64,000 bases of DNA from Botryllus schlosseri. Taxonomy: Eukaryota. The notes below the pieces were generated by a model. That model ran no database searches and was not told where the DNA came from. It was given only the letters and a program-made list of their open reading frames with translations. The number at the start of each line of letters is the position of its first letter. Positions within the stretch are counted from its first letter, which is position 1. Positions 1 through 64,000 of this stretch are shown piece by piece. The DNA lies in contig CM119371.1 of assembly GCA_051294905.1 (NCBI GenBank), positions 31,622,001 to 31,686,000 on the forward strand. Direction: 5' to 3'. Position numbers and translations under genes: made by a program.

Positions 1-532
1 AGCAATTCTCGTCCTGCGCCCATGATAGCGTCCTTTCGCCTGAAGTGACATATAGCAGGCGTGTTACAGCTGCTGTACTGACAATGTTGGCGAGGGCAGT
101 AGTCATTCCTCATCAATATGAATCGATTATTTCTAGTGCAAATCAACCAAAGGCACACGCGACATGTTTAAAAAAGTATATACATAATTATGGAAAAACT
201 ATACAACTTTTGTAAAAAAAAAGTATCGTTAGTTTCTGGAAATACCGTGTGGTTTAAATATTGTTTAGAATATTATTCAAATGCAAGGCCGTGTTGTAAA
301 TGCAATTCTGGTTACCGGCGCCAGATCAGTGGAGCTCTTTCCCTCGTTACAACATAGGTTGCCCCATTCGGGTCGTTGACTAATGTTCACGAGGTCTTTG
401 TTGGAGAGGTAGGCCTATATTCGTACATGATTGGTGTGCTTCTTGCACGACAAAAGATGGAATGGAGAAACCAGCTCGATTGATGTAAACAAAAGCGTCG
501 ACTGCGCAAAGCGTAAGCACCCGCAAAGGGAT

Positions 533-763
533 TGTTTCTATGTGTCGGAGGTTTATCTGGGATCCTCATCGCCGATCCCGCTGTAACACAGCACATTGAA
601 AAGCCCTGACGAAGAGAGAGCCGAACTCTTGAAAGATGGCAGCTAAAGATCGCGTTCCAGGAGCAAAAGCACGAAGACTTCTGACATTTATGAAATTCAT
701 GTACTGGGCGCAAATGACTATAATAGCGATAAGCGCCAATGATGTAATAAAACAAACAAACAA
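533..763 (+). mobile_element. 231-bp retroposed insertion (5'-truncated non-LTR or Penelope-type 3' end)
   Basis: Flanked by direct repeat ACCCGCAAAGGGAT (519-532 and 764-777). Ends in AATAAA plus an (AAAC)n tail. Absent from the paralogous site near 5115-5126. Confidence 0.75.
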
Positions 764-1821
764 ACCCGCAAAGGGATCTCGTTGCTAATATATCCCCTTT
801 GGTGATTATTGAAGAATGCAGATAAAAGCTACCAGTTGATGCATTATGACTTCTTATTATCACCTTGAAGTCAAAATCATAAAGTCAATCCGTATCATTA
901 CACGGCTTCAATTATTTTACCAGGGTCCTTGTTTCGTTTACTTTTTGTATACGTTTATACGATTACCCGAATACAACATTTATTCATTAGATTGGTAATT
1001 GATATTTGTATTGGCGGGCTTATTTTTCAAGGGTTGTCATCGATAAAGTGTAAATACACGGCAAGTCTAAAGTACCAATCAATCGTGAGGTCATGTTTCA
1101 GTTTGTCTTCCAAAATGGGGTCATAAAGTTGAAAATTTGGTGAAACCCAGGTCGAAGCATTACTATTTGACTTGATGTTTTTGTGCGTGGCTTCTACATC
1201 CTCTGAATTAGGTTTTTAGGCGCAAAAGCCTGTCTATATGAATATAGGCTGTAGCAGATCTTCGCAATTCCAATATTCCAATGCTGCAATGTCGATTACC
1301 GAACAACATGTGTGGACGACCCAAAATCAGTTAGGTAAAATTAGATTCACAATCAAATAGCCGCCACAGTAAAATACCCAGTAAAAATGGTGTAGGGACG
1401 CTTTATTTAACTACCAGCCAAAACACAAGATTAAGTTGATTACTAGAAATTAAATTTCGATAATAAATGATTCTATTCAATTCCGACAACAAACGATTTA
1501 CTGAAAACAAAATAATACATGACAATTAATAGAAATCAAAAATAGAATTGCGTCTAAACAGTATCTGCCAAGTTTTCTCACGTCATTGACAAACCACTGT
1601 GCTTACTCTATCATATTGATCAAAGGCCGATACGTGTAATGAAAGGATAATTGAGATACGCGACTGTTTATTTTCTATGGTCTCATTGATACGCATCGTG
1701 TATGCATGCTCTCTCAGCAAAATACATGACGAATAGCATGTCATAGAAAAACAAAAACGTTTAGCTTTTTCAAGATGACATCTTCCGGTAGTTAAGATTG
1801 GCAATCCTGCATACACTGTGA

Positions 1822-2698
1822 CAGGGGCGGGCAACTTGTCCAGTCGGCGGGCCGGATATAGCAAAATTAAGTACTTGGCCGGCCGGATTGCTGAATCGAT
1901 ACATTATTCGCCCATTTATCCACATATACAAGGAATAAATCTTATTTAATGGATGTATTTTAACGACAGCAATGTCACTTCAAAGCCATTTCTCGAATGA
2001 CGAAGACAATGTGGATTGAGAATAGCATTGTCATACAGGCGCCGACATGTCTGCTTCTCTCTGATCAATCAACACACAGTGCAATCCTTACTTAAGATTT
2101 CATGGCGTTCGATAAGCCCGATACCCGAAATTTACCAAGATATCAATTAATTATGGTTGAGTACGTGGCGATATAGCGTCGTTGTTGAACTGTGTGGCCT
2201 AATTAATCTCGATATTGAATTCCTGCGACCCGCGTCCTTTACGAAATTTAAGAAGTTGCCCGCGACCCGTTTTGAGTTGGCGACCCCTGGACGGCATAAG
2301 ATGTGCCAAACAAAAGCCTAGACGTGTGCCGTGCTACAAGTCGGCAGTTACGGAATCAAAAATAAGAAATATCAGCCTGGTGTAAATAAGCATTGTAGTC
2401 GACAAACACCATGATTACCACAAACGACATTAGGGTTGAGTACATCGTAAATGCCGATAATGCGAGTCTTCTCGCTTCGACGAACTTGCGCGTAAGCTCC
2501 ACTCTCGCACGCTGCGCAGAAAACTCGTATAATAACATACAGTCACTAAAATTTGACGTAGTCAGCAAGCAGTGGGGACTCTCGGCAGACTGGGGCCGCG
2601 GACCACATTATCATGTAAGAGGGAAAACTGTCCGCGGGCCGGACAAAATTCCCTAGCGGGCCGGATCCGGCCTACAGGCCATATGTTGCCCACCCCTG
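1822..2698. mobile_element. Composite non-autonomous hAT (Charlie/Buster-like) element containing a SINE fragment
   Basis: CAGGGGCGGGCAAC...GTTGCCCACCCCTG termini. TSD cactgtga/cactatga. The empty site cactatga is present in the paralog at 6118-6125. Confidence 0.8.
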
Positions 2699-4621
2699 CA
2701 CTATGAAATATAAGTCGTTCAGATTGGATTGCTTTTATTGCATTCAACGCATGGTAATGCCACGACTGATATGTAACTAAAGGGAAAATAGTGAAACGAA
2801 TCTAATGTTTAATGCGAAAAGCCATATTGAAAATCTCACGGTATGTTTAAAAAAAGCTACATCATGCACAGGTTCATTGAAATGCGAGCATTTCGTGCGC
2901 TGATTGCATTTCAAGGTTGTAGACTCGGAGTCGGATGAGTTGAAGTCGGTGTCACAGAAAATCTGTAGCACTCCTTGGATTCGGAGACGAAGTTGTGGAA
3001 GCCCACACTGGCTGGAGCTGGAGTCTAATTCGGACTCCGACTCAAGGTACTTTAAAATCGAACCAAATCCTTCCGAATAATACGGTCGCAGTTACAAAAA
3101 GTTTTTAAATTGTTTTTATGCGTCCACCGCCATGCAGATAGTGGTCTGAAGTTACAAGCCAAATCATTTCATTTTCATCCACAGATGTTTCAATGAAGTG
3201 AGAAATCGTATTTAATGAAAAATGTTCACAGTGCAAAACCTAGCAAGGTTTGTTTATGAAAGGGACGGAACGCGCACGTGAGCTCACGTTCACACCATTT
3301 CTATACGCCGTAGCTTGTGAAATACGTCAAAATACGTCAATTATATAGAGTTGCATTATCTGGCGCAAACGCTCATTTGCATTGTGGAAATATAGGACAA
3401 AAATTACGATTGACATCACCGCGGTCGTTACAATATATACTCTCAAGAAATACGAATGCTTTACTGCATTCACTTCGCACCGAAATGGTTATGTAGGCTA
3501 CGCTCTCTTTGCATTCACTTCTGTAACTGCATCCTGATCCAACCCAGGGCCTCCCAACCCGAGGCGTGCAACGCTACCCGAACAAGAATCTTCCATACCA
3601 TCAACGGCACGTTTCAATCATAATAAATCGTATTCTAGACCGGATACGTCATCACTAGATTGTGATGTCTTAGCTTAAGACATCCTTTCTATTACTCTGA
3701 AGTCTCGACTACTCATCGATATTGTAAGAGCGGTTTTTAAATCACTATAACCATTTCCCATGATTTGCACTTCTCGTATATTTTGAGGTCATTCCCCTCG
3801 ACCTCTTGAGAACGCGTCCTCATACTAAAATTTTTGACATCTCTCGATGAAAGTCTCACACATCAAAGTAAATGCATATATAAATGTGAGTATGCTACGC
3901 TTAACGTGCACGTGCGAAATGGACAAGATGCAGACTACCATAGTTCTACGATACGCAGTTCCATGAAATATGATTCATTACCAAAAAGTCTTTGATTCAT
4001 TGACGTTGATGCCACTCAAATTTCTTCATCGTCGTATATTCATTGCATGTCATTTTGTATTGTTAGCTATGCATACATTAATGGCTTTTATAGTCATCGC
4101 AACTGCGTGCAGACCAGTTAATCATTGAAATTGGCTAAAGATTCTGCAAAACCAGACACTACTACTACTATACGAATGCTGGTGTGAAAGTGTAAGGCGA
4201 AAGAAAACATTTTGCATGGAATGATCATCGACCTTTTCCTTTACAAGGCACAGGGGGTTCACCGATTTCATCTATTACTTCACCTGATTCTTCCTCAGCA
4301 ATGATTCGATTCGATTCGATTTCATGGTAAAGTTCTTCGTTGCTAGTCTATCCAAGCATTTGGTTACCAGTGTCCGCGTAACCAACACACATAAAAATGT
4401 CACACACTGCGAATCTCACGGATAGTCGCGAATTTCTATTTCGTGTCACAATGCCGCAAACAGTCTACAATTGCGATGTTACAATATTGAGACATTGCTA
4501 TTGTTTTATATGGATTTCCCACTGGAAATATTAAGTTGATATAGCTCCATTGATGAAAGAATTTCGGAATCTTGTCTTAGATGAAGTAAAGAATATCTTT
4601 GACTAGGACTAAATCACCATG

Positions 4622-6290
4622 CAGCAATTCCCTCGAATGCGCTGATCAGGGCGTCCATTCATTTGAAGGGACATATAGCATGTCCATTATAACTTCTATA
4701 CTGACATTGCTTCCGGGGTGTCAATCATCCCAAATCGTTATAAGGCGATTATTTCTAGAGTAGATCGACCGGAGATACATGCGACATGTTTAAGAATTTA
4801 TTTATATAAATATGAAAAAAATCTTTACAACTTTTGTGAATACATATTGTTCGCTGATTTAAATAGCACTTGGTTCTAATATTGTTTATAAACTGTTGTA
4901 AATACCAGAGATTGTTTTAAATGGAGCCCCAGTTACCAGCGCTATATCGGTGAGCTCTTTCCCACATAACAATAAAGTTTGGCCCATATCATGAGTGATT
5001 GGGCTGTAGATATATTGGTATAATATCGGTGTGCTTGTAGTGTGACAACGACGGAGTGGCAAAACCAGCTTCATTAATGTACATAAAAGTTTTGACTGCG
5101 CAAAGCGTAAGCATCTACAAAGGGATCTCGCCGATAATATGTCCTCTTTGATAAATAATGATGATACAAGCCGCGAATGGATCACTTATGACTTTTTATT
5201 ATTAACTTGAAGTCAAAATCATCGGGCTCAATTATTTTACAAGGGGGCTTATTTAGTTTTCTTTTTGTATGACGTTATACATTTCCCTAATCCATCATTA
5301 ATTCAGTAAATTGGCACTTGATACTTACATTGGCCGGCTTAGTTATCAAGGGTTTTCATCGTCATAGTATAGATACATGGCTAGTCTAAATTGCCCATCA
5401 ATCGTGAGGTCATATTTAAGTTTGTCTTTAAAAATGGGGTCACACGATAAAAAGTTCAAGAAACCCGGATCGAAGCATTGCGATTTGATTTGATGTTTCT
5501 GCGTGGGATTTTGAGAACCTCTGACTCCGGGTTCTAGGCGAGGAAGCTTGTCTACTTGGATATATACTGTAGGAAATTGCTGCAATTCAAGCAGTCCAAT
5601 GCTGCAATGTTTATTACGGAACAAAATGTATGAACGATCCAAAGGTAGTGAGGTAAACTTGGATTTACAATCAATTAGCCGCCACTGTAAAATACCCAGC
5701 GAAAATGCTAGATGCGCGCTTCATATTACTACCAGCTAAGTGAGACAAGATAAAGTTGGCTACTGAAAATAAAATTTCGACAATAAAAATGATTCTATTC
5801 AAAGCCGACAACAATTAATGCATGACAATCAATACCAATCGAAGAGAGAATTGCGTTTTAACAGTATCTGCCAGGTTTTCTGAGGTCATTGGCAAACCAC
5901 TGCGAGTAATCGATGAAGTATTGATCAAAGGCTGATACGTGTTATGAAATGTCATTTGAGATACGCAAATGTTTATTGTATATGGTCTCATTAATCCGTT
6001 TCGTGGAAACATGTGCTACAGCAAAAGACATGACAAATAGCATGGCATCGAATAGTGAAAAAGTTTAGCTTTATTCTGACTATATCTTTCAGTAATTAAG
6101 ATTGACAATACTGCATACACTATGAAATATATGTCGTTCAAATTGGATTGCCTTTATTGTATTCAACGCATGGTAATGTCACGACCCGATATGTAACTAA
6201 AGGTCAAGTAGTTAAACGGATTTCATATGTAATGCGAGAGGCCATGTTAATATTATCGCAGTCGGTATATATGATAACCTACAATATGCA
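4622..6290. repeat. Diverged local duplicate, copy 2; probably decayed exons and introns of the LDLa gene family
   Basis: Colinear with 1-2880. Minus-strand fragments such as CDPIF..DLTIDG...YYDDENP are LDLa-like but degenerate. Confidence 0.75.
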
Positions 6291-6754
6291 CAGGTTGTAT
6301 CGATTGAACTTGCAATTAAAAGAGACTATGCAATTCCAAGTAGACCTACAGTTATTGCTGTCATATGCCTGTTTATACATCAAACGAAATGTTTGATATG
6401 TGAAGTTATCTAACGAGCGGCAAACCAAATTAAATCCATGATTTCCTAAATTTTAGTTTACAAAACCTTACGGAACACAACTCTAAACTTTTCGCCAACG
6501 GAAGTAGGTCTAGTACGATTACTCTATAGCCTTTTTAATCGAGATCTGTACGAGCCAACTCGGTCGCATGCCTCTCATCAAATTACGTGAGAGAAAAGGC
6601 GTTCAAATAAGCTCATTGCAAATGCATAATTATTATATATGCGCTTGACACACACGCGTAAGGTATGGTAAATGCGCCTTTAGATAATATCCTATATTTA
6701 TCTACAAAGAATATAACAACAGTAACGCTAATTATGTTATTTCCATATTGTTTT

Positions 6755-8465
6755 TTTTGGGGTATTCATGGTGTTTTGTCGACTACTATGGTCATTAACA
6801 CCAGGCCGATATTCTTGTTATTTTCCGTAACTGCAGACTTATACCACGGCCCACCTCTAGGCTTTTTGTAAGACACCGCTGACGCGGATGAGGTGGCAAG
6901 CCTACACTCTAAATTCCAAGCGTTAGATTAAAACACGAAATGACTTTTTTCCCTCTCTCGAGTTGCGTGATATCGAAGTAAACACCGTTCAAGCGAGAGA
7001 GCGAGGTCTGTTTTCGCGGGAGTGACATATATCGTGCTCATTCCTCATTTTCCTCTTATCTCCTAACATAAACTCACAAACGAAATGCGGTATCACGCGC
7101 TCGCTGGTGTGTCAGACGCGGGAATTCAGAGAGCGTTGATCGCATATTCTGTCGCATTTATCACGAGTGTCGAGTTGCGAGTCTTCTGTGCTAAGAGTCG
7201 AGCCGAGTGCGAGTATTATTAGTGATCGTACGTGATGGATTACGAATTAGCTGAATTCTTATTGGGAGACGGCATAGAACAAAGACATGTCGACGTATTG
7301 AAAGGTAAGTGTTAAGAATATCCATTACCTGAATCAATGCTATAAGACAGTTCATATTTACTACCGATATGCCAAAGTGCTGTCTTCCATTTCAACAACT
7401 CGACTGTTATTCGTTAACGTGCAATAACGCATTTTGGTTCATTGTAAGCTTTCAGATGCAGATATAATACAGCACGACAACATAGCAGCACATGACCACG
7501 TTTTTGTAGCAATCGGCAGAATGCAAAATTGTACAGTAAAAACGGGCTTAAGTTCCTGGCAAAAACAGTGTAGTATGGTATGATAATCCTTAACATTGGA
7601 ATATAACATCATGAAAAAATTACTAATATTGATTTTATTTAATATAGAGCCCGCGCAGACAAAGTTCAGCAGCGCCCTATCGAGTCGGTATTCTGGCTCA
7701 AGCAGCTTTACTGTTGCGACTAAACTATTCATAAACTGAGTGATTCTGGGCTTACTGATGTTTTGTCATCCAATGTCAACTTGTTAAGTAGCATTTCTGC
7801 AGATACACTCATTCATCCTCAGATGCACTGTGCTTGTTGCAACTAAAGGAAGCAAGAAAAACTTCTTATAAGGAACATTTTGGTCTTATTGAACCTGAAA
7901 GTGTCGAATTTATGATCCTTGGATTTCTACAAAAGATGATGATCGAGGACGAAAGAAATGGTTTTCACTAGAACTCCAAATATGTTCAATTCGAAAGAAC
8001 ATACCGCGAAGCGTGTTAGTAAGATTGCCGGAAATGCAATAAGGTTGGTGGTTCACCAACTGGAGGGCATGTGCATCTGAAGGAGGCGCCTGTTGCCTGA
8101 CATTTGAGCGCGGGACAGTATTTACTGTGCATGCAGCATAATAACCGTATTTTGCAATAAAATTTGTTATCATTTCAAGCTCTGTGTCGTTTTTCAGCAT
8201 GCCGGCGTAGCTATTTTCATTTTGAGCTCTGCGTCGGTATTTAACGCATGAGCGTTTAATTAAAACGTAAAAGTGTGAGACGTAATATGAGACACAATCG
8301 GACAGTTAAAAGGGGCTCACTTTTGGCGTTTAATTTTCCGTCTCATAAACGCTTTTGAAATTTAGAGTGTAGGTAAACCGCCAACACTTAGGTGTCGGAA
8401 TTCGGATTTCGACCTTGGTCGGACTCGAACCCGCACCCATTGGTGTTGCAGCCGCTATCTCGCCC
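6755..8465 (-). mobile_element. tRNA-derived SINE split by the CACTA-like insertion (parts ~6755-6904 and ~8370-8465)
   Basis: Body matches copies near 2290-2420, 50420-50617, 56990-57225, 57700-57850 and 63745-63895. Minus-strand B box GGTTCGAGTCC near 8421-8431. Confidence 0.7.
6905..8369 (+). mobile_element. Internally deleted CACTA/EnSpm-like DNA transposon
   Basis: Imperfect ~20-bp TIR CACTCTAAATT...AATTTAGAGTG, flanked by TA on both sides. It interrupts a SINE. Inside are an ATG-to-GTAAGT mini-exon (7235-7303, MDYELAEFLLGDGIEQRHVDVLK) and a fragment YKEHFGLIEPESVEF near 7867-7910. Confidence 0.6.
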
Positions 8466-8865
8466 CCCGTTTCCATATTGAAAAGAGAGACAATATTCCG
8501 TCAGCTGAAATTGGCTCAATCTTGCTCATCGGCTCCGTTATCCGCATCGCATAAATTGCAAGCTAACCTTTTATGCTTTTATCCACGGGTCTGAATCTTA
8601 AATGGGTTCGCGCGTCAATTTCCTATAGATTTTTATGATGCCGCAGATCGTTGCGTCAATGATAGGGTATTAAATGCGTTTACAAGTAAGCCTTATTATG
8701 ACGTGACCTTGGACCTTGTAAACTGGCATTCCATACACACCGTGGAAATGTGATGTGCTACCGTAATATTCATGCCATGAAAAAGTCACATTTGTAAATA
8801 ATTGTTGCTGTTCAATATTTAATATTTTAGTTTCTTGACACATTTGAATAAAATATTCATTTTAT

Positions 8866-8899
8866 TCCCGAAGCTTTTCGGCTGACCCTCGTCAGGGGA
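8866..8899 (-). ncRNA. Minimal type I hammerhead ribozyme of the Penelope element
   Basis: Minus strand reads UCCC CUGACGA GG-GUCAG-CC GAA AAGCUU C GGGA: stem I UCCC/GGGA, intact core, short stem II, palindromic stem III AAGCUU, UUC cleavage triplet. AATAAA follows directly. Confidence 0.8.
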
Positions 8900-9044
8900 G
8901 TATCGTCAGCAATAATGCGAGAATTCGAATAACTATGTTCAGCAACAATATATATCGCTAATTATGACGTAACACGGAAAATATACAAAGTTAGGAAAAC
9001 GAGAGAACTGAAGCGTTGGCATGGAGATAGCGAAGCAAAACAAG

Positions 9045-9944
9045 TTAATGCGCGATTTTCAAATGATACACAAATTCTTTCTGTTGGCATAGACTAGGTT
9101 TGCTCATAGTGATGATGGTGGACTCAAGAACAGACAAATGAAATAAATTGCGACCCTTAGCCAATATAGAGAACATGTCCTCGTGATAGTTAGCAGCACA
9201 CGTATGATTTTCTAGTAAATGTTTGCCTATAGAAGATTTTTGACCCATGGCCTGGTTATGTTCAAGAACAAGCGGATTGTTAAGCTGCGAATTTGAGATA
9301 TAAGATTTGACAGACGGTGGAATGTGTTCTTTGATACGGTCCTGCAACCGTTTGGAAGTTCTTCCTACGTACCGACAATCGCAGTGGCACTTGAATTCAT
9401 AAATTACGTTGCATTGTTTTATAGCCGGGAAAACGTCCTTACGGGATGCAGGAAACATTGGTATCGTGGTAAAAACAACATTGGTTTTCACCGCTGGATA
9501 ACAGCGGTAGACTGCTGAAGTTATCTGTTTCTCAAATCGATAAGAAACCGGGCCAATCCAAGGAAGATGAATGTACACATCCCTATTTTCACGCGAAATT
9601 ACTTCGGGGGTTTCTTCTGGTTTGGTATCATTCCAATGACTTAACTTTTTACTTATTGCCCGCTTAATAACATACTCTGGGTATCCGTTGTCAATGAAAA
9701 TTTTACGGATGTAGTCAAGTTCATTATTCAATTTGACCTCGGAACAAATCATCAACGCCCGGTGAACCAAGGTGCCGATTAAATTGATTTTACGACTTTT
9801 TGGGCTGAAAGAGCTCCATCGAAGGTAATGACCCGAAAATGTGGGCTTCCTATAAACGGAGGTAAGGAATTTGCCATCCCGTTTCTCCCCAAGAACGTCA
9901 AGGAATGCCAAGCGATTGTTAATTTTAGTTTCTACAAGCCACAC
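9045..9944 (-). mobile_element. 5'-truncated Penelope-like retroelement ORF: RT C-terminus/thumb plus GIY-YIG endonuclease
   Basis: 299-aa open frame with LAFLDV, YRKPT, LVHRALMICS, NGYP and VIYEFKCHCDCRYVGRT..LQDRIKEH motifs. Confidence 0.93.
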
Positions 9945-11157
9945 ACAATGTGCAAGCGATAAGACACAATGCGATGCAATGAATTTACAGGATGATGCCG
10001 AACGACCAGTTTTAGTTGCAGTTGCGGTCTGTTAAATTGGCAACCAGCTGGGCTATCTGTCCCGTTTGGTTTAACTTGTCAAAATAATGCGATGCAGACT
10101 CAATGCAGGAGGACAAATGCATCATGACATCGAAAAAGCCGCCGTGTAACAATATAGACGAATGCAAATGTTTATTTGGAAACCACCGAGTTATCATAGT
10201 TTGGTTGTTGTTTCCAAAATGTTTTACACAATAAAGACAGTACTTTAAATGTGGTACTTTTGTGGGTTATGTATGACTATGAGACAAAATGTTGTGGGTG
10301 CCAAACTCCGAAACATGACGTGCTAATGAAAAACGGGTGTGCTTAAATGGTAATGTCCCATCGTCGTATAAATTTTGTATCAAATGGTAAAGACATCACA
10401 AAGCCATCTTGTCTGATTCTATCCGGGAAATGTGAGCTTTGTAAAAAGTAAGTCGGTTCAGGTTTAAATCGTTTCGTCACATTAATCTCACGCCTCGGTG
10501 AGGCCAATCCATAATTTTTTTGCTGAAACCGATAATAGGAACCACTTAAACCCGAATAGTGATTGAACATTAATGAATCAAGTTCGATCCATCGGTGTTT
10601 ACAGTCAAGTACCGTGCAAAAGCAAGTGCGGCCAACACCCCGTCACCTTCGCGTAAAATATGTACCAATTGATCTCATTGTGAGTACAGCTGGGTAACAT
10701 GTGAATATAAACAATAGAAGTGTAGCTTTTGTGTATGAGTCAGCAACTAATACAGAGATCTACAAATTTTTCTCACTAGACACTATACTGATGAGAAGTA
10801 CACACTCTCTCACTGCCAATAAACAATACTCAGAAACGGAATTTGGGGAAGAGTCAAAAACATATGTCTGCATGCACTTAGTCAAGTATTTATGAACTAG
10901 GACTATTGTAAACATTAAACATCTGTTCGACCAAAGTGGCTGAGCTACTTACTGGAAATATTTTTGATTTTCTCAAGTGGGAAACAGTGTTTGTTTATAT
11001 TTGCATCAAAGTTACAAGTGATGTTGTCACTTACAAAACCAGACGATACATTAACTGTTTCCTAATAATATGGCATAATTCCAAAAATTGTACTAATTTG
11101 TGAGGACATCTGTAATTTTGAGTTGATCGCGATTTGGTTGAAATTTTTCCCTCGAAC

Positions 11158-11390
11158 CAAGTGGTTCTCAAACTTTTTTAGACATGCCCCCCTTTATGAT
11201 AATGAAGAATTTCGCACCCTCCCCCCTTATTTTCATATCACTAAATGCAACCAAAATGCTAGCATTCCCAAAGGATAGTTAGAGGACATGGAAGGTTGTG
11301 ACTGTTGATTGGGGGGAATATTAAATATTTGACTATACACGCAGCAATAAGTATGAATTGTAGGTAAATCCCAATTTGAGAACCATTACT
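11158..11390. mobile_element. Degenerate hAT-type MITE; same family as 35771-36066 and 40811-41119
   Basis: GTGGTTCTCAAA...TTTGAGAACCA ends. Shared internal text cccctttatgata(a/g)tgaagaatttcgc and aatgctagca. Confidence 0.6.
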
Positions 11391-11994
11391 CTAACCATTT
11401 GAATGGCAATTTGCAATAAATGTCCAATTTCATCAATATCGTCACTAATAACTGTGATTGTTTGTACATTCAAATCGTATTTTATGTATTACACAATGTA
11501 ACATTTTTTTGTTCCCAGGTTTTAATCAATTTTCCCTATTGCTTAGACCCAGTAAGTGTTAAAAATCAAATTTATTCATTATAAACTTTGCTTTTGTGGT
11601 TTAGAGAATGAACTTATAAAATCTCACTATTTTTGTGAAAAGAAATCAAAAATATGGCTAAACAGCATCCAAGATGGGTGTTAATTACTTTTAAAAGTTA
11701 ATATAATCTGCTATACTGGCCATTTTATATATATTTCTGTTTGCAGGGTTGAATTTAGAGGTATTGATATTTTATGATTTGCAATTAATAATTTATTAAA
11801 GTTTTTTTTTAATATAACTCGGAAGTAATTGCGGACTTCATGGTGGTAGCGTTTTTGACGGGTATGCAAGGGGATCAGTATCTTTAGCACCTTTGGCTTT
11901 GGGATAGTAGGGCTATCACAGAAAACTACAAAAAGCAAATATGGCCAAAACGACACGAATTTGTTGTTGGAGAGAAAAAAGTAAAGCAGACTCG

Positions 11995-12520
11995 ATTGAT
12001 TAACCCAAACAAAGTGCTTATGCCTCCCCTTCACATAAAAAGTGACCTTATAAAGCAATTTGTGAAAGCATGGGATAAAGGTGGTGACGTATTCCAGTTT
12101 CTCCCGATCTTGTTTTCTGAGCTAGCAGAAGCTAAAGTAAAGGTTATTGTATTTATCGGCCCACAAATTTAAATATTCTCAATCGACTGATTTTATCAAA
12201 ATGCTTAGAGATGTTGAAAAGAAGGCTCGGGATAGCCTCGCAGATGTGGTGAATGAATTCTTGGGCAATAACAAGCAATATACCTATGCAGAACTCGTTT
12301 CCAATTTGTTAAAGTCGTAGTGGAGCATAGGGTGCAGAATGTCCAGAATACTACATATGATTGAAGCTCACTTGGACGAGTTTAAAGATCATATGAGAGC
12401 TTATTCAGAAGAACAAGGTGAGCGATTGCATCAAGACATAAAAGATTGTGAAATGAGATATCAAGCGCAATATAATGCAAGCATGATGGGATATTATTTC
12501 TAGTCCTTAACGCGGTAAAA
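11995..12520 (+). pseudogene. Degenerate Chapaev3 transposase, catalytic region
   Basis: Broken frames give NPNKVLMPPLHIKSDLIKQFVKAWDK, FIGPQI, VVNEFLGNNK, GCRMS..LHMIEAHLDEFKDHMRAYSEEQGERLHQDI and EMRYQAQY. These match the PLHIKLGLMKQFVKAL / GERFHQDI pattern I recall for this family. Confidence 0.8.
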
Positions 12521-13439
12521 TGATGCAGAGTACAAAAGAAAATCCCGCAAAACATTCGATTTTTAATGATTTTATACTCGAACTGTTTTAGCCTGAAATA
12601 TTTATTTACTTTTGTATTTAACATTTAACGATGGTATTGATTAGAATACAGTTACCACATGCATCAAAATGCCTGCGCTTTGTGATTTGATCTTAATAAC
12701 AAAAATTCTAATTCGTTGCCTTTTATTATACAAACTCAGAATCAACCCTATGCCAGACAGAAAAATAGCCAAAAGTTTACTCTAATATGCTTTACGAAAA
12801 ATCAATCGAGTGCCTACGAATAACGCGTCAGAATATTTGATAAATAAATTGATAGAATATAACCTCTCAGTCGATGCCAAGCGATTAAAAATGGACTCAC
12901 ATCGATTAAAGACAGTTTGGTGAATATCCATTTCCTATAGGGCTAATCAGTATAACCATGCACAATGTTTCATATATTAGCAAATTAAAAACCATCACTC
13001 TCCTAACCACAAAATCAATGTTTGGAATGAACTATATTGCTTTTTCGAAGTTTCTTGGTGGGACAGATCCGGAAATATCAATTGAAACCTTGAAATAAAA
13101 ATCGTGCTATAAGTTGAAATCTAGCAAAACATCCCATTTTTATCGATTTTATACTTGAACTGTTTTAGCCTGAAATATTTATTTAGTTTTTCATTTAAAA
13201 TTGATTGGGATACAGTTAATACAGGACTGTGCAAATTCCCAAGTACCATGTACCAGCGATCAAAGACACTTCAGTAAATATGAATTTCCTATAGGATAAA
13301 TCGGTATAACCATGCAAAATATTGCACATAATAAAAAATTCAGAAAATCACTCTCCGAACCAAAAAAACAAATTTTGGAATGAACTATATTGATTTTGGA
13401 AGTTTCTAGGTGAGAGTGATCGGGAGTAGTTAGTATGAT

Positions 13440-13900
13440 CGGTCGTGATTCGCCATTGGTTCTTATGGGTGCGGCGGTGAGGTGCCGCGAAAACTCGTGG
13501 TGGTGATGGCACCCTTTTACACCCCCTCTCGGTGGTGAGGTGCCATGTGTTCTTATGGATGCGGTGATGATGGCACCCTTTCGGGTATAGGCTGCGGTGG
13601 TGAGGTGCCGCGAAAACTCGTGGTGGTGATGGCACCCTTTTACAACCCCTCTCGGCGGTGAGGTACCTATGTGGTGATGATGGTACCCTTTCTGGTATAG
13701 GCTGCGGCGATGATGTGCCTACGGATTCTTGTGTCGTAGTGAACTAACGTTGTGGATATAGGCTGCGGTGATGATGTGCCCACGGATTCTTGTGTCGTAG
13801 TGAACTAACGTTGTGGATATAGGCTGCGGTGATGATGTGCCCACGGATTCTTGTGTCGTAGTGAACTAACGTTGTGGATATAGGCCGCGGTGATGATGTG
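13440..13900. repeat. GC-rich subterminal tandem repeats: ~123-bp unit x2 and 61-bp unit x~3.3; mirrored at ~26906-27366
   Basis: ggtgccgcgaaaactcgtggtggtgatggcaccctt at 13481 and 13604. tataggctgcggtgatgatgtgcccacggattcttgtgtcgtagtgaactaacgttgtgga repeats from ~13696. Confidence 0.95.
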
Positions 13901-15009
13901 GCTGTCGTGTATTATTACACGGTTTCTACTGATTCGCCATGTGTTCTTATGGGTGCGGTCGTGATGCGCACTTTCAACCATCTCTCGCGTGGTGTTGAAT
14001 AGTCACCAACAATATCCGCACAAACGGAAACGTGGCTTGCAAGAGGATTTACGCAGTGCGTGCGACCTATATTTCGAATGACCTGCGTGCGGAATTGTTT
14101 CACGGCCAACCGCGTGCTACTATCGGTTATTACACTAGGCCAGTCAGTGCGAAATAGTTTGCTAAATCTAGGAATCACTTCCAAGGTAATATTTTGGTAA
14201 TTAGTTTACTGCAGAGCCGGCGTAGACGGCGAGTCGAATATCGACAATAACCGCGTTCGCATACTAACACTCTAAAAAGGTGTGAAATATTTGTAAAAAT
14301 CCTACGACCACTCACAAGATAACACATCAGAATAGTCATCTCTCGTGGTTTGGTGTTGCAAAGGTAGGAATTACGCATAAGTAATATTTTGGACGACGAT
14401 GATATATCGTTATTCTTATGGACGCGACGACATGATAACGTTACAGGTATAGGCTGTGGTGGTGATTCGCCATGTGTTCTTATGGGTGCGCTCGCACGTC
14501 GTACTTTCAAGTATAGGTATCTCTCGCATGTCGTATTGGAAACTCGTGTTGGCTCGCTCACGCGGCGAAATTTTAGTAATCAGTTTGTCGCAGAACTTGA
14601 TTTCGCTGGTAAGATTTAATAAGTAACGAATAACAGACCGCCAGTGTCGGTAACTTGAATAGCGACAAATTGTCACTTATTTCCGCTCTAACCCTAATCC
14701 TTTGTGAAGTGAACGCTTATTCAAAAGGTTGTGATATAATTTTAAAATCCAACGACCACTCACCGGATAATGCTGCAGACATAACAATCCCTCATGCCCG
14801 CTCACAAGGTAATATTTCGGTAATTAGTTTGTCACAGAACCGTCGCAGACGGTGATTCAAAACCAACAATTTGTCACTTGCCCGCGATCGCTATATGTTT
14901 CACGCCTCTCGAATAGTGGCTGACTTTAGTTGCGTGATAAGATCCATGAAAATATTCAATCAATGTGTTAGTTTGTCAACTTGAAGTGTAACTCACTACA
15001 CAAATCAAG

Positions 15010-16070
15010 TTGAATCGTATTTGAATGTATTGATTCGACCCAACTCAAATCCTTTGACAAATCCTATTAACGCGATCTGTTGAATCGAACGTAACCTGAA
15101 TATTACTGACGCCAACATTCACCCGCATCGGATCATTCACACATTCCACGCCGCTGTTTTAACACTTATAGAATCAATACCAACTATCTCTAACCCGATA
15201 ATATTCAATCATTTTGGTAATTTGCCAACTTTAAATCCATTCGCGGGATGTACTAAAGGTAAATCCAAATAATCCAGAATGAAATATTTGGACTTTGACA
15301 TTGCGTGAATTGAAATAGGTCTGACAAACATGACTATCAACTTTGATCCAACCACATTTCAAACTCAAACGAATTATTCACAACATTAACAATTGTTAAA
15401 ACTCTAGTTTCACTTACTTGATTATATCATTACAACTCACAAATTTGAATTAATTCATCCTGGTTGTATTCATATGCTCTATCTTTTTATTCAATTGTAA
15501 AGGTTGTTACTATTCTGAAGACAAAGTATTTACTAATCGGTGCATATACGATTTGACTTGGACATATTATATTTTGAGTATACGAGATTTGAATGTCTGA
15601 ACAATAACTGAGAATTATTTTTAACACAAATAAATCCGTATATTACAGCGTAAAAGATATTGGGGTGTCAGCAACTCTGTACGGTCGTAGTTACAACCAC
15701 ATTAACTAATCTGCCCAGGCAACTCGTCATGATCATTCCTGAAATCAACACAAACACGACCACTGACTTGAGTTAACCGCGAAACACCATCAAGTTTTAA
15801 ATCCGCTTGCAGCTGACGGATTATTCGAATGCATCGATGGGGAATATTATTGAACTCGTCGGTATTGTTACTTCAACAAATTACACCGACTGCGAAAGTT
15901 AATATCGAATGGTAAGACTTGATCACATATTTGTTGATCACAGACATGACGAAAAAAAACATTACCGAGATTTTATAAACTAGTCATATTACTCTACACA
16001 TCTATCAATATCAAAATGCGAGTCATCCAATTTTTCTACTAAAGTAACATTGCACTTTCGGATTCGAATT
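15010..16070 (+). pseudogene. Possible decayed Polinton minor capsid (penton) gene; mirrored at ~24736-25796
   Basis: Ends with ITLHIYQ..HPIF / TKVTLHFRIR (VTLHFR at 16044-16061), preceded by LTDYSNASMGNIIELVGIV. This resembles the penton C-terminus as I recall it. Many stops and frameshifts; by eye only. Confidence 0.3.
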
Positions 16071-16887
16071 CGGTATAGTCATACAAATTGTATTAAATCC
16101 AACATCAAAACAAAAGGAATTTTTTTTTTAGTTTATTGAAATCAAATCATTCGTCTTCGACTTGTGCTTTTCTAGATTACCCGCGACAATTCGTTTCGAG
16201 TGAGTTGTAACCAAAGTCAAGATATCTTTGTGTCCACAGATATGGAAGATGAATATAGCTAACACAATCACGAATCGACGTTTCAGAGTATTTCACGGGT
16301 GCATTAAACTTGTTAGTGTCACCTATCTAAAAGTACGCACGCGTTCGATTTCCATACCGACTGTTGCGATGTTTAGGATTCACTTACAATAACCACGGGT
16401 GAGGATTTAACATCAATGTCGTTACTGTCGGAATTTGCGACAGAGAATTGAAACATATGCACTTTACAGAGTGTGAAAATATCACTTTGAGTATCGAGTA
16501 CCGTTCGAAGCTAGCGATCAATTCTTAATCATTTCAGTAACTCACCATTGTGCGTGCTAAATGTAAAATATCGCGAGGTTATACACTCTAAGACTTTGAT
16601 TATTGTAAAAGTAAATTGTGATATGTTTGTTAGATGCATCCAATTCAACTAGAAGTGTCTAGTATCCAACACTCGTAATATCAAAAAAGTACTTGCTACA
16701 CTGTTATTTGCTAAACGTGTTTTGCATTGTTGTTCATTTCTAGTATTGATTGAAATTGTTTTTGAACCCTCAAATAATAATTCCCGACATGAAATTAAGC
16801 CGCCGAAAGTCGTTACCATCACAAAGAAACAATTTGCACGATGTTTACTAAATGTATCCTATAGTTAGGTGTACTGGAATTATTTGT

Positions 16888-16890
<3 letters not shown>

Positions 16891-16938
<48 letters not shown>
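16891..16938. repeat. (AC)24 microsatellite; the mirror copy is (GT)25 at 23866-23915
   Basis: Directly visible. Confidence 0.95.
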
Positions 16939-16940
<2 letters not shown>

Positions 16941-18599
16941 TCAGAGAAATTGGAAATTTTTCCGTTGTCATTCGCTAAAGTAAATGTCATCACAATACTC
17001 TGTCACTAAAAGACGTTACTTGGACGTGCTTGAATTCTAGACATAGTTCTGATTTACCCAACACAAGACCCAAGGACAACCCTAGTTTCAGCCGAACACA
17101 GATATCCAAAATATCACACACTTCGCTATTCCTAAAGCACAAACGCACGATACAAAATAATACTTGTTGTGTTGTTGCAGCATCATCACTCAACAATATC
17201 ACCCTCAATACAAATGATGTTTATGTGTAACATGCTATTGATTTGAACCACACCCACCTCACGGAAGAGGATTTACTCAATCTTTACAAAATGGATATTG
17301 ACCAACATCACATCACCGGATTGTATCTGTTTCGCTGGATACGAGTTATGTTAGTTTAACAGTAAACAAATTTCACCCTCTTGGATTATGAACTCAATGC
17401 GTTACAAGTCATTCAATATTTTGTTTGTGTCAACTAGTTACTTGGTATGTTACTCCACAACTCTTACAAAAGTACGAAGGATATTAACATCGCACTAAGT
17501 AATTAACTTTACTCGATATTCTCGCATTACGAAACTAAAGAATGGTTGGTTAGACTCTACAAACTGTTTCGATATCACAAGACCTTTATTGTCTGAATGG
17601 GTGTTCATGTGTCTTAAGAACCAAATAGTTCAACACAGCACTAGTACCAACAGAAACATCAGAGTTGTTTACACAAAAGTTTGTATGCGTGCAGTATGCG
17701 AATACCATGTGTAAGTCCAGCACAATTGTGGTATCCATCCGGGTTTAGTTAACACAATTTACGACACCGAGGTCACCTCATCTTTCGTAAGCCAACAAAC
17801 CAACCAAGGTTTCAGGATATGTCCGTGTCATAGCAATAAATCAGCTACTCCAACAACAGAGTACATATGTTTTCTAGTTACGGCGCTTACATCTTACACA
17901 CAAATCAATCTACTTTGCTAACAAAAAGTGCTGGGTCATCAAGTGATTACCCTAACAACAAAACAGCTAAATGTACTATCATACAAAATGGCCGTTATAG
18001 TCACCAACGGTACATGGTACAAGTAACAAGTCTCGAGAATCCAGTTATTGAAAAAACATGAAAGTGTTTCTCCTGCGCCAAGTCGTTATGTTGACTAAAG
18101 CGTATATTGTAATATCATGATCGATTTGCATTCGTTGGTCACAAAATGTCACTACTCTAAATAATTATTTTTCACTCAAACACAAACGCATACTTGTCGT
18201 CAATCGTTTTCATCAAGCACGAGTTCAAGAAACCTGCTACGACATGAATTGTTATTTTTTTTATGTTGTGTAAATAGGTAATAATTAATTTTAGTAACAC
18301 TATATCAACATCATCTAGTTGCGCGAATAGATTTACACGTGGTCTTGTGGTTTTAATCGAAGTATACAGCACGGTCTAATGTAGAGTCATCTCTACTGTA
18401 CAGCAACTCGGTAATCGAAATGCATTAAAATTTAAACAACGATCTTGTTTCGTCGCACCAAAAATATGTTTACTATCGCGATACTCTGCACAGGCCGTGT
18501 AAATCCTTTTCACACTCGTAATAGTATACCAACAGCTACCGGCGACAACGTTTAACAATACCAACGACACTAAAAAACGATACCTATACCCAAGTAAAA

Positions 18600-19380
18600 T
18601 TACCATTTTCACCTGGAGGTCGGTCGTTACCCGAGTAGAAATACCATTGTCCTTTGGAGATTTATCGTTTACCCAGTGTAACAATCCCCTTTTCACTTGG
18701 AAATATATTTTTGACCTGGATAACAAACCCCTTTTCACTTGGAAATCTATTTTTGCCCTGGATAACAAACCTTTTTCACTTGGAAATATATTTTTTCTCT
18801 TGGTAACAAACCTTTTTCACTTGGAAATATATTTTTTCTCTGAGTAACAAACCTTTTTCACTTGGAAATCTATTTTTGCCCTGGATAACAAACCTTTTTC
18901 ACTTGGAAATATATTTTTTCTCTTGGTAACAAACCTTTTTCACTTGGAAATATATTTTTTCTCTGAGTAACAAACCTTTTTCACTTGGAAATCTATTTTT
19001 TCTCTGGGTAACAAACCTTTTTCACTTGGAAATATATTTTTTCTCTGGTTAACAAACCTTTTTCACTTGGAAATATATTTTTTCTCTGGTTAACAAACCT
19101 TTTTCACTTGGAAATATATTTTTTCTCTGGGTAACAAACCTTTTTCACTTGGAAATATATTTTTTCCCCGGGTAACAAACCTTTTTCCCTGAGCAACAAA
19201 CCATTTTCACTTGGTGGTCCGTCGTTTACCCGAGTAAAAATATCATTTTCCTTTAGAGATCCGGCGTTTACCCAGTGTAACAATACATTTTCACTTGGAA
19301 ATCTGTCATTTACCTGAGTACCAATACCGTTTCACTTGGAAATCTATCATTTTCCTGGGTAACAATACCATTTTCGTTTT
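18600..19380. repeat. 41-42-bp minisatellite, about 12 well-conserved units plus diverged flanking units
   Basis: Unit approx aacaaacctttttcacttggaaatatattttttctctgggt. Confidence 0.95.
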
Positions 19381-19569
19381 GAAAACTAACCACCACACCG
19401 GGTCAATTTGATATTTTTGGATATTGTTACAACGGACAGTGACAACATATACACCAACAGCGACTCCGATACATTTGTGTAATCGCATTTTCACTTGTTC
19501 TGGTGCATCCCATCAAAATCGACGGTTAGCCACACACACACACACACACACACAATAACAACGCGCTAT

Positions 19570-20570
19570 TTCGATATGACTGCAATGTCCGGGTTCATGC
19601 TTTAGATTTTCCAGAATCAATCCGTCTAAAGTTGTAATCCCCCCGACTTTGTTAACTGGTTGATACACGGATAACAATCTTCGGAAAATGTAGGAACGCA
19701 TGCTACCCATCGTGCGCACGATTCCAGGTTACTTGTGATTAATTTCCTTGCTCACACTATACAGATTATACGTACAGGGATATGTAGCGGTAATCGGTTT
19801 GGTCAATACATATCGCCCCATCCAGTATGGAATTACAAACCCAATACAGGCCAGTTCATAACCGGATCCGGATATTCAATGCAAAGCGATAAAGCAGAAC
19901 CAATGACCAAATGTAATTAAACATATAGATTCACAACCCTTGATTTTTTTTTCGTGAAAAATGACAATACATATCGAATATACTTTACGATTGTTCAACC
20001 CTACCAAGTATTCACGTAAATGTGGTTTATGACATTACATACAATGTGTCGGTGTACAAATGTTGGGTGTTTATGCACACATCGGTATGACCCATAGACA
20101 ACATCATCATACCCTCCAGGACTTCAGTCAACTACCATTGGTCTCTCGATACAGCGAACGATACAGTATGCAACACATATCATTAGAGTGATATATCCAC
20201 AGGTAAATATGGGGACTGGTCACAATAATTGTACGACGCCGACAAATCGATGCACGCAAGGTGTGGTTGATAATAATTGTTTCATGCATCAAAGAGACAG
20301 CACCCTCTTGTAAAGGTTAACAGATCCCGCAGAAACACGCCATTTTGGATTACATTACCAAATCGATTTCAAACTTAAACCGAATCACTGGTGTTGAGAG
20401 TAGCGATACCCGATTTTTCGAATATTCATATAGACTTAGTGCGCGATCAGTAACGACACTTATAAACATTGTGAATATTAGTAATTCGAGTCGTGTCTAT
20501 CTTGTGATGTTTCAAGTTGCTAAAACCATCGAGTGAATCAGTGAACGGATAGTAATCTCGGTTAAATCTC
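19570..20570 (+). pseudogene. Probable decayed Polinton double-jelly-roll major capsid gene, running from the left arm through the spacer
   Basis: Ordered fragments across frameshifts: FDMTAMSGFML(D)FSR..KVVIP; INFLAHTIQII..ISPHPVWNYK..GYS..DK; TLDFFFVKND; GVQMLGVYAH; IDNIIIPSRTSVNYHW; TRFFEYSYRLS..NISNSSRVYLVMFQ. They parallel the motif order I recall for Polinton MCP. No search run. Confidence 0.4.
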
Positions 20571-20573
20571 GAC
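20233..20573. other. Unique 341-bp spacer (loop) of the palindrome
   Basis: Arm complementarity stops at ...cacaataattgt (20232) and acaattattgtg... (20574). Confidence 0.95.
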
Positions 20574-23500
20574 ACAATTATTGTGGCCAGTCCCCATATT
20601 TACCTGTGGATATATCACTCTAATGATATGTGTTGCATACTGTATCGTTCGCTGTATCGAGAGACCAATGGTAGTTGACTGAAGTCCTGGAGGGTATGAT
20701 GATGTTGTCTATGGGTCATACCGATGTGTGCATAAACACCCAACATTTGTACACCGACACATTGTATGTAATGTCATAAACCACATTTACGTGAATACTT
20801 GGTAGGGTTGAACAATCGTAAAGTATATTCGATATGTATTGTCATTTTTCACGAAAAAAAAATCAAGGGTTGTGAATCTATATGTTTAATTACATTTGGT
20901 CATTGGTTCTGCTTTATCGCTTTGCATTGAATATCCGGATCCGGTTATGAACTGGCCTGTATTGGGTTTGTAATTCCATACTGGATGGGGCGATATGTAT
21001 TGACCAAACCGATTACCGCTACATATCCCTGTACGTATAATCTGTATAGTGTGAGCAAGGAAATTAATCACAAGTAACCTGGAATCGTGCGCACGATGGG
21101 TAGCATGCGTTCCTACATTTTCCGAAGATTGTTATCCGTGTATCAACCAGTTAACAAAGTCGGGGGGATTACAACTTTAGACGGATTGATTCTGGAAAAT
21201 CTAAAGCATGAACCCGGACATTGCAGTCATATCGAAATAGCGCGTTGTTATTGTGTGTGTGTGTGTGTGTGTGGCTAACCGTCGATTTTGATGGGATGCA
21301 CCAGAACAAGTGAAAATGCGATTACACAAATGTATCGGAGTCGCTGTTGGTGTATATGTTGTCACTGTCCGTTGTAACAATATCCAAAAATATCAAATTG
21401 ACCCGGTGTGGTGGTTAGTTTTCAAAACGAAAATGGTATTGTTACCCAGGAAAATGATAGATTTCCAAGTGAAACGGTATTGGTACTCAGGTAAATGACA
21501 GATTTCCAAGTGAAAATGTATTGTTACACTGGGTAAACGCCGGATCTCGGAAGGAAAATGATATTTTTACTCGGGTAAACGACGGACCACCAAGTGAAAA
21601 TGGTTTGTTGCTCAGGGAAAAAGGTTTGTTACCCGGGGAAAAAATATATTTCCAAGTGAAAAAGGTTTGTTACCCAGAGAAAAAATATATTTCCAAGTGA
21701 AAAAGGTTTGTTAACCAGAGAAAAAATATATTTCCAAGTGAAAAAGGTTTGTTAACCAGAGAAAAAATATATTTCCAAGTGAAAAAGGTTTGTTACCCAG
21801 AGAAAAAATAGATTTCCAAGTGAAAAAGGTTTGTTACTCAGAGAAAAAATATATTTCCAAGTGAAAAAGGTTTGTTACCAAGAGAAAAAATATATTTCCA
21901 AGTGAAAAAGGTTTGTTATCCAGGGCAAAAATAGATTTCCAAGTGAAAAAGGTTTGTTACTCAGAGAAAAAATATATTTCCAAGTGAAAAAGGTTTGTTA
22001 CCAAGAGAAAAAATATATTTCCAAGTGAAAAAGGTTTGTTATCCAGGGCAAAAATAGATTTCCAAGTGAAAAGGGGTTTGTTATCCAGGTCAAAAATATA
22101 TTTCCAAGTGAAAAGGGGATTGTTACACTGGGTAAACGATAAATCTCCAAAGGACAATGGTATTTCTACTCGGGTAACGACCGACCTCCAGGTGAAAATG
22201 GTAATTTTACTTGGGTATAGGTATCGTTTTTTAGTGTCGTTGGTATTGTTAAACGTTGTCGCCGGTAGCTGTTGGTATACTATTACGAGTGTGAAAAGGA
22301 TTTACACGGCCTGTGCAGAGTATCGCGATAGTAAACATATTTTTGGTGCGACGAAACAAGATCGTTGTTTAAATTTTAATGCATTTCGATTACCGAGTTG
22401 CTGTACAGTAGAGATGACTCTACATTAGACCGTGCTGTATACTTCGATTAAAACCACAAGACCACGTGTAAATCTATTCGCGCAACTAGATGATGTTGAT
22501 ATAGTGTTACTAAAATTAATTATTACCTATTTACACAACATAAAAAAAATAACAATTCATGTCGTAGCAGGTTTCTTGAACTCGTGCTTGATGAAAACGA
22601 TTGACGACAAGTATGCGTTTGTGTTTGAGTGAAAAATAATTATTTAGAGTAGTGACATTTTGTGACCAACGAATGCAAATCGATCATGATATTACAATAT
22701 ACGCTTTAGTCAACATAACGACTTGGCGCAGGAGAAACACTTTCATGTTTTTTCAATAACTGGATTCTCGAGACTTGTTACTTGTACCATGTACCGTTGG
22801 TGACTATAACGGCCATTTTGTATGATAGTACATTTAGCTGTTTTGTTGTTAGGGTAATCACTTGATGACCCAGCACTTTTTGTTAGCAAAGTAGATTGAT
22901 TTGTGTGTAAGATGTAAGCGCCGTAACTAGAAAACATATGTACTCTGTTGTTGGAGTAGCTGATTTATTGCTATGACACGGACATATCCTGAAACCTTGG
23001 TTGGTTTGTTGGCTTACGAAAGATGAGGTGACCTCGGTGTCGTAAATTGTGTTAACTAAACCCGGATGGATACCACAATTGTGCTGGACTTACACATGGT
23101 ATTCGCATACTGCACGCATACAAACTTTTGTGTAAACAACTCTGATGTTTCTGTTGGTACTAGTGCTGTGTTGAACTATTTGGTTCTTAAGACACATGAA
23201 CACCCATTCAGACAATAAAGGTCTTGTGATATCGAAACAGTTTGTAGAGTCTAACCAACCATTCTTTAGTTTCGTAATGCGAGAATATCGAGTAAAGTTA
23301 ATTACTTAGTGCGATGTTAATATCCTTCGTACTTTTGTAAGAGTTGTGGAGTAACATACCAAGTAACTAGTTGACACAAACAAAATATTGAATGACTGCT
23401 AACGCATTGAGTTCATAATCCAAGAGGGTGAAATTTGTTTACTGTTAAACTAACATAACTCGTATCCAGCGAAACAGATACAATCCGGTGATGTGATGTT

Positions 23501-23863
23501 GGTCAATATCCATTTTGTAAAGATTGAGTAAATCCTCTTCCGTGAGGTGGGTGTGGTTCAAATCAATAGCATGTTACACATAAACATCATTTGTATTGAG
23601 GGTGATATTGTTGAGTGATGATGCTGCAACAACACAACAAGTATTATTTTGTATCGTGCGTTTGTGCTTTAGGAATAGCGAAGTGTGTGATATTTTGGAT
23701 ATCTGTGTTCGGCTGAAACTAGGGTTGTCCTTGGGTCTTGTGTTGGGTAAATCAGAACTATGTCTAGAATTCAAGCACGTCCAAGTAACGTCTTTTAGTG
23801 ACAGAGTATTGTGATGACATTTACTTTAGCGAATGACAACGGAAAAATTTCCAATTTCTCTGA

Positions 23864-23918
<55 letters not shown>

Positions 23919-26900
23919 ACAAATAATTCCAGTACACCTAACTATAGGATACATTTAGTAAACATCGTGCAAATTGTTTCTTTGTGATGGTAACGACTTT
24001 CGGCGGCTTAATTTCATGTCGGGAATTATTATTTGAGGGTTCAAAAACAATTTCAATCAATACTAGAAATGAACAACAATGCAAAACACGTTTAGCAAAT
24101 AACAGTGTAGCAAGTACTTTTTTGATATTACGAGTGTTGGATACTAGACACTTCTAGTTGAATTGGATGCATCTAACAAACATATCACAATTTACTTTTA
24201 CAATAATCAAAGTCTTAGAGTGTATAACCTCGCGATATTTTACATTTAGCACGCACAATGGTGAGTTACTGAAATGATTAAGAATTGATCGCTAGCTTCG
24301 AACGGTACTCGATACTCAAAGTGATATTTTCACACTCTGTAAAGTGCATATGTTTCAATTCTCTGTCGCAAATTCCGACAGTAACGACATTGATGTTAAA
24401 TCCTCACCCGTGGTTATTGTAAGTGAATCCTAAACATCGCAACAGTCGGTATGGAAATCGAACGCGTGCGTACTTTTAGATAGGTGACACTAACAAGTTT
24501 AATACACCCGTGAAATACTCTGAAACGTCGATTCGTGATTGTGTTAGCTATATTCATCTTCCATATCTGTGGACACAAAGATATCTTGACTTTGGTTACA
24601 ACTCACTCGAAACGAATTGTCGCGGGTAATCTAGAAAAGCACAAGTCGAAGACGAATGATTTGATTTCAATAAACTAAAAAAAAAATTCCTTTTGTTTTG
24701 ATGTTGGATTTAATACAATTTGTATGACTATACCGAATTCGAATCCGAAAGTGCAATGTTACTTTAGTAGAAAAATTGGATGACTCGCATTTTGATATTG
24801 ATAGATGTGTAGAGTAATATGACTAGTTTATAAAATCTCGGTAATGTTTTTTTTCGTCATGTCTGTGATCAACAAATATGTGATCAAGTCTTACCATTCG
24901 ATATTAACTTTCGCAGTCGGTGTAATTTGTTGAAGTAACAATACCGACGAGTTCAATAATATTCCCCATCGATGCATTCGAATAATCCGTCAGCTGCAAG
25001 CGGATTTAAAACTTGATGGTGTTTCGCGGTTAACTCAAGTCAGTGGTCGTGTTTGTGTTGATTTCAGGAATGATCATGACGAGTTGCCTGGGCAGATTAG
25101 TTAATGTGGTTGTAACTACGACCGTACAGAGTTGCTGACACCCCAATATCTTTTACGCTGTAATATACGGATTTATTTGTGTTAAAAATAATTCTCAGTT
25201 ATTGTTCAGACATTCAAATCTCGTATACTCAAAATATAATATGTCCAAGTCAAATCGTATATGCACCGATTAGTAAATACTTTGTCTTCAGAATAGTAAC
25301 AACCTTTACAATTGAATAAAAAGATAGAGCATATGAATACAACCAGGATGAATTAATTCAAATTTGTGAGTTGTAATGATATAATCAAGTAAGTGAAACT
25401 AGAGTTTTAACAATTGTTAATGTTGTGAATAATTCGTTTGAGTTTGAAATGTGGTTGGATCAAAGTTGATAGTCATGTTTTTCAGACCTATTTCAATTCA
25501 CGCAATGTCAAAGTCCAAATATTTCATTCTGGATTATTTGGATTTACCTTTAGTACATCCCGCGAATGGATTTAAAGTTGGCAAATTACCAAAATGATTG
25601 AATATTATCGGGTTAGAGATAGTTGGTATTGATTCTATAAGTGTTAAAACAGCGGCGTGGAATGTGTGAATGATCCGATGCGGGTGAATGTTGGCGTCAG
25701 TAATATTCAGGTTACGTTCGATTCAACAGATCGCGTTAATAGGATTTGTCAAAGGATTTGAGTTGGGTCGAATCAATACATTCAAATACGATTCAACTTG
25801 ATTTGTGTAGTGAGTTACACTTCAAGTTGACAAACTAACACATTGATTGAATATTTTCATGGATCTTATCACGCAACTAAAGTCAGCCACTATTCGAGAG
25901 GCGTGAAACATATAGCGATCGCGGGCAAGTGACAAATTGTTGGTTTTGAATCACCGTCTGCGACGGTTCTGTGACAAACTAATTACCGAAATATTACCTT
26001 GTGAGCGGGCATGAGGGATTGTTATGTCTGCAGCATTATCCGGTGAGTGGTCGTTGGATTTTAAAATTATATCACAACCTTTTGAATAAGCGTTCACTTC
26101 ACAAAGGATTAGGGTTAGAGCGGAAATAAGTGACAATTTGTCGCTATTCAAGTTACCGACACTGGCGGTCTGTTATTCGTTACTTATTAAATCTTACCAG
26201 CGAAATCAAGTTCTGCGACAAACTGATTACTAAAATTTCGCCGCGTGAGCGAGCCAACACGAGTTTCCAATACGACATGCGAGAGATACCTATACTTGAA
26301 AGTACGACGTGCGAGCGCACCCATAAGAACACATGGCGAATCACCACCACAGCCTATACCTGTAACGTTATCATGTCGTCGCGTCCATAAGAATAACGAT
26401 ATATCATCGTCGTCCAAAATATTACTTATGCGTAATTCCTACCTTTGCAACACCAAACCACGAGAGATGACTATTCTGATGTGTTATCTTGTGAGTGGTC
26501 GTAGGATTTTTACAAATATTTCACACCTTTTTAGAGTGTTAGTATGCGAACGCGGTTATTGTCGATATTCGACTCGCCGTCTACGCCGGCTCTGCAGTAA
26601 ACTAATTACCAAAATATTACCTTGGAAGTGATTCCTAGATTTAGCAAACTATTTCGCACTGACTGGCCTAGTGTAATAACCGATAGTAGCACGCGGTTGG
26701 CCGTGAAACAATTCCGCACGCAGGTCATTCGAAATATAGGTCGCACGCACTGCGTAAATCCTCTTGCAAGCCACGTTTCCGTTTGTGCGGATATTGTTGG
26801 TGACTATTCAACACCACGCGAGAGATGGTTGAAAGTGCGCATCACGACCGCACCCATAAGAACACATGGCGAATCAGTAGAAACCGTGTAATAATACACG

Positions 26901-27381
26901 ACAGCCACATCATCACCGCGGCCTATATCCACAACGTTAGTTCACTACGACACAAGAATCCGTGGGCACATCATCACCGCAGCCTATATCCACAACGTTA
27001 GTTCACTACGACACAAGAATCCGTGGGCACATCATCACCGCAGCCTATATCCACAACGTTAGTTCACTACGACACAAGAATCCGTAGGCACATCATCGCC
27101 GCAGCCTATACCAGAAAGGGTACCATCATCACCACATAGGTACCTCACCGCCGAGAGGGGTTGTAAAAGGGTGCCATCACCACCACGAGTTTTCGCGGCA
27201 CCTCACCACCGCAGCCTATACCCGAAAGGGTGCCATCATCACCGCATCCATAAGAACACATGGCACCTCACCACCGAGAGGGGGTGTAAAAGGGTGCCAT
27301 CACCACCACGAGTTTTCGCGGCACCTCACCGCCGCACCCATAAGAACCAATGGCGAATCACGACCGATCATACTAACTACT
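20574..27381 (-). repeat. Right arm of the giant inverted repeat (6,808 bp)
   Basis: Reverse complement of 13425-20232. Confidence 0.98.
21424..22204. repeat. Mirror copy of the 41-42-bp minisatellite
   Basis: Unit approx tttccaagtgaaaaaggtttgttacccagagaaaaaatata. Confidence 0.95.
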
Positions 27382-28470
27382 ATCGGGAAATATCAATCAG
27401 AACCCGGGAGAAAAAATCGTGTCACACGGTGTTATTATTAATTTTAAGAGATGTAGATGGAGTCGAAGTTGGACTCAGGAGCATTTCCACAAACTCCGAA
27501 CCCGACTTGAGCCGATATTTTATCCTCGACACCGACTCCAAGGCGTGCTAAAACTTATTTGAGACTCCGACTTCATTGAGGGTAAAACGAGGGAGACTCC
27601 GACTCCACAGCCTCCAAAACTGGAGTAGTATAAAATATGCATATTTGCACATTTCAAGTCATAATATGGGCTCCGCGAATGCTACACATCGGCTAATATT
27701 CTCGATATGGAATCGATTAACAAGGATACTTTATTTTGCTCCGCCCGAATTATCACACGCATTATTGAAACTCGCCTTATCTTAGGCAGTTACTCTCATC
27801 TTCGCCGTTTGGACAATCCAATCTGTAACAGTAGCATTGGCATATGTGAATAATAAAACATATTGACTTACAAAGCAGAGTAGGTGCGAATGTTTTGATT
27901 TTAGTGAACACTAATATTGAATGACAAATTCAGAGATATATGCATACATGTGATACAGGATAAGACTCGCAACATCGGCTTCCATCGCAATTTGGAAGTT
28001 GTATCTAGCAATGCATGCATTCACCAAATGATGCAATTAGCCTGTTTTTGTTGTTGTTGTTGTTGATTGTTATGTTTAGTAATCACTTGCCTTTTATACT
28101 GAGGTAGTAAGTAGCGTAATTAAAAGCGATAGCATTCGTTCATGATTGTTGCCGGAATCAATTGGAAATATTTTTATAGTTAGATACATTATCAAACTTT
28201 AGTCACGTAAGGCCTACTTGATTCATGTGTGTGTAACCTTTGGTTAACTGTATGACTTCCGTATACCACATCAATAGAAAGCCAGGCTGATTAGTAAATG
28301 AATATGTTCGCGAGGTGACCTACCTGTGATCGCACACCCTTGATGAGTCTATCAATTTCCTAGCTCCGTTCGTCCCGACAGGGCACTCGATTGTAGGCAA
28401 GTGCGTCTTTGTTGCATCTTCGTGTGAATTCTAGTTAGCAAAATTATAACAATTCAAAAATGGTACTCAC

Positions 28471-28640
28471 TCTGAACAATATTTTGACAAAGTTCTGGCC
28501 GAACGCCGGAAGAGCAGAGGCACTCATCGGTGAGGTCTCTGCAGTCGAATACTCCGTCACAAAACTTTGCAATTGGGAACACCATGAATGCATCGACCAG
28601 ACATTGGAAACATTTGCTGTTCACACGATCTACTGACAAG
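28471..28640 (-). CDS. LDLa-repeat exon (paralog of ~45160-45348)
   Basis: KCFQCLVDAFMVFPIAKFCDGVFDCRDLTDECLCS, followed by donor GTGAGT. The 5' boundary is approximate. Confidence 0.75.
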
Positions 28641-28965
28641 AGGTCGGGATTGTAAAGACATTTATTATGTCAAGACAACATATACTTACTATTTGCGTTC
28701 GCGGAACAAGTGCACTCATCAATGTCTAAAAGATAAAAAATAATAATAAGTTATACATGGGGATTTGAAACATACTTTCTGACATACATGTAAGAAGTAT
28801 GTCGCCTTCGAGTCATAAATACTTGGATGAACAGTGAATACCTTATCATGTGGATTCTATTATTAATACTTTGAGTTTCGAATATAAGCCCCATATATTT
28901 GAAGCTTCCAGGATGTGTAACATCTCGATTCATCACATCTCCAATGATGCTACAGTATGCCTCAC

Positions 28966-29190
28966 CGTCGTCACAAAACGAAAATCCATCACATATATGT
29001 GAGTCAGGTATCATGCACTGTTTCATATTCTGCCCGAATTATTTGTCCTTTCCGGTTGCTGGAATTCGTCGCTCCCGTCTCTGAACCACAGATTGTGAAC
29101 GTAGTTTTGAATGAGTATATGTGATGCTATACTCAGGTGGAATTCCGTATATACAAATGTTGTAGTTTGAACTGCTATGTAGAATATATG
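28966..29190 (-). pseudogene. Frameshifted LDLa-like exon (paralog of 45960-46200)
   Basis: RDGSDEFQQPERTNNSGRI* and then, in a shifted frame, QCMIPDSHICDGFSFCDD with donor GTGAG. Net 13-bp deletion relative to the paralog. Confidence 0.7.
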
Positions 29191-29201
29191 GACGTTACAT
29201 A

Positions 29202-31157
29202 GGGGAGATGTGGTACCGATGGATCAAAAATTGGAAAATGATCGCTGGCCCTAAAATGTTCAGCCGAAAACAGCAGGTCTTTTGCTGGCTCAGCACTTTG
29301 ATACAAGCTCTACCTATCGCGCACATATACATGAATATCCGTCTTTCCAAAAAATATATATGGACGTTCAAAATTTGTTGCTCGAACGTGTCATCGGTCC
29401 CCACCCGATGGGTCCAATGGCACACAACCCGGGGACCTATGGCACATATACCCTAAATACCTTAGATGTGACAACTTTTCTTGCTTAGTATTATAATCTA
29501 AGCTACAGTAAGCCAAAAAAAATGTTTGATCGCAACTGTCAAGAAATAGAATAAATATTAACTCAAATGTTGTCATAAAATCACGTTTCGATTTAGGCTC
29601 GGACTTATAAATTTGAGGGCACATACATATTGCCCGAAAATCGACAGTGTGACTTCCAGACACCTCATTATAGCGATAAAACATCATATGCAATTATTAC
29701 ATAAAGATTTTCGGTACGTAGGCATGTTTCATTTGTTTTATGATTAGTATGCTTGATTATTTTGCTTGATTTGGCTATTGTATCATCGGTCCCCACCCTA
29801 CGAATTTTATACATGAATCGAAAAAAAAATCCACTCAAGGAAAGTACTGATAAAAATAATAGGTGCCATTATATAGCCTGATACAAGCTAGGGATGGTGT
29901 GAACCTCTTAAAGGTTCAGGTTCGTGTGAACGTGAACCTTTTTGAAAGGTTCTGTGTGAACGCGAACGTGAACCTCGTGAAGTCACGTGACGTAATATTG
30001 CTAATTCCAACCCTCTCTTTCAATGAAGTGATAGCCAATATTAATGTACAGTTGAACAGGATACCTAGCGACGACTCGGGTCACATAATGCAACAATGCT
30101 GATGCGTTTTAAACGTCGCTAAATGTATCAACTGGGGCAATCAATTGATATATTACTCCCATAAAATCAATATCTTCCGTCGATTTGCCAACGATTTCGA
30201 CAAGGACTTATCAGGGAATATGCACTTACCCCTTAACGGTTTAGGCCAGACCGTGCAATGTATTCGGCGTCTGGGTATTGCTACATTGATATTGAGCAGA
30301 GTGTATAATGGGTTTCTATACTTGCTACCGATATCACCCCATTAAGAAGTTATACAGCAGTAGTCAACCCCTCAATCGCACGGATTTGGTTTTAATGATG
30401 TAGTAAAGATATTGAGTCATGATTGACCCCGTACGCCTTCTCGAATTTTTTCATCAGAAAACGATATCAATCTTATTGATTGGTTGAATAAGCATCATTC
30501 GCTGACTACGTATTTCGCTCGTGATGTTTTGTGATTGCGGGTCAAGCTCACAGCAGAGAGTCACTAAATATTCACAAACGGAAAGCTGTATATTTCGAGC
30601 AAACTTTTGTAACAAAGCAAGTAAAACTTTTGAGATTGTCAAGGTGCATGCTCGTTTAGTGTTGATTTTTAATGCTGCCAGCGCCATGCATAGAGTGGCC
30701 CGCAGTTGAAATGCAATAAATTTGAACCAAAGATGTTATAATGTTATAATTGTAATATATGAAAAAGGTTCACAGTGCAGAACCTACCAAGGTTCTGTTG
30801 TTAACGCGAACCTCTAAATTTCCGAGGTTCACACACAGAACGCGAACGTGAACCTCACGTTCACACCATCCCTAATACAAGCCTTGTACTTCACAATAAA
30901 AATGATTGCTGGTTTGTTCGTGTAGAAGGTTACAAAGAAAAATATATATGTCGATATAAATTTACTTTACACCCCCCAAAACAGAAAACATCTGTGAGAG
31001 ACCCCATAGCTCGCGTACGTCGAATTTTTTTGTATGTGAGGAAAGATTTTGCCAGCAAGCAATTGTGGACAAGTTCACGGAGTGTAATCATAGAATTATC
31101 ATAGAGAATTTTCAAAGTATTTTCGGTCCCAGTGATCCATCGGTACCACATCTCCCC
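29202..31157. mobile_element. Non-autonomous TIR DNA transposon (TA-flanked, superfamily uncertain), copy 1, with a nested hAT
   Basis: TIR GGGGAGATGTGGTACCGATGGATC. Removing the nested insert and its TSD leaves 962 bp, equal to copy 2 at 58816-59777. Confidence 0.9.
29889..30874. mobile_element. Non-autonomous hAT (Ac-like TAGGGATG ends) nested in the element above
   Basis: TIR TAGGGATGGTGTGAAC. Perfect TSD ATACAAGC (29881-29888, 30875-30882). Empty site near 59495-59502. Confidence 0.92.
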
Positions 31158-31474
31158 TACTATTTTAGGCGGCTTTATGAGTATCTGCATTTCATTCGAC
31201 AGCATATGCTACAGGAATTTCAGACAATACGTCAACACTTTCCACCCATAGCAAAGTAGCCATTCGTGTATAGAATAAAGACACTTATGCGAGATGATTG
31301 GCAAATGATTGTTTCGCTTAATAAGCCATATGCCGGTGACTGGCAACCAATGGCACGTTAGCCAATTGCGGCACTCAAGATAATATTTTCATAAAACGTC
31401 AAATTATTTGTAGCATTCGCAAGTGGTGAGCGGCTTATACAGCATCCCAGCGTTTTTAAAGCATCTGTTACAAA

Positions 31475-33557
31475 CAGTGGCGGCTCGTGACAATATCGTG
31501 TGGTGGGGCAAGGGGTGTACGCGATTTTATTTGTCTAAATGACGTCACAATAGTGTATTGCGACGTGAAAATGTGACTTCGTGATGGTCACACACAATTT
31601 GTATGGGGTATAGACATTAGGCATGGCATGCCATGGGCATGGTTAACAAAGATTACGCATTTCAAATTATTCGAGAGAAAACATGAAGTACAGTAGTTCA
31701 CACCTGCACATTTTAACGTTTGTATCAGTAGGCCTATTGCGCGCGGCGTGATTTCATAGTTGAAAAATGTTCAACGACGAGTTCATTGAAATCTGGAATA
31801 CCCAGAATGAGAGCGTAAGAATCGTGAGCACATCTAACGCATCGAGCCTAATCACTGCAGCAAAGTTGATAAAAAGCGATTTTTCATAGGAATTTTACAA
31901 GTTCACTAGTGGTTACTACTACGGAAAAAGGTGTATTGGAATATAAACCAGTCAAATCGAGTTGAGCAATGTTGACCATCGGGTAATATCGAGACACCGT
32001 TTGCAGTTCAGATCACGTTACCCAACTTCGGTCGCACTAGAGACACTGTCCCCTGGCACCAGCAGTGTAAAGGTGTATTTGTATAGCAAGGCGTCCTTAT
32101 CCTCGCTTATACGTCAGCCTTTCATTTTTTATCGAAGTACGTTGGGAAAAGGGTAAGAGTGCGCTTTCCTTCCGTGTACGGTTAGATCAATGGATAATTT
32201 CCAGGCTGATAAGGGCCGAGTCTTGTGTAAAAACACCGAATTTAGCGTAAAATATATTAAGGTATAGACTGATCAAGCGATCAGCTGTTAGCCGTCATCG
32301 TAAACGAACTATAGCTAACGCGCTTGACATAGGGATGTCAGCAAATGGCTTGAAGGCCACAATTTCACGGTAAAATTGACATTGGAGAATATAAAATAAA
32401 GTAAAGATTTGAATGCAAACCGCGAATCTTAGTAACCTCATTTATGAGATCATCATCTCTTCACCTATCTCAGTATGAAACACAGTTCAAATTAGCACAG
32501 ACCAACACAGGCTTTTGCGTGAAATCCGCAATGCGGTAGTTAGCATTAGGCCATGTCTCAGATCAGCACCCATCTCTACGATACTTGACCTCGATAACGA
32601 AATTAGTGTCCAAATCATTGAGTGTCAACCTCGAGACTTGGCACAACGTTTGATACTGAAATCAAGACATACCGTCCAAAAGCTCAAGACCGATCTAGGT
32701 ATGGAGCATCGTTAAAATCGATAGAGACCAATACCGGTTTTGCGTAAAATCTGTTAGTGATGAATGGCGAGTCAGCTCTCACTCGACTCAGGAGACGAAA
32801 TTACCACTCACATAGTTCCGTGATAAACTTAAAACTTGGTACGGCGTTCGATACTAACACTATGACTAACTATGCCAAATGTCATGACCGATCTGGGCAT
32901 GAAACATCGTCAAAATCAATGGAGACCAATACCCGCTTTTAAGTAAAATCTGTTTGCGATACATGACGGATTAGCACACTGTCAACGTTGGAAACAAAAT
33001 TACTGCCCTACACTTTAATTAGCAACCCTGAAACTTGGAGCGGTGTTAAATACCACCTTCACGACATAACATACCAAGTTTCAAGAATTATCAATGTGTG
33101 AAACATCGCAAAAATCGTCCAATACCAGCTAAGGTCGACTCAACGCGTGTGCCGGTAACCGAGTTGAGATATAGATGCGATTGTTACATCACACCTTAGG
33201 GGCAACCAGGTAAGTTGCCCTACTTGCTCAGTAATTTTATGAATAGGAGAGAGTAAATCACCGTTTCTTTATTGTGCGCGGATTTTAGAGAATAGACAGT
33301 GAGAGCTTGTTATGAGCGCTACCGGGGCAAGCCCCGGCTAGGCATTCACAAAGCGAAAACACAGAAGAGAATTCGATTTTCGCATAGACTGCGCTAGGTA
33401 TGGGCATTTACAAGCGAAAGCACAAGAAGAATGCGGGTTTCGCTGTGATATCGGTATATATTGGTTGCTGTGCGTCTATAAATGGTAAATGATTGTTATT
33501 GAACAGCATTTTAGGTGGGGCAATGCCCCAGTTGCCCTATAGGACGAGCCGCCACTG
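31475..33557 (-). mobile_element. Deleted hAT (Tip100-like) element with a transposase C-terminal relic
   Basis: TIR CAGTGGCGGCTCGT. Perfect TSD GTTACAAA. Minus-strand RLDALDVLTI / IPDFNELVVEHFSTMKSRRAQ near 31735-31850. Confidence 0.88.
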
Positions 33558-33706
33558 GTTACAAACCAATGCTCAATTTAACCCGAAATTCATCAGCCCG
33601 TTCCTATTTTGGGTGGAATTAGGTAAATATTGGATAAATATAAACTAGTAATTTCAAATGTAATCAAAGTTATCGCCGTTATCGCCAGCCAAATCCTATC
33701 ACATAC

Positions 33707-33797
33707 TCGCAATCAGCTATTCCATCACAGTACTGGCTTTGCGGAAGACACATCTTCCCGTCGGCACAAGGAAATTCGTTCACCCAACAAGAGAAGT
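33707..33797 (-). CDS. 91-nt LDLa exon
   Basis: AG|..FSCWVNEFPCADGKMCLPQSQYCDGIADC..|GTATGT. Confidence 0.8.
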
Positions 33798-34552
33798 CTT
33801 TTCGAAACGAACCGAAACATGAACATGAAAATACGATCATCATCCAGCTCGTCGAAATCGAAAAATTGACGGACATGATTTGTTGAAGATAAAGATAATA
33901 ATAAAATTGTTCTCGTTCGCGCTTTCAATTCATTGGTGACCAAATGGTTTATGAAGAAGCTCCATTGATTTATTAGTTACTTGCTACCATTCATTCGAAT
34001 ATTTACAATGCTCGATTTTTAACTCCAGAGCTTACGCTATCGCTCGTGGATTTTACTGTCTTATCCCGGAGTTTTTACATCGGGAATACTGATATTCTTA
34101 TTCAATTGCATGAGGTGAAGCTATGTATAAAAAAGTGGAGTATCGAATCGCATATCCAGTGTGCAACGTTCTGCGCGTAGAATTCAGGGTCAGAGAAATA
34201 TGATTCCCACGCGGAAATAGTAATAGAATGCAACCTGAATCATACAGATATCTTAGAACCTGGTTCAATTCAATAATTGATTCTTGCTGATGGTGCAGTG
34301 AGATGGCAACTTTTGTTGGCGTGATAATAGTAAATAAAATTAAACATACCAAATAAACTGTCTGGCATCAGGATACATGGGTTCTACAGTGTATTCATTG
34401 GGAAAGGTGTAATTTGGTAACAAATTAATTCCATGCTCACCATTTCTACTTGGAACCCGATTTCATGTGCGGACTAGACACTTGCACGGGATATACAGAC
34501 AGGAAAAGAGGAGTGGATGCAGAATAGTTGATGCGTTTTGATCGCCTTAGGG

Positions 34553-36190
34553 CAGGGGTGGGCAAACTACGGCCCGCGGGCCGCATGCGGCCCGCGACAC
34601 CGTTTTGTGCGGCCCGCGAAAGCCTTAAGAATCGTATTTAAAATATTGAAAAAATGCGCAGTAAAGATCTAATTTCTGCATGGATTCCATTAAACTTTTT
34701 CTCATTATATTTCACCACGATAATTATAAGTTATGTTCTGGTTACTATATTTTTGTTTTATTGCTGGTGCGATAATAGCCCGACCTCAAGGCCCGTGCAT
34801 TTGAAAAGATTTCAATTGCTAACCATTACAGAAAGTCAAAATATGATTGACTTTCGAATCGCGAGTGTAATTTTACATTGTTGCTGTACTTGGAAAAATC
34901 GATTCGCGCGTGTGGTAGATTGATTCATTCTCTATATGTGCAGAAGTATTTATATTGATAAAATCTATATATAGCATATTTGAAGCTAACATGGTTATAA
35001 CGCAGTCAGCATTGTGTGTCCTGGGGTTGAGCCAAAAGTAGAATCAGCAAATATATAAACATATCTTTGCTCACAGATTCAAATCTCCATCCTGTTTTAA
35101 GAATTTGGACAACCGACTTTCATCCATAGTTTTGAAAATTGGTTATATTGTCGGGTTACCATATTTTGGAAATCTGAACAGAGGACACTTTTTCAAAATT
35201 TTCAGACTTAAAATACTGGAGTAACATCCGGAAAAATTGGTAAATTTTTTCCGACTTTCTAGATGGTTTGACTGAAAAATATAAAATAGAACAGATTTCC
35301 GTCTCAACTCCCGATATAGGCTACCCGTCGGAACGTTACTTGAGTACTGATTTTCTTTATCTCAGCGGAAATTTAACCTATATTTAACCAAAATTTTCAA
35401 AACAGAGGTCATTTGGCCGTCCTCCGAGGACATTTTCAAAAAAGTCAAAAAAGACGACAAATCCTCTTAAAAGAGGACGTGGCAACCCTATTATATTGAG
35501 GTTGACCAGCAGCTTATGAAAGCTCGCCAATGTTTCTGACGCGTGTACCATATCCTCAAATCAATGGTTGGTTGGTTTTAAATAAAAATTCATATAATTT
35601 CCATATCCTCACTATATAATCACCAGTGTTGCGTTTTGGTTTATAATCTCAATTTTGTATAGTGCGGCAGAAGAATGGATTTAGATGTTGAATGCTCGGT
35701 CAACGACTGTTTTTCTTTACAAAATGGTTACTGATGAGGTCGATCCACTTATATATTAGCCTATATATGGCAGGGGTTCTCAAACTTAGGGGCGTGAAAG
35801 CATCTGGAAGGAGGCGCAAAGTCGTAGTAAACGGAAATTTTTTTCGCGATTTGCCACCATTTCATGGTTTTGCTCTGGATATGTCCATATTTCATATTTG
35901 ATAATGCTCTCGTCTACAGCCATAACCTTCAATGACATCAAACTATGCGTTGGGATTGCTAGCATTCTGATTTCTCTCTTAGATATTTTGTGATATCAGA
36001 ACAAAGGGGGCGCGGAATTTTTCACTATCATAAAGGGGAACGTGTCTACTAGTTTAAGAAGCACTGCTATATGATTAAATTACAACATTGCCATTTGGCC
36101 CATAATCTCAATTTTTTTAATGCAGTGCGGCCCGCCAATGGATTTAGATGTTGAATGCGGCCCGCGAGCCCAAAAGTTTGCCCACCCCTG
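34553..36190. mobile_element. Non-autonomous hAT (Charlie/Buster-like) with two nested MITEs (35151-35490 and 35771-36066)
   Basis: TIR CAGGGGTGGGCAAAC, perfect TSD CCTTAGGG. The nested 35151-35490 element has perfect TSD TTATATTG. Confidence 0.92.
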
Positions 36191-36644
36191 CCTTAGGGCA
36201 ACTTCTATTAGATTCAGAAAGTTCTGGAGATTCTGACGTGAGTAAGTGAGTTGGAATGAATATTACACTCTGCTGAATTAGAAGATCAAGATCGAAGAAC
36301 CCTACTGTCGATGCAGCCTGGTTGGAATGCGTCGTTCCCCAACTTACAATCTTTCCCTCAGTCACTCACCCGCAAATTATGTTTTCCCGGTTATACTTAT
36401 GCGATGGAATCGCGATAAGAGGAGTGAGCTATCATTTTTTTAGTAGGAAGTTACTTAACTGCGGAAGAAAGGTATCTGTCGATTCATCACATGACTGTTT
36501 AAATCAACGAAAGTGTTTACGCAGTTTCATAATAGTTTATTAGCATTGAAGTGCATTAAATATATTCACACGACACCGCCAGGTCTTATGACATCTCGAT
36601 GAATATTCTGCAATCCCCCCTCAACTTTAGAGGCTGAAATGTGA

Positions 36645-36700
36645 GCAATCTTTCTCGTCCGCTCCATTGTAGCAGTCCTGAATGAAAGTATATGGTCTCA
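36645..36700 (-). pseudogene. LDLa C-terminal motif fragment in a degenerate region
   Basis: Minus-strand FIQDCYNGADEKDCSH. Similar text occurs at window positions 1-50. Confidence 0.5.
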
Positions 36701-37495
36701 TAAGCGTGAAGTGACTTGTGCCAATAACAGTCTCGAAATCGTTATCCGTGGGTGTTAGTTGCTAATTTACAATCCCCGATGAATCATAATCAGGAAAAGT
36801 CCCAGTGACCACAATCGGGTGTTTTTAATTTGTCGTTCGGTATCAATGGAAGTTTGCGCGTTCATATCTTCAGATCTAGAAGCGTGATGAAATAAGGTTT
36901 GCTAGGCAAGACTGCGTAACCAATCGTTCCAACTACTTTTGAGTTCTCCAGGAAATCGTATTCAATATGTGACATTATTTGAACACTTTGACTCTGTTGC
37001 GTTTACGATTTTTGAATTTACGAATTTGTCGATGCTTTCTGCTGAAATACTGCAGCTGCACTCTAAGGAAGACATGGGAGTAGTTGATTTAACTGGCGCC
37101 AGTGACCGTTTTTACTTCAAGCTACAATTGAATCATTTTTTGATGCTGTATATTCACATACGTCGTGTTTGTCGCACTTTTTCTCGATCGGTATGTTCGG
37201 TAACGGCTCATCGGTGCAGTAGAACCTGTAACGCGAATATAACTGCATGTTATTGCGTTCGCAGCTTAATTAGTTGGCGGTACGCGCGCAATGCAATGAT
37301 ACCCGGTTTCATGTAATGTTCTTTGAACAAGTTGCACCTGCTTAAAGAGGTCGCAATCGTCAAAGTCCTGCTGATTCTGAACTAATGAATTTGATATAAT
37401 CAACTGAAAGCGTGGACCGTAAAGTGGCGACATCGCCCCATATGGTGGCTAATTTGAGTGACGGCAGAGAAACACAGTGTTGAACCATTTTACAT

Positions 37496-37800
37496 TAGGG
37501 TTACCATATTTTGGAAACGTGGAAAGATGACACTTATTCAAAATTTTCAGACTTGCAATACCGGAGGCAAATCCTGAATAAATGATAAATTTTAATCACT
37601 TCGTAGTCGGTTGACTGAAAAAAGAAGGGCAACTTTCTGGCGATCCCGAAATAGCCATCGAAGCGTTAGTTCAGTGCTGATTTACTGTATGTCAGTTGAA
37701 TTCTGCCCTATTTTCACCAAAATTATCAAAAACAGGAGATTTGGGCGTCCTCCGAGGACACTTTAATGAAAGTCAAAAACGAAGACGTATGGTAACCCTA
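37496..37800. mobile_element. hAT-type MITE with TAGGGTTACCATA ends; same family as 35151-35490
   Basis: TIR TAGGGTTACCATA...TATGGTAACCCTA. TSD ttttacat/ttatacat. Confidence 0.85.
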
Positions 37801-37837
37801 TTATACATGACAAGCTACTTAAGTATATGGTTTAAAC

Positions 37838-38496
37838 CAGTGGCTGTCAACCGGTGGTCCGCGAGGCATTTTCAGGGGGTCAGAGAAACCTCTGAATTTG
37901 AATCGTGACTGAAAACCAATTTGTAACTTTTTTAAATTAGGGAAATCACGCTGCAGTTTCGCAACCAACTGCGAATGCTTCAGTAAGAAGATCAACAGAA
38001 TGGCGGTCTGAGATCAAATATCCTACCTTGTAAACTGATTTTAATTGTCAAATTGCAAACAGCCTACTGATACAAACATATCGCTATTTAAAAATATTTT
38101 GTTGAGGTTTGTTGGAACTTGGGTTTTCTAGTCTGTCGGAAAAAAGGGATTACACCTGATCACGGAATCCATTTCTCCTGCTATATACATAACAACTATT
38201 CCAGAATATATTGAGGATGAGCTGCTATATAGAAATGACTAGTCTGGACGTGATGACTTCATTGAAAAATATGTTTCTCAATTTAGTTGCCATATATGTT
38301 GCGATGGTGCTCAAAGGTGAATGATCAGAACGATCATTTTGTTGCTATTCATCACTTGCACTGAGTTGATATTTGCACAAGACAGAAGACTGTTGCACGA
38401 GAATTGAGCTAAATTTGAACAAAAACTTGAAGGGGTCCGCGGGGTCCGTCACTGTTCAGAAGGAGTTCGTGAAGACATAAAGGTGTAGAACCACTA
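37838..38496. mobile_element. Older hAT-type MITE
   Basis: CAGTGGCTGTCAACC...AGAACCACTA ends, with gtttaaac-like flanks on both sides. Confidence 0.55.
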
Positions 38497-38796
38497 TGTT
38501 TTAAACCTAATTGAATACGATCAAGTAGAAGGGTAACTTTGCTGATGACCTTTAGACTGTTTAGCGGTGAGTTGGAAAAGTTTGTTGTAAGTTTGTTGTA
38601 AGATTGTTGGCTGAGCCTTCATCATCCTCACTCTGTTTGTATCCACACGGTTTGCTGGCTATAGGCAAAAGAGTGTGTTCCGGATCTGACCTGGTGCGGA
38701 AACGCTGCAGTACCCTCTTCACAGGTTATGGTCGAAAAATGATTTACTGCTTTCTACACAGGATTATAATCAATCTGTTACAGCGTCATTACTCAC

Positions 38797-38904
38797 CTTG
38801 ATTTACATCCTCGTTCATCAGCGAAGTTGTCACACAGGCCCTCCCCGTCGCACATATTTTCACGTACAAGTATGAAAGATTTTCCCGTTACGATGTGGTC
38901 ACAC
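38797..38904 (-). CDS. LDLa-repeat exon
   Basis: AG|..CDHIVTGKSFILVRENMCDGEGLCDNFADERGCKS..|GTGAGT. Confidence 0.75.
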
Positions 38905-40244
38905 CTTCAGAATAAATGCGGTAAGTAGATTACGTGTTTTTATAATTTAAGGTTGTCACTTCGAATACCATTCAGTCGTGCGTGTGTTTGAGTGACATCT
39001 TGAAATGTGTTGTATTAAGGATTTCAGTGAAAAAAATATAGTTGTTCCGATGCAGCAGATTGATATATTCTATTTGAATCACTGAACCTAATCCCTAATA
39101 ATAATCATACCTCTCTAATACAACCCTGTTCTACCTAACGTGTATTATTAGTCAATCAAATGATGATAACCGTCATTGTCATGCAAATGAGTCAACTGTT
39201 AGCCTACTCATTTTACCAACATTTACATCGCTCAGATCACCGATATGGCTGAGGTGATTGTGATTAGGCGCACTAATCATCAATTCTTAAACGAGTGGAT
39301 ATTGAAGGATGTGACGAGAATGCTATGTCAATAAAATTGGCATGTAGTCACGGTGCTAATATTGTTATTGACCAACCGACCAATCTATTTATTCTCCAGG
39401 TATAGCCTACACATTCCTATCCAATACTTAGCATACAGCATATTCATTGTTGGCGAGGTCTTTAGAGTTGGGAGGCAGACTTCCTTTCAATCAGATTTGC
39501 AAATAAATAAAACGGTAATGGTTAGATGATTCAATCGATGGCTTGTTAAATATAACAGTAGCACTCTGCACACGCAGGCAACGTAAGATATACCCACAAT
39601 TGAAAATAGAGACGGAAATACATTACAATTACGTCAGTTAAAGAGGGTTATTGTTAATAAATACCTTTTCGCCGTCGCAACATCTCACACTGCAATGCCC
39701 TGCACAGTTAATCTGTAGCTGGAAAAACATTGCTTGCCTGCGTTTCGATTCTTAAATTTTTGAGTAAAATGGTTGAGGCAGTTTAATTTGCACCTCACCT
39801 TATATTGTATCGCCGCGCTGCCATTGCATGTTACAAACCAGATTTAAAATCTATTTTGCGAATTGGCGGGGGTTCTGGTGACCTGACATGGTTATTATTT
39901 CTGTTTTCAGAACTAGCGCATAATAATATTAGCCTAACAACAGCTATCATAACTTCTGAGCCGTTTTTGATAAATTGCGCTTTCACAGGTGAGGCGTGGA
40001 TCGTCTGCGCCTAACCTCTCCTTTAGCCGGTATCTTTGAATGATCAATATGCGAGCCGCACAATTTTGGGTGATAAATATGTCCATGACTACCAACAGAA
40101 GATTAGCAATTATCATAGAAAGTCTTTACACTTTTGCTTTTAGGCCTGAAACAAGCGATACACCGCCTCGCATGCCACACCTGACCGCACGGCTATGTTG
40201 CTAATGTACATTCATTATGGATGATTTCTTGAATGATACTAACC

Positions 40245-40408
40245 ACGGGTCGTCCGGAGTGAAGAAGACCCAGTAACTGCCGTCTTCGAAAGGATTGATC
40301 ATATCGATAAATCTGCAGTACTCTGGTTTCGCATCACAGTTGTAGTCACATTCTTCTACCAAGAAATCATCGCATTCAACGACCCCATCACACTTCGTGG
40401 CGTCTGAA
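40245..40408 (-). CDS. LDLa-like exon
   Basis: SDATKCDGVVECDDFLVEECDYNCDAKPEYCRF..., preceded by a (TC)n pyrimidine tract. Boundaries approximate. Confidence 0.65.
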
Positions 40409-40810
40409 CATAGAGAGAGAGAGAGGGGGGATAAATAGTTTCATATGGATTTAAAAACAATTAAACCTGGGCACGTTACCCAATAAATAATTGCAATATT
40501 TCAGGTAGCACGAGGAACTGTGTGATGAATAACCATACAAAAACAGGGTCCGGAGACAAATGTTACACAATTTCCAATACAGTGTACCATTATACAATTT
40601 ACACTTTAAATGAAACAAGCTACGCCGAACTCACATTTCCCGACAGGTGACTTGCATTCATAGTTTAATTCTTTGACCTGTTGAGACCAACTGCTCGGTG
40701 ACTCTGAAATAAAATCACCTAGTCGGTCGTCATAGCAATATCCCGTCCTACGACCGTTGACAGATCAAATTGTGTAGCATTATTGAACTTCAAAACTGTA
40801 TCGTCTAGCG

Positions 40811-41119
40811 CAGTCGTGCTCAGACGGTTTTAGACACGCCCCCCTTTATGATAGTGAAGAATTTCGCGCCACCATTTTATCGTGATATCACAGAATATCG
40901 AAAAGAGCAATCAGAATGCTAGCAATCCTAACCGATCGTTTGATGACATTGAATGTTATGGCTGTTGATGAGAGAATTGTCAAATATTCAATTCGGACAA
41001 TATACAGAGCAATAAGCATGAGCTGTAGGTAAATTTTCAGTGAACTGCGGCTTCACGCGCCCCTTCAGATGCTTTAACGCCCCAAAAGGGGGTGCTCCTC
41101 CCTAGTTTGAGAACCACTG
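40811..41119. mobile_element. hAT-type MITE; family of 11158-11390 and 35771-36066
   Basis: Ends TTTGAGAACCACTG. Internal sequence is reverse-similar to 35771-36066. Confidence 0.7.
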
Positions 41120-42342
41120 TTCGAGAAAGGTGAAAGTTACTTCCCAACATCATAGTACAAAGCAGACGTGTCTGACAGACATATATTGGGTTGAGTCTAC
41201 GGTTGTGTTCAATTTAAAAAAAAACATGTTTAAAACAAGGCCCTTTGATTGAAATATGTTTTCATTATGTTTTTCCAAGCCATGACGTCACGCATATTCA
41301 GTTGTGGCCTCATAGTGGATTGATATTCATATTTGCAAATATAGGGTAACTATAGCTCTTTTGACGAAATAGGCTTCCAACTCCTGTCAAATACGGACGA
41401 ACTATATCAGGGGTCACCAACACGCGGCCCGTGGGCCGCATGCGGCCCGCGAGGTCATATTTTGTGGCCCGCATCCTGATTTGGAGAAATTTTGGAAGAA
41501 CGCTCAGTGAACCATTTCGAAATGTCGAAATTGATTTCAGTTTAAACATATTGTTGTTGTTGTTCAAAGTAAGCCATTCTACTGTGTCCATTATCCCTTT
41601 TTCTTCGGTTCGGCGTGGTAATATCATTCTGTGGAGGAATAAATATCATGCGGCCGACGACACTCAGTTCAATTAGGATGTGTTGGCGGCTGTGAATATT
41701 ACGCAGATAGAATTTACGAATTGACTCCCTAATTAATGAAAGGTTTGAATTATTCTTGAAATTTTCTTCGCGCTAGGCGCGCTTCAATGCGAGCTGATTT
41801 TGGATTTTAATACAGCAGTGTCCCTTGTAATCTGAGTCCCACAATACAGATGCGAACAGCAGATAAAAATGATACGCCCCATAAATTAATATCAATTCTT
41901 AATCGTGTTCTCCTCATCCCGAATTAATTTTTTTTTCTGGTATGCCTGCGTTTGGACGAATCGAATATATTTCCAATATAACGACAATTGTAATGGGAGG
42001 TCAAGAAATAACTTCATGCAAAATATAGGGGACTAATGAGGATTGGCCCACCCAAAGATGCACCACAGCATTAATAACTTCTCCAAGTTTTTGAAGATAC
42101 CCTTGCATAAACTCTACCAGTGAATCTGGTCACATGGGCCGAGAAAGAATGAATACAATTGTATGTAGCACTGTATAGACTGAAGAACGTTGCTGTCGGG
42201 AGTAGCGTTTGAGACTGATTCTAATCAACCCTAATACACGAAGAAGGCTTTTACTGACTATTTGAATAGTTTTCAGAGGCAAAACTATCGCAACGAAAAT
42301 GTTACATCGTACCTCAAAGATTATCACATAAATACCTGTGAT

Positions 42343-42784
42343 TAGGGTTGCATTTCAAACAAAATGTGTTTTAAAACGCTTTGTTTAAAACAGGTTTTAA
42401 ACAGTGCTTTAGACAAGAGCATTTAAAAAATGTTTTCTTTTCAAGTTGTAAAATTATGCCATAATTGTGAAAATATTTTCCAAAAAAACATGTTGTACGA
42501 GCCTACGGACGATTAGCACCGGTTATAGCCGACGTATATCGATATGGGATTGTTGGAACCCACAAAATAGTCGGTTCAACAACAATAGTACATATATTTC
42601 ATTAACGAAGTCTCAAATACCCTTTATTTTCAATTGTCAATGTCAATCCAATATGACGTCACAATTAGATATTCGTGACCTCACGGCTAAAAAACACACT
42701 ATAACAATAAAAAACAAGTTTGAGCAAGGGCATTGTTTTAAACATGTGTGTTTCAAATTGTTTTTTGTTTTAAATGCAACCCTA
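42343..42784. mobile_element. hAT-type MITE
   Basis: TIR TAGGGTTGCATTT...AAATGCAACCCTA. Perfect TSD CCTGTGAT. Confidence 0.9.
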
Positions 42785-45159
42785 CCTGTGATCGCTCTGT
42801 CGTACAAAACCTGTTGACTCAATAGGATACAAGATGGAATCGCGCTCGCAGACATATGAGTGAAACTTGCAATGGAACGTGGTTAACTATATTGCACAGC
42901 ACTGTGACTAGTCTATCGCGTTGTACATTGTGCGCCCTTATAGCTTTTAAAGCACGGCTGTCGGACAGCGTTAACTGGGCATCGGCACAAATGAAGCGAA
43001 ATACGTAATGCGGACATTCGAGAGGGTTCGCCGGGATTCGAATCATAGTTTCGAGCCTTTTTTTACTCAACACCACAGAAGTATCGTAAAGAATTGGAGA
43101 TTCGGGATTCGAGTCGAAGTGATGTGATGACGATTTTTTATTCAACGCAACAAGATCTCCAGTAAATATTGCAAAATCAGCTGTTTATAATTTCGGTACC
43201 TAACTTTTATGTCTTTAAAGTGCCTTCTTAACTGGACTCCGAAATATGGTGACTGTACTTTACTGTTACTCGTTTTTTTTTACTGATTTCACAAGGGAAA
43301 ACGCTGCTAGGCAGTTATCCAGTCCAATCCAATGGTATCCATGCGTCGTCTCTCTTGATATATATATGCTTACGTCTTCGTTGTTGACTTCAGACGGCCA
43401 AGAAATATCGAACCTGCGTCCGACGAACTACCGCTGGTGAGAGACTTATTTTGTTTCGTTCATTATTGCATTCTCAATGTACGGGATTACTAGTATCTTA
43501 CGGAGTGGAGTTAGGTAGGCCTAATACAGGCAGTCAATATGTAAAATTGTCATTGAGCTCCGGTACATGTCGAAGTTGAGGTTTACTAAAGTTCTTAGGT
43601 TGGACATATCACTAGTTGCATAAGATTAATAGTCTCAACGAGAAGAAGAATGAACTCGTAGTACCGGGATAGATAGGTACGGTATCGGCATCTACATATG
43701 ATGAAAAGTCATTTACACCTATAGCCTACTTGCTGAATTGTATTGATCTTAATGCTCGCATATCAATCAGTTACCTATATATAGCAATCACGGACGTTAG
43801 CTTTGCGTGACTGAAGAACTTCGTAGTTCTACGGATTCATATGTGGAGCAGTGAAGCAGCATCCAATAGACATGGAGTGTGTTCAATTGGCATCCTAGTG
43901 GCTATAACTACAAAGCGACTGCTTTCGGAATTGGTGCTTCTACCCTCAAGCAAATATGCACCTAAACCGATATTCTGTTGAAAGATATGTATAAACTTAA
44001 ACTCTTAAAGAGACCCGGAATGGCATAAACCCTGTGAATATAACTAATCCCATGCATAATTAATTACGTTTTCCTGGACAATTGGTTTCATCTTCGCCGT
44101 TCGGACAATCTATCCTGTAAAAATACGAATCAAACATGTAACATATAAACGTACATGGTAGGGTTGCTGCTAATGCTCAAACAGTTGTGATATTTGTGAT
44201 AACGAATAATGTGACAATTCCATACTAATGTAAAATACCAAATCCAGAGATCTATGAACATGAATACAGGTGTTACAATAAATGACTAATCACATCGGAC
44301 TTCATTGCAACTTTGAAAATGAAATATTCTCAAATAAGGACATATTTTCACCCCGCCACCCTCTGGTATAAGCTCGAGGTTTTTGGTAGGTTCTAATTGG
44401 ATAGGTATCGCCATTTACTCTCTCCGATTACGATTATTCAAAAATGCTGTAATCGTCGTAAACGAATACGTTTAAAATGAAGATTACGCCTAGTCTACTT
44501 CATATGTAGATGGAGGGAACATTGGTGTTGCAGAACATCGCCAGCAATCCGGTTGTCGATGGGATATATTATGGTGTAACGAACAGATGACCTAACAATT
44601 TTTAGTATTGCGAGAATGCTAAAAGTTAACGTGTTGACATAACTATATGTCAATGATACCATGAACATAGCAGAGACCAACATATTAACGTATTATAACA
44701 TGAACGGACATTAACTTGCGTATTACAAATCCTGTGTCGATTCACTAAAGACGTATGTGTACCATATCTTGTTGCAATACCATAACAAGACATTGGTTCG
44801 TGACCCCATACTGTATTTAGATCGATCTAGAATAGAACATTTCGCCGATGAAATTTTCTTAGAAAATATCATTGATTGCTCGACAAGTTCAGTTCCTGAG
44901 AGCATGCAGCTCGGGTCTTTTCCTTCCTGGCATATTGGTGCTACTGATTTTCATCAAACAATGTAGCTGTGTTTGGTAATCATACGGGTAAATGTGGATG
45001 TTCAATTGTTCAGTACAAGCACCTACTGGTGGTCGCACACCCTTGATGCATCTATAAACGTCTTAGTTGCGTTCCGCCCAACAGTGCATTCAATTGAAGA
45101 CAGCTGAGGCTTCCCCGTGTCTGCATTTGAATTGTAATTAGCACTATTAAAACAATTCG

Positions 45160-45427
45160 AGAGTGAATCTTACCCCAAAGGACATTTTCACAAATATCAG
45201 GCCGAACGGCTGGCGAGCAGAGGCACTCGTCGGTGAGGTCCCTGCAGTCAAATACTCCGTTACAATACTTGGAAATCGGCAACACCATAAATGTATCGAT
45301 CAAGCATTGAAAACATTTGTCATCCGAACGATCTGGTGTTAAATGACAGATGTTAGGAAATTTATCAAATTCAATGCATGTTTCACTTACGCTTCCTGCT
45401 CTTAGGACAAAGGCACTCATCAATGTC
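45160..45427 (-). CDS. Two LDLa exons: mini-exon ~45391-45427 (IDECLCPK) and ~45160-45348
   Basis: CAG|acattgatgagtgcctttgt...|GTAAGT, then KCFQCLIDTFMVLPISKYCNGVFDCRDLTDECLCSPAVRPDICENV. Paralogous to 28471-28728. Confidence 0.75.
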
Positions 45428-45959
45428 TGCGAAAGCAACCATATAATCGTGTTATTTATAACCAATTGACATTTCAAGAGCGGGGTACAAATTTATAACA
45501 ATGCTAAGCAATGAAGAGCTTACGTTTTAACGATAGAGAACTTCCATTTCCATGAAATTTCCAGATACTAATGAATATGGCTAGGCCAAGTCCAGTAGCT
45601 GAATGATCAGATATCGAATCGACTATCAATCTAAAATATTAAATAACTTGAAACATGTTTTGTGCCTCGCGACATTTAACTCCAAGAATAAGGAATACAC
45701 TCCATGTAGTTCGACATCGAATTGCATTTTTTCATAGTATAGCCTTCCATGTCACGAAACTATTGACGGGTATTTCTTTTGTTCATTTCTCCTGATTTGA
45801 CGATCAGCAAGGACGGTAAATGTTTCACCATCGTCAAGGGATGGGCGTGTTAACAAATCTGGGAAACACTGTTAAAACTAATCTATATTCCACGGCTACC
45901 ACGGGGGATGATATTAGCAAAACAAGAATCCATCCAATGATACCATAAACTGCCCTTAC

Positions 45960-46200
45960 CGTCGTCACAAAACGAAAAGCCATCACATATATGTGACTCA
46001 GGTAGCATGCACTGATTCCCCCGTCGATGACATATTCTGCCCGAATAATTTGTCTTTTCCGGTTGCTTGAATTCGTCGCTCCCGTCTCTGAGCAAATAAT
46101 ATTGAAAGTAGCTTGGAATAAGTAGGCTACCTGTGTTGATTTTCCGGGAAGGCGTCCGTATATACATGTTATAGGTAGAGCTTGCTGTGTACTTCTTCCA
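45960..46200 (-). CDS. LDLa-like exon
   Basis: LLRDGSDEFKQPEKTNYSGRICHRRGNQCMLPESHICDGFSFCDD|GTAAG. The 5' boundary is approximate. Confidence 0.7.
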
Positions 46201-46348
46201 ATGTACGTAATTATTTTCACGAGCTATATTACGTCACTATAGTATCATCTTTTCATTGGACAGCATGTGATGCAGACTTATATGAATCATGTGTACACAG
46301 CTTTTCAAACATAGCGGCCTACATTAGCCATCGCTGTATAATGTAGAC

Positions 46349-47152
46349 CAGGGGTGTCCAACATACGGCCTGCCAGACGGTTTCTTCCGGCCCACGAACG
46401 AATTTTAAGTTGATTTAAAAATGCGAATATTTTCGAACACATTTCTGAAAAATGATGGGATTTTTATTAAGAAATACTTCCAGTAAATAATTTCTCACGA
46501 CACAAAATAGCGAGTATATTCATAGGCCACATTATAACCATCCAAAAGCGGCGTTGCGGTTTCAGTCTAGTCACCGTTAGGAAAAAGTCGCTCACATTGA
46601 CACCCAATTTTGAGAAGACAAAAAAGTGAACACGGAGTTCAGAATTTTATGGAAAACTGACCCAAAACTAGTTATTCACAGAAGCGAAAACGCCAACGCG
46701 AAACCACGATATTCTGGTTACATGGAGAATATAATAATTACACAGAAATAAAATTCAAATATCTGTGGTCAGCTGTTGTATTCCTGACGACGTGCACTCC
46801 GGTGTGACGCCAGTATACGACTAAAACAAAGGGAGCCATGACAACTTATATCATCGTCCGAGCCACTGTTATGCCGTTTATAACTGTATTCAACCGCGTC
46901 TTCAAATTATTGCGTATTCCATTGTTTGCGAAGGACGGTGTTGCTGGAGTAGGCGCAGAACCCCTATGATCCGTCATATAATGCGACATACTATTGTATG
47001 TATACTGTATAGGTTTGATAATAAAGTATTCAAATGAAAAACGAGGGCATGGTTTTTGAGGTAACATTTAGGAATCATTTGACTTGCGCGGCCCGTGAGC
47101 AATCCGAATGTCTGCTTCCGGCCCGCGACGCAAGTTGAGTTTTACACCCCTG
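46349..47152. mobile_element. Non-autonomous hAT (Charlie/Buster-like)
   Basis: CAGGGGTGT...ACACCCCTG ends. TSD atgtagac/atgtagag. Confidence 0.88.
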
Positions 47153-47744
47153 ATGTAGAGGATTTTTTGAGGTTATTTCAGTGGTAACAGAAGCAAACAC
47201 CGGTTATAGGCTACCTCTGAGACGCCTGTCACAAACGAAAATGTTGGGCACGAAGGTTGTTGCTATATTGACATGTGGCATACTCACGCAAAAGTTTGAC
47301 GAACGTTTTGTGCTAGAAAACTGATATAATCCATTCGTATCTTTCAATTTCAAAACCCTTCGAGAGTCTCCCACCATGAACATGGCCATGATTTTCTATA
47401 GCATTCGCATCAAATGTTTATAAATACCGCCCTTCCAAATAAACATTTTCTATAGCGAGCACAAATGAAGTAAAAATGTATTATTTTCCTATTGGGGAAA
47501 GCGGGCCTATTCTGATGGCCCAGGGCCCGGCCCAAAATATAAAGAAATGATTTGGGCAAACGCGTGATTGGCAAAAACACCGATTTTAAACTGATATATG
47601 CAGGCGCGTGTCTTTAATGAGCACATTATGGATAGAACATTCCATAAATTAAATAAAATTGAAATTAAAATGAAAACAAATGACTATACTTTTGAAAGCA
47701 TTTGCAGGATTGGCGTTGTTGATAATAGGAGTCTTATTACATAC

Positions 47745-47835
47745 TCGCACTCAACTTTTCCATTGCAATACTGACTTTGCAGAAGACACATCCTCCCATT
47801 TGCGCAGGGAAATTCGTTCACCCAACACGAGAAAC
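47745..47835 (-). CDS. 91-nt LDLa exon (paralog of 33707-33797)
   Basis: CAG|..FSCWVNEFPCANGRMCLLQSQYCNGKVEC..|GTATGT. Confidence 0.8.
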
Positions 47836-48512
47836 CTGAGCATGGCGATCCGAAATATTAAAATGATAAAACATGTAATAATTCTATTAACTCAATAGAA
47901 ACCCAATGTTTTATCATGATATTCATTATACATATCATGTACTGGCGATCCTTTTATTTGATTAATAGTCACGGCATTTTATTCCATGTTTCCAGCACTT
48001 ACGGAGTTTTTTGCGGTTTAACGTGGAGTCTTTAGCTGTCATGAGCACATGAGCATATTGAGATCGTAAAGTGGCCCATTTCCAATCCAACTATCGCACG
48101 TGACGCTATGCTTGAAAGTCGTCGATTAATATCATATTACATATCCGGTTTGCAGCATTTTGCATCAAAACGGTAGTCAGACATTCATGCTGAGACAATA
48201 ATTGAATTAAAATAAGTTCAACTTGAACCATGCAGATCTCTTGAACATGATATGGATTGAGTGTTTGCTCGATTGGTTATCGTTCTGTGCGTGATAGTCG
48301 CGCATAATGTAACACACAGTTAATATATGTGGGTTTTACAATGTAGCCAATATAAAGCCTTGATTTGGTAGTAACCATTTTCCATATTCACAATTTTTAA
48401 TTGGAACATGATTACATTTGCTGACAATATATTTGTAGGGCATATTCTGACGCAAACCATGAAATGGGTATACATAACATGCATTGGATACTGACTGGAG
48501 AACAATCCAGAC

Positions 48513-49573
48513 CAGGGGTCACCAACGCGGTGCCCGCGGGCCCCAGGTAGCCCGCGAGGACCTGATGAGTAGCCCGCAAGCCTGTTCTAAAATATATCGA
48601 ATAGCAGCATTTACCAATATTCGTCAGATTATTACCAGTGAGCTTTTAAATATAAAGATTGATTCATTTAGCTATTCTTGTTTAAATCACAATAACATAT
48701 AATTTGTAAATGCCAATACATATATATAAACACTTAAAATGATGATATCAAATATTCGGAATTACAATTAGTAATATACCAACATGTAATATAATCATCA
48801 AATATCGATGACGTAGCATACGGTGAACTGCCTACAGGCGACACGACGGAATGCCATCCACGGTCTTCTTGCCAAAGTAGTAAATAACATTACTATTCGG
48901 TAGTAGATATCCGTAAAGTAGCGTACTAGCAGATTTTCAGTATCTTTATGCCCATTACTAATTGCATCTTTTGACACAGCTTATTTCTCTTTCACTCAAC
49001 GCAGTTTAGTGACATGTTTCTAACTTTCCGTAATCGCTGCTTCTGTCCGGTATAGGGATATCCGTCATGTCTGGATACTGAACAGTTGGAGATTGAAATT
49101 GTAATACTGCATAATGACCTCCACCTCAAAGCCCACAGGGCTGCAGCAAACTTTTTGTGCCTTTCTGACACGGAAAAGTACAGTGGTGTATGCGCAGCAG
49201 CTATGAAAGTTGCAAGCGTGTTTGGTTCAACTTATCTTTGTGAATCAGCCTTTTCGGACATGAACTTCTTTAAAAACAAACATAGAACACGCATCACTAA
49301 TGCACATATGGAATACGCACTCAGAGTTGCAGTGTCAAGTTACATACCAGAGTACATCACACTAGTTTATAGCATGCAATGCCAGGCTTCCCACTGACTG
49401 ATATAGAAACAGATAACAAGATGTCCAGTCTTGTCTTACCGCAATATGATTCCTGTTTAGTGCTATGAATATCAAAGCGGAAATTCAGTATGGTACTGGT
49501 AAACGGCGGGAGTAAATGGTAGCCCGTCGCTTCAATCAGTGGCACTTGGTTGAAAAAAGGTTGGTGGTCCCTG
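48513..49573 (+). mobile_element. Deleted hAT (Charlie/Buster) element retaining the transposase dimerization domain (49086-49397)
   Basis: CAGGGGTCACCAAC...GTTGGTGGTCCCTG ends. Perfect TSD ATCCAGAC. FGSTYLCESAFSDMNFFKNKHRTR...QCQASH. Confidence 0.93.
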
Positions 49574-50419
49574 ATCCAGACCATGACAAAATTTAATGGG
49601 CATGCTGAACTACTGAAGACTGCCGAATTAATCTCATAAACCTAAAACGGACACGTTGATACCTTGTACGCAAAGCCTCAATAATACATCGTTATATAAT
49701 GATTTAGGACTACATTCATAATTACGATTTCACATCATAGTTTCTGGAATATTGTTGCGATTCAGATTTTTTTCCCCCGATATCAAAGTCCACTATGCTT
49801 GATATTAACTGGTTCAAAATATTTTTCAAAACTACTTATACGCTCCGTAATTGTGTAATTGGGCGAACTTGACCATCTCAAAGAGCAATGCTGTTGATTA
49901 CACCAGTGATGAGCATTGGGCGGATTCGGAAATTACTAGGACCGGATTTTGCACAATTTGAGACAGTCGGATCGGAATCGAACTCTATTGAAAATTTTGT
50001 TTTGGATACCATTGAAAAATTGCAACTTTGCTTCGGATATTTTTAGATGGTTTTGACCACACGTGAGTTTTAGTTTCAAGTGATAAGAACATTCTTCAGC
50101 TCGACAACCAAAACGGACAGTGTACCCCTTATGATAAGACTGGTAGCACTCTAAAGTTGGTCTGTCAAAGCTCCGAAAAATATAAATCAGTCAACTCTAG
50201 GGTTAGCTTTTGTAAAGGGTACGCCCTAACTGTATTTTAGCTCAGCGTTACAATTGGGATTCGTCGGAAAAGTAATTCTATTCTGATTTTCCGGATTCTG
50301 ATCGAGATTTTACGGATTCGGGTGGCTATATTGATTAGATTGTTCGGATTCGGACGGATGGCTCCTCAGAGACTCGAGCTGTCGGATGGATTAAGATTCT
50401 CAAAATCAATATCTGCTTT

Positions 50420-50617
50420 TCAATTGTTTACACCAGGCCGACATTCTTTATCATAACTGCGTAGCTGCGGAATTCTGGAATTTTCCAAGACACCGCTTCC
50501 ACGGAAAGGATGTGTTGAGGAGAAACTTAGATGGACCTCCAACACTTGGGAAAGGATTCAGGAGTCGAACCCACACCCTGTTGCCGTTGCCGTTGTGGAT
50601 ACCACTACGCTATCTTG
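50420..50617 (-). mobile_element. tRNA-derived SINE copy
   Basis: Minus-strand A box TAGCGTAGTGG and B box GGTTCGACTCC. Body shared with the other copies. Confidence 0.7.
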
Positions 50618-50639
50618 CGACTTCTAGGTCAATATAAGA

Positions 50640-52420
50640 CTAAAATTACCACTATGCTACTCAAAAGATTTGTTGTTCTAAACATAGACGATATGAGGAA
50701 GCTACAAATTGACAAGTTTATGTATCAGTGTCATTGCGGTCAATGTCTCTCGAATTTCAACGACTACTTCACCGCGGAGTCAAAGGCACACAGGTACAGC
50801 ACACGCGCGTCAACGAAGAACAATTACCATATGATCAGGAAGGAATAGGCTACAAAAGACGCATTGCTCTATTAAGTATGCCGGACCCCAATTGTGGAAC
50901 AGCATCTCGCCGGCTATCCGACAGTCGTCGAGCATGTCCGCATTCAAGTCGAAATACAAGCAATTTCTTCTAAACCAGTGGTTTCCAACGTGGGCGATAT
51001 CGACCCCCAGGGGGCGATTTGGCAGTCTGGGGGGGGGGGCGAAAATAACGAAGGGGCGATATGGGGGCGAAAACGGACGAAGGGGGTGAAAACAACGAAG
51101 GGGGCGATGACGCGTTAAAACGGCTTTATTGGAGTCGGGGCCGTAACTACCGCACCCCAAATCCCCAATTGGGGGTCGGGGGCCCGAATCCGAAGGAAGC
51201 CCAAAATTATTTCGTGAATTAACATGAATGATAGAGTAATTTTTTGGAAATTCATGCGACGTTTTTTAAAAACATTTCGCGCCATGCGCGATTTTATATT
51301 TTCATGTATCTTGATGTTGGGTTCCCCGTCACCCAACAAAAATCCTGATGTTTTTTGGAAATGGGAGACTTCGTCGTCGGCCATTACTGCGCCACGACGC
51401 ACCAAGACATATGAAGTTAGAGGCCATGTAACATGCAACTCCGAGAAGTGTGCCAGAACGATCAGCAGCGAGAAGACCTTGGCCGAAAAGGAATGCTCTT
51501 GTTGACCGAAAACTTCGATGTATATACAATATACATATGTTTAATTGTCCATAGCCGCCTCAATGGCTGGCGTTGAATGTTCCTGTCCTGGCGACCTTAA
51601 CCCTACAGGACAAATGCCATCCCGCAAGGAAAAAATTATTTGCCTGTAACGAAATACCAATATGAGATCATGTGCGTCTTTTAGTTTGGTACGTTTTGAC
51701 GATTTCCATATCTTCTGACATAGCAGATATAGAAGGTCACGCAATAGCATCATGTAAAGAAGTCAATATAACAACGATTCCGCCCGAAGCTGTTCAATTA
51801 TTATTTAGGGGTCCTACCTTTTCAAAAATACCACATCGACCATATTGACCGATTCAAACATGAATTATATAAATTTGTCGCGCTTCGCGCGTTTAGGCGA
51901 AATATGGTGACTCACCAAACAGTACATGAAATAGGAAATAGCTGATATGTAGCGACAAAAATCCCACTGGCTGAGGGGGCCTGGGGTTTGGTTAATCACC
52001 CTATGGGGCCAAAGACCAACGTTTTTTTTCGGGGGGGGAGGGGGCTGACGAAGTGCTGTTTTTCGGTTCCCAATATTTGGGGGCGATGATCGGTGTGAAG
52101 CTTCAAAAGAGGGCGATGAGTCGAAAAAAGGTTGGGAACCACTGTTCTAAACGAATACTTGCCAGCCTTCAGGATTACAGGACCCCGACCTGACATAGAC
52201 CTCGCCTTCCACCACATGCCACCTCATTTTGTCGCTTGCGTCTTATATTCTCAACATTACATTTCATTCAGTGTGCATGCCTCCTCTTTAGTTCGCCTAG
52301 GCCAAGGTGGGTGTCTGATCTTAAAGACTACTCCAAGTTGTACCTTCCTCTCTTTTCATTGTATCGCAGTTCTGTGGTCTTTTAAAACGATGAAAATATT
52401 AAATAAAACTGACTGGCTGA
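50640..52420 (+). mobile_element. 3' fragment of a CR1/L2-group (Crack-like) LINE, interrupted by a hAT element
   Basis: LNIDDMRKLQIDKFMY..FNDYF..HRYSTR and YAGPQLWNSISPAIRQSSSMSAFKSKYKQFLLN. The 3' UTR resumes at 52153 and ends with AATAAA and a (CTGA)-like tail. Confidence 0.75.
50976..52144. mobile_element. Non-autonomous hAT with an internal copy of the 55020-56362 family in reverse orientation
   Basis: CAGTGGTTTCCAAC...GTTGGGAACCACTG ends. Perfect TSD TTCTAAAC. Confidence 0.9.
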
Positions 52421-53192
52421 TGCTCACCGCCACATAGTTGACCTCTATGGGTTGCAAGATTTGAAGGTAACACACATATGGAATGTCGACCATTTTTTCC
52501 TCTTTTACGGCGGCAGGATGTTCCCGCGATGTCCATATCTCCATTCGTCCACGGCAGTTCATCCGTCCCATCACTAATGCAATGCAGAATTGGTTAAATG
52601 TTCGGAAGTGGTGGTAGAAATTATAGATACCATGTTGAATTTGTATCGAGTCGTTACGGTTTATGATTTAGATTCGACTACTTGCTTTGGCAATTCTGAA
52701 ATACATACCTTCCAAATAAAGCCAGTGTTGATACCCTTAAAGTCAGTGAAATGATAATCGTACTTACGACAGGTGGGATACTAGACTTTAACGAAACTTT
52801 TCAGTAGAAGATAATTGGAGAAACTTTTCCGTCTACCTGCAATGCTTTCGCCCATCACAGTACAGCTCCATCCGCAAACATCTTGAACCGTAGTCGCAAG
52901 AGAATTCGTTAGAATGACATGACGAACCTGGAGGAAATATATCGAGTAAAGAGATAAATCCAAACGCCACAATTGTAAACATGCAAAACAATCTTTCGGA
53001 TAAAATTGCCAATTGAGTTGAATCTGAATGTTATCGCACACAAATGTCTATATATCATCGATTTAATACGTATCCGCATGCAGGGGACAACACATCTTAC
53101 TGATAGATCCAGCTTATCAAATATCTCATGAATACTACCACTACATTCTAAAAAAATGATATTGAACACTTCTTAAATATCAGGCTTTAGCT

Positions 53193-54189
53193 CAGGGGTA
53201 GCCAACCTTTTCGGCCAAAGGGCTACATGAGATTTACGAGCCATTGCGCGGGCCACTTGAATATTACTTTCATTTTAGTAGTCATCCAATAAGAGCGAAC
53301 CGGATTAGGTAACGGTGAAAACAAGACATATATTACTCCGCATCAAAACCGATAACAATTATCTCATTAAAACTCATTGTACATTAATGCCATATCCGCA
53401 CGAAGCGCGAAAATTATTGAAAGTTATTGAATGAATTCGGTCAATAACAATAGTACTTGTATATATTACGGATCGTCTCTGTATACCGCTGGGCTCATTT
53501 GGTAAGGACTGGATAAGTCGGGGATAGGGCATGTCAATATCGAAGCTTTCGATCATGTGTCTCATTTTGTGCCAAGGTGTCATCGCCAACAATCTTTCTG
53601 CGAGTTTAGACGCGAAGTCGCATGTTGGACGACACGTTCTCTCATAGTTGCGAATTAGAGCTATACTCAATTCTATAAATTGGGCGTATTTTAAATTTTC
53701 AGCAGGGGTACCAATACTAAAAGCAAGTAATCGAGTGACAATAAATCGCGCGAAGCGCTACGAAAAATACCAAGTCAAATAAGTCTGCCGTGAAATATTT
53801 TACTTCGTGGTCTGGTCATATACGAAGATCTACGAAATATGTGGCTGGCCCCTGGCTACTCCAATGCGTCGGAACAGATATTTTAGTCATCAATATCCCG
53901 CATTTCCAGGGAAGAGATTGACTAGATGGCCGTTCGGTCGTATCGTCCTTTCCCTGTTCGTACCGATTATTTGAAATTTTCAAGTTTTTCTTGTGATACG
54001 AAACTAATAAATGATCTATGTATCGAGGTCAGGCTAATCAAATTTTTGATCAGCCTTGCAAGTTTACAATAAATCACCTGGGTTATTTATTTTTGATATT
54101 ATAATTAATTTCGAGAATTACCTCGTGGGCCAATCAAAACCTTCTCGCGGGCCACATGTGACCCGTGGGTCACGGATTGTCCTCCCCTG
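53193..54189. mobile_element. Non-autonomous hAT (Charlie/Buster-like)
   Basis: CAGGGGTAGCCAACC...CCTCCCCTG ends. Perfect TSD CTTTAGCT. Confidence 0.88.
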
Positions 54190-54586
54190 CTTTAGCTATT
54201 CTTTTTGAAGATCAATCTGTGTTTCCAACATTGCCTACCTTAATTATCAGTCCATGTATACACCATATATTGTCCGTATTATGCTGTACGACCAGTAATC
54301 ATGGCATCATTAGTACGGTTTCCAAAGGTTTTAAAATAACAAGGAAGCAGAGTAGCATTGATTTTCATATCGCAATGTCCGCACCCACTGCGGAAAGTAT
54401 ACAGTTACCTTCACAATCTAAGGCGCTCGCTGGTTCTCCCTCCGGCAGCATGCATACGCGTCCACCCCAGTAAACCGTTTTGCGACAGAAACCAACGTTG
54501 GAGTTGTATTTGATACTGTTGTTGAACAATTTATGATCCGACTTGTCTCTGAACAGAAACAGTGCATGGACATCCTTGGTCTAGCC

Positions 54587-56635
54587 CAGTGGTTCCCAAC
54601 CTTTTTCGATGGCAGGGCCAAATTTAGAATTTCAGAGTACGGCCGGGGCCGCACGAATACCAGGGCAATGAAAAGAACCCAAAATAGTCACCAAAATATG
54701 AAAATTGGCATTGTTCCGATCATTCGCTTGACGCCATTGGCCATTGTGTTGCCGCGCTCCCGTTGTTCAGAACAATCAACCTTTGCTGGCTATTTCGGAG
54801 TAGTTTTATTGCCCTGGCGAGATTTCAATTCGTATTTTTGGAATCAGTGCGACACTTGCTTTCGATAAACACCGATATATCAAATTATTCGGACGCTTGG
54901 GTCGCGAGCTATAGGACGACCAATTATGCTGCTTTTTGCCGGCTAAGCAGTATGCATCTCGGCGTATTTAATCGTGAGTCGCTTGTTGCACATCTATCCG
55001 TAAATAAGTTAACAATACCCAGGGCCGTAACAGCACCCCCCCTCCCCCCCCCCCAAAAAAAGAAACGTTTCTCTTGGGCCCCTTATAGGGTGATAGACCG
55101 AACTTCGAAGCCCCCAGACCCCCTGAGGCTAGGTGGGTGTTTACCGCTATTTATCATCTACATCGGATGTGCGTTTTAGGCAGCTTCTCACGACAAATCG
55201 CGTAAAGCGCGAAAAATTTCTCTAATTCATGATTGAATCGGTCAATATAATCGGGAATTGCATATATATTGGTATCAATTTTTATCCTCTCTCTGCTCAC
55301 GTACTCATAATGGCCGGTTGAGCCGAGTGAGTTGTATTTAAAAAGGTAGGACCACTCAATAATAATTAAACATCTTCGGGCGTATACCCGGTGGCAGGAA
55401 CGAAACAGCACTTCGTCAGGCCGCCCAGAACACTTAGGTCTTGAGCTTCCGTAGGGTGATAAACCGACCCCCCGTGCCGTTGTTCGCTACTGCCGCGAAA
55501 TCAGGATCCCCGTTTAGTGAGCCAGCGCCGTGCGCGAAAATTTTCGATAATTCAAAATAAAATAGGTCAATAGTATCGGGAATTGCATATATATATTGCT
55601 ATCAATTACTTCTCCTCTCTGCTCACGTAGTCAGATTTACCGGTAGAGCTGAGTGAGGTGTCTTGGAAACTGTAGGGCCCGTAAATAATAATTAAACATA
55701 TTCGGACGGGCGGACGCGTTGGCACGACTTCGTTACATGATGTTATTTGTTATTTCGTGACCTCAAGTCTGCTATGTCAAAAAATATAGAATCGCCCAAA
55801 CGTACTAAACTAAAAGATGCACACGATTTCAAATTGGTAGTTCTTCACTGGCATATAATTCTTCCCTGCGGGATGGTAGCCTATTTGTCTCGTGACGTTC
55901 AGATTGCCAAGACAGGAACATTCGGCACCAGTCATTTAGGTGCCTATGGTCAATTATACCTATATGAACTTTGAATATACATAACGAAGTTTTCGGTCAG
56001 CGTAAGGGCAGTCCTTTTCGGCCAAGGTTTTCTCGCTGCCGATCGTTTTCGCACACTTCTTGGAGTCGCATGTTACATGGTCTAAAACTTTATATGTCTT
56101 CAATGCGGCGTAGCGCGGCAATGGCTAACGCTGATATGCCCACTTCTACAAATCTTGCATATTTTATCTTGGTCGAAGAGTACCCAATAATAAGGTACTT
56201 GGAAACTTGAAATCGCGCGCAGCGCAAAAAATCTTTTAAAAAGCTGCATAAAATTTCACAAAATACTCTATAATTTATGCTAGTTCACTAAATAATTTAG
56301 GGCCCCCTTCGAGCTCGCTCCCCCCCAATTGGGGGGCTTGGGGTGCGGTACTTACGGTCCTGTCAATACCTCTAACTATACCTATATCTAGAGGTACTGA
56401 CCGTTCAACCGGAAAATTAGGGCACATTGCATTGAAACAGCAGTGACGTAATCTTAGCAGTCTACTCACAACTTGCCTGCAATCCTAATTGAAAACTCCA
56501 GACTCCGAGCCAAGCAAGAGTATTTTATAAATATACTTTTTTTCATAGATCGATTTCTCAATATTTTTGTGGGGGCCGCAAGAAGGCTAGCTGGGGACCG
56601 CATGCGGCCCTCAGGGCCGCGGTTGGGAATCACTG
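54587..56635. mobile_element. Non-autonomous hAT with a nested hAT (55020-56362)
   Basis: Outer CAGTGGTTCCCAACC...GGTTGGGAATCACTG with perfect TSD GTCTAGCC. Inner CAGGGCCGTAA...TTACGGTCCTG with TSD acaatacc/tcaatacc. Confidence 0.9.
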
Positions 56636-57874
56636 GTCTAGCCTAAAGACGCTGTGAGCACAGCGACGTAGAGGAGGAAAATCTCAGACAACCTCGGACG
56701 CTAAGAAACTTGCTACTATACCAAGAATTACCGCCGGCCTCCGCCGTCAATGGTGGTGGTACACTATCTCGCCCACATATAATAGCATTTTTGGCGGTGT
56801 CAACTACGCAAAAGGTCATCGCTCGGGCAACTGGCCCTTGATGTTAAGGTTTGGCCCAACGTGTTGACCATTCAACTAGTCACCCTCATTAAAACCGAGG
56901 GCTGTACAGTGCAACATCAGACAGTGATGGCGTTTTTCTGTTCTTTCATTAGTCGCCACCATGTCACACCTTAGACATATATGGAGTATTGGACATTTTA
57001 CACCAGACCATTATTGCTTATTATGATTCCTTAAATGCCAAGTTATACCACGGCCAACTATTCTCCAGACTTTTTTGTGACAAACTACTTATGCATTACG
57101 GATGGAGGGGATGAGTTGAGATAAACCTCCAGCACTTAGTAAGGGTTTCTGGAGACGACCTCTGACGGACTCAAGCCGTGACCAATTTGTGTGTCAGTGG
57201 TGCAACGTTTCACTGCATTACTCTCCACTCAGACTAATCGAAGTGCTATGAGGTGACGCCAAAGATTTTCCCTTTGATAGGGCGTCGCGTGGTCGAAAAG
57301 ACTGAGAACAACTGCAATATACCAATCAGTACCATACCTTATTAGCTCAGACTGTCGTTAGGAAGGGCATCCGCCGAAGAAACTACAATCATAGTGTCCT
57401 ATGTCGTGGACACAGCGAGACTGAATGGCTCGCTGCTCTTGGGTTACGTCATACTTTTCATTTAACAAAAGGCAACTTTACGGCCATTTTTGACCGGCTT
57501 GCCGAGCGCTAAATTCGATAAAACGGGTATCAATGAAAAGCTGCTGTAGTAGCCTGCTGATTACGAAAACATACATTTTATTCTGTCCGTGGTACTGGAA
57601 CCCCCAAAATCAGCGTCGAGATTTGCATTGTGATCGAGTTCGGCATTGTGACGCAGCAGTGCAGTCTGGGTATTTATTCTTAGCTTCACTCTCGTTTTGC
57701 CAGATAACGCAAAAGTGGTGTCTTACAAAAGCCTGGAGGTGGGCCGTGCTATAAGTCGGCAGTTACGGAAAATAATGAACAATATCGGCCTGGTGTAAAT
57801 GACCATAGTAGTCGACAAACACCATGAATACTACAAAACAAACAAATACCGAAACGTACAAAGTAGCATACCGA

Positions 57875-57971
57875 CAAATTGGAAATCCTACTTCGAGATT
57901 ACAGAAAGAATTCTTCTCAATACAAAATGATCCGTCCGAACATTGGAATTCATCTGCACGGCAGGGTGTCG
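57875..57971 (-). pseudogene. Degenerate LDLa exon of the 91-nt type
   Basis: CAG|..TPCRADEFQCSDGSFCIEKNSFCNLEVGFP. The last Cys is lost and there is no GT at the 91-nt position. Confidence 0.6.
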
Positions 57972-58587
57972 CTGTCAATATAAACGCATGTTTCTTCATT
58001 CATTCGTTGTTGATGTTGTTGTTATTGTTGTTATTGATTGTATTCATGTTGTTTGTCGACTGCAATGGTCATTATCACCAGGACGATATCCCATATTTTG
58101 CTACCGTAGCTGCCAACCTGTAGCACGGCCAACTTTGAGGCTTTTTAATACTCCGCTTAAACGGATGAGGAGTTCTTGTTGTTGTTGTTTTGTGGTGGGG
58201 TGGGGTGTAACAAAATTATGATGGTATTTAAAGTATTCAAGTGTCCTGATACCAATTCAGTCTGCAATTGCTACAAAAAGTGACAAATCCGCGTAAAACA
58301 CACACAGCCTTTTGGTGTCAACATAAATGCGCAGTCCGCATCTTCTACAACGGTTTGCTATCTCGAATACTGTCAAATGATTGAAGCAGATGCAATCTGA
58401 CGGCACTACTGGCTCGCCATAGAAAGACTCGGGCTTGTTGATTCGACGTCCTTCTGTGATTTCTCGCGAGATAAGTTGAATTAAGCGTTCCGTTAATAGA
58501 CAATCAGAAATATCATATGGGGATATTCGTTGATGCTTCGGTGGTGTTTGAAGACCTGACGCAGAAGCAATTAAAGGGAAAACATAC

Positions 58588-58760
58588 CTGCACATATCTT
58601 CTCTTTGTGTCGTACATGATTTGGTGGCAGTACGCAGACTGGAGTTACGCGACCGCGAATGAACTTTGATAGGGCTTTTTTACTTCGACAGAAGATTACG
58701 TCGTCGCTGTACCTCATTGTATTATTCCTTAATGGTGGTTCGTCGGATCCGTCCCTATGA
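58588..58760 (-). CDS. LDLa-like exon fragment (paralog of ~62448-62610)
   Basis: RDGSDEPPLRNNT..VIFCRSK..VCVLPPNHVRHKEKICA|GTATGT. Confidence 0.5.
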
Positions 58761-58815
58761 GACATTTGAGAATGATCGAACCTCAATCTTGTTTCAATTT
58801 GTTCTGTTTAGTGTA

Positions 58816-59777
58816 GGGGAGATGTGGTACCGATGGATCAAAAATTGGAAAATGATCGCTGGCCCCAAAATGTTCAGCCAAAAAGAGCAGATCTTTTGCT
58901 GGCTCAGCACTTTGATACAAGCTCTACCTATCGCGTACATATACATGAATATCCGTTTTCTCAATAAATATTTATGGACGTTTAAAATTTGTTGCTCGAA
59001 CGTTTCATCGGTCCCCACCCGGTGGGTCCAATGGCACACGACCAGGGGACCTATGACACATATACCCTAAAAAACTCAGATGTGACAACTTTTTTTGCTC
59101 AGTAATATAATCTAAGCTACAGCAAGCCAAAGAAGAATTTTCGGTTGCAACCGTCTAAAAACAGATTAGATATTGACTTAAATGTTGTCATAAAATCACG
59201 TTTCGATTTAGGCTCGGACTTATAAATTTGAGGGTACATACATATTGCTCGAAAATCGACAGTGTGACTTCCAAAGACCTCGTTATAGCGATAAAACATC
59301 ATATGCAATTATTACATAAAGATTTTCTGTACGTAGTCATGTTTCATTTGTTTCATGATTAGTATTCTTGATTATTTTGCTTGATTTGGCTATTGTATCA
59401 TCGGTCCCCACCCTACTAATTTTGTACATGAATCGAAAAAAATTCCACTCAAGGTAAGTACTGAAAAAAATAATAGGTTCCATTATATAGCCTGATACAA
59501 GCCCTATACTTCACAATAAAAATGATTGCTGGTTTGTTCGTGTTGAAGGTTACAAAGAAAAATGTATATGTCGATCCAAATTTAGTTTACACCCCCCAAA
59601 ACAAAAAACATCTGTGAGAGACCCCATAGTTCGCGCACGTCGAATTTTTTTGTATGTGAGGAAAGATGTTGCCAGCATGCAATTGTAGACAAGTTCACGG
59701 AGTGTAATCATGGAATTATCATAGAGAATTTTCAAAGTATTTTCAGTCCCAGTGATCCATCGGTACCACATCTCCCC
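58816..59777. mobile_element. Non-autonomous TIR DNA transposon, copy 2 (962 bp, no nested insert)
   Basis: Same TIR GGGGAGATGTGGTACCGATGGATC and TA flanks as 29202-31157, with highly similar internal sequence. Confidence 0.92.
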
Positions 59778-60105
59778 TACGCCTAAAAGATATATCATTC
59801 ACAACAACTCCCATTGCGAAGTAATTAATGATGGAAATATGGTTTGGAACACATAGAAAATATGATAGATATACGAATAATCTTACGCAATGTCCCTCCA
59901 ACACATACCGAAATACTATGTAATTCACCAGAGATTTGTACGAAATGTCAATATATCTAAAGTTGCATCTATGAGTACTTGTGTTTTCAAATTTTACCAT
60001 TTCATCGCAGCGCCAACACACCACAAAGAATGGGAGTTCGTACCCACTTCCCATTCTTATATTAGATAATGTGATTATGGAGTCACTAACAAATAGCCTA
60101 CGTAC

Positions 60106-60196
60106 GGGCATTCGACATCATCATCGCAATAAGATTCTCCGGGAACGCACTGTGACCCATCTGAACAAGGGAATTCATCGTCCGTACATAATGTCT
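60106..60196 (-). CDS. 91-nt LDLa exon
   Basis: TTTCAG|..TLCTDDEFPCSDGSQCVPGESYCDDDVEC..|GTACGT. Confidence 0.75.
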
Positions 60197-60330
60197 CTGA
60201 AATGTAAATATGATAATATTGCTACCCTGTTCGTTCAACATAAGTCGATTCGACACATTTTGTATGTATAAAACAATAAAAGTTGAACTGATATTAAATT
60301 TCTAATCGGTATAACTAATAATAACTATTA

Positions 60331-62308
60331 CACTGGACAACAACAAAATTTCATCATGGTAGGTGAGAACGGTCTTAAGGTAAATCAGTGGGGCTGAGCT
60401 CGATGGCAATGACTTCTACAGATTGGCCCTATTTTTCTAGATATCACCGAAATTGGACTTTTATTCAAACTAGGTTACATTTTATCCTAACAGCATATAT
60501 TAAATGTTTTAGTAGGTCCGTCTTTACTGAAACCACGAGAATGTGGGAAATGTAAAACACAATTTGACCGGCGGGACAAAACTATGCTGCATAAATCTAT
60601 TCTTTTCCACATATCGAACACAAAAATACCCCATTTATTCGTATTTATGCGTATTTGTGACAATAAGCTTCCTATACCGATAAATGGGCTTGAAGTGAAA
60701 CAATACATAGTGCTCAGTAATTCGGTAATAACAAACCAAGTATGCCTGAACCTACAAAAAGACGACAATTTGTAAACACGCCCGAAATATACAAGGCAGG
60801 AATATTTTTCTTTACCAATGAGTATTCAAATCTTCTCATAGAAATAAATCAATATCGGGATGTGCATTAATGAAGTTCTTAGATGGAAATCCTGTTAATA
60901 ACTCAAATTAGCTTGAAGTCATCGGCCGGAAAGTCCTCTTGTGCGATTTTGATGGGGACGGATTCGCAATAGGCAGCTGGCAGTAAGCAGTCATAATGTA
61001 AGCATCCCAACTATCTTGATATCTCTCTTCCATATATTGGATTTATAGGATAAATCTTCAACCTCGCTCCTTATTAATATTTCTCGGGTTTTCGACGAAG
61101 CGATGATGCTGAACTTTTCTGCTCATGCTTATCCTTGATGCAACAACGTTCGTAAACATCACTTCCACGTGATCTTTTTTTTGCCGTTTCAACACAGGTC
61201 AATACCTTAGTTGTTTAGCTGATCTTGAGTAAAGGGAGTTATTCCACTCTGTATTCGTAATAATGTTGAGGAGTCGATGGTAATGGATTTTCTACAACAT
61301 GTACTGTTGCCATCTATATCTTTCACTACATCCTCCACTACATCCTCTAACGTTTCGTTGCATCATTCGAAATCAGATCTGGCAGGGACATTAAGCTGCA
61401 ATTGGAATTTCAGGGGAGTGGGTAATTCACTGTAAAGCAGAGTCAATGTTGAGGAAGTGCTATGAAATCTTGTTTTTGTTTAATCTTACATCTTGTTCAT
61501 GAAAAATATCACTAATCGTGGTACTCTTTGGCTCACACAAAACTACGCGGATTCCAAATTATACATCATTTATAGACTTTACCTCGACTCCACAAGCGCG
61601 AAGCTTCAGCCTAATGCTGACGGACCGTTTGCGGTGCCCGGTGTTCATCTTGATCTCTCAAATTCATGTCGAAGTACTCCTTGTAAGTGCACGTGGTAAC
61701 ATTTTACATATTGAATCGCTATTCTTGTTCAACTTGTTCCCGTTAAATAAGCAGCAAAAGAAACCTCGGTCATTACGACACTTTCTCTGTCTACCTATCA
61801 CTCAATTTTAACATACTCATTAAATCACCCATGAATTGAAAATTTTCAAAATGATAGCAAAGTATCTATCATTAAAAAGCGTCGGAAAGCATATTAAATT
61901 CGAGCCAACTAATCATCGGTGATGAGATAAGCGTCATTGACTGTTTCTGTAGCTTAAAGGAGGAGGGAGGTTAATTGACGTAATCTGTCGAATAAATAGT
62001 TTCTAAATCATAATTTTCGAGATGAAGCTAACTATTGCTTTATCAGTGCACTACAGCGAACATGTTAGTACTAGATGGGAGATGATATAAATTAATCTAC
62101 GCCCGTATTCACCTTCTCAAGCGCCAGTTAACCTGTATTACCCACAAACATACTATTTTTCATGGCATATGTAGGAAGAGGCGAAATTTCCGAAAATGGA
62201 GCCAATTTCACAAAAGTATTGCTATTTTCGGAGTCAACGACCTTGATATACCCCTAAATCTATCTCACATATCATGATATTTGAGAGAAAAAATTCTGTT
62301 GCCACGTG
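60331..62308 (-). mobile_element. Second Chapaev3-type relic, internally deleted
   Basis: TTA|CACTGGACAAC...GTTGCCACGTG|TTA. Minus-strand relics YKEYFDMNLRDQDEHRAPQTV, FGIRVVLCEPK, NIDSA..THSPEIP and YMEERYQDSWDAYIMTAYC. Confidence 0.75.
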
Positions 62309-62447
62309 TTAGCTGTTAATATCTGCAATAAAGTGTCACTGTGAGAGATTGAGGGAACGCGGATCTGGATGAGCGGGCTTGTTCATAGGAGGGATACTGT
62401 CCTTGACGACCCATGGTACACAGATTCATTTTGATCTCGTCCTTCTC

Positions 62448-62610
62448 ACCTGCACATAGTGTGTCAAACTGAGGCACAAATTTCGGCGGCAAAACACAGA
62501 TAAACGATCCCATATGTCCACGACAGAGAGTAGCATTGCGATCGTGCGATGAGTTATATCTCCTTAGGGGTGGCTCGTCGGATCCATCCCTTAATATTTT
62601 ACCGTTAGAA
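62448..62610 (-). CDS. LDLa-like exon fragment
   Basis: ILRDGSDEPPLRRYNSSHDRNATLCRGHMGSFICVLPPKFVPQFDTLCA|GTGAG. Confidence 0.5.
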
Positions 62611-63174
62611 ACAGCACACGTAACTATATTTCAGATAATTGAAAGAATGCCTACTAAACATTAGGTATTGCGTATACGGTCTCAGGTTATGAGCTACTTT
62701 ACTACAACCAGGGTTGCGAGCTCAAAAGTGGTGGAGGGCCCCATGTCCAGCTTAGTGGAATAGAAGTAATGTGTTGAATATAAGGTAAGCTATCAAGATA
62801 AGCGGTGAGCGACTGGTTTCCTAATAAGGTAGCACAGTGGCCATATCACGAGCCTAAATATACGTCTTCGCAGTACATTATACCATAACAGAGCTACCTA
62901 TATGCCGGATGCTATCATATGTTTTACTGAGATCTAGATGTGCATGATCATAAGACTGTGCATAACACCTAAAAATAACTGACAAGCGCGCATGCGGGCC
63001 GAAGAAGAGGTAAGTGAAGATCTACACGAACTTTGCAAACAAGTATTTCTGAGATCCCGATACTTTTGTGATCGGGCACTGTCGTTGCTAATCAACGTGT
63101 AGTCAAAGGCGGTATGGACAGGGCTCCAAGAAAAGTCACACGGGTCGCGCTTAGAGTTAATATGATAAACTTGA

Positions 63175-63238
63175 TAGTAGTGATTTCACGTAAAGTAGTA
63201 CTGATTTCACGTAAAGTTGTAGTGATTTCACCTAAAAG
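63175..63238. repeat. 21-bp tandem repeat x3
   Basis: Unit tagtagtgatttcacgtaaag. Confidence 0.85.
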
Positions 63239-63903
63239 TTGGTATTTGTCTATATGTTGAATTTGAATGTGTCGAATAACGAGGTGGGTGGTACGATTTC
63301 CTATTATGCATATTAATGCAGCAAAGTTACAGGGTTCCCACTCGATGATTGAGGGGATTTATTCGTAATCAAGTTGAATTTATTTCGCTCTGTTTGTTCC
63401 GTATGAATGATGACACACAAACTTTTGCTTCACATTTGTCAGTGGTACTTACATGCAATCTGGTTTTCCATTGCAGAATAACCGTCTTGAAATGCACTTC
63501 GAGCCATCAGAACACGAAAACTCCTGGCTTTTGCATGATGAGCCTTACAGAACGTATCAAGCTTATAGATCCCCTTACTCAACCACTAAACGATACTAGA
63601 GTGTAGTTAACAGTTCTCCGTAATCAAAGAATCTCGAGATTCCTCCTACTTGTAAAACAAATACACTGCGGATATTACGTATAGCCTAACTAACTTCTAA
63701 AGTGAGAAAATGATGCCTCAGTTCAATAATTCCAGTCTGTTTTTTCGTTTGTGTTATTCATGGTGTTTGTTGACTACTATAGTCATTTACACCTGACCGA
63801 TATTCTTTACTTCTACTCCGTAACTACCGACTTGTACCACGGCCTAATTCTAGGCTTTTTGTAAGACACCACTTACGCGGAGAGGGCGAGGAAGAGCCTA
63901 GAT

Positions 63904-64000
63904 CAGGGGGGTCAAACATACGGTCCGGGGGCCGCATCCGGCCCGCCAGGCGATTTTATCCGGCCAGCGAAGCAATTCTGAGTAGATTGAAAAATGTTTG
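63904..64000. mobile_element. Left end of a hAT (Charlie-like) element following a SINE copy; runs off the window
   Basis: CAGGGGGGTCAAACATACGGTCCG..GGCCGCATCCGGCCCG directly after the SINE body at 63745-63895. Confidence 0.7.

Follow-up and report, generated by a model that had tools for sequence, protein, structure and literature searches.

A racket or hairpin stage was reportedly proposed for Polintons (Mavericks) in 2006; to our knowledge, Polinton replication has never been directly observed, and the model of a protein-primed, single-stranded racket is bioinformatic. In the available text of PMC4196379, Polintons are described as elements with a 6-bp target-site duplication (TSD), terminal inverted repeats (TIRs) of 100-1,000 bp and 5'-AG...CT-3' ends that carry a terminal tandem repeat of 1-3 bp, and a single-stranded, racket-like intermediate is put forward. 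A Polinton with a 6-bp TSD and a 584-bp TIR is documented in the accessible part of PMC3014272, and according to an extract of PMC5499653, a Polinton is defined by encoding pDNAP and an integrase. The literature searched, which comprised sources other than Repbase and subscription journals, yielded no description of a palindromic or non-autonomous Polinton of the architecture reported here; the phrase 'non-autonomous polinton' refers to Tlr1 and was used in one paper.

The window, i.e., the whole stretch of 64,000 nucleotides of Botryllus schlosseri DNA that was analysed, contains an element of 13,957 bp (13425..27381), 97.6% of which consists of two inverted arms. The element and its flanks comprise the following features:

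13419..13424, no strand: target-site duplication ATCGGG, left copy
13425..20232, plus strand: left arm, 6,808 bp, non-coding
13425..13448, plus strand: terminus AGTAGTTAGTATGATCGGTCGTGA, which opens with two AGT units; the same motif marks the palindrome family and its autonomous partner
13425..14161, plus strand: arm positions 1-737, the only portion of the arm homologous to the TIR of the autonomous Polinton (77-92% identity)
13472..13900, plus strand: subterminal tandem repeats with units of 58 bp and 61 bp, similar in kind to those in the repeat-bearing TIR of the helper
16891..16938, plus strand: (AC)24 microsatellite, lengthened to 25 units in the mirror copy at 23866-23915
18678..19375, plus strand: arrays of a 41-bp tandem repeat within the arm; mirror copy at 21429-22126
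20233..20573, no strand: central spacer, unique, 341 bp
20490..20548, no strand: spacer core of ~59 bp, recognisable at 81-85% in 6 of 10 distant copies
20574..27381, minus strand: right arm, which matches the left arm in reverse complement at 99.84% identity
27382..27387, no strand: target-site duplication ATCGGG, right copy

A gapped comparison of the arms (6808 vs 6808 bases) revealed mismatches at 7 positions and two microsatellite indels of 2 bp each, one of which is the difference between 24 and 25 AC units; at 99.84% identity, the arms are near-perfect, short of full identity. The element starts with AGTAGTTAGTATG... on the left, ends with ...CATACTAACTACT on the right and is flanked by a perfect 6-bp duplication of ATCGGG at 13419-13424 and 27382-27387. 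Of the stop-to-stop frames that touch the left arm, the longest has 152 aa and lies inside the terminal tandem repeats. A Pfam scan of 17 of the 19 left-arm frames, the other two of which overlap the flank and the terminal repeats, returned no family at the cut-off, and an Rfam scan of window positions 13000-21000 gave no match at E values up to 0.1. The initial annotation had described 6,808-bp arms around a 341-bp spacer, AGTAGT...ACTACT termini with a perfect ATCGGG TSD and the lack of a long intact ORF, and all of this agrees with the gapped comparison, with the reading of both ends and with the absence of any arm ORF above 152 aa. Its affiliation of the locus with Polinton/Maverick elements also stands, given the 6-bp duplication, the AGT-repeat terminus and the ends common to a pPolB lineage. 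An autonomous Polinton would encode pPolB and an rve integrase and would have TIRs of 100-1,000 bp and a length of 15-20 kb, whereas the window element possesses no ORF of more than 152 aa, no Pfam family above the cut-off, arms of 6,808 bp and a length of 13,957 bp. What it does possess is what characterizes a non-autonomous Polinton derivative: a 6-bp TSD, AG...CT ends and ends shared with an autonomous element. The element is probably a high-copy, gene-less, non-autonomous Polinton/Maverick derivative (a snap-back-type satellite), which transposes as a near-perfect palindrome of ~14 kb.

The autonomous element, referred to as the helper, is found in the same genome. The element at C7:2049107-2069998 carries the family terminus and TIRs of 776/1,148 bp. 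It encodes a pPolB of 1,295 aa, which scores 29 bits for PF03175 (cut-off, 25.8), together with an A32-like ATPase, a chromodomain and an rve core that scores 61.6 bits. This copy may be interrupted because a stretch of ~4.7 kb without ORFs separates the integrase core from the chromodomain. In further copies of the C7 pPolB lineage, the terminus was located at the predicted distance in four out of four cases (in one copy, the terminus departs from the pattern by one mismatch); overall, the family terminus is present in all five examined copies of one pPolB lineage. One helper copy measures 16,298 bp from end to end, and both autonomous copies of which the two ends were read have perfect 6-bp duplications (AATGGG and TACGTT). 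The pPolB family was confirmed by Protein Atlas. A whole-genome profile search with Pfam PF03175 yielded no match, which is a false negative, since the 1,295-aa ORF passes PF03175; with a genome-derived pPolB ORF as query, at least 78 matches were obtained in the genome. A search with PF00770 (adenain) remained without a match, as did its controls.

The satellite is far from a single event. The pattern AGTAGTN{4,10}GATCGSTCGYGA has 787 forward and 757 reverse matches in the 495-Mb genome, and the reversed control has none (0 + 0). Every terminus read is AGTAGT or AGTAGTAGT, and double registers of AGTAGTAGT account for 3 of the 100 listed pattern places. The satellite outnumbers the helper lineage, with ~1,500 termini, a count that takes in autonomous copies and any other derivatives with the same terminus, vs at least 18 pPolB matches at 37-38% identity. 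Assuming ~750 copies of 14 kb, the family is estimated to make up ~2% of the genome. Fifteen loci with the terminus pattern in IMG/VR were taken as chance matches, which show no likeness to the TIR beyond the pattern itself.

All ten other copies that were fetched are near-whole palindromes, and the 11 palindromic copies, including the one in the window, are each flanked by a perfect 6-bp duplication, all of which differ. Among 40 scored candidates of a query with the arm interior, 18 further inverted pairs and two matches without a listed partner were found; 17 of the pairs are clean (bit scores 0-14 apart, of ~2,350-3,530), and one has a split arm. The number of palindromic copies checked is 29, 11 directly and 18 by proxy as inverted pairs. 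The spacer is retained as well: 40 of 428 first-look candidates elsewhere in the genome were scored, and all 40 are 92-99% identical over ~340 bp, and E1, E4, E5, E6, E9 and E10 (6 of 10 distant copies) each contain a single 59-bp core in their central portion. The palindromic form and the spacer are inherited. Copies E2, E8 and E9 were considered as short-armed forms, which was rejected; they are palindromes with insertions or rearrangements in one arm.

The arms of one element are far more alike than the same arm of different elements. The two arms of the window element are 99.84% identical and those of each of the 10 other copies 98.9-100%, while left arms of different elements (55 pairs) are 84.0% identical at the minimum, 89.3% at the median and 98.9% at the maximum. 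In four-way alignments, differences that affect both arms outnumber those in one arm by 118:7, 525:6 and 983:4, and side-specific differences are absent. Where elements differ, they do so in both arms alike; therefore, the arms evolve in concert. The 64 mismatches between the arms of E3 had suggested an older copy whose arms have diverged, a reading that was dropped, as the four-way alignment leaves 6 outside gap columns; the remaining mismatches of E3 fall in the 41-bp repeat array.

The shared ends suggest that the terminal-protein/pPolB machinery of the helper would replicate the satellite and that the helper rve integrase would act in trans to insert it. Once displaced or excised, a single strand of the satellite would be expected to fold on itself as a hairpin of 6.8 kb, closed by a loop of 341 nt, which would be the 'racket' of the Polinton replication model at its extreme. 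In this hairpin, the two arms would pair with each other, and mismatch correction or a polymerase that switches strands across the symmetry centre may re-equalise the arms in each replication cycle. The first 100 listed places contain 33 pairs with the same terminus, 22 of which span 13.1-14.8 kb after subtraction of nested copies, corresponding to 80-91% of the helper length. This narrow range may reflect a fit to the helper capsid or to the replication machinery, by analogy with the defective genomes of other viruses; alternatively, the length cluster could be a mere product of recent common descent. It is tentatively proposed that the element is a heritable snap-back satellite of an endogenous Polinton virus, i.e., a hyperparasite that has retained only the helper replication and integration ends, the length of which would be set by encapsidation (80-91% of the helper) and the arms of which would be re-templated via a single-stranded fold-back.

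The concerted evolution of the arms is exactly what conversion in situ would yield, and it is conceivable, if somewhat doubtful, that the same element depends on the same helper while gene conversion within integrated copies keeps the arms identical, without any involvement of the transposition cycle. In large chromosomal palindromes and in the inverted repeats of plastids, identity is kept by gene conversion between the arms, and satellite copies in which one arm has taken up a large insertion keep outer arms that are 99.8% identical (E8: 5 mismatches in 2,998 bp). However, the TIRs of the helper, which are 0.8-1.1 kb long, are likewise 99.1-99.9% identical within one copy, and protein-primed replicons are known to homogenise their terminal repeats, e.g., by the repair of adenovirus ITRs through panhandles. 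Furthermore, differences between the arms in the length of microsatellites and tandem repeats persist, which also argues against conversion in situ.

The initial annotation had interpreted the window locus as a single integrated copy-back defective genome, which consists of one Polinton end and ~7 kb of its interior. The palindromic layout, the Polinton-type ends and the length match this prediction; the near-normal length is borne out at 86% of the 16,298-bp helper copy, and the other palindromic copies with different 6-bp TSDs (11 of 11, including the one in the window) and the autonomous element with pPolB, integrase and the same terminus (5 of 5 lineage copies), to which it had pointed for support, were both found. 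A single accident is nevertheless highly unlikely, since layout and spacer are common to hundreds of copies in a family with ~1,500 termini, and the closest relative among the matches listed (3,533 vs 3,573 bits over 1,981 bp) is already a palindrome itself. The proposed composition of the arms did not hold either. Only ~0.74 kb (arm positions 1-737) is homologous to the helper TIR with 77-92% identity, and arm positions beyond 737 have no match in helper DNA. A tblastn search with helper ORFs of two Polinton lineages detected no trace in the arm beyond the TIR repeats, and the matches at E <0.001 stem only from pseudo-ORFs in these repeats. Inward of this homologous stretch, ~6 kb per arm are non-coding and without detectable relation to the helper, so that 89% of the arm is non-helper sequence, and a comparison of the spacer with both autonomous elements, using 7-base words, gave no match. 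The ancestral palindrome may well have originated from one copy-back event long ago, whereas the copy in the window arose otherwise; an origin of the ancestor by copy-back is put no higher than this because the inner ~6 kb of each arm have no detectable helper relation.

Even less probable is a Foldback-like cut-and-paste transposon of another superfamily, which would be moved by a DDE transposase and would resemble Polintons at its tips only. The very long arms of the window element, which are rich in internal tandem repeats, do recall Foldback and Galileo as portrayed in the available text of PMC3573991. However, the ~0.74 kb in common with elements that encode pPolB and an rve integrase is more than a tip, the terminus occurs in 5 of 5 copies of the pPolB lineage, 13 of 13 elements (11 palindromic and two autonomous) have a 6-bp duplication, and a transposase ORF is absent from all 11 copies. 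An assembly artefact, e.g., from fold-back chimeric long reads, can practically be dismissed: palindromes are a known class of artefacts in long-read libraries, but the same layout is seen at 29 checked loci, 11 of them with both flanks and a matching duplication, and the junctions are crossed by contigs from public short-read runs that are independent and labelled as other organisms: X15 record 14, a contig of 425 nt, covers 20212-20630, and the left and right arm/spacer junctions are crossed by X4 record 18 and X1 record 4, respectively. Each of these contigs spans part of the 1.2-kb stretch examined.

If the snap-back satellite reading is true, several hundred copies would provide a natural record of the single-stranded racket or hairpin stage of Polinton replication, and satellite copies may damp the spread of the helper, as defective-interfering genomes do. 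A quantitative handle is given by the arms, which differ at a few sites in ~6,000 within an element, while lineages differ by up to 16%, and, with an inverted repeat that covers nearly the whole element, the effect of any process on paired termini is magnified. The family further indicates that Polintons can have abundant non-coding parasites and that 14-kb perfect palindromes are tolerated at hundreds of places in an animal-sized genome, and a parasite whose length is near that of its helper bears on the question of whether Polintons are packaged.

Adenovirus defective genomes with long inverted repetitions were reportedly described by Daniell in 1976 and by Daniell and Mullenbach in 1978. 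The satellite resembles snap-back and copy-back defective genomes, as defined in the available text of PMC13506859, in its symmetric palindrome, its two identical ends and its near-helper length, and, as the shared ends suggest, it would likewise obtain all proteins from a helper. In contrast, each infection generates its defective genomes afresh, and from parental sequence, whereas the satellite is a heritable germline lineage, the subfamilies of which are 84-99% alike, and its arms match the helper only at positions 1-737. Hairpin and palindromic deletion derivatives of pGKL1 are said to have been described by Kikuchi et al. in 1985; in these derivatives, one end of a protein-primed replicon is reportedly kept as a hairpin monomer and a palindromic dimer with the help of the intact plasmid, but they are said to be cytoplasmic yeast plasmids, which are neither integrated nor a multi-copy genomic family. 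Foldback-type elements belong to the MULE or P superfamilies and have duplications of other lengths, whereas the partner of the satellite is a Polinton and its duplication is 6 bp long. Common to the satellite and to Drosophila FB, Galileo and Tetris are long arms with internal tandem repeats, a centre that varies and a coding capacity that is small or nil, as far as these elements are covered in the accessible parts of PMC3573991 and PMC4079207. The TIRs of ~2 kb of butterfly polintons show that Polinton repeats can far exceed 1 kb; according to the available portion of that preprint (bioRxiv 10.1101/2025.02.07.637071), these TIRs contain hexon and adenain genes and belong to otherwise complete elements, whereas the repeat of the satellite is non-coding and comprises nearly the whole element. 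With Polinton/Maverick elements, the satellite shares the 6-bp duplication, the AG...CT ends, the short terminal tandem repeat and the possession of TIRs, as far as these are described in the extracts of PMC4196379 and PMC3014272; it differs in that it encodes nothing and has a repeat of 6.8 kb per arm vs the reported 100-1,000 bp. Under the definition given in the extract of PMC5499653, the satellite is a Polinton derivative and not a Polinton.

Reading of both ends placed the element at window 13425-27381: AGTAGTTAGTATG opens it, the reverse complement of AGTAGTTAGTATG closes it, and ATCGGG immediately flanks it on either side. A repeat search resolved three adjoining inverted blocks (window 13404-27402 in all), the innermost arms being separated by 341 nt, and gapped comparison showed the two arms (6,808 versus 6,808 bases) to be 99.84% identical, with 7 mismatches plus two indels of 2 bp in microsatellites. 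The longest stop-to-stop frame touching an arm does not exceed 152 amino acids. None of the 17 arm frames scanned reached the Pfam cut-off (the two omitted from the total of 19 lie in terminal repeats and flank), and an Rfam scan of window 13000-21000 at E up to 0.1 gave no match. Re-measurement therefore upheld the initial annotation in its description of arms, spacer, ends, ATCGGG duplication and lack of a long ORF. The element is composed as follows:

13425-20232, left arm
20233-20573, spacer
20574-27381, right arm
each arm, subterminal 58/61-bp repeats
each arm, (AC)n tract
each arm, 41-bp repeat arrays

Outside the element, Pfam gave no match (E up to 0.001) for a 328-aa open frame at window 9045-10031 (-), which looks, by eye, like a retroelement protein tail bearing a GIY-YIG-like motif.

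The element belongs to a large family in the 495.5-Mb eukaryotic assembly (219 contigs) that contains the window. With the terminal 276 bp as query, inverted match pairs 12.6-26 kb apart were detected on many contigs, and the terminus motif AGTAGTN{4,10}GATCGSTCGYGA has 787 forward and 757 reverse matches in the whole genome, with double registers at 3 of 100 listed places; the reversed control gave 0 and 0. Ten other copies (E1-E10) were fetched as two halves each. All ten are palindromic, with arms of 6.0-6.9 kb in seven, and are flanked by perfect 6-bp duplications, all of them distinct and none ATCGGG. E2, E8 and E9 were considered as short-armed forms, a reading that was rejected, as they are palindromes in which one arm is rearranged or carries an insertion. 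Of 3,484 first-look candidates for an arm-interior query (1,981 bp), 40 were scored; these include another 18 inverted pairs, along with two matches whose partner is not listed. In the 17 clean inverted pairs, partner bit scores differ by 0-14. The nearest relative among the scored matches is C5:26904765/26913647, with 3,533 bits versus 3,573 for the query against itself.

Element length was determined from the first 100 termini of the listing, which reach 33.2 Mb on contig C1; 33 pairs among them carry an identical 24-mer at either end. After subtraction of nested copies, 22 of these measure 13.1-14.8 kb, and the other 11 measure 3.3, 6.6, 12.2, 15.4-18.0 (six pairs), 31.9 and 55.6 kb. A run of three + termini and then three - termini, their 24-mers matching, points to three nested family members at C1:16768420-16810257 (net 13.1, 14.1 and 14.7 kb), and a second nest lies at C1:32992130-33018942. 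Identical termini stand only 3.3 kb apart at C1:19317205-19320506 and 6.6 kb apart at C1:21592462-21599084; these pairs may mark family members that have lost interior sequence.

It had been proposed that this locus holds a single copy-back product. This is contradicted by the recurrence of the spacer: all 40 scored matches (428 candidates) are 92-99% identical over about 340 bp, almost always one per element, and a core of around 59 bp (window 20490-20548) is present in six of the ten fetched copies, which are more distant, once per element. Since spacer and core recur in this way, the transposing, inherited unit is the entire palindrome. The boundary between arm and centre has shifted over family history, as the central unique part comprises 820-955 bp in distant subfamilies (E1, E3-E7, E10) versus 341 bp in the subfamily to which this element belongs. 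The one-spacer-per-element rule is broken by paired matches at C6:10555296 / 10569800 (inverted, 14.5 kb apart), C11:14938470 / 14947776 (like orientation, 9.3 kb apart) and C3:13470630-13471121 (adjoining, inverted). Part of the spacer stretch is also present in 20 run rows from 12 studies, including several organism labels and seawater metagenomes. Four runs, all of them contigs, were compared with it: X15 record 14 spans 20212-20630, X4 record 18 crosses the left arm/spacer junction and X1 record 4 the right one. The junctions thus occur beyond this assembly; contigs speak for the junctions, not for long-range structure.

Arm identity within elements is 98.9-100% in the ten other copies, compared to left-arm identities between elements of 84.0, 89.3 and 98.9% (minimum, median and maximum of 55 pairs), for which the alignable share of the shorter arm is no more than 31-96% and the arms of E2, E8 and E9 were trimmed to the perfectly paired part. 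In four-way alignments of three of the 55 pairs (729, 710 and 1,279 gap columns excluded), 118, 525 and 983 differences set both arms of one element apart from both arms of the other, 7, 6 and 4 are confined to a single arm, and none is side-specific. Since the palindrome, judged from its spacer, is ancestral, repeated homogenisation of the arms must have taken place.

A search of the whole genome with Pfam PF03175 gave no match. Its reading as absence of pPolB was rejected as a false negative when a polymerase ORF from this genome later matched at least 78 places; Polinton polymerases can thus escape family-based genome searches entirely. Through a Pox_A32 match, a Polinton was located at C11:~4506703-4526122; it has polymerase ORFs, an A32-type ATPase (38.6 bits) and an rve-chromodomain integrase, together with an ORF bearing a caspase domain. 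One of its ends carries AGTAGTAGTATATA, and 59 bp are missing from the opposite end. No DNA similarity was found between this Polinton and the window's arm. The caspase-domain ORF (PF00656, 50 bits; C11:4522794-4523564, L042:5795-6565 (+) in the fetched piece) has the structural genes on one side and the right inverted repeat on the other, and is possibly a cargo gene.

The 556-aa polymerase ORF of the C11 Polinton recovered these places from 261 candidates, in four identity classes (92-100%, 66-68%, 62-64% and 37-38%) and mostly with open frames of around 1,290 aa. One 37% match sits between family termini 20.9 kb apart (C7:2049107-2069998). This element has the family terminus, the duplication AATGGG, TIRs of 776 and 1,148 bp that are 99.5-99.9% identical (one repeat unit is extra in the longer), and a 1,295-aa ORF passing PF03175, together with an rve core, chromodomain and ATPase. 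Its integrase gene looks interrupted, because core and chromodomain lie around 4.7 kb apart (L044/L045, C7:2054972-2059703) with no long ORF between them, whereas both share a single 266-aa frame in the C11 Polinton. In four of four additional copies from this polymerase lineage, the family terminus stands at the distance that the C7 copy predicts, in one case with a single pattern mismatch; the C9 copy, read at both ends (C9:5592716-5609013, 16,298 bp), is flanked by the duplication TACGTT, and its TIRs are 99.1-99.3% identical. The autonomous pPolB- and integrase-encoding element expected to share the terminus therefore exists, as the C7 copy and four of its lineage. A palindromic-family terminus at C7:2049054 leaves a gap of 52 bp to the C7 element's left end, so that the two insertions nearly adjoin.

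The DNA match of this helper lineage, at 77-92% identity, is confined to arm positions 1-737. When all ORFs of at least 100 aa of both Polintons were used in tblastn against arm plus spacer, matches with E < 0.001 came solely from pseudo-ORFs through TIR repeats, all at arm positions up to 1,134. In each arm, the inner ~6 kb is therefore non-coding DNA without recognisable Polinton interior, and not the ~7 kb of interior originally proposed.

The palindromic family shares its ends with a pPolB/integrase element, has 6-bp duplications, a heritable palindrome and concerted arms, and is of narrow length, the main cluster being 80-91% of the 16.3-kb helper. The helper probably replicates and integrates the palindromic element in trans. 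According to PMC4196379, which credits Kapitonov and Jurka 2006, a Polinton single strand folds through its TIRs into a racket, which pPolB then copies. The racket of the palindromic element would be a 6.8-kb hairpin with arm paired to arm, in which mismatch correction or intrastrand template switching could erase arm differences in every cycle. The main alternative is that in-situ gene conversion, instead of the replication cycle, keeps the arms alike, which would give the same concerted pattern. A copy-back event is a reasonable, though unproven, origin of the family's ancestor.

No palindromic or high-copy non-coding Polinton derivative was found in the literature searched; since Repbase and subscription journals lay outside its scope, an earlier description may exist. 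The nearest item found is a preprint (bioRxiv 10.1101/2025.02.07.637071) on Polintons whose TIRs, around 2 kb long, bear genes. The element resembles Polintons in duplication length, terminus and shared ends, but departs from them in coding content, TIR length and total length, and is therefore filed as a non-autonomous Polinton derivative rather than a Polinton proper. It works like a snap-back defective genome, as defined in PMC13506859; however, it is heritable and consists mostly of non-helper sequence.

Follow-up and report, generated by a model that had tools for sequence, protein, structure and literature searches.

The stretch 19570-20573 is the centre of a 13,957-bp palindromic element of Polinton type that lacks core genes, and it lies in the 64-kb stretch of the Botryllus schlosseri genome that we analysed (C1:31622001-31686000, referred to here as the window; the genome is 495 Mb). 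The features of the element are collected in Table 1. The anatomy given in the first-pass annotation, with a left arm reaching to 20232, a spacer at 20233-20573 and a right arm starting at 20574, agrees with our comparison of the arms. Tandem arrays with units of 41 bp, 58 bp and 61 bp are found within the arms at 18678-19375 and 13472-13900 and at the mirror positions. Elsewhere in the window we find two more elements, at 35882-40999 and 51404-56100, with inverted ends of 133 bp and 97 bp, and a minus-strand frame of 328 codons at 9045-10031.

Table 1. Features of the palindromic element, in window coordinates, with the basis for each assignment.
Feature	Position	Strand	Basis
Target site duplication, left, 6 bp ATCGGG	13419-13424	+	Sequence
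Palindromic non-autonomous Polinton/Maverick-type element, 13,957 bp	13425-27381		AGTAGT...ACTACT ends; complementary arms; dispersed copies
Left arm, 6,808 bp	13425-20232	+	Alignment with right arm: 7 mismatches, plus two (CA)n tracts that differ by 2 nt
Sub-terminal DNA with a counterpart in the terminal repeat of an autonomous Maverick	13896-14161	+	81% over 273 bp
Arm DNA with the first of the proposed capsid motifs; non-coding by the tests run	19570-20060	+	60-65% blastn identity, both arms of five sisters
Tail of 91-codon gene and 3' flank in original context, inner end of left arm (putative template)	20137-20232	-	Profile columns 941-1067
Unique spacer, 341 bp	20233-20573		Deleted form of the sisters' 0.86-0.98-kb spacer, minus-strand reading
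Putative relic of 91-codon gene, about codons 68-75	20233-20254	-	19/24 bases identical to sister L218; anchored score 10.2
Homologue of DNA upstream of the sisters' 91-codon gene	20258-20453	-	Profile columns 392-631, E 2.6e-14
Homologous to arm end and spacer start on the far side of sisters, adjoining the right junction	20488-20578	-	Profile columns 123-225, E 6e-4; blastn to L218, L219 and L240
Inverted copy of gene tail and flank, inner end of right arm (putative copy)	20574-20669	+	Profile columns 989-1067
Right arm, 6,808 bp, mirror image of left arm	20574-27381	-	Arm comparison
Target site duplication, right, 6 bp ATCGGG	27382-27387	+	Sequence

The element is present in many copies. 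A search with the 71-residue frame of the spacer gave 120 matches among 122 candidates on many chromosomes, corresponding to roughly 110 loci once split matches are merged, and exact 6-bp target duplications were found in three of four further copies that were checked, the fourth being unresolved. A 425-bp contig of a separate public run, covering 20212-20616, spans both junctions, and in two further public runs all 29 bins of the centre are covered; one of the covering runs may be the source sample. Because contigs of separate public runs span both junctions, the centre of the element is not an assembly artefact. For RNA, no covering run was listed, and one raw RNA run gave no matching reads, an outcome that says nothing about expression. 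Copies that share this centre (L013-L030, compared with window 13425-19100) carry differing mosaics of arm modules and terminal variants, and these are always mirrored across the two arms. In three further copies (L157, L158 and L203), elements with AGTAGT-type ends are inserted in the spacer of this family, at the spacer ends.

The ends of Mavericks have been described as 5'-(AGT)2//(ACT)2-3', with a 6-bp target duplication (PMC8097293, Barreat and Katzourakis 2021). The element has in common with the Polinton/Mavericks of animals, as described in PMC8097293 and, for adintoviruses, in PMC8502044, the (AGT)2//(ACT)2 ends, the 6-bp duplication and a size near 14-15 kb. It differs in that its terminal repeats are 6.8 kb long and make up 97.6% of its length, in contrast to the 100-1,000 bp given for Polinton/Mavericks in PMC4196379, and in that, unlike an autonomous Polinton/Maverick, it lacks intact core genes. 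The element as a whole contains no ORF longer than 165 aa and no intact gene for pPolB, integrase, ATPase, protease or the major and minor capsid proteins; Maverick core genes had no match to it by tblastn, and a profile scan of the element returned weak traces only. At least four clades of autonomous Mavericks are represented in the genome (loci L033/L034 and L065-L072), and the terminal DNA of the element is related to that of the clade A autonomous Maverick only, with no relatedness to the loci of the three other clades. In the Maverick at C1:30838413-30854242, the 273-bp stretch with 81% identity is present at both ends. As judged from sequence, the link of the element to Polintons lies in its ends, its target duplication and its shared terminal-repeat DNA, not in a capsid at 19570-20573, and apart from the ends of the element this link is weak. 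From the ends, the target duplications and the copy number only, we infer that helper proteins mobilise the element in trans. Among the 99 candidates scored, about 80 are near-identical capsid genes of clade A.

Related palindromes in the same genome provide the comparison from which the centre can be read. Out of 12 stretches fetched from other palindromes, five match the arm DNA of the element to about 20060, in both of their own arms and at 60-65% identity (blastn), and these five sisters have spacers of 864-978 bp with an intact ORF of 91-93 codons. The ORF occurs once in the sisters, wholly within the spacer; it contains no indels among them and shows a third-position bias (0.18/0.14/0.28). 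The arms of the sister subfamilies are homologous to those of the window element, at 60-65% near the centre, and their spacer DNA is homologous too, with its order preserved. In the window element, only the tail of the gene is left, the spacer has shrunk to 341 bp, and the arm boundary lies about 100 bp further in. The 91-codon ORF has 1,187 candidate places in the genome and no Pfam family. A model of the 91-residue protein is confident and all-beta (pLDDT 83.5), and its interpretation as a piece of a capsid was rejected, as the model has no fold match at E 1e-3 in viral and PDB libraries.

Outside the palindromes, the 91-codon gene is found within one polymerase-less derivative of a clade D Maverick, beside an ORF that we take to be Bcl-2-like. 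The two adjoin each other at L073 6689-8136 (C1:8324688 onward) and at L259 5434-8538, and in L073 they take the place of the polymerase region of a clade D Maverick. At one clade C Maverick copy, the gene lies beyond the terminal repeat, about 100 bp away, and it is absent from the clade A and B loci, the second clade C locus and the two other clade D loci examined.

We built a DNA profile from 14 sister centres and mapped it on the window. Columns 123-225, 392-631 and 941-1067 match the minus strand of the window, all in order. The last of these blocks corresponds to 20253 down to 20137 (E 1e-6) and spans the junction 20232/20233. The gene relic is broken upstream, where about 300 profile positions, representing upstream DNA and about the first 67 codons, are absent, and it is broken again at the junction 20232/20233, where about 22 nt of the gene are absent. 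A plus-strand match of columns 989-1067 to 20579-20669 (E 1.4e-5) lies on the other side of the spacer, without the upstream context of the gene. At the junction 20573/20574, two pieces meet that lie apart in the sisters, the gene tail and the far-side spacer start. On these alignments we read the spacer as a deleted form of the sister spacers, and the motifs that the first-pass annotation saw in it as the reverse strand of gene-upstream DNA; its TRFFEYSY is the opposite strand of the homologue at 20258-20453.

To assess on which side the gene tail is original, we scored the continuation of the gene into the spacer from each junction. In this anchored test the left junction scored 10.2 and the right junction 4.5, against a null of 5.2±0.8 (maximum 8.0, n=394). 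The left junction is kept in 62 of 71 copies, with a match in 60 of the 62, and all 60 extend 15-22 nt into the spacer; the right junction is kept in 61 of 71, with a match in 57 of the 61, whose extent ranges from -6 to +9 nt and never exceeds 9 nt. The copies share one origin, and these junction counts are a measure of consistency and do not represent independent events. Counting against the direction, the right-side match also reaches 6-9 nt into the spacer in 27 of the 57 copies. All five sisters score the left reading above the right. The gene piece in the spacer is only about 22 nt long and is not significant when unanchored (profile E 1.1; 13-194 of 300 shuffles reach its score), and its weight lies in its position and order.

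Because only the left side keeps the upstream context of the gene, we take 20137-20232 as the template and 20574-20669 as the copy. The innermost ~100 bp of the right arm were probably copied from the left arm by a template switch, through the 91-codon gene and not through a capsid gene, and we attach the same good confidence to the reading as a whole, that is, to a palindromic Polinton-type centre with a deleted sister spacer and a left-to-right template switch. The left-to-right direction proposed by the first-pass annotation is therefore retained, but by way of the 91-codon gene on the minus strand instead of a capsid gene, and it is limited to the last ~100 bp because the duplication of the outer arm goes back at least to the common ancestor. 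Its idea that the right arm was cut in the middle of a gene likewise holds for the 91-codon gene and not for a capsid gene, and its view of the left arm plus spacer as the ancestral linear sequence does not extend to the whole arm, since 19570-20060 is already present in both arms of the sisters. In the sister clade of L240, the arm was extended from the other side. Microhomology at the junctions (4-5 nt, symmetric) gives no direction, and a possible gene remnant of ~10 nt in the right end of the spacer was set aside at 3-7 matches in 11. Two copies, L173 (C3:13469321-13472533) and L196 (C4:8866016-8869228), have later inverted duplications that place the first 100-120 bp of the spacer in the right arm, with the source on the left side. 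We rejected them as ancestral long-arm states, since they keep the standard junction and the duplication was added later.

A mechanism that would produce this centre starts from an ancestor that was already palindromic and whose spacer contained the 91-codon gene intact. Most of this gene and of the DNA upstream of it would then have been deleted, and a polymerase moving past the centre would have folded back, duplicating the gene tail on the far side. The element would be replicated and integrated in trans by resident Maverick proteins, and self-pairing of a single-stranded stem likely keeps both arms alike. In a comparison of 41 copies, the median mismatch between arms is 0.14% within a copy, 0.72% to the nearest other copy, a distance inflated by this limited number of copies, and 4.2% across all pairs. 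An indel at 20125 falls into three classes (0, about +116 and about +130 bp), and of the 48 copies, out of 71, that could be assessed, 47 have the same indel length in the two arms. Host gene conversion, or simply a recent origin, would also account for arms that are nearly identical.

From sequence analysis, it has been proposed that Polintons replicate by way of a racket-like, single-stranded intermediate (PMC4196379), and template switching has been described as equalising and extending inverted repeats in yeast chromosomes (PMC13100816). Similar to this repeat expansion, the copying of arm onto arm would lengthen and equalise the inverted repeat; the yeast case involves short chromosomal repeats, while here a whole mobile element is involved and the product is found at about a hundred sites. 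A broader scheme, which we put forward as a possibility short of a probable one, is that palindromic Polinton satellites re-copy one arm from the other in a self-paired stem, so that the boundary creeps inward and swallows the centre, and that this subfamily was caught mid-gene, lost the only gene of the family and spread to ~100 sites.

Because the two junctions are common to about 60 dispersed copies, and exact 6-bp duplications are found in the window and in the three further copies noted above, the element moves in its present form. This makes it unlikely that the junctions were formed by deletion and inversion in an integrated copy, with the arms equalised by host gene conversion and the replication of the element uninvolved, an origin that would nevertheless be in keeping with the 2 of 71 copies in which the spacer start was later duplicated, in inverted form, within the right arm, and with the homogenisation and lengthening of yeast chromosomal inverted repeats by template switching (PMC13100816). 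Such an origin would alter the place of the copying, not its direction.

If arm re-copying in a self-paired stem is the correct scheme, the subfamily would be a passenger that has no genes and acts purely in cis, and a natural record against which to test the racket-intermediate model; movement of the boundary on one side only, together with indels present in both arms, would give the proposal of racket-like replication checkable predictions at the sequence level. A successful subfamily has lost the 91-codon gene, which shows that this gene is not needed in cis. We found no wholly palindromic non-autonomous Polintons, including the sister subfamilies, in the literature that we searched, with most subscription papers, supplements and Repbase outside its scope, and such elements could be described in supplements or Repbase-type entries. 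What is new here is the rejection of the capsid reading, the polarity of the arm extension and the loss of the one gene of the family in a subfamily that spreads.

The capsid reading had been drawn by the first-pass annotation from plus-strand fragments said to follow the motif order of the Polinton major capsid protein from the left arm into the spacer. Seven of the eight motif strings searched are present in the plus-strand translation, distributed over three frames [INFLAHT at 19738, WNYK at 19828 and GYS at 19870 in frame 1; VQMLGV at 20054, TRFFEYSY at 20408 and NISNSSRVYLVMFQ at 20474 in frame 2; IDNIIIP at 20094 in frame 3]. DFSR is absent from this translation, frame 2 reading FRFSR near 19598. 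The fragments exist, but a path through them in the proposed order takes at least four frame changes, plus stops, and their best positions are not colinear, either on a PF21738-type profile (88, 89, 394, 149, 177, 94 and 212) or on a profile built from the capsids of the genome itself (283, 267, 329, 285, 30, 71 and 52). INFLAHT is the sole fragment that stands out on the PF21738-type profile, with 2 of 60 random peptides scoring as high, and the FRFSR piece is the sole one on the own-capsid profile, with 3 of 60. The capsid likeness of the fragments is no better than chance; it consists of a by-eye resemblance of short hydrophobic fragments, with no significant or colinear match to a Polinton capsid at 19570-20573 in either reading.

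The PF21738-type profile was made from 23 representatives with a median pairwise identity of 48%, all natural capsids from viral contigs, homologue search and metagenomes, and the second profile is a shallow one from four resident capsids only, which barely match PF21738. The labels 'group 1' and 'group 2' for these two capsid types are provisional. The frameshift-aware profile check of 19570-20573 that the first-pass annotation had proposed gave no hit colinear across 20232. Local alignment of 19500-20640 reached 19.3 bits, compared with 20.0±2.9 for 108 window tiles (maximum 29.7), and on the same PF21738-type profile intact resident capsid genes scored 48-62 and naturally decayed relatives 497-668. 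With three capsid profiles, both readings of the region (left arm plus spacer, and right arm plus minus-strand spacer) stay within the range of the tiles. When the region is aligned as DNA to the four resident capsid genes, the scores are no better than those of shuffled sequence (12-138 of 200 shuffles attain them), and tblastn and tblastx with the four resident Maverick clades gave nothing significant against the region. Pfam scans of the three frames and the fragments gave a sub-threshold GnsAB match only, which we take as chance. Viral contigs gave no match to the spacer peptide, to the integrase or to the alignment of resident capsids. Own-genome family searches with PF21738 and PF03175 were also empty; they are insensitive, as a resident polymerase passes the PF03175 cut-off. 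Two weak tests were also negative: word-based homologue searches, with the spacer frame and with the natural frame of a longer copy in full, had no match at E 1, and an Atlas search had nothing at 0.9. Resemblances noted by eye between the spacer minus strand and a capsid C-terminus, and between the longer copy and capsid and protease motifs, fell to chance level once scored.

In the homologous arm DNA of six sisters, 19 of 100 indels are multiples of 3, mismatch is flat across codon positions, and the WNYK codon is a stop in five of the six. The motif region thus appears free of coding constraint in the sister elements, in a test that is blind to decay older than the split of the subfamilies. 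With capsid profiles at chance in both directions and no coding constraint in the sisters, a capsid relic crossing 20232 is not upheld by the tests run, and there is no detectable Polinton capsid remnant at 19570-20573. A capsid, if real, would have tied the palindromes to Polintons through a gene and independently of their termini, and at 19570-20573 this argument fails.

An older capsid relic, running from the right arm inward into the minus-strand spacer and implying an original fold-back in the reverse direction, is very unlikely. On the resident capsid profile, the sister L218 is colinear along arm plus spacer over profile positions 86-295 at 34.5 bits (maximum of window tiles 33.0) and its best piece recurs in its close relative L219, but the other 13 sisters do not repeat this, the same profile positions land on non-homologous DNA in other sisters, tblastn is without a match at E 0.05, and the window itself scores 17.9-26.0 bits, within the tile range. 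A reading of about the same low probability, a decayed plus-strand Polinton major capsid gene at 19570-20573 from a clade too distant for the profiles used, can appeal to the existence of the fragments, to a score for INFLAHT that, at a plausible position in the profile, exceeds those of 58 of 60 random peptides, to the four-sequence basis of the resident-type profile and to decay before the subfamily split that would erase codon signals, and against it stand the chance-level alignments in both directions and with three profiles, the scores of the controls, the lack of colinearity, the missing DNA-level match to four resident capsids and a spacer that is already accounted for as the reverse strand of DNA upstream of another gene.

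Weak capsid-like scores occur elsewhere in the arms, where the DNA inflates scores for other profiles also. A minor-capsid profile gave 36.8 bits at 16385-16765 (-) and 29.8 bits at 17847-18226 (+), without clear motifs, and similar scores at inconsistent places in other arms suggest that these are probably compositional. A weak major-capsid-like trace, found post hoc and without DNA-level support, lies at 17110-17300 (+), with its mirror near 23500-23690 (-), and may be a remnant of a resident-type major capsid gene, from its N-terminal part. It scores 33.0 bits on the resident capsid profile, a value that none of 300 shuffles and none of 272 host tiles reach, and three of its fragments match the N-terminal region of these capsids, in order and with near-right spacing.
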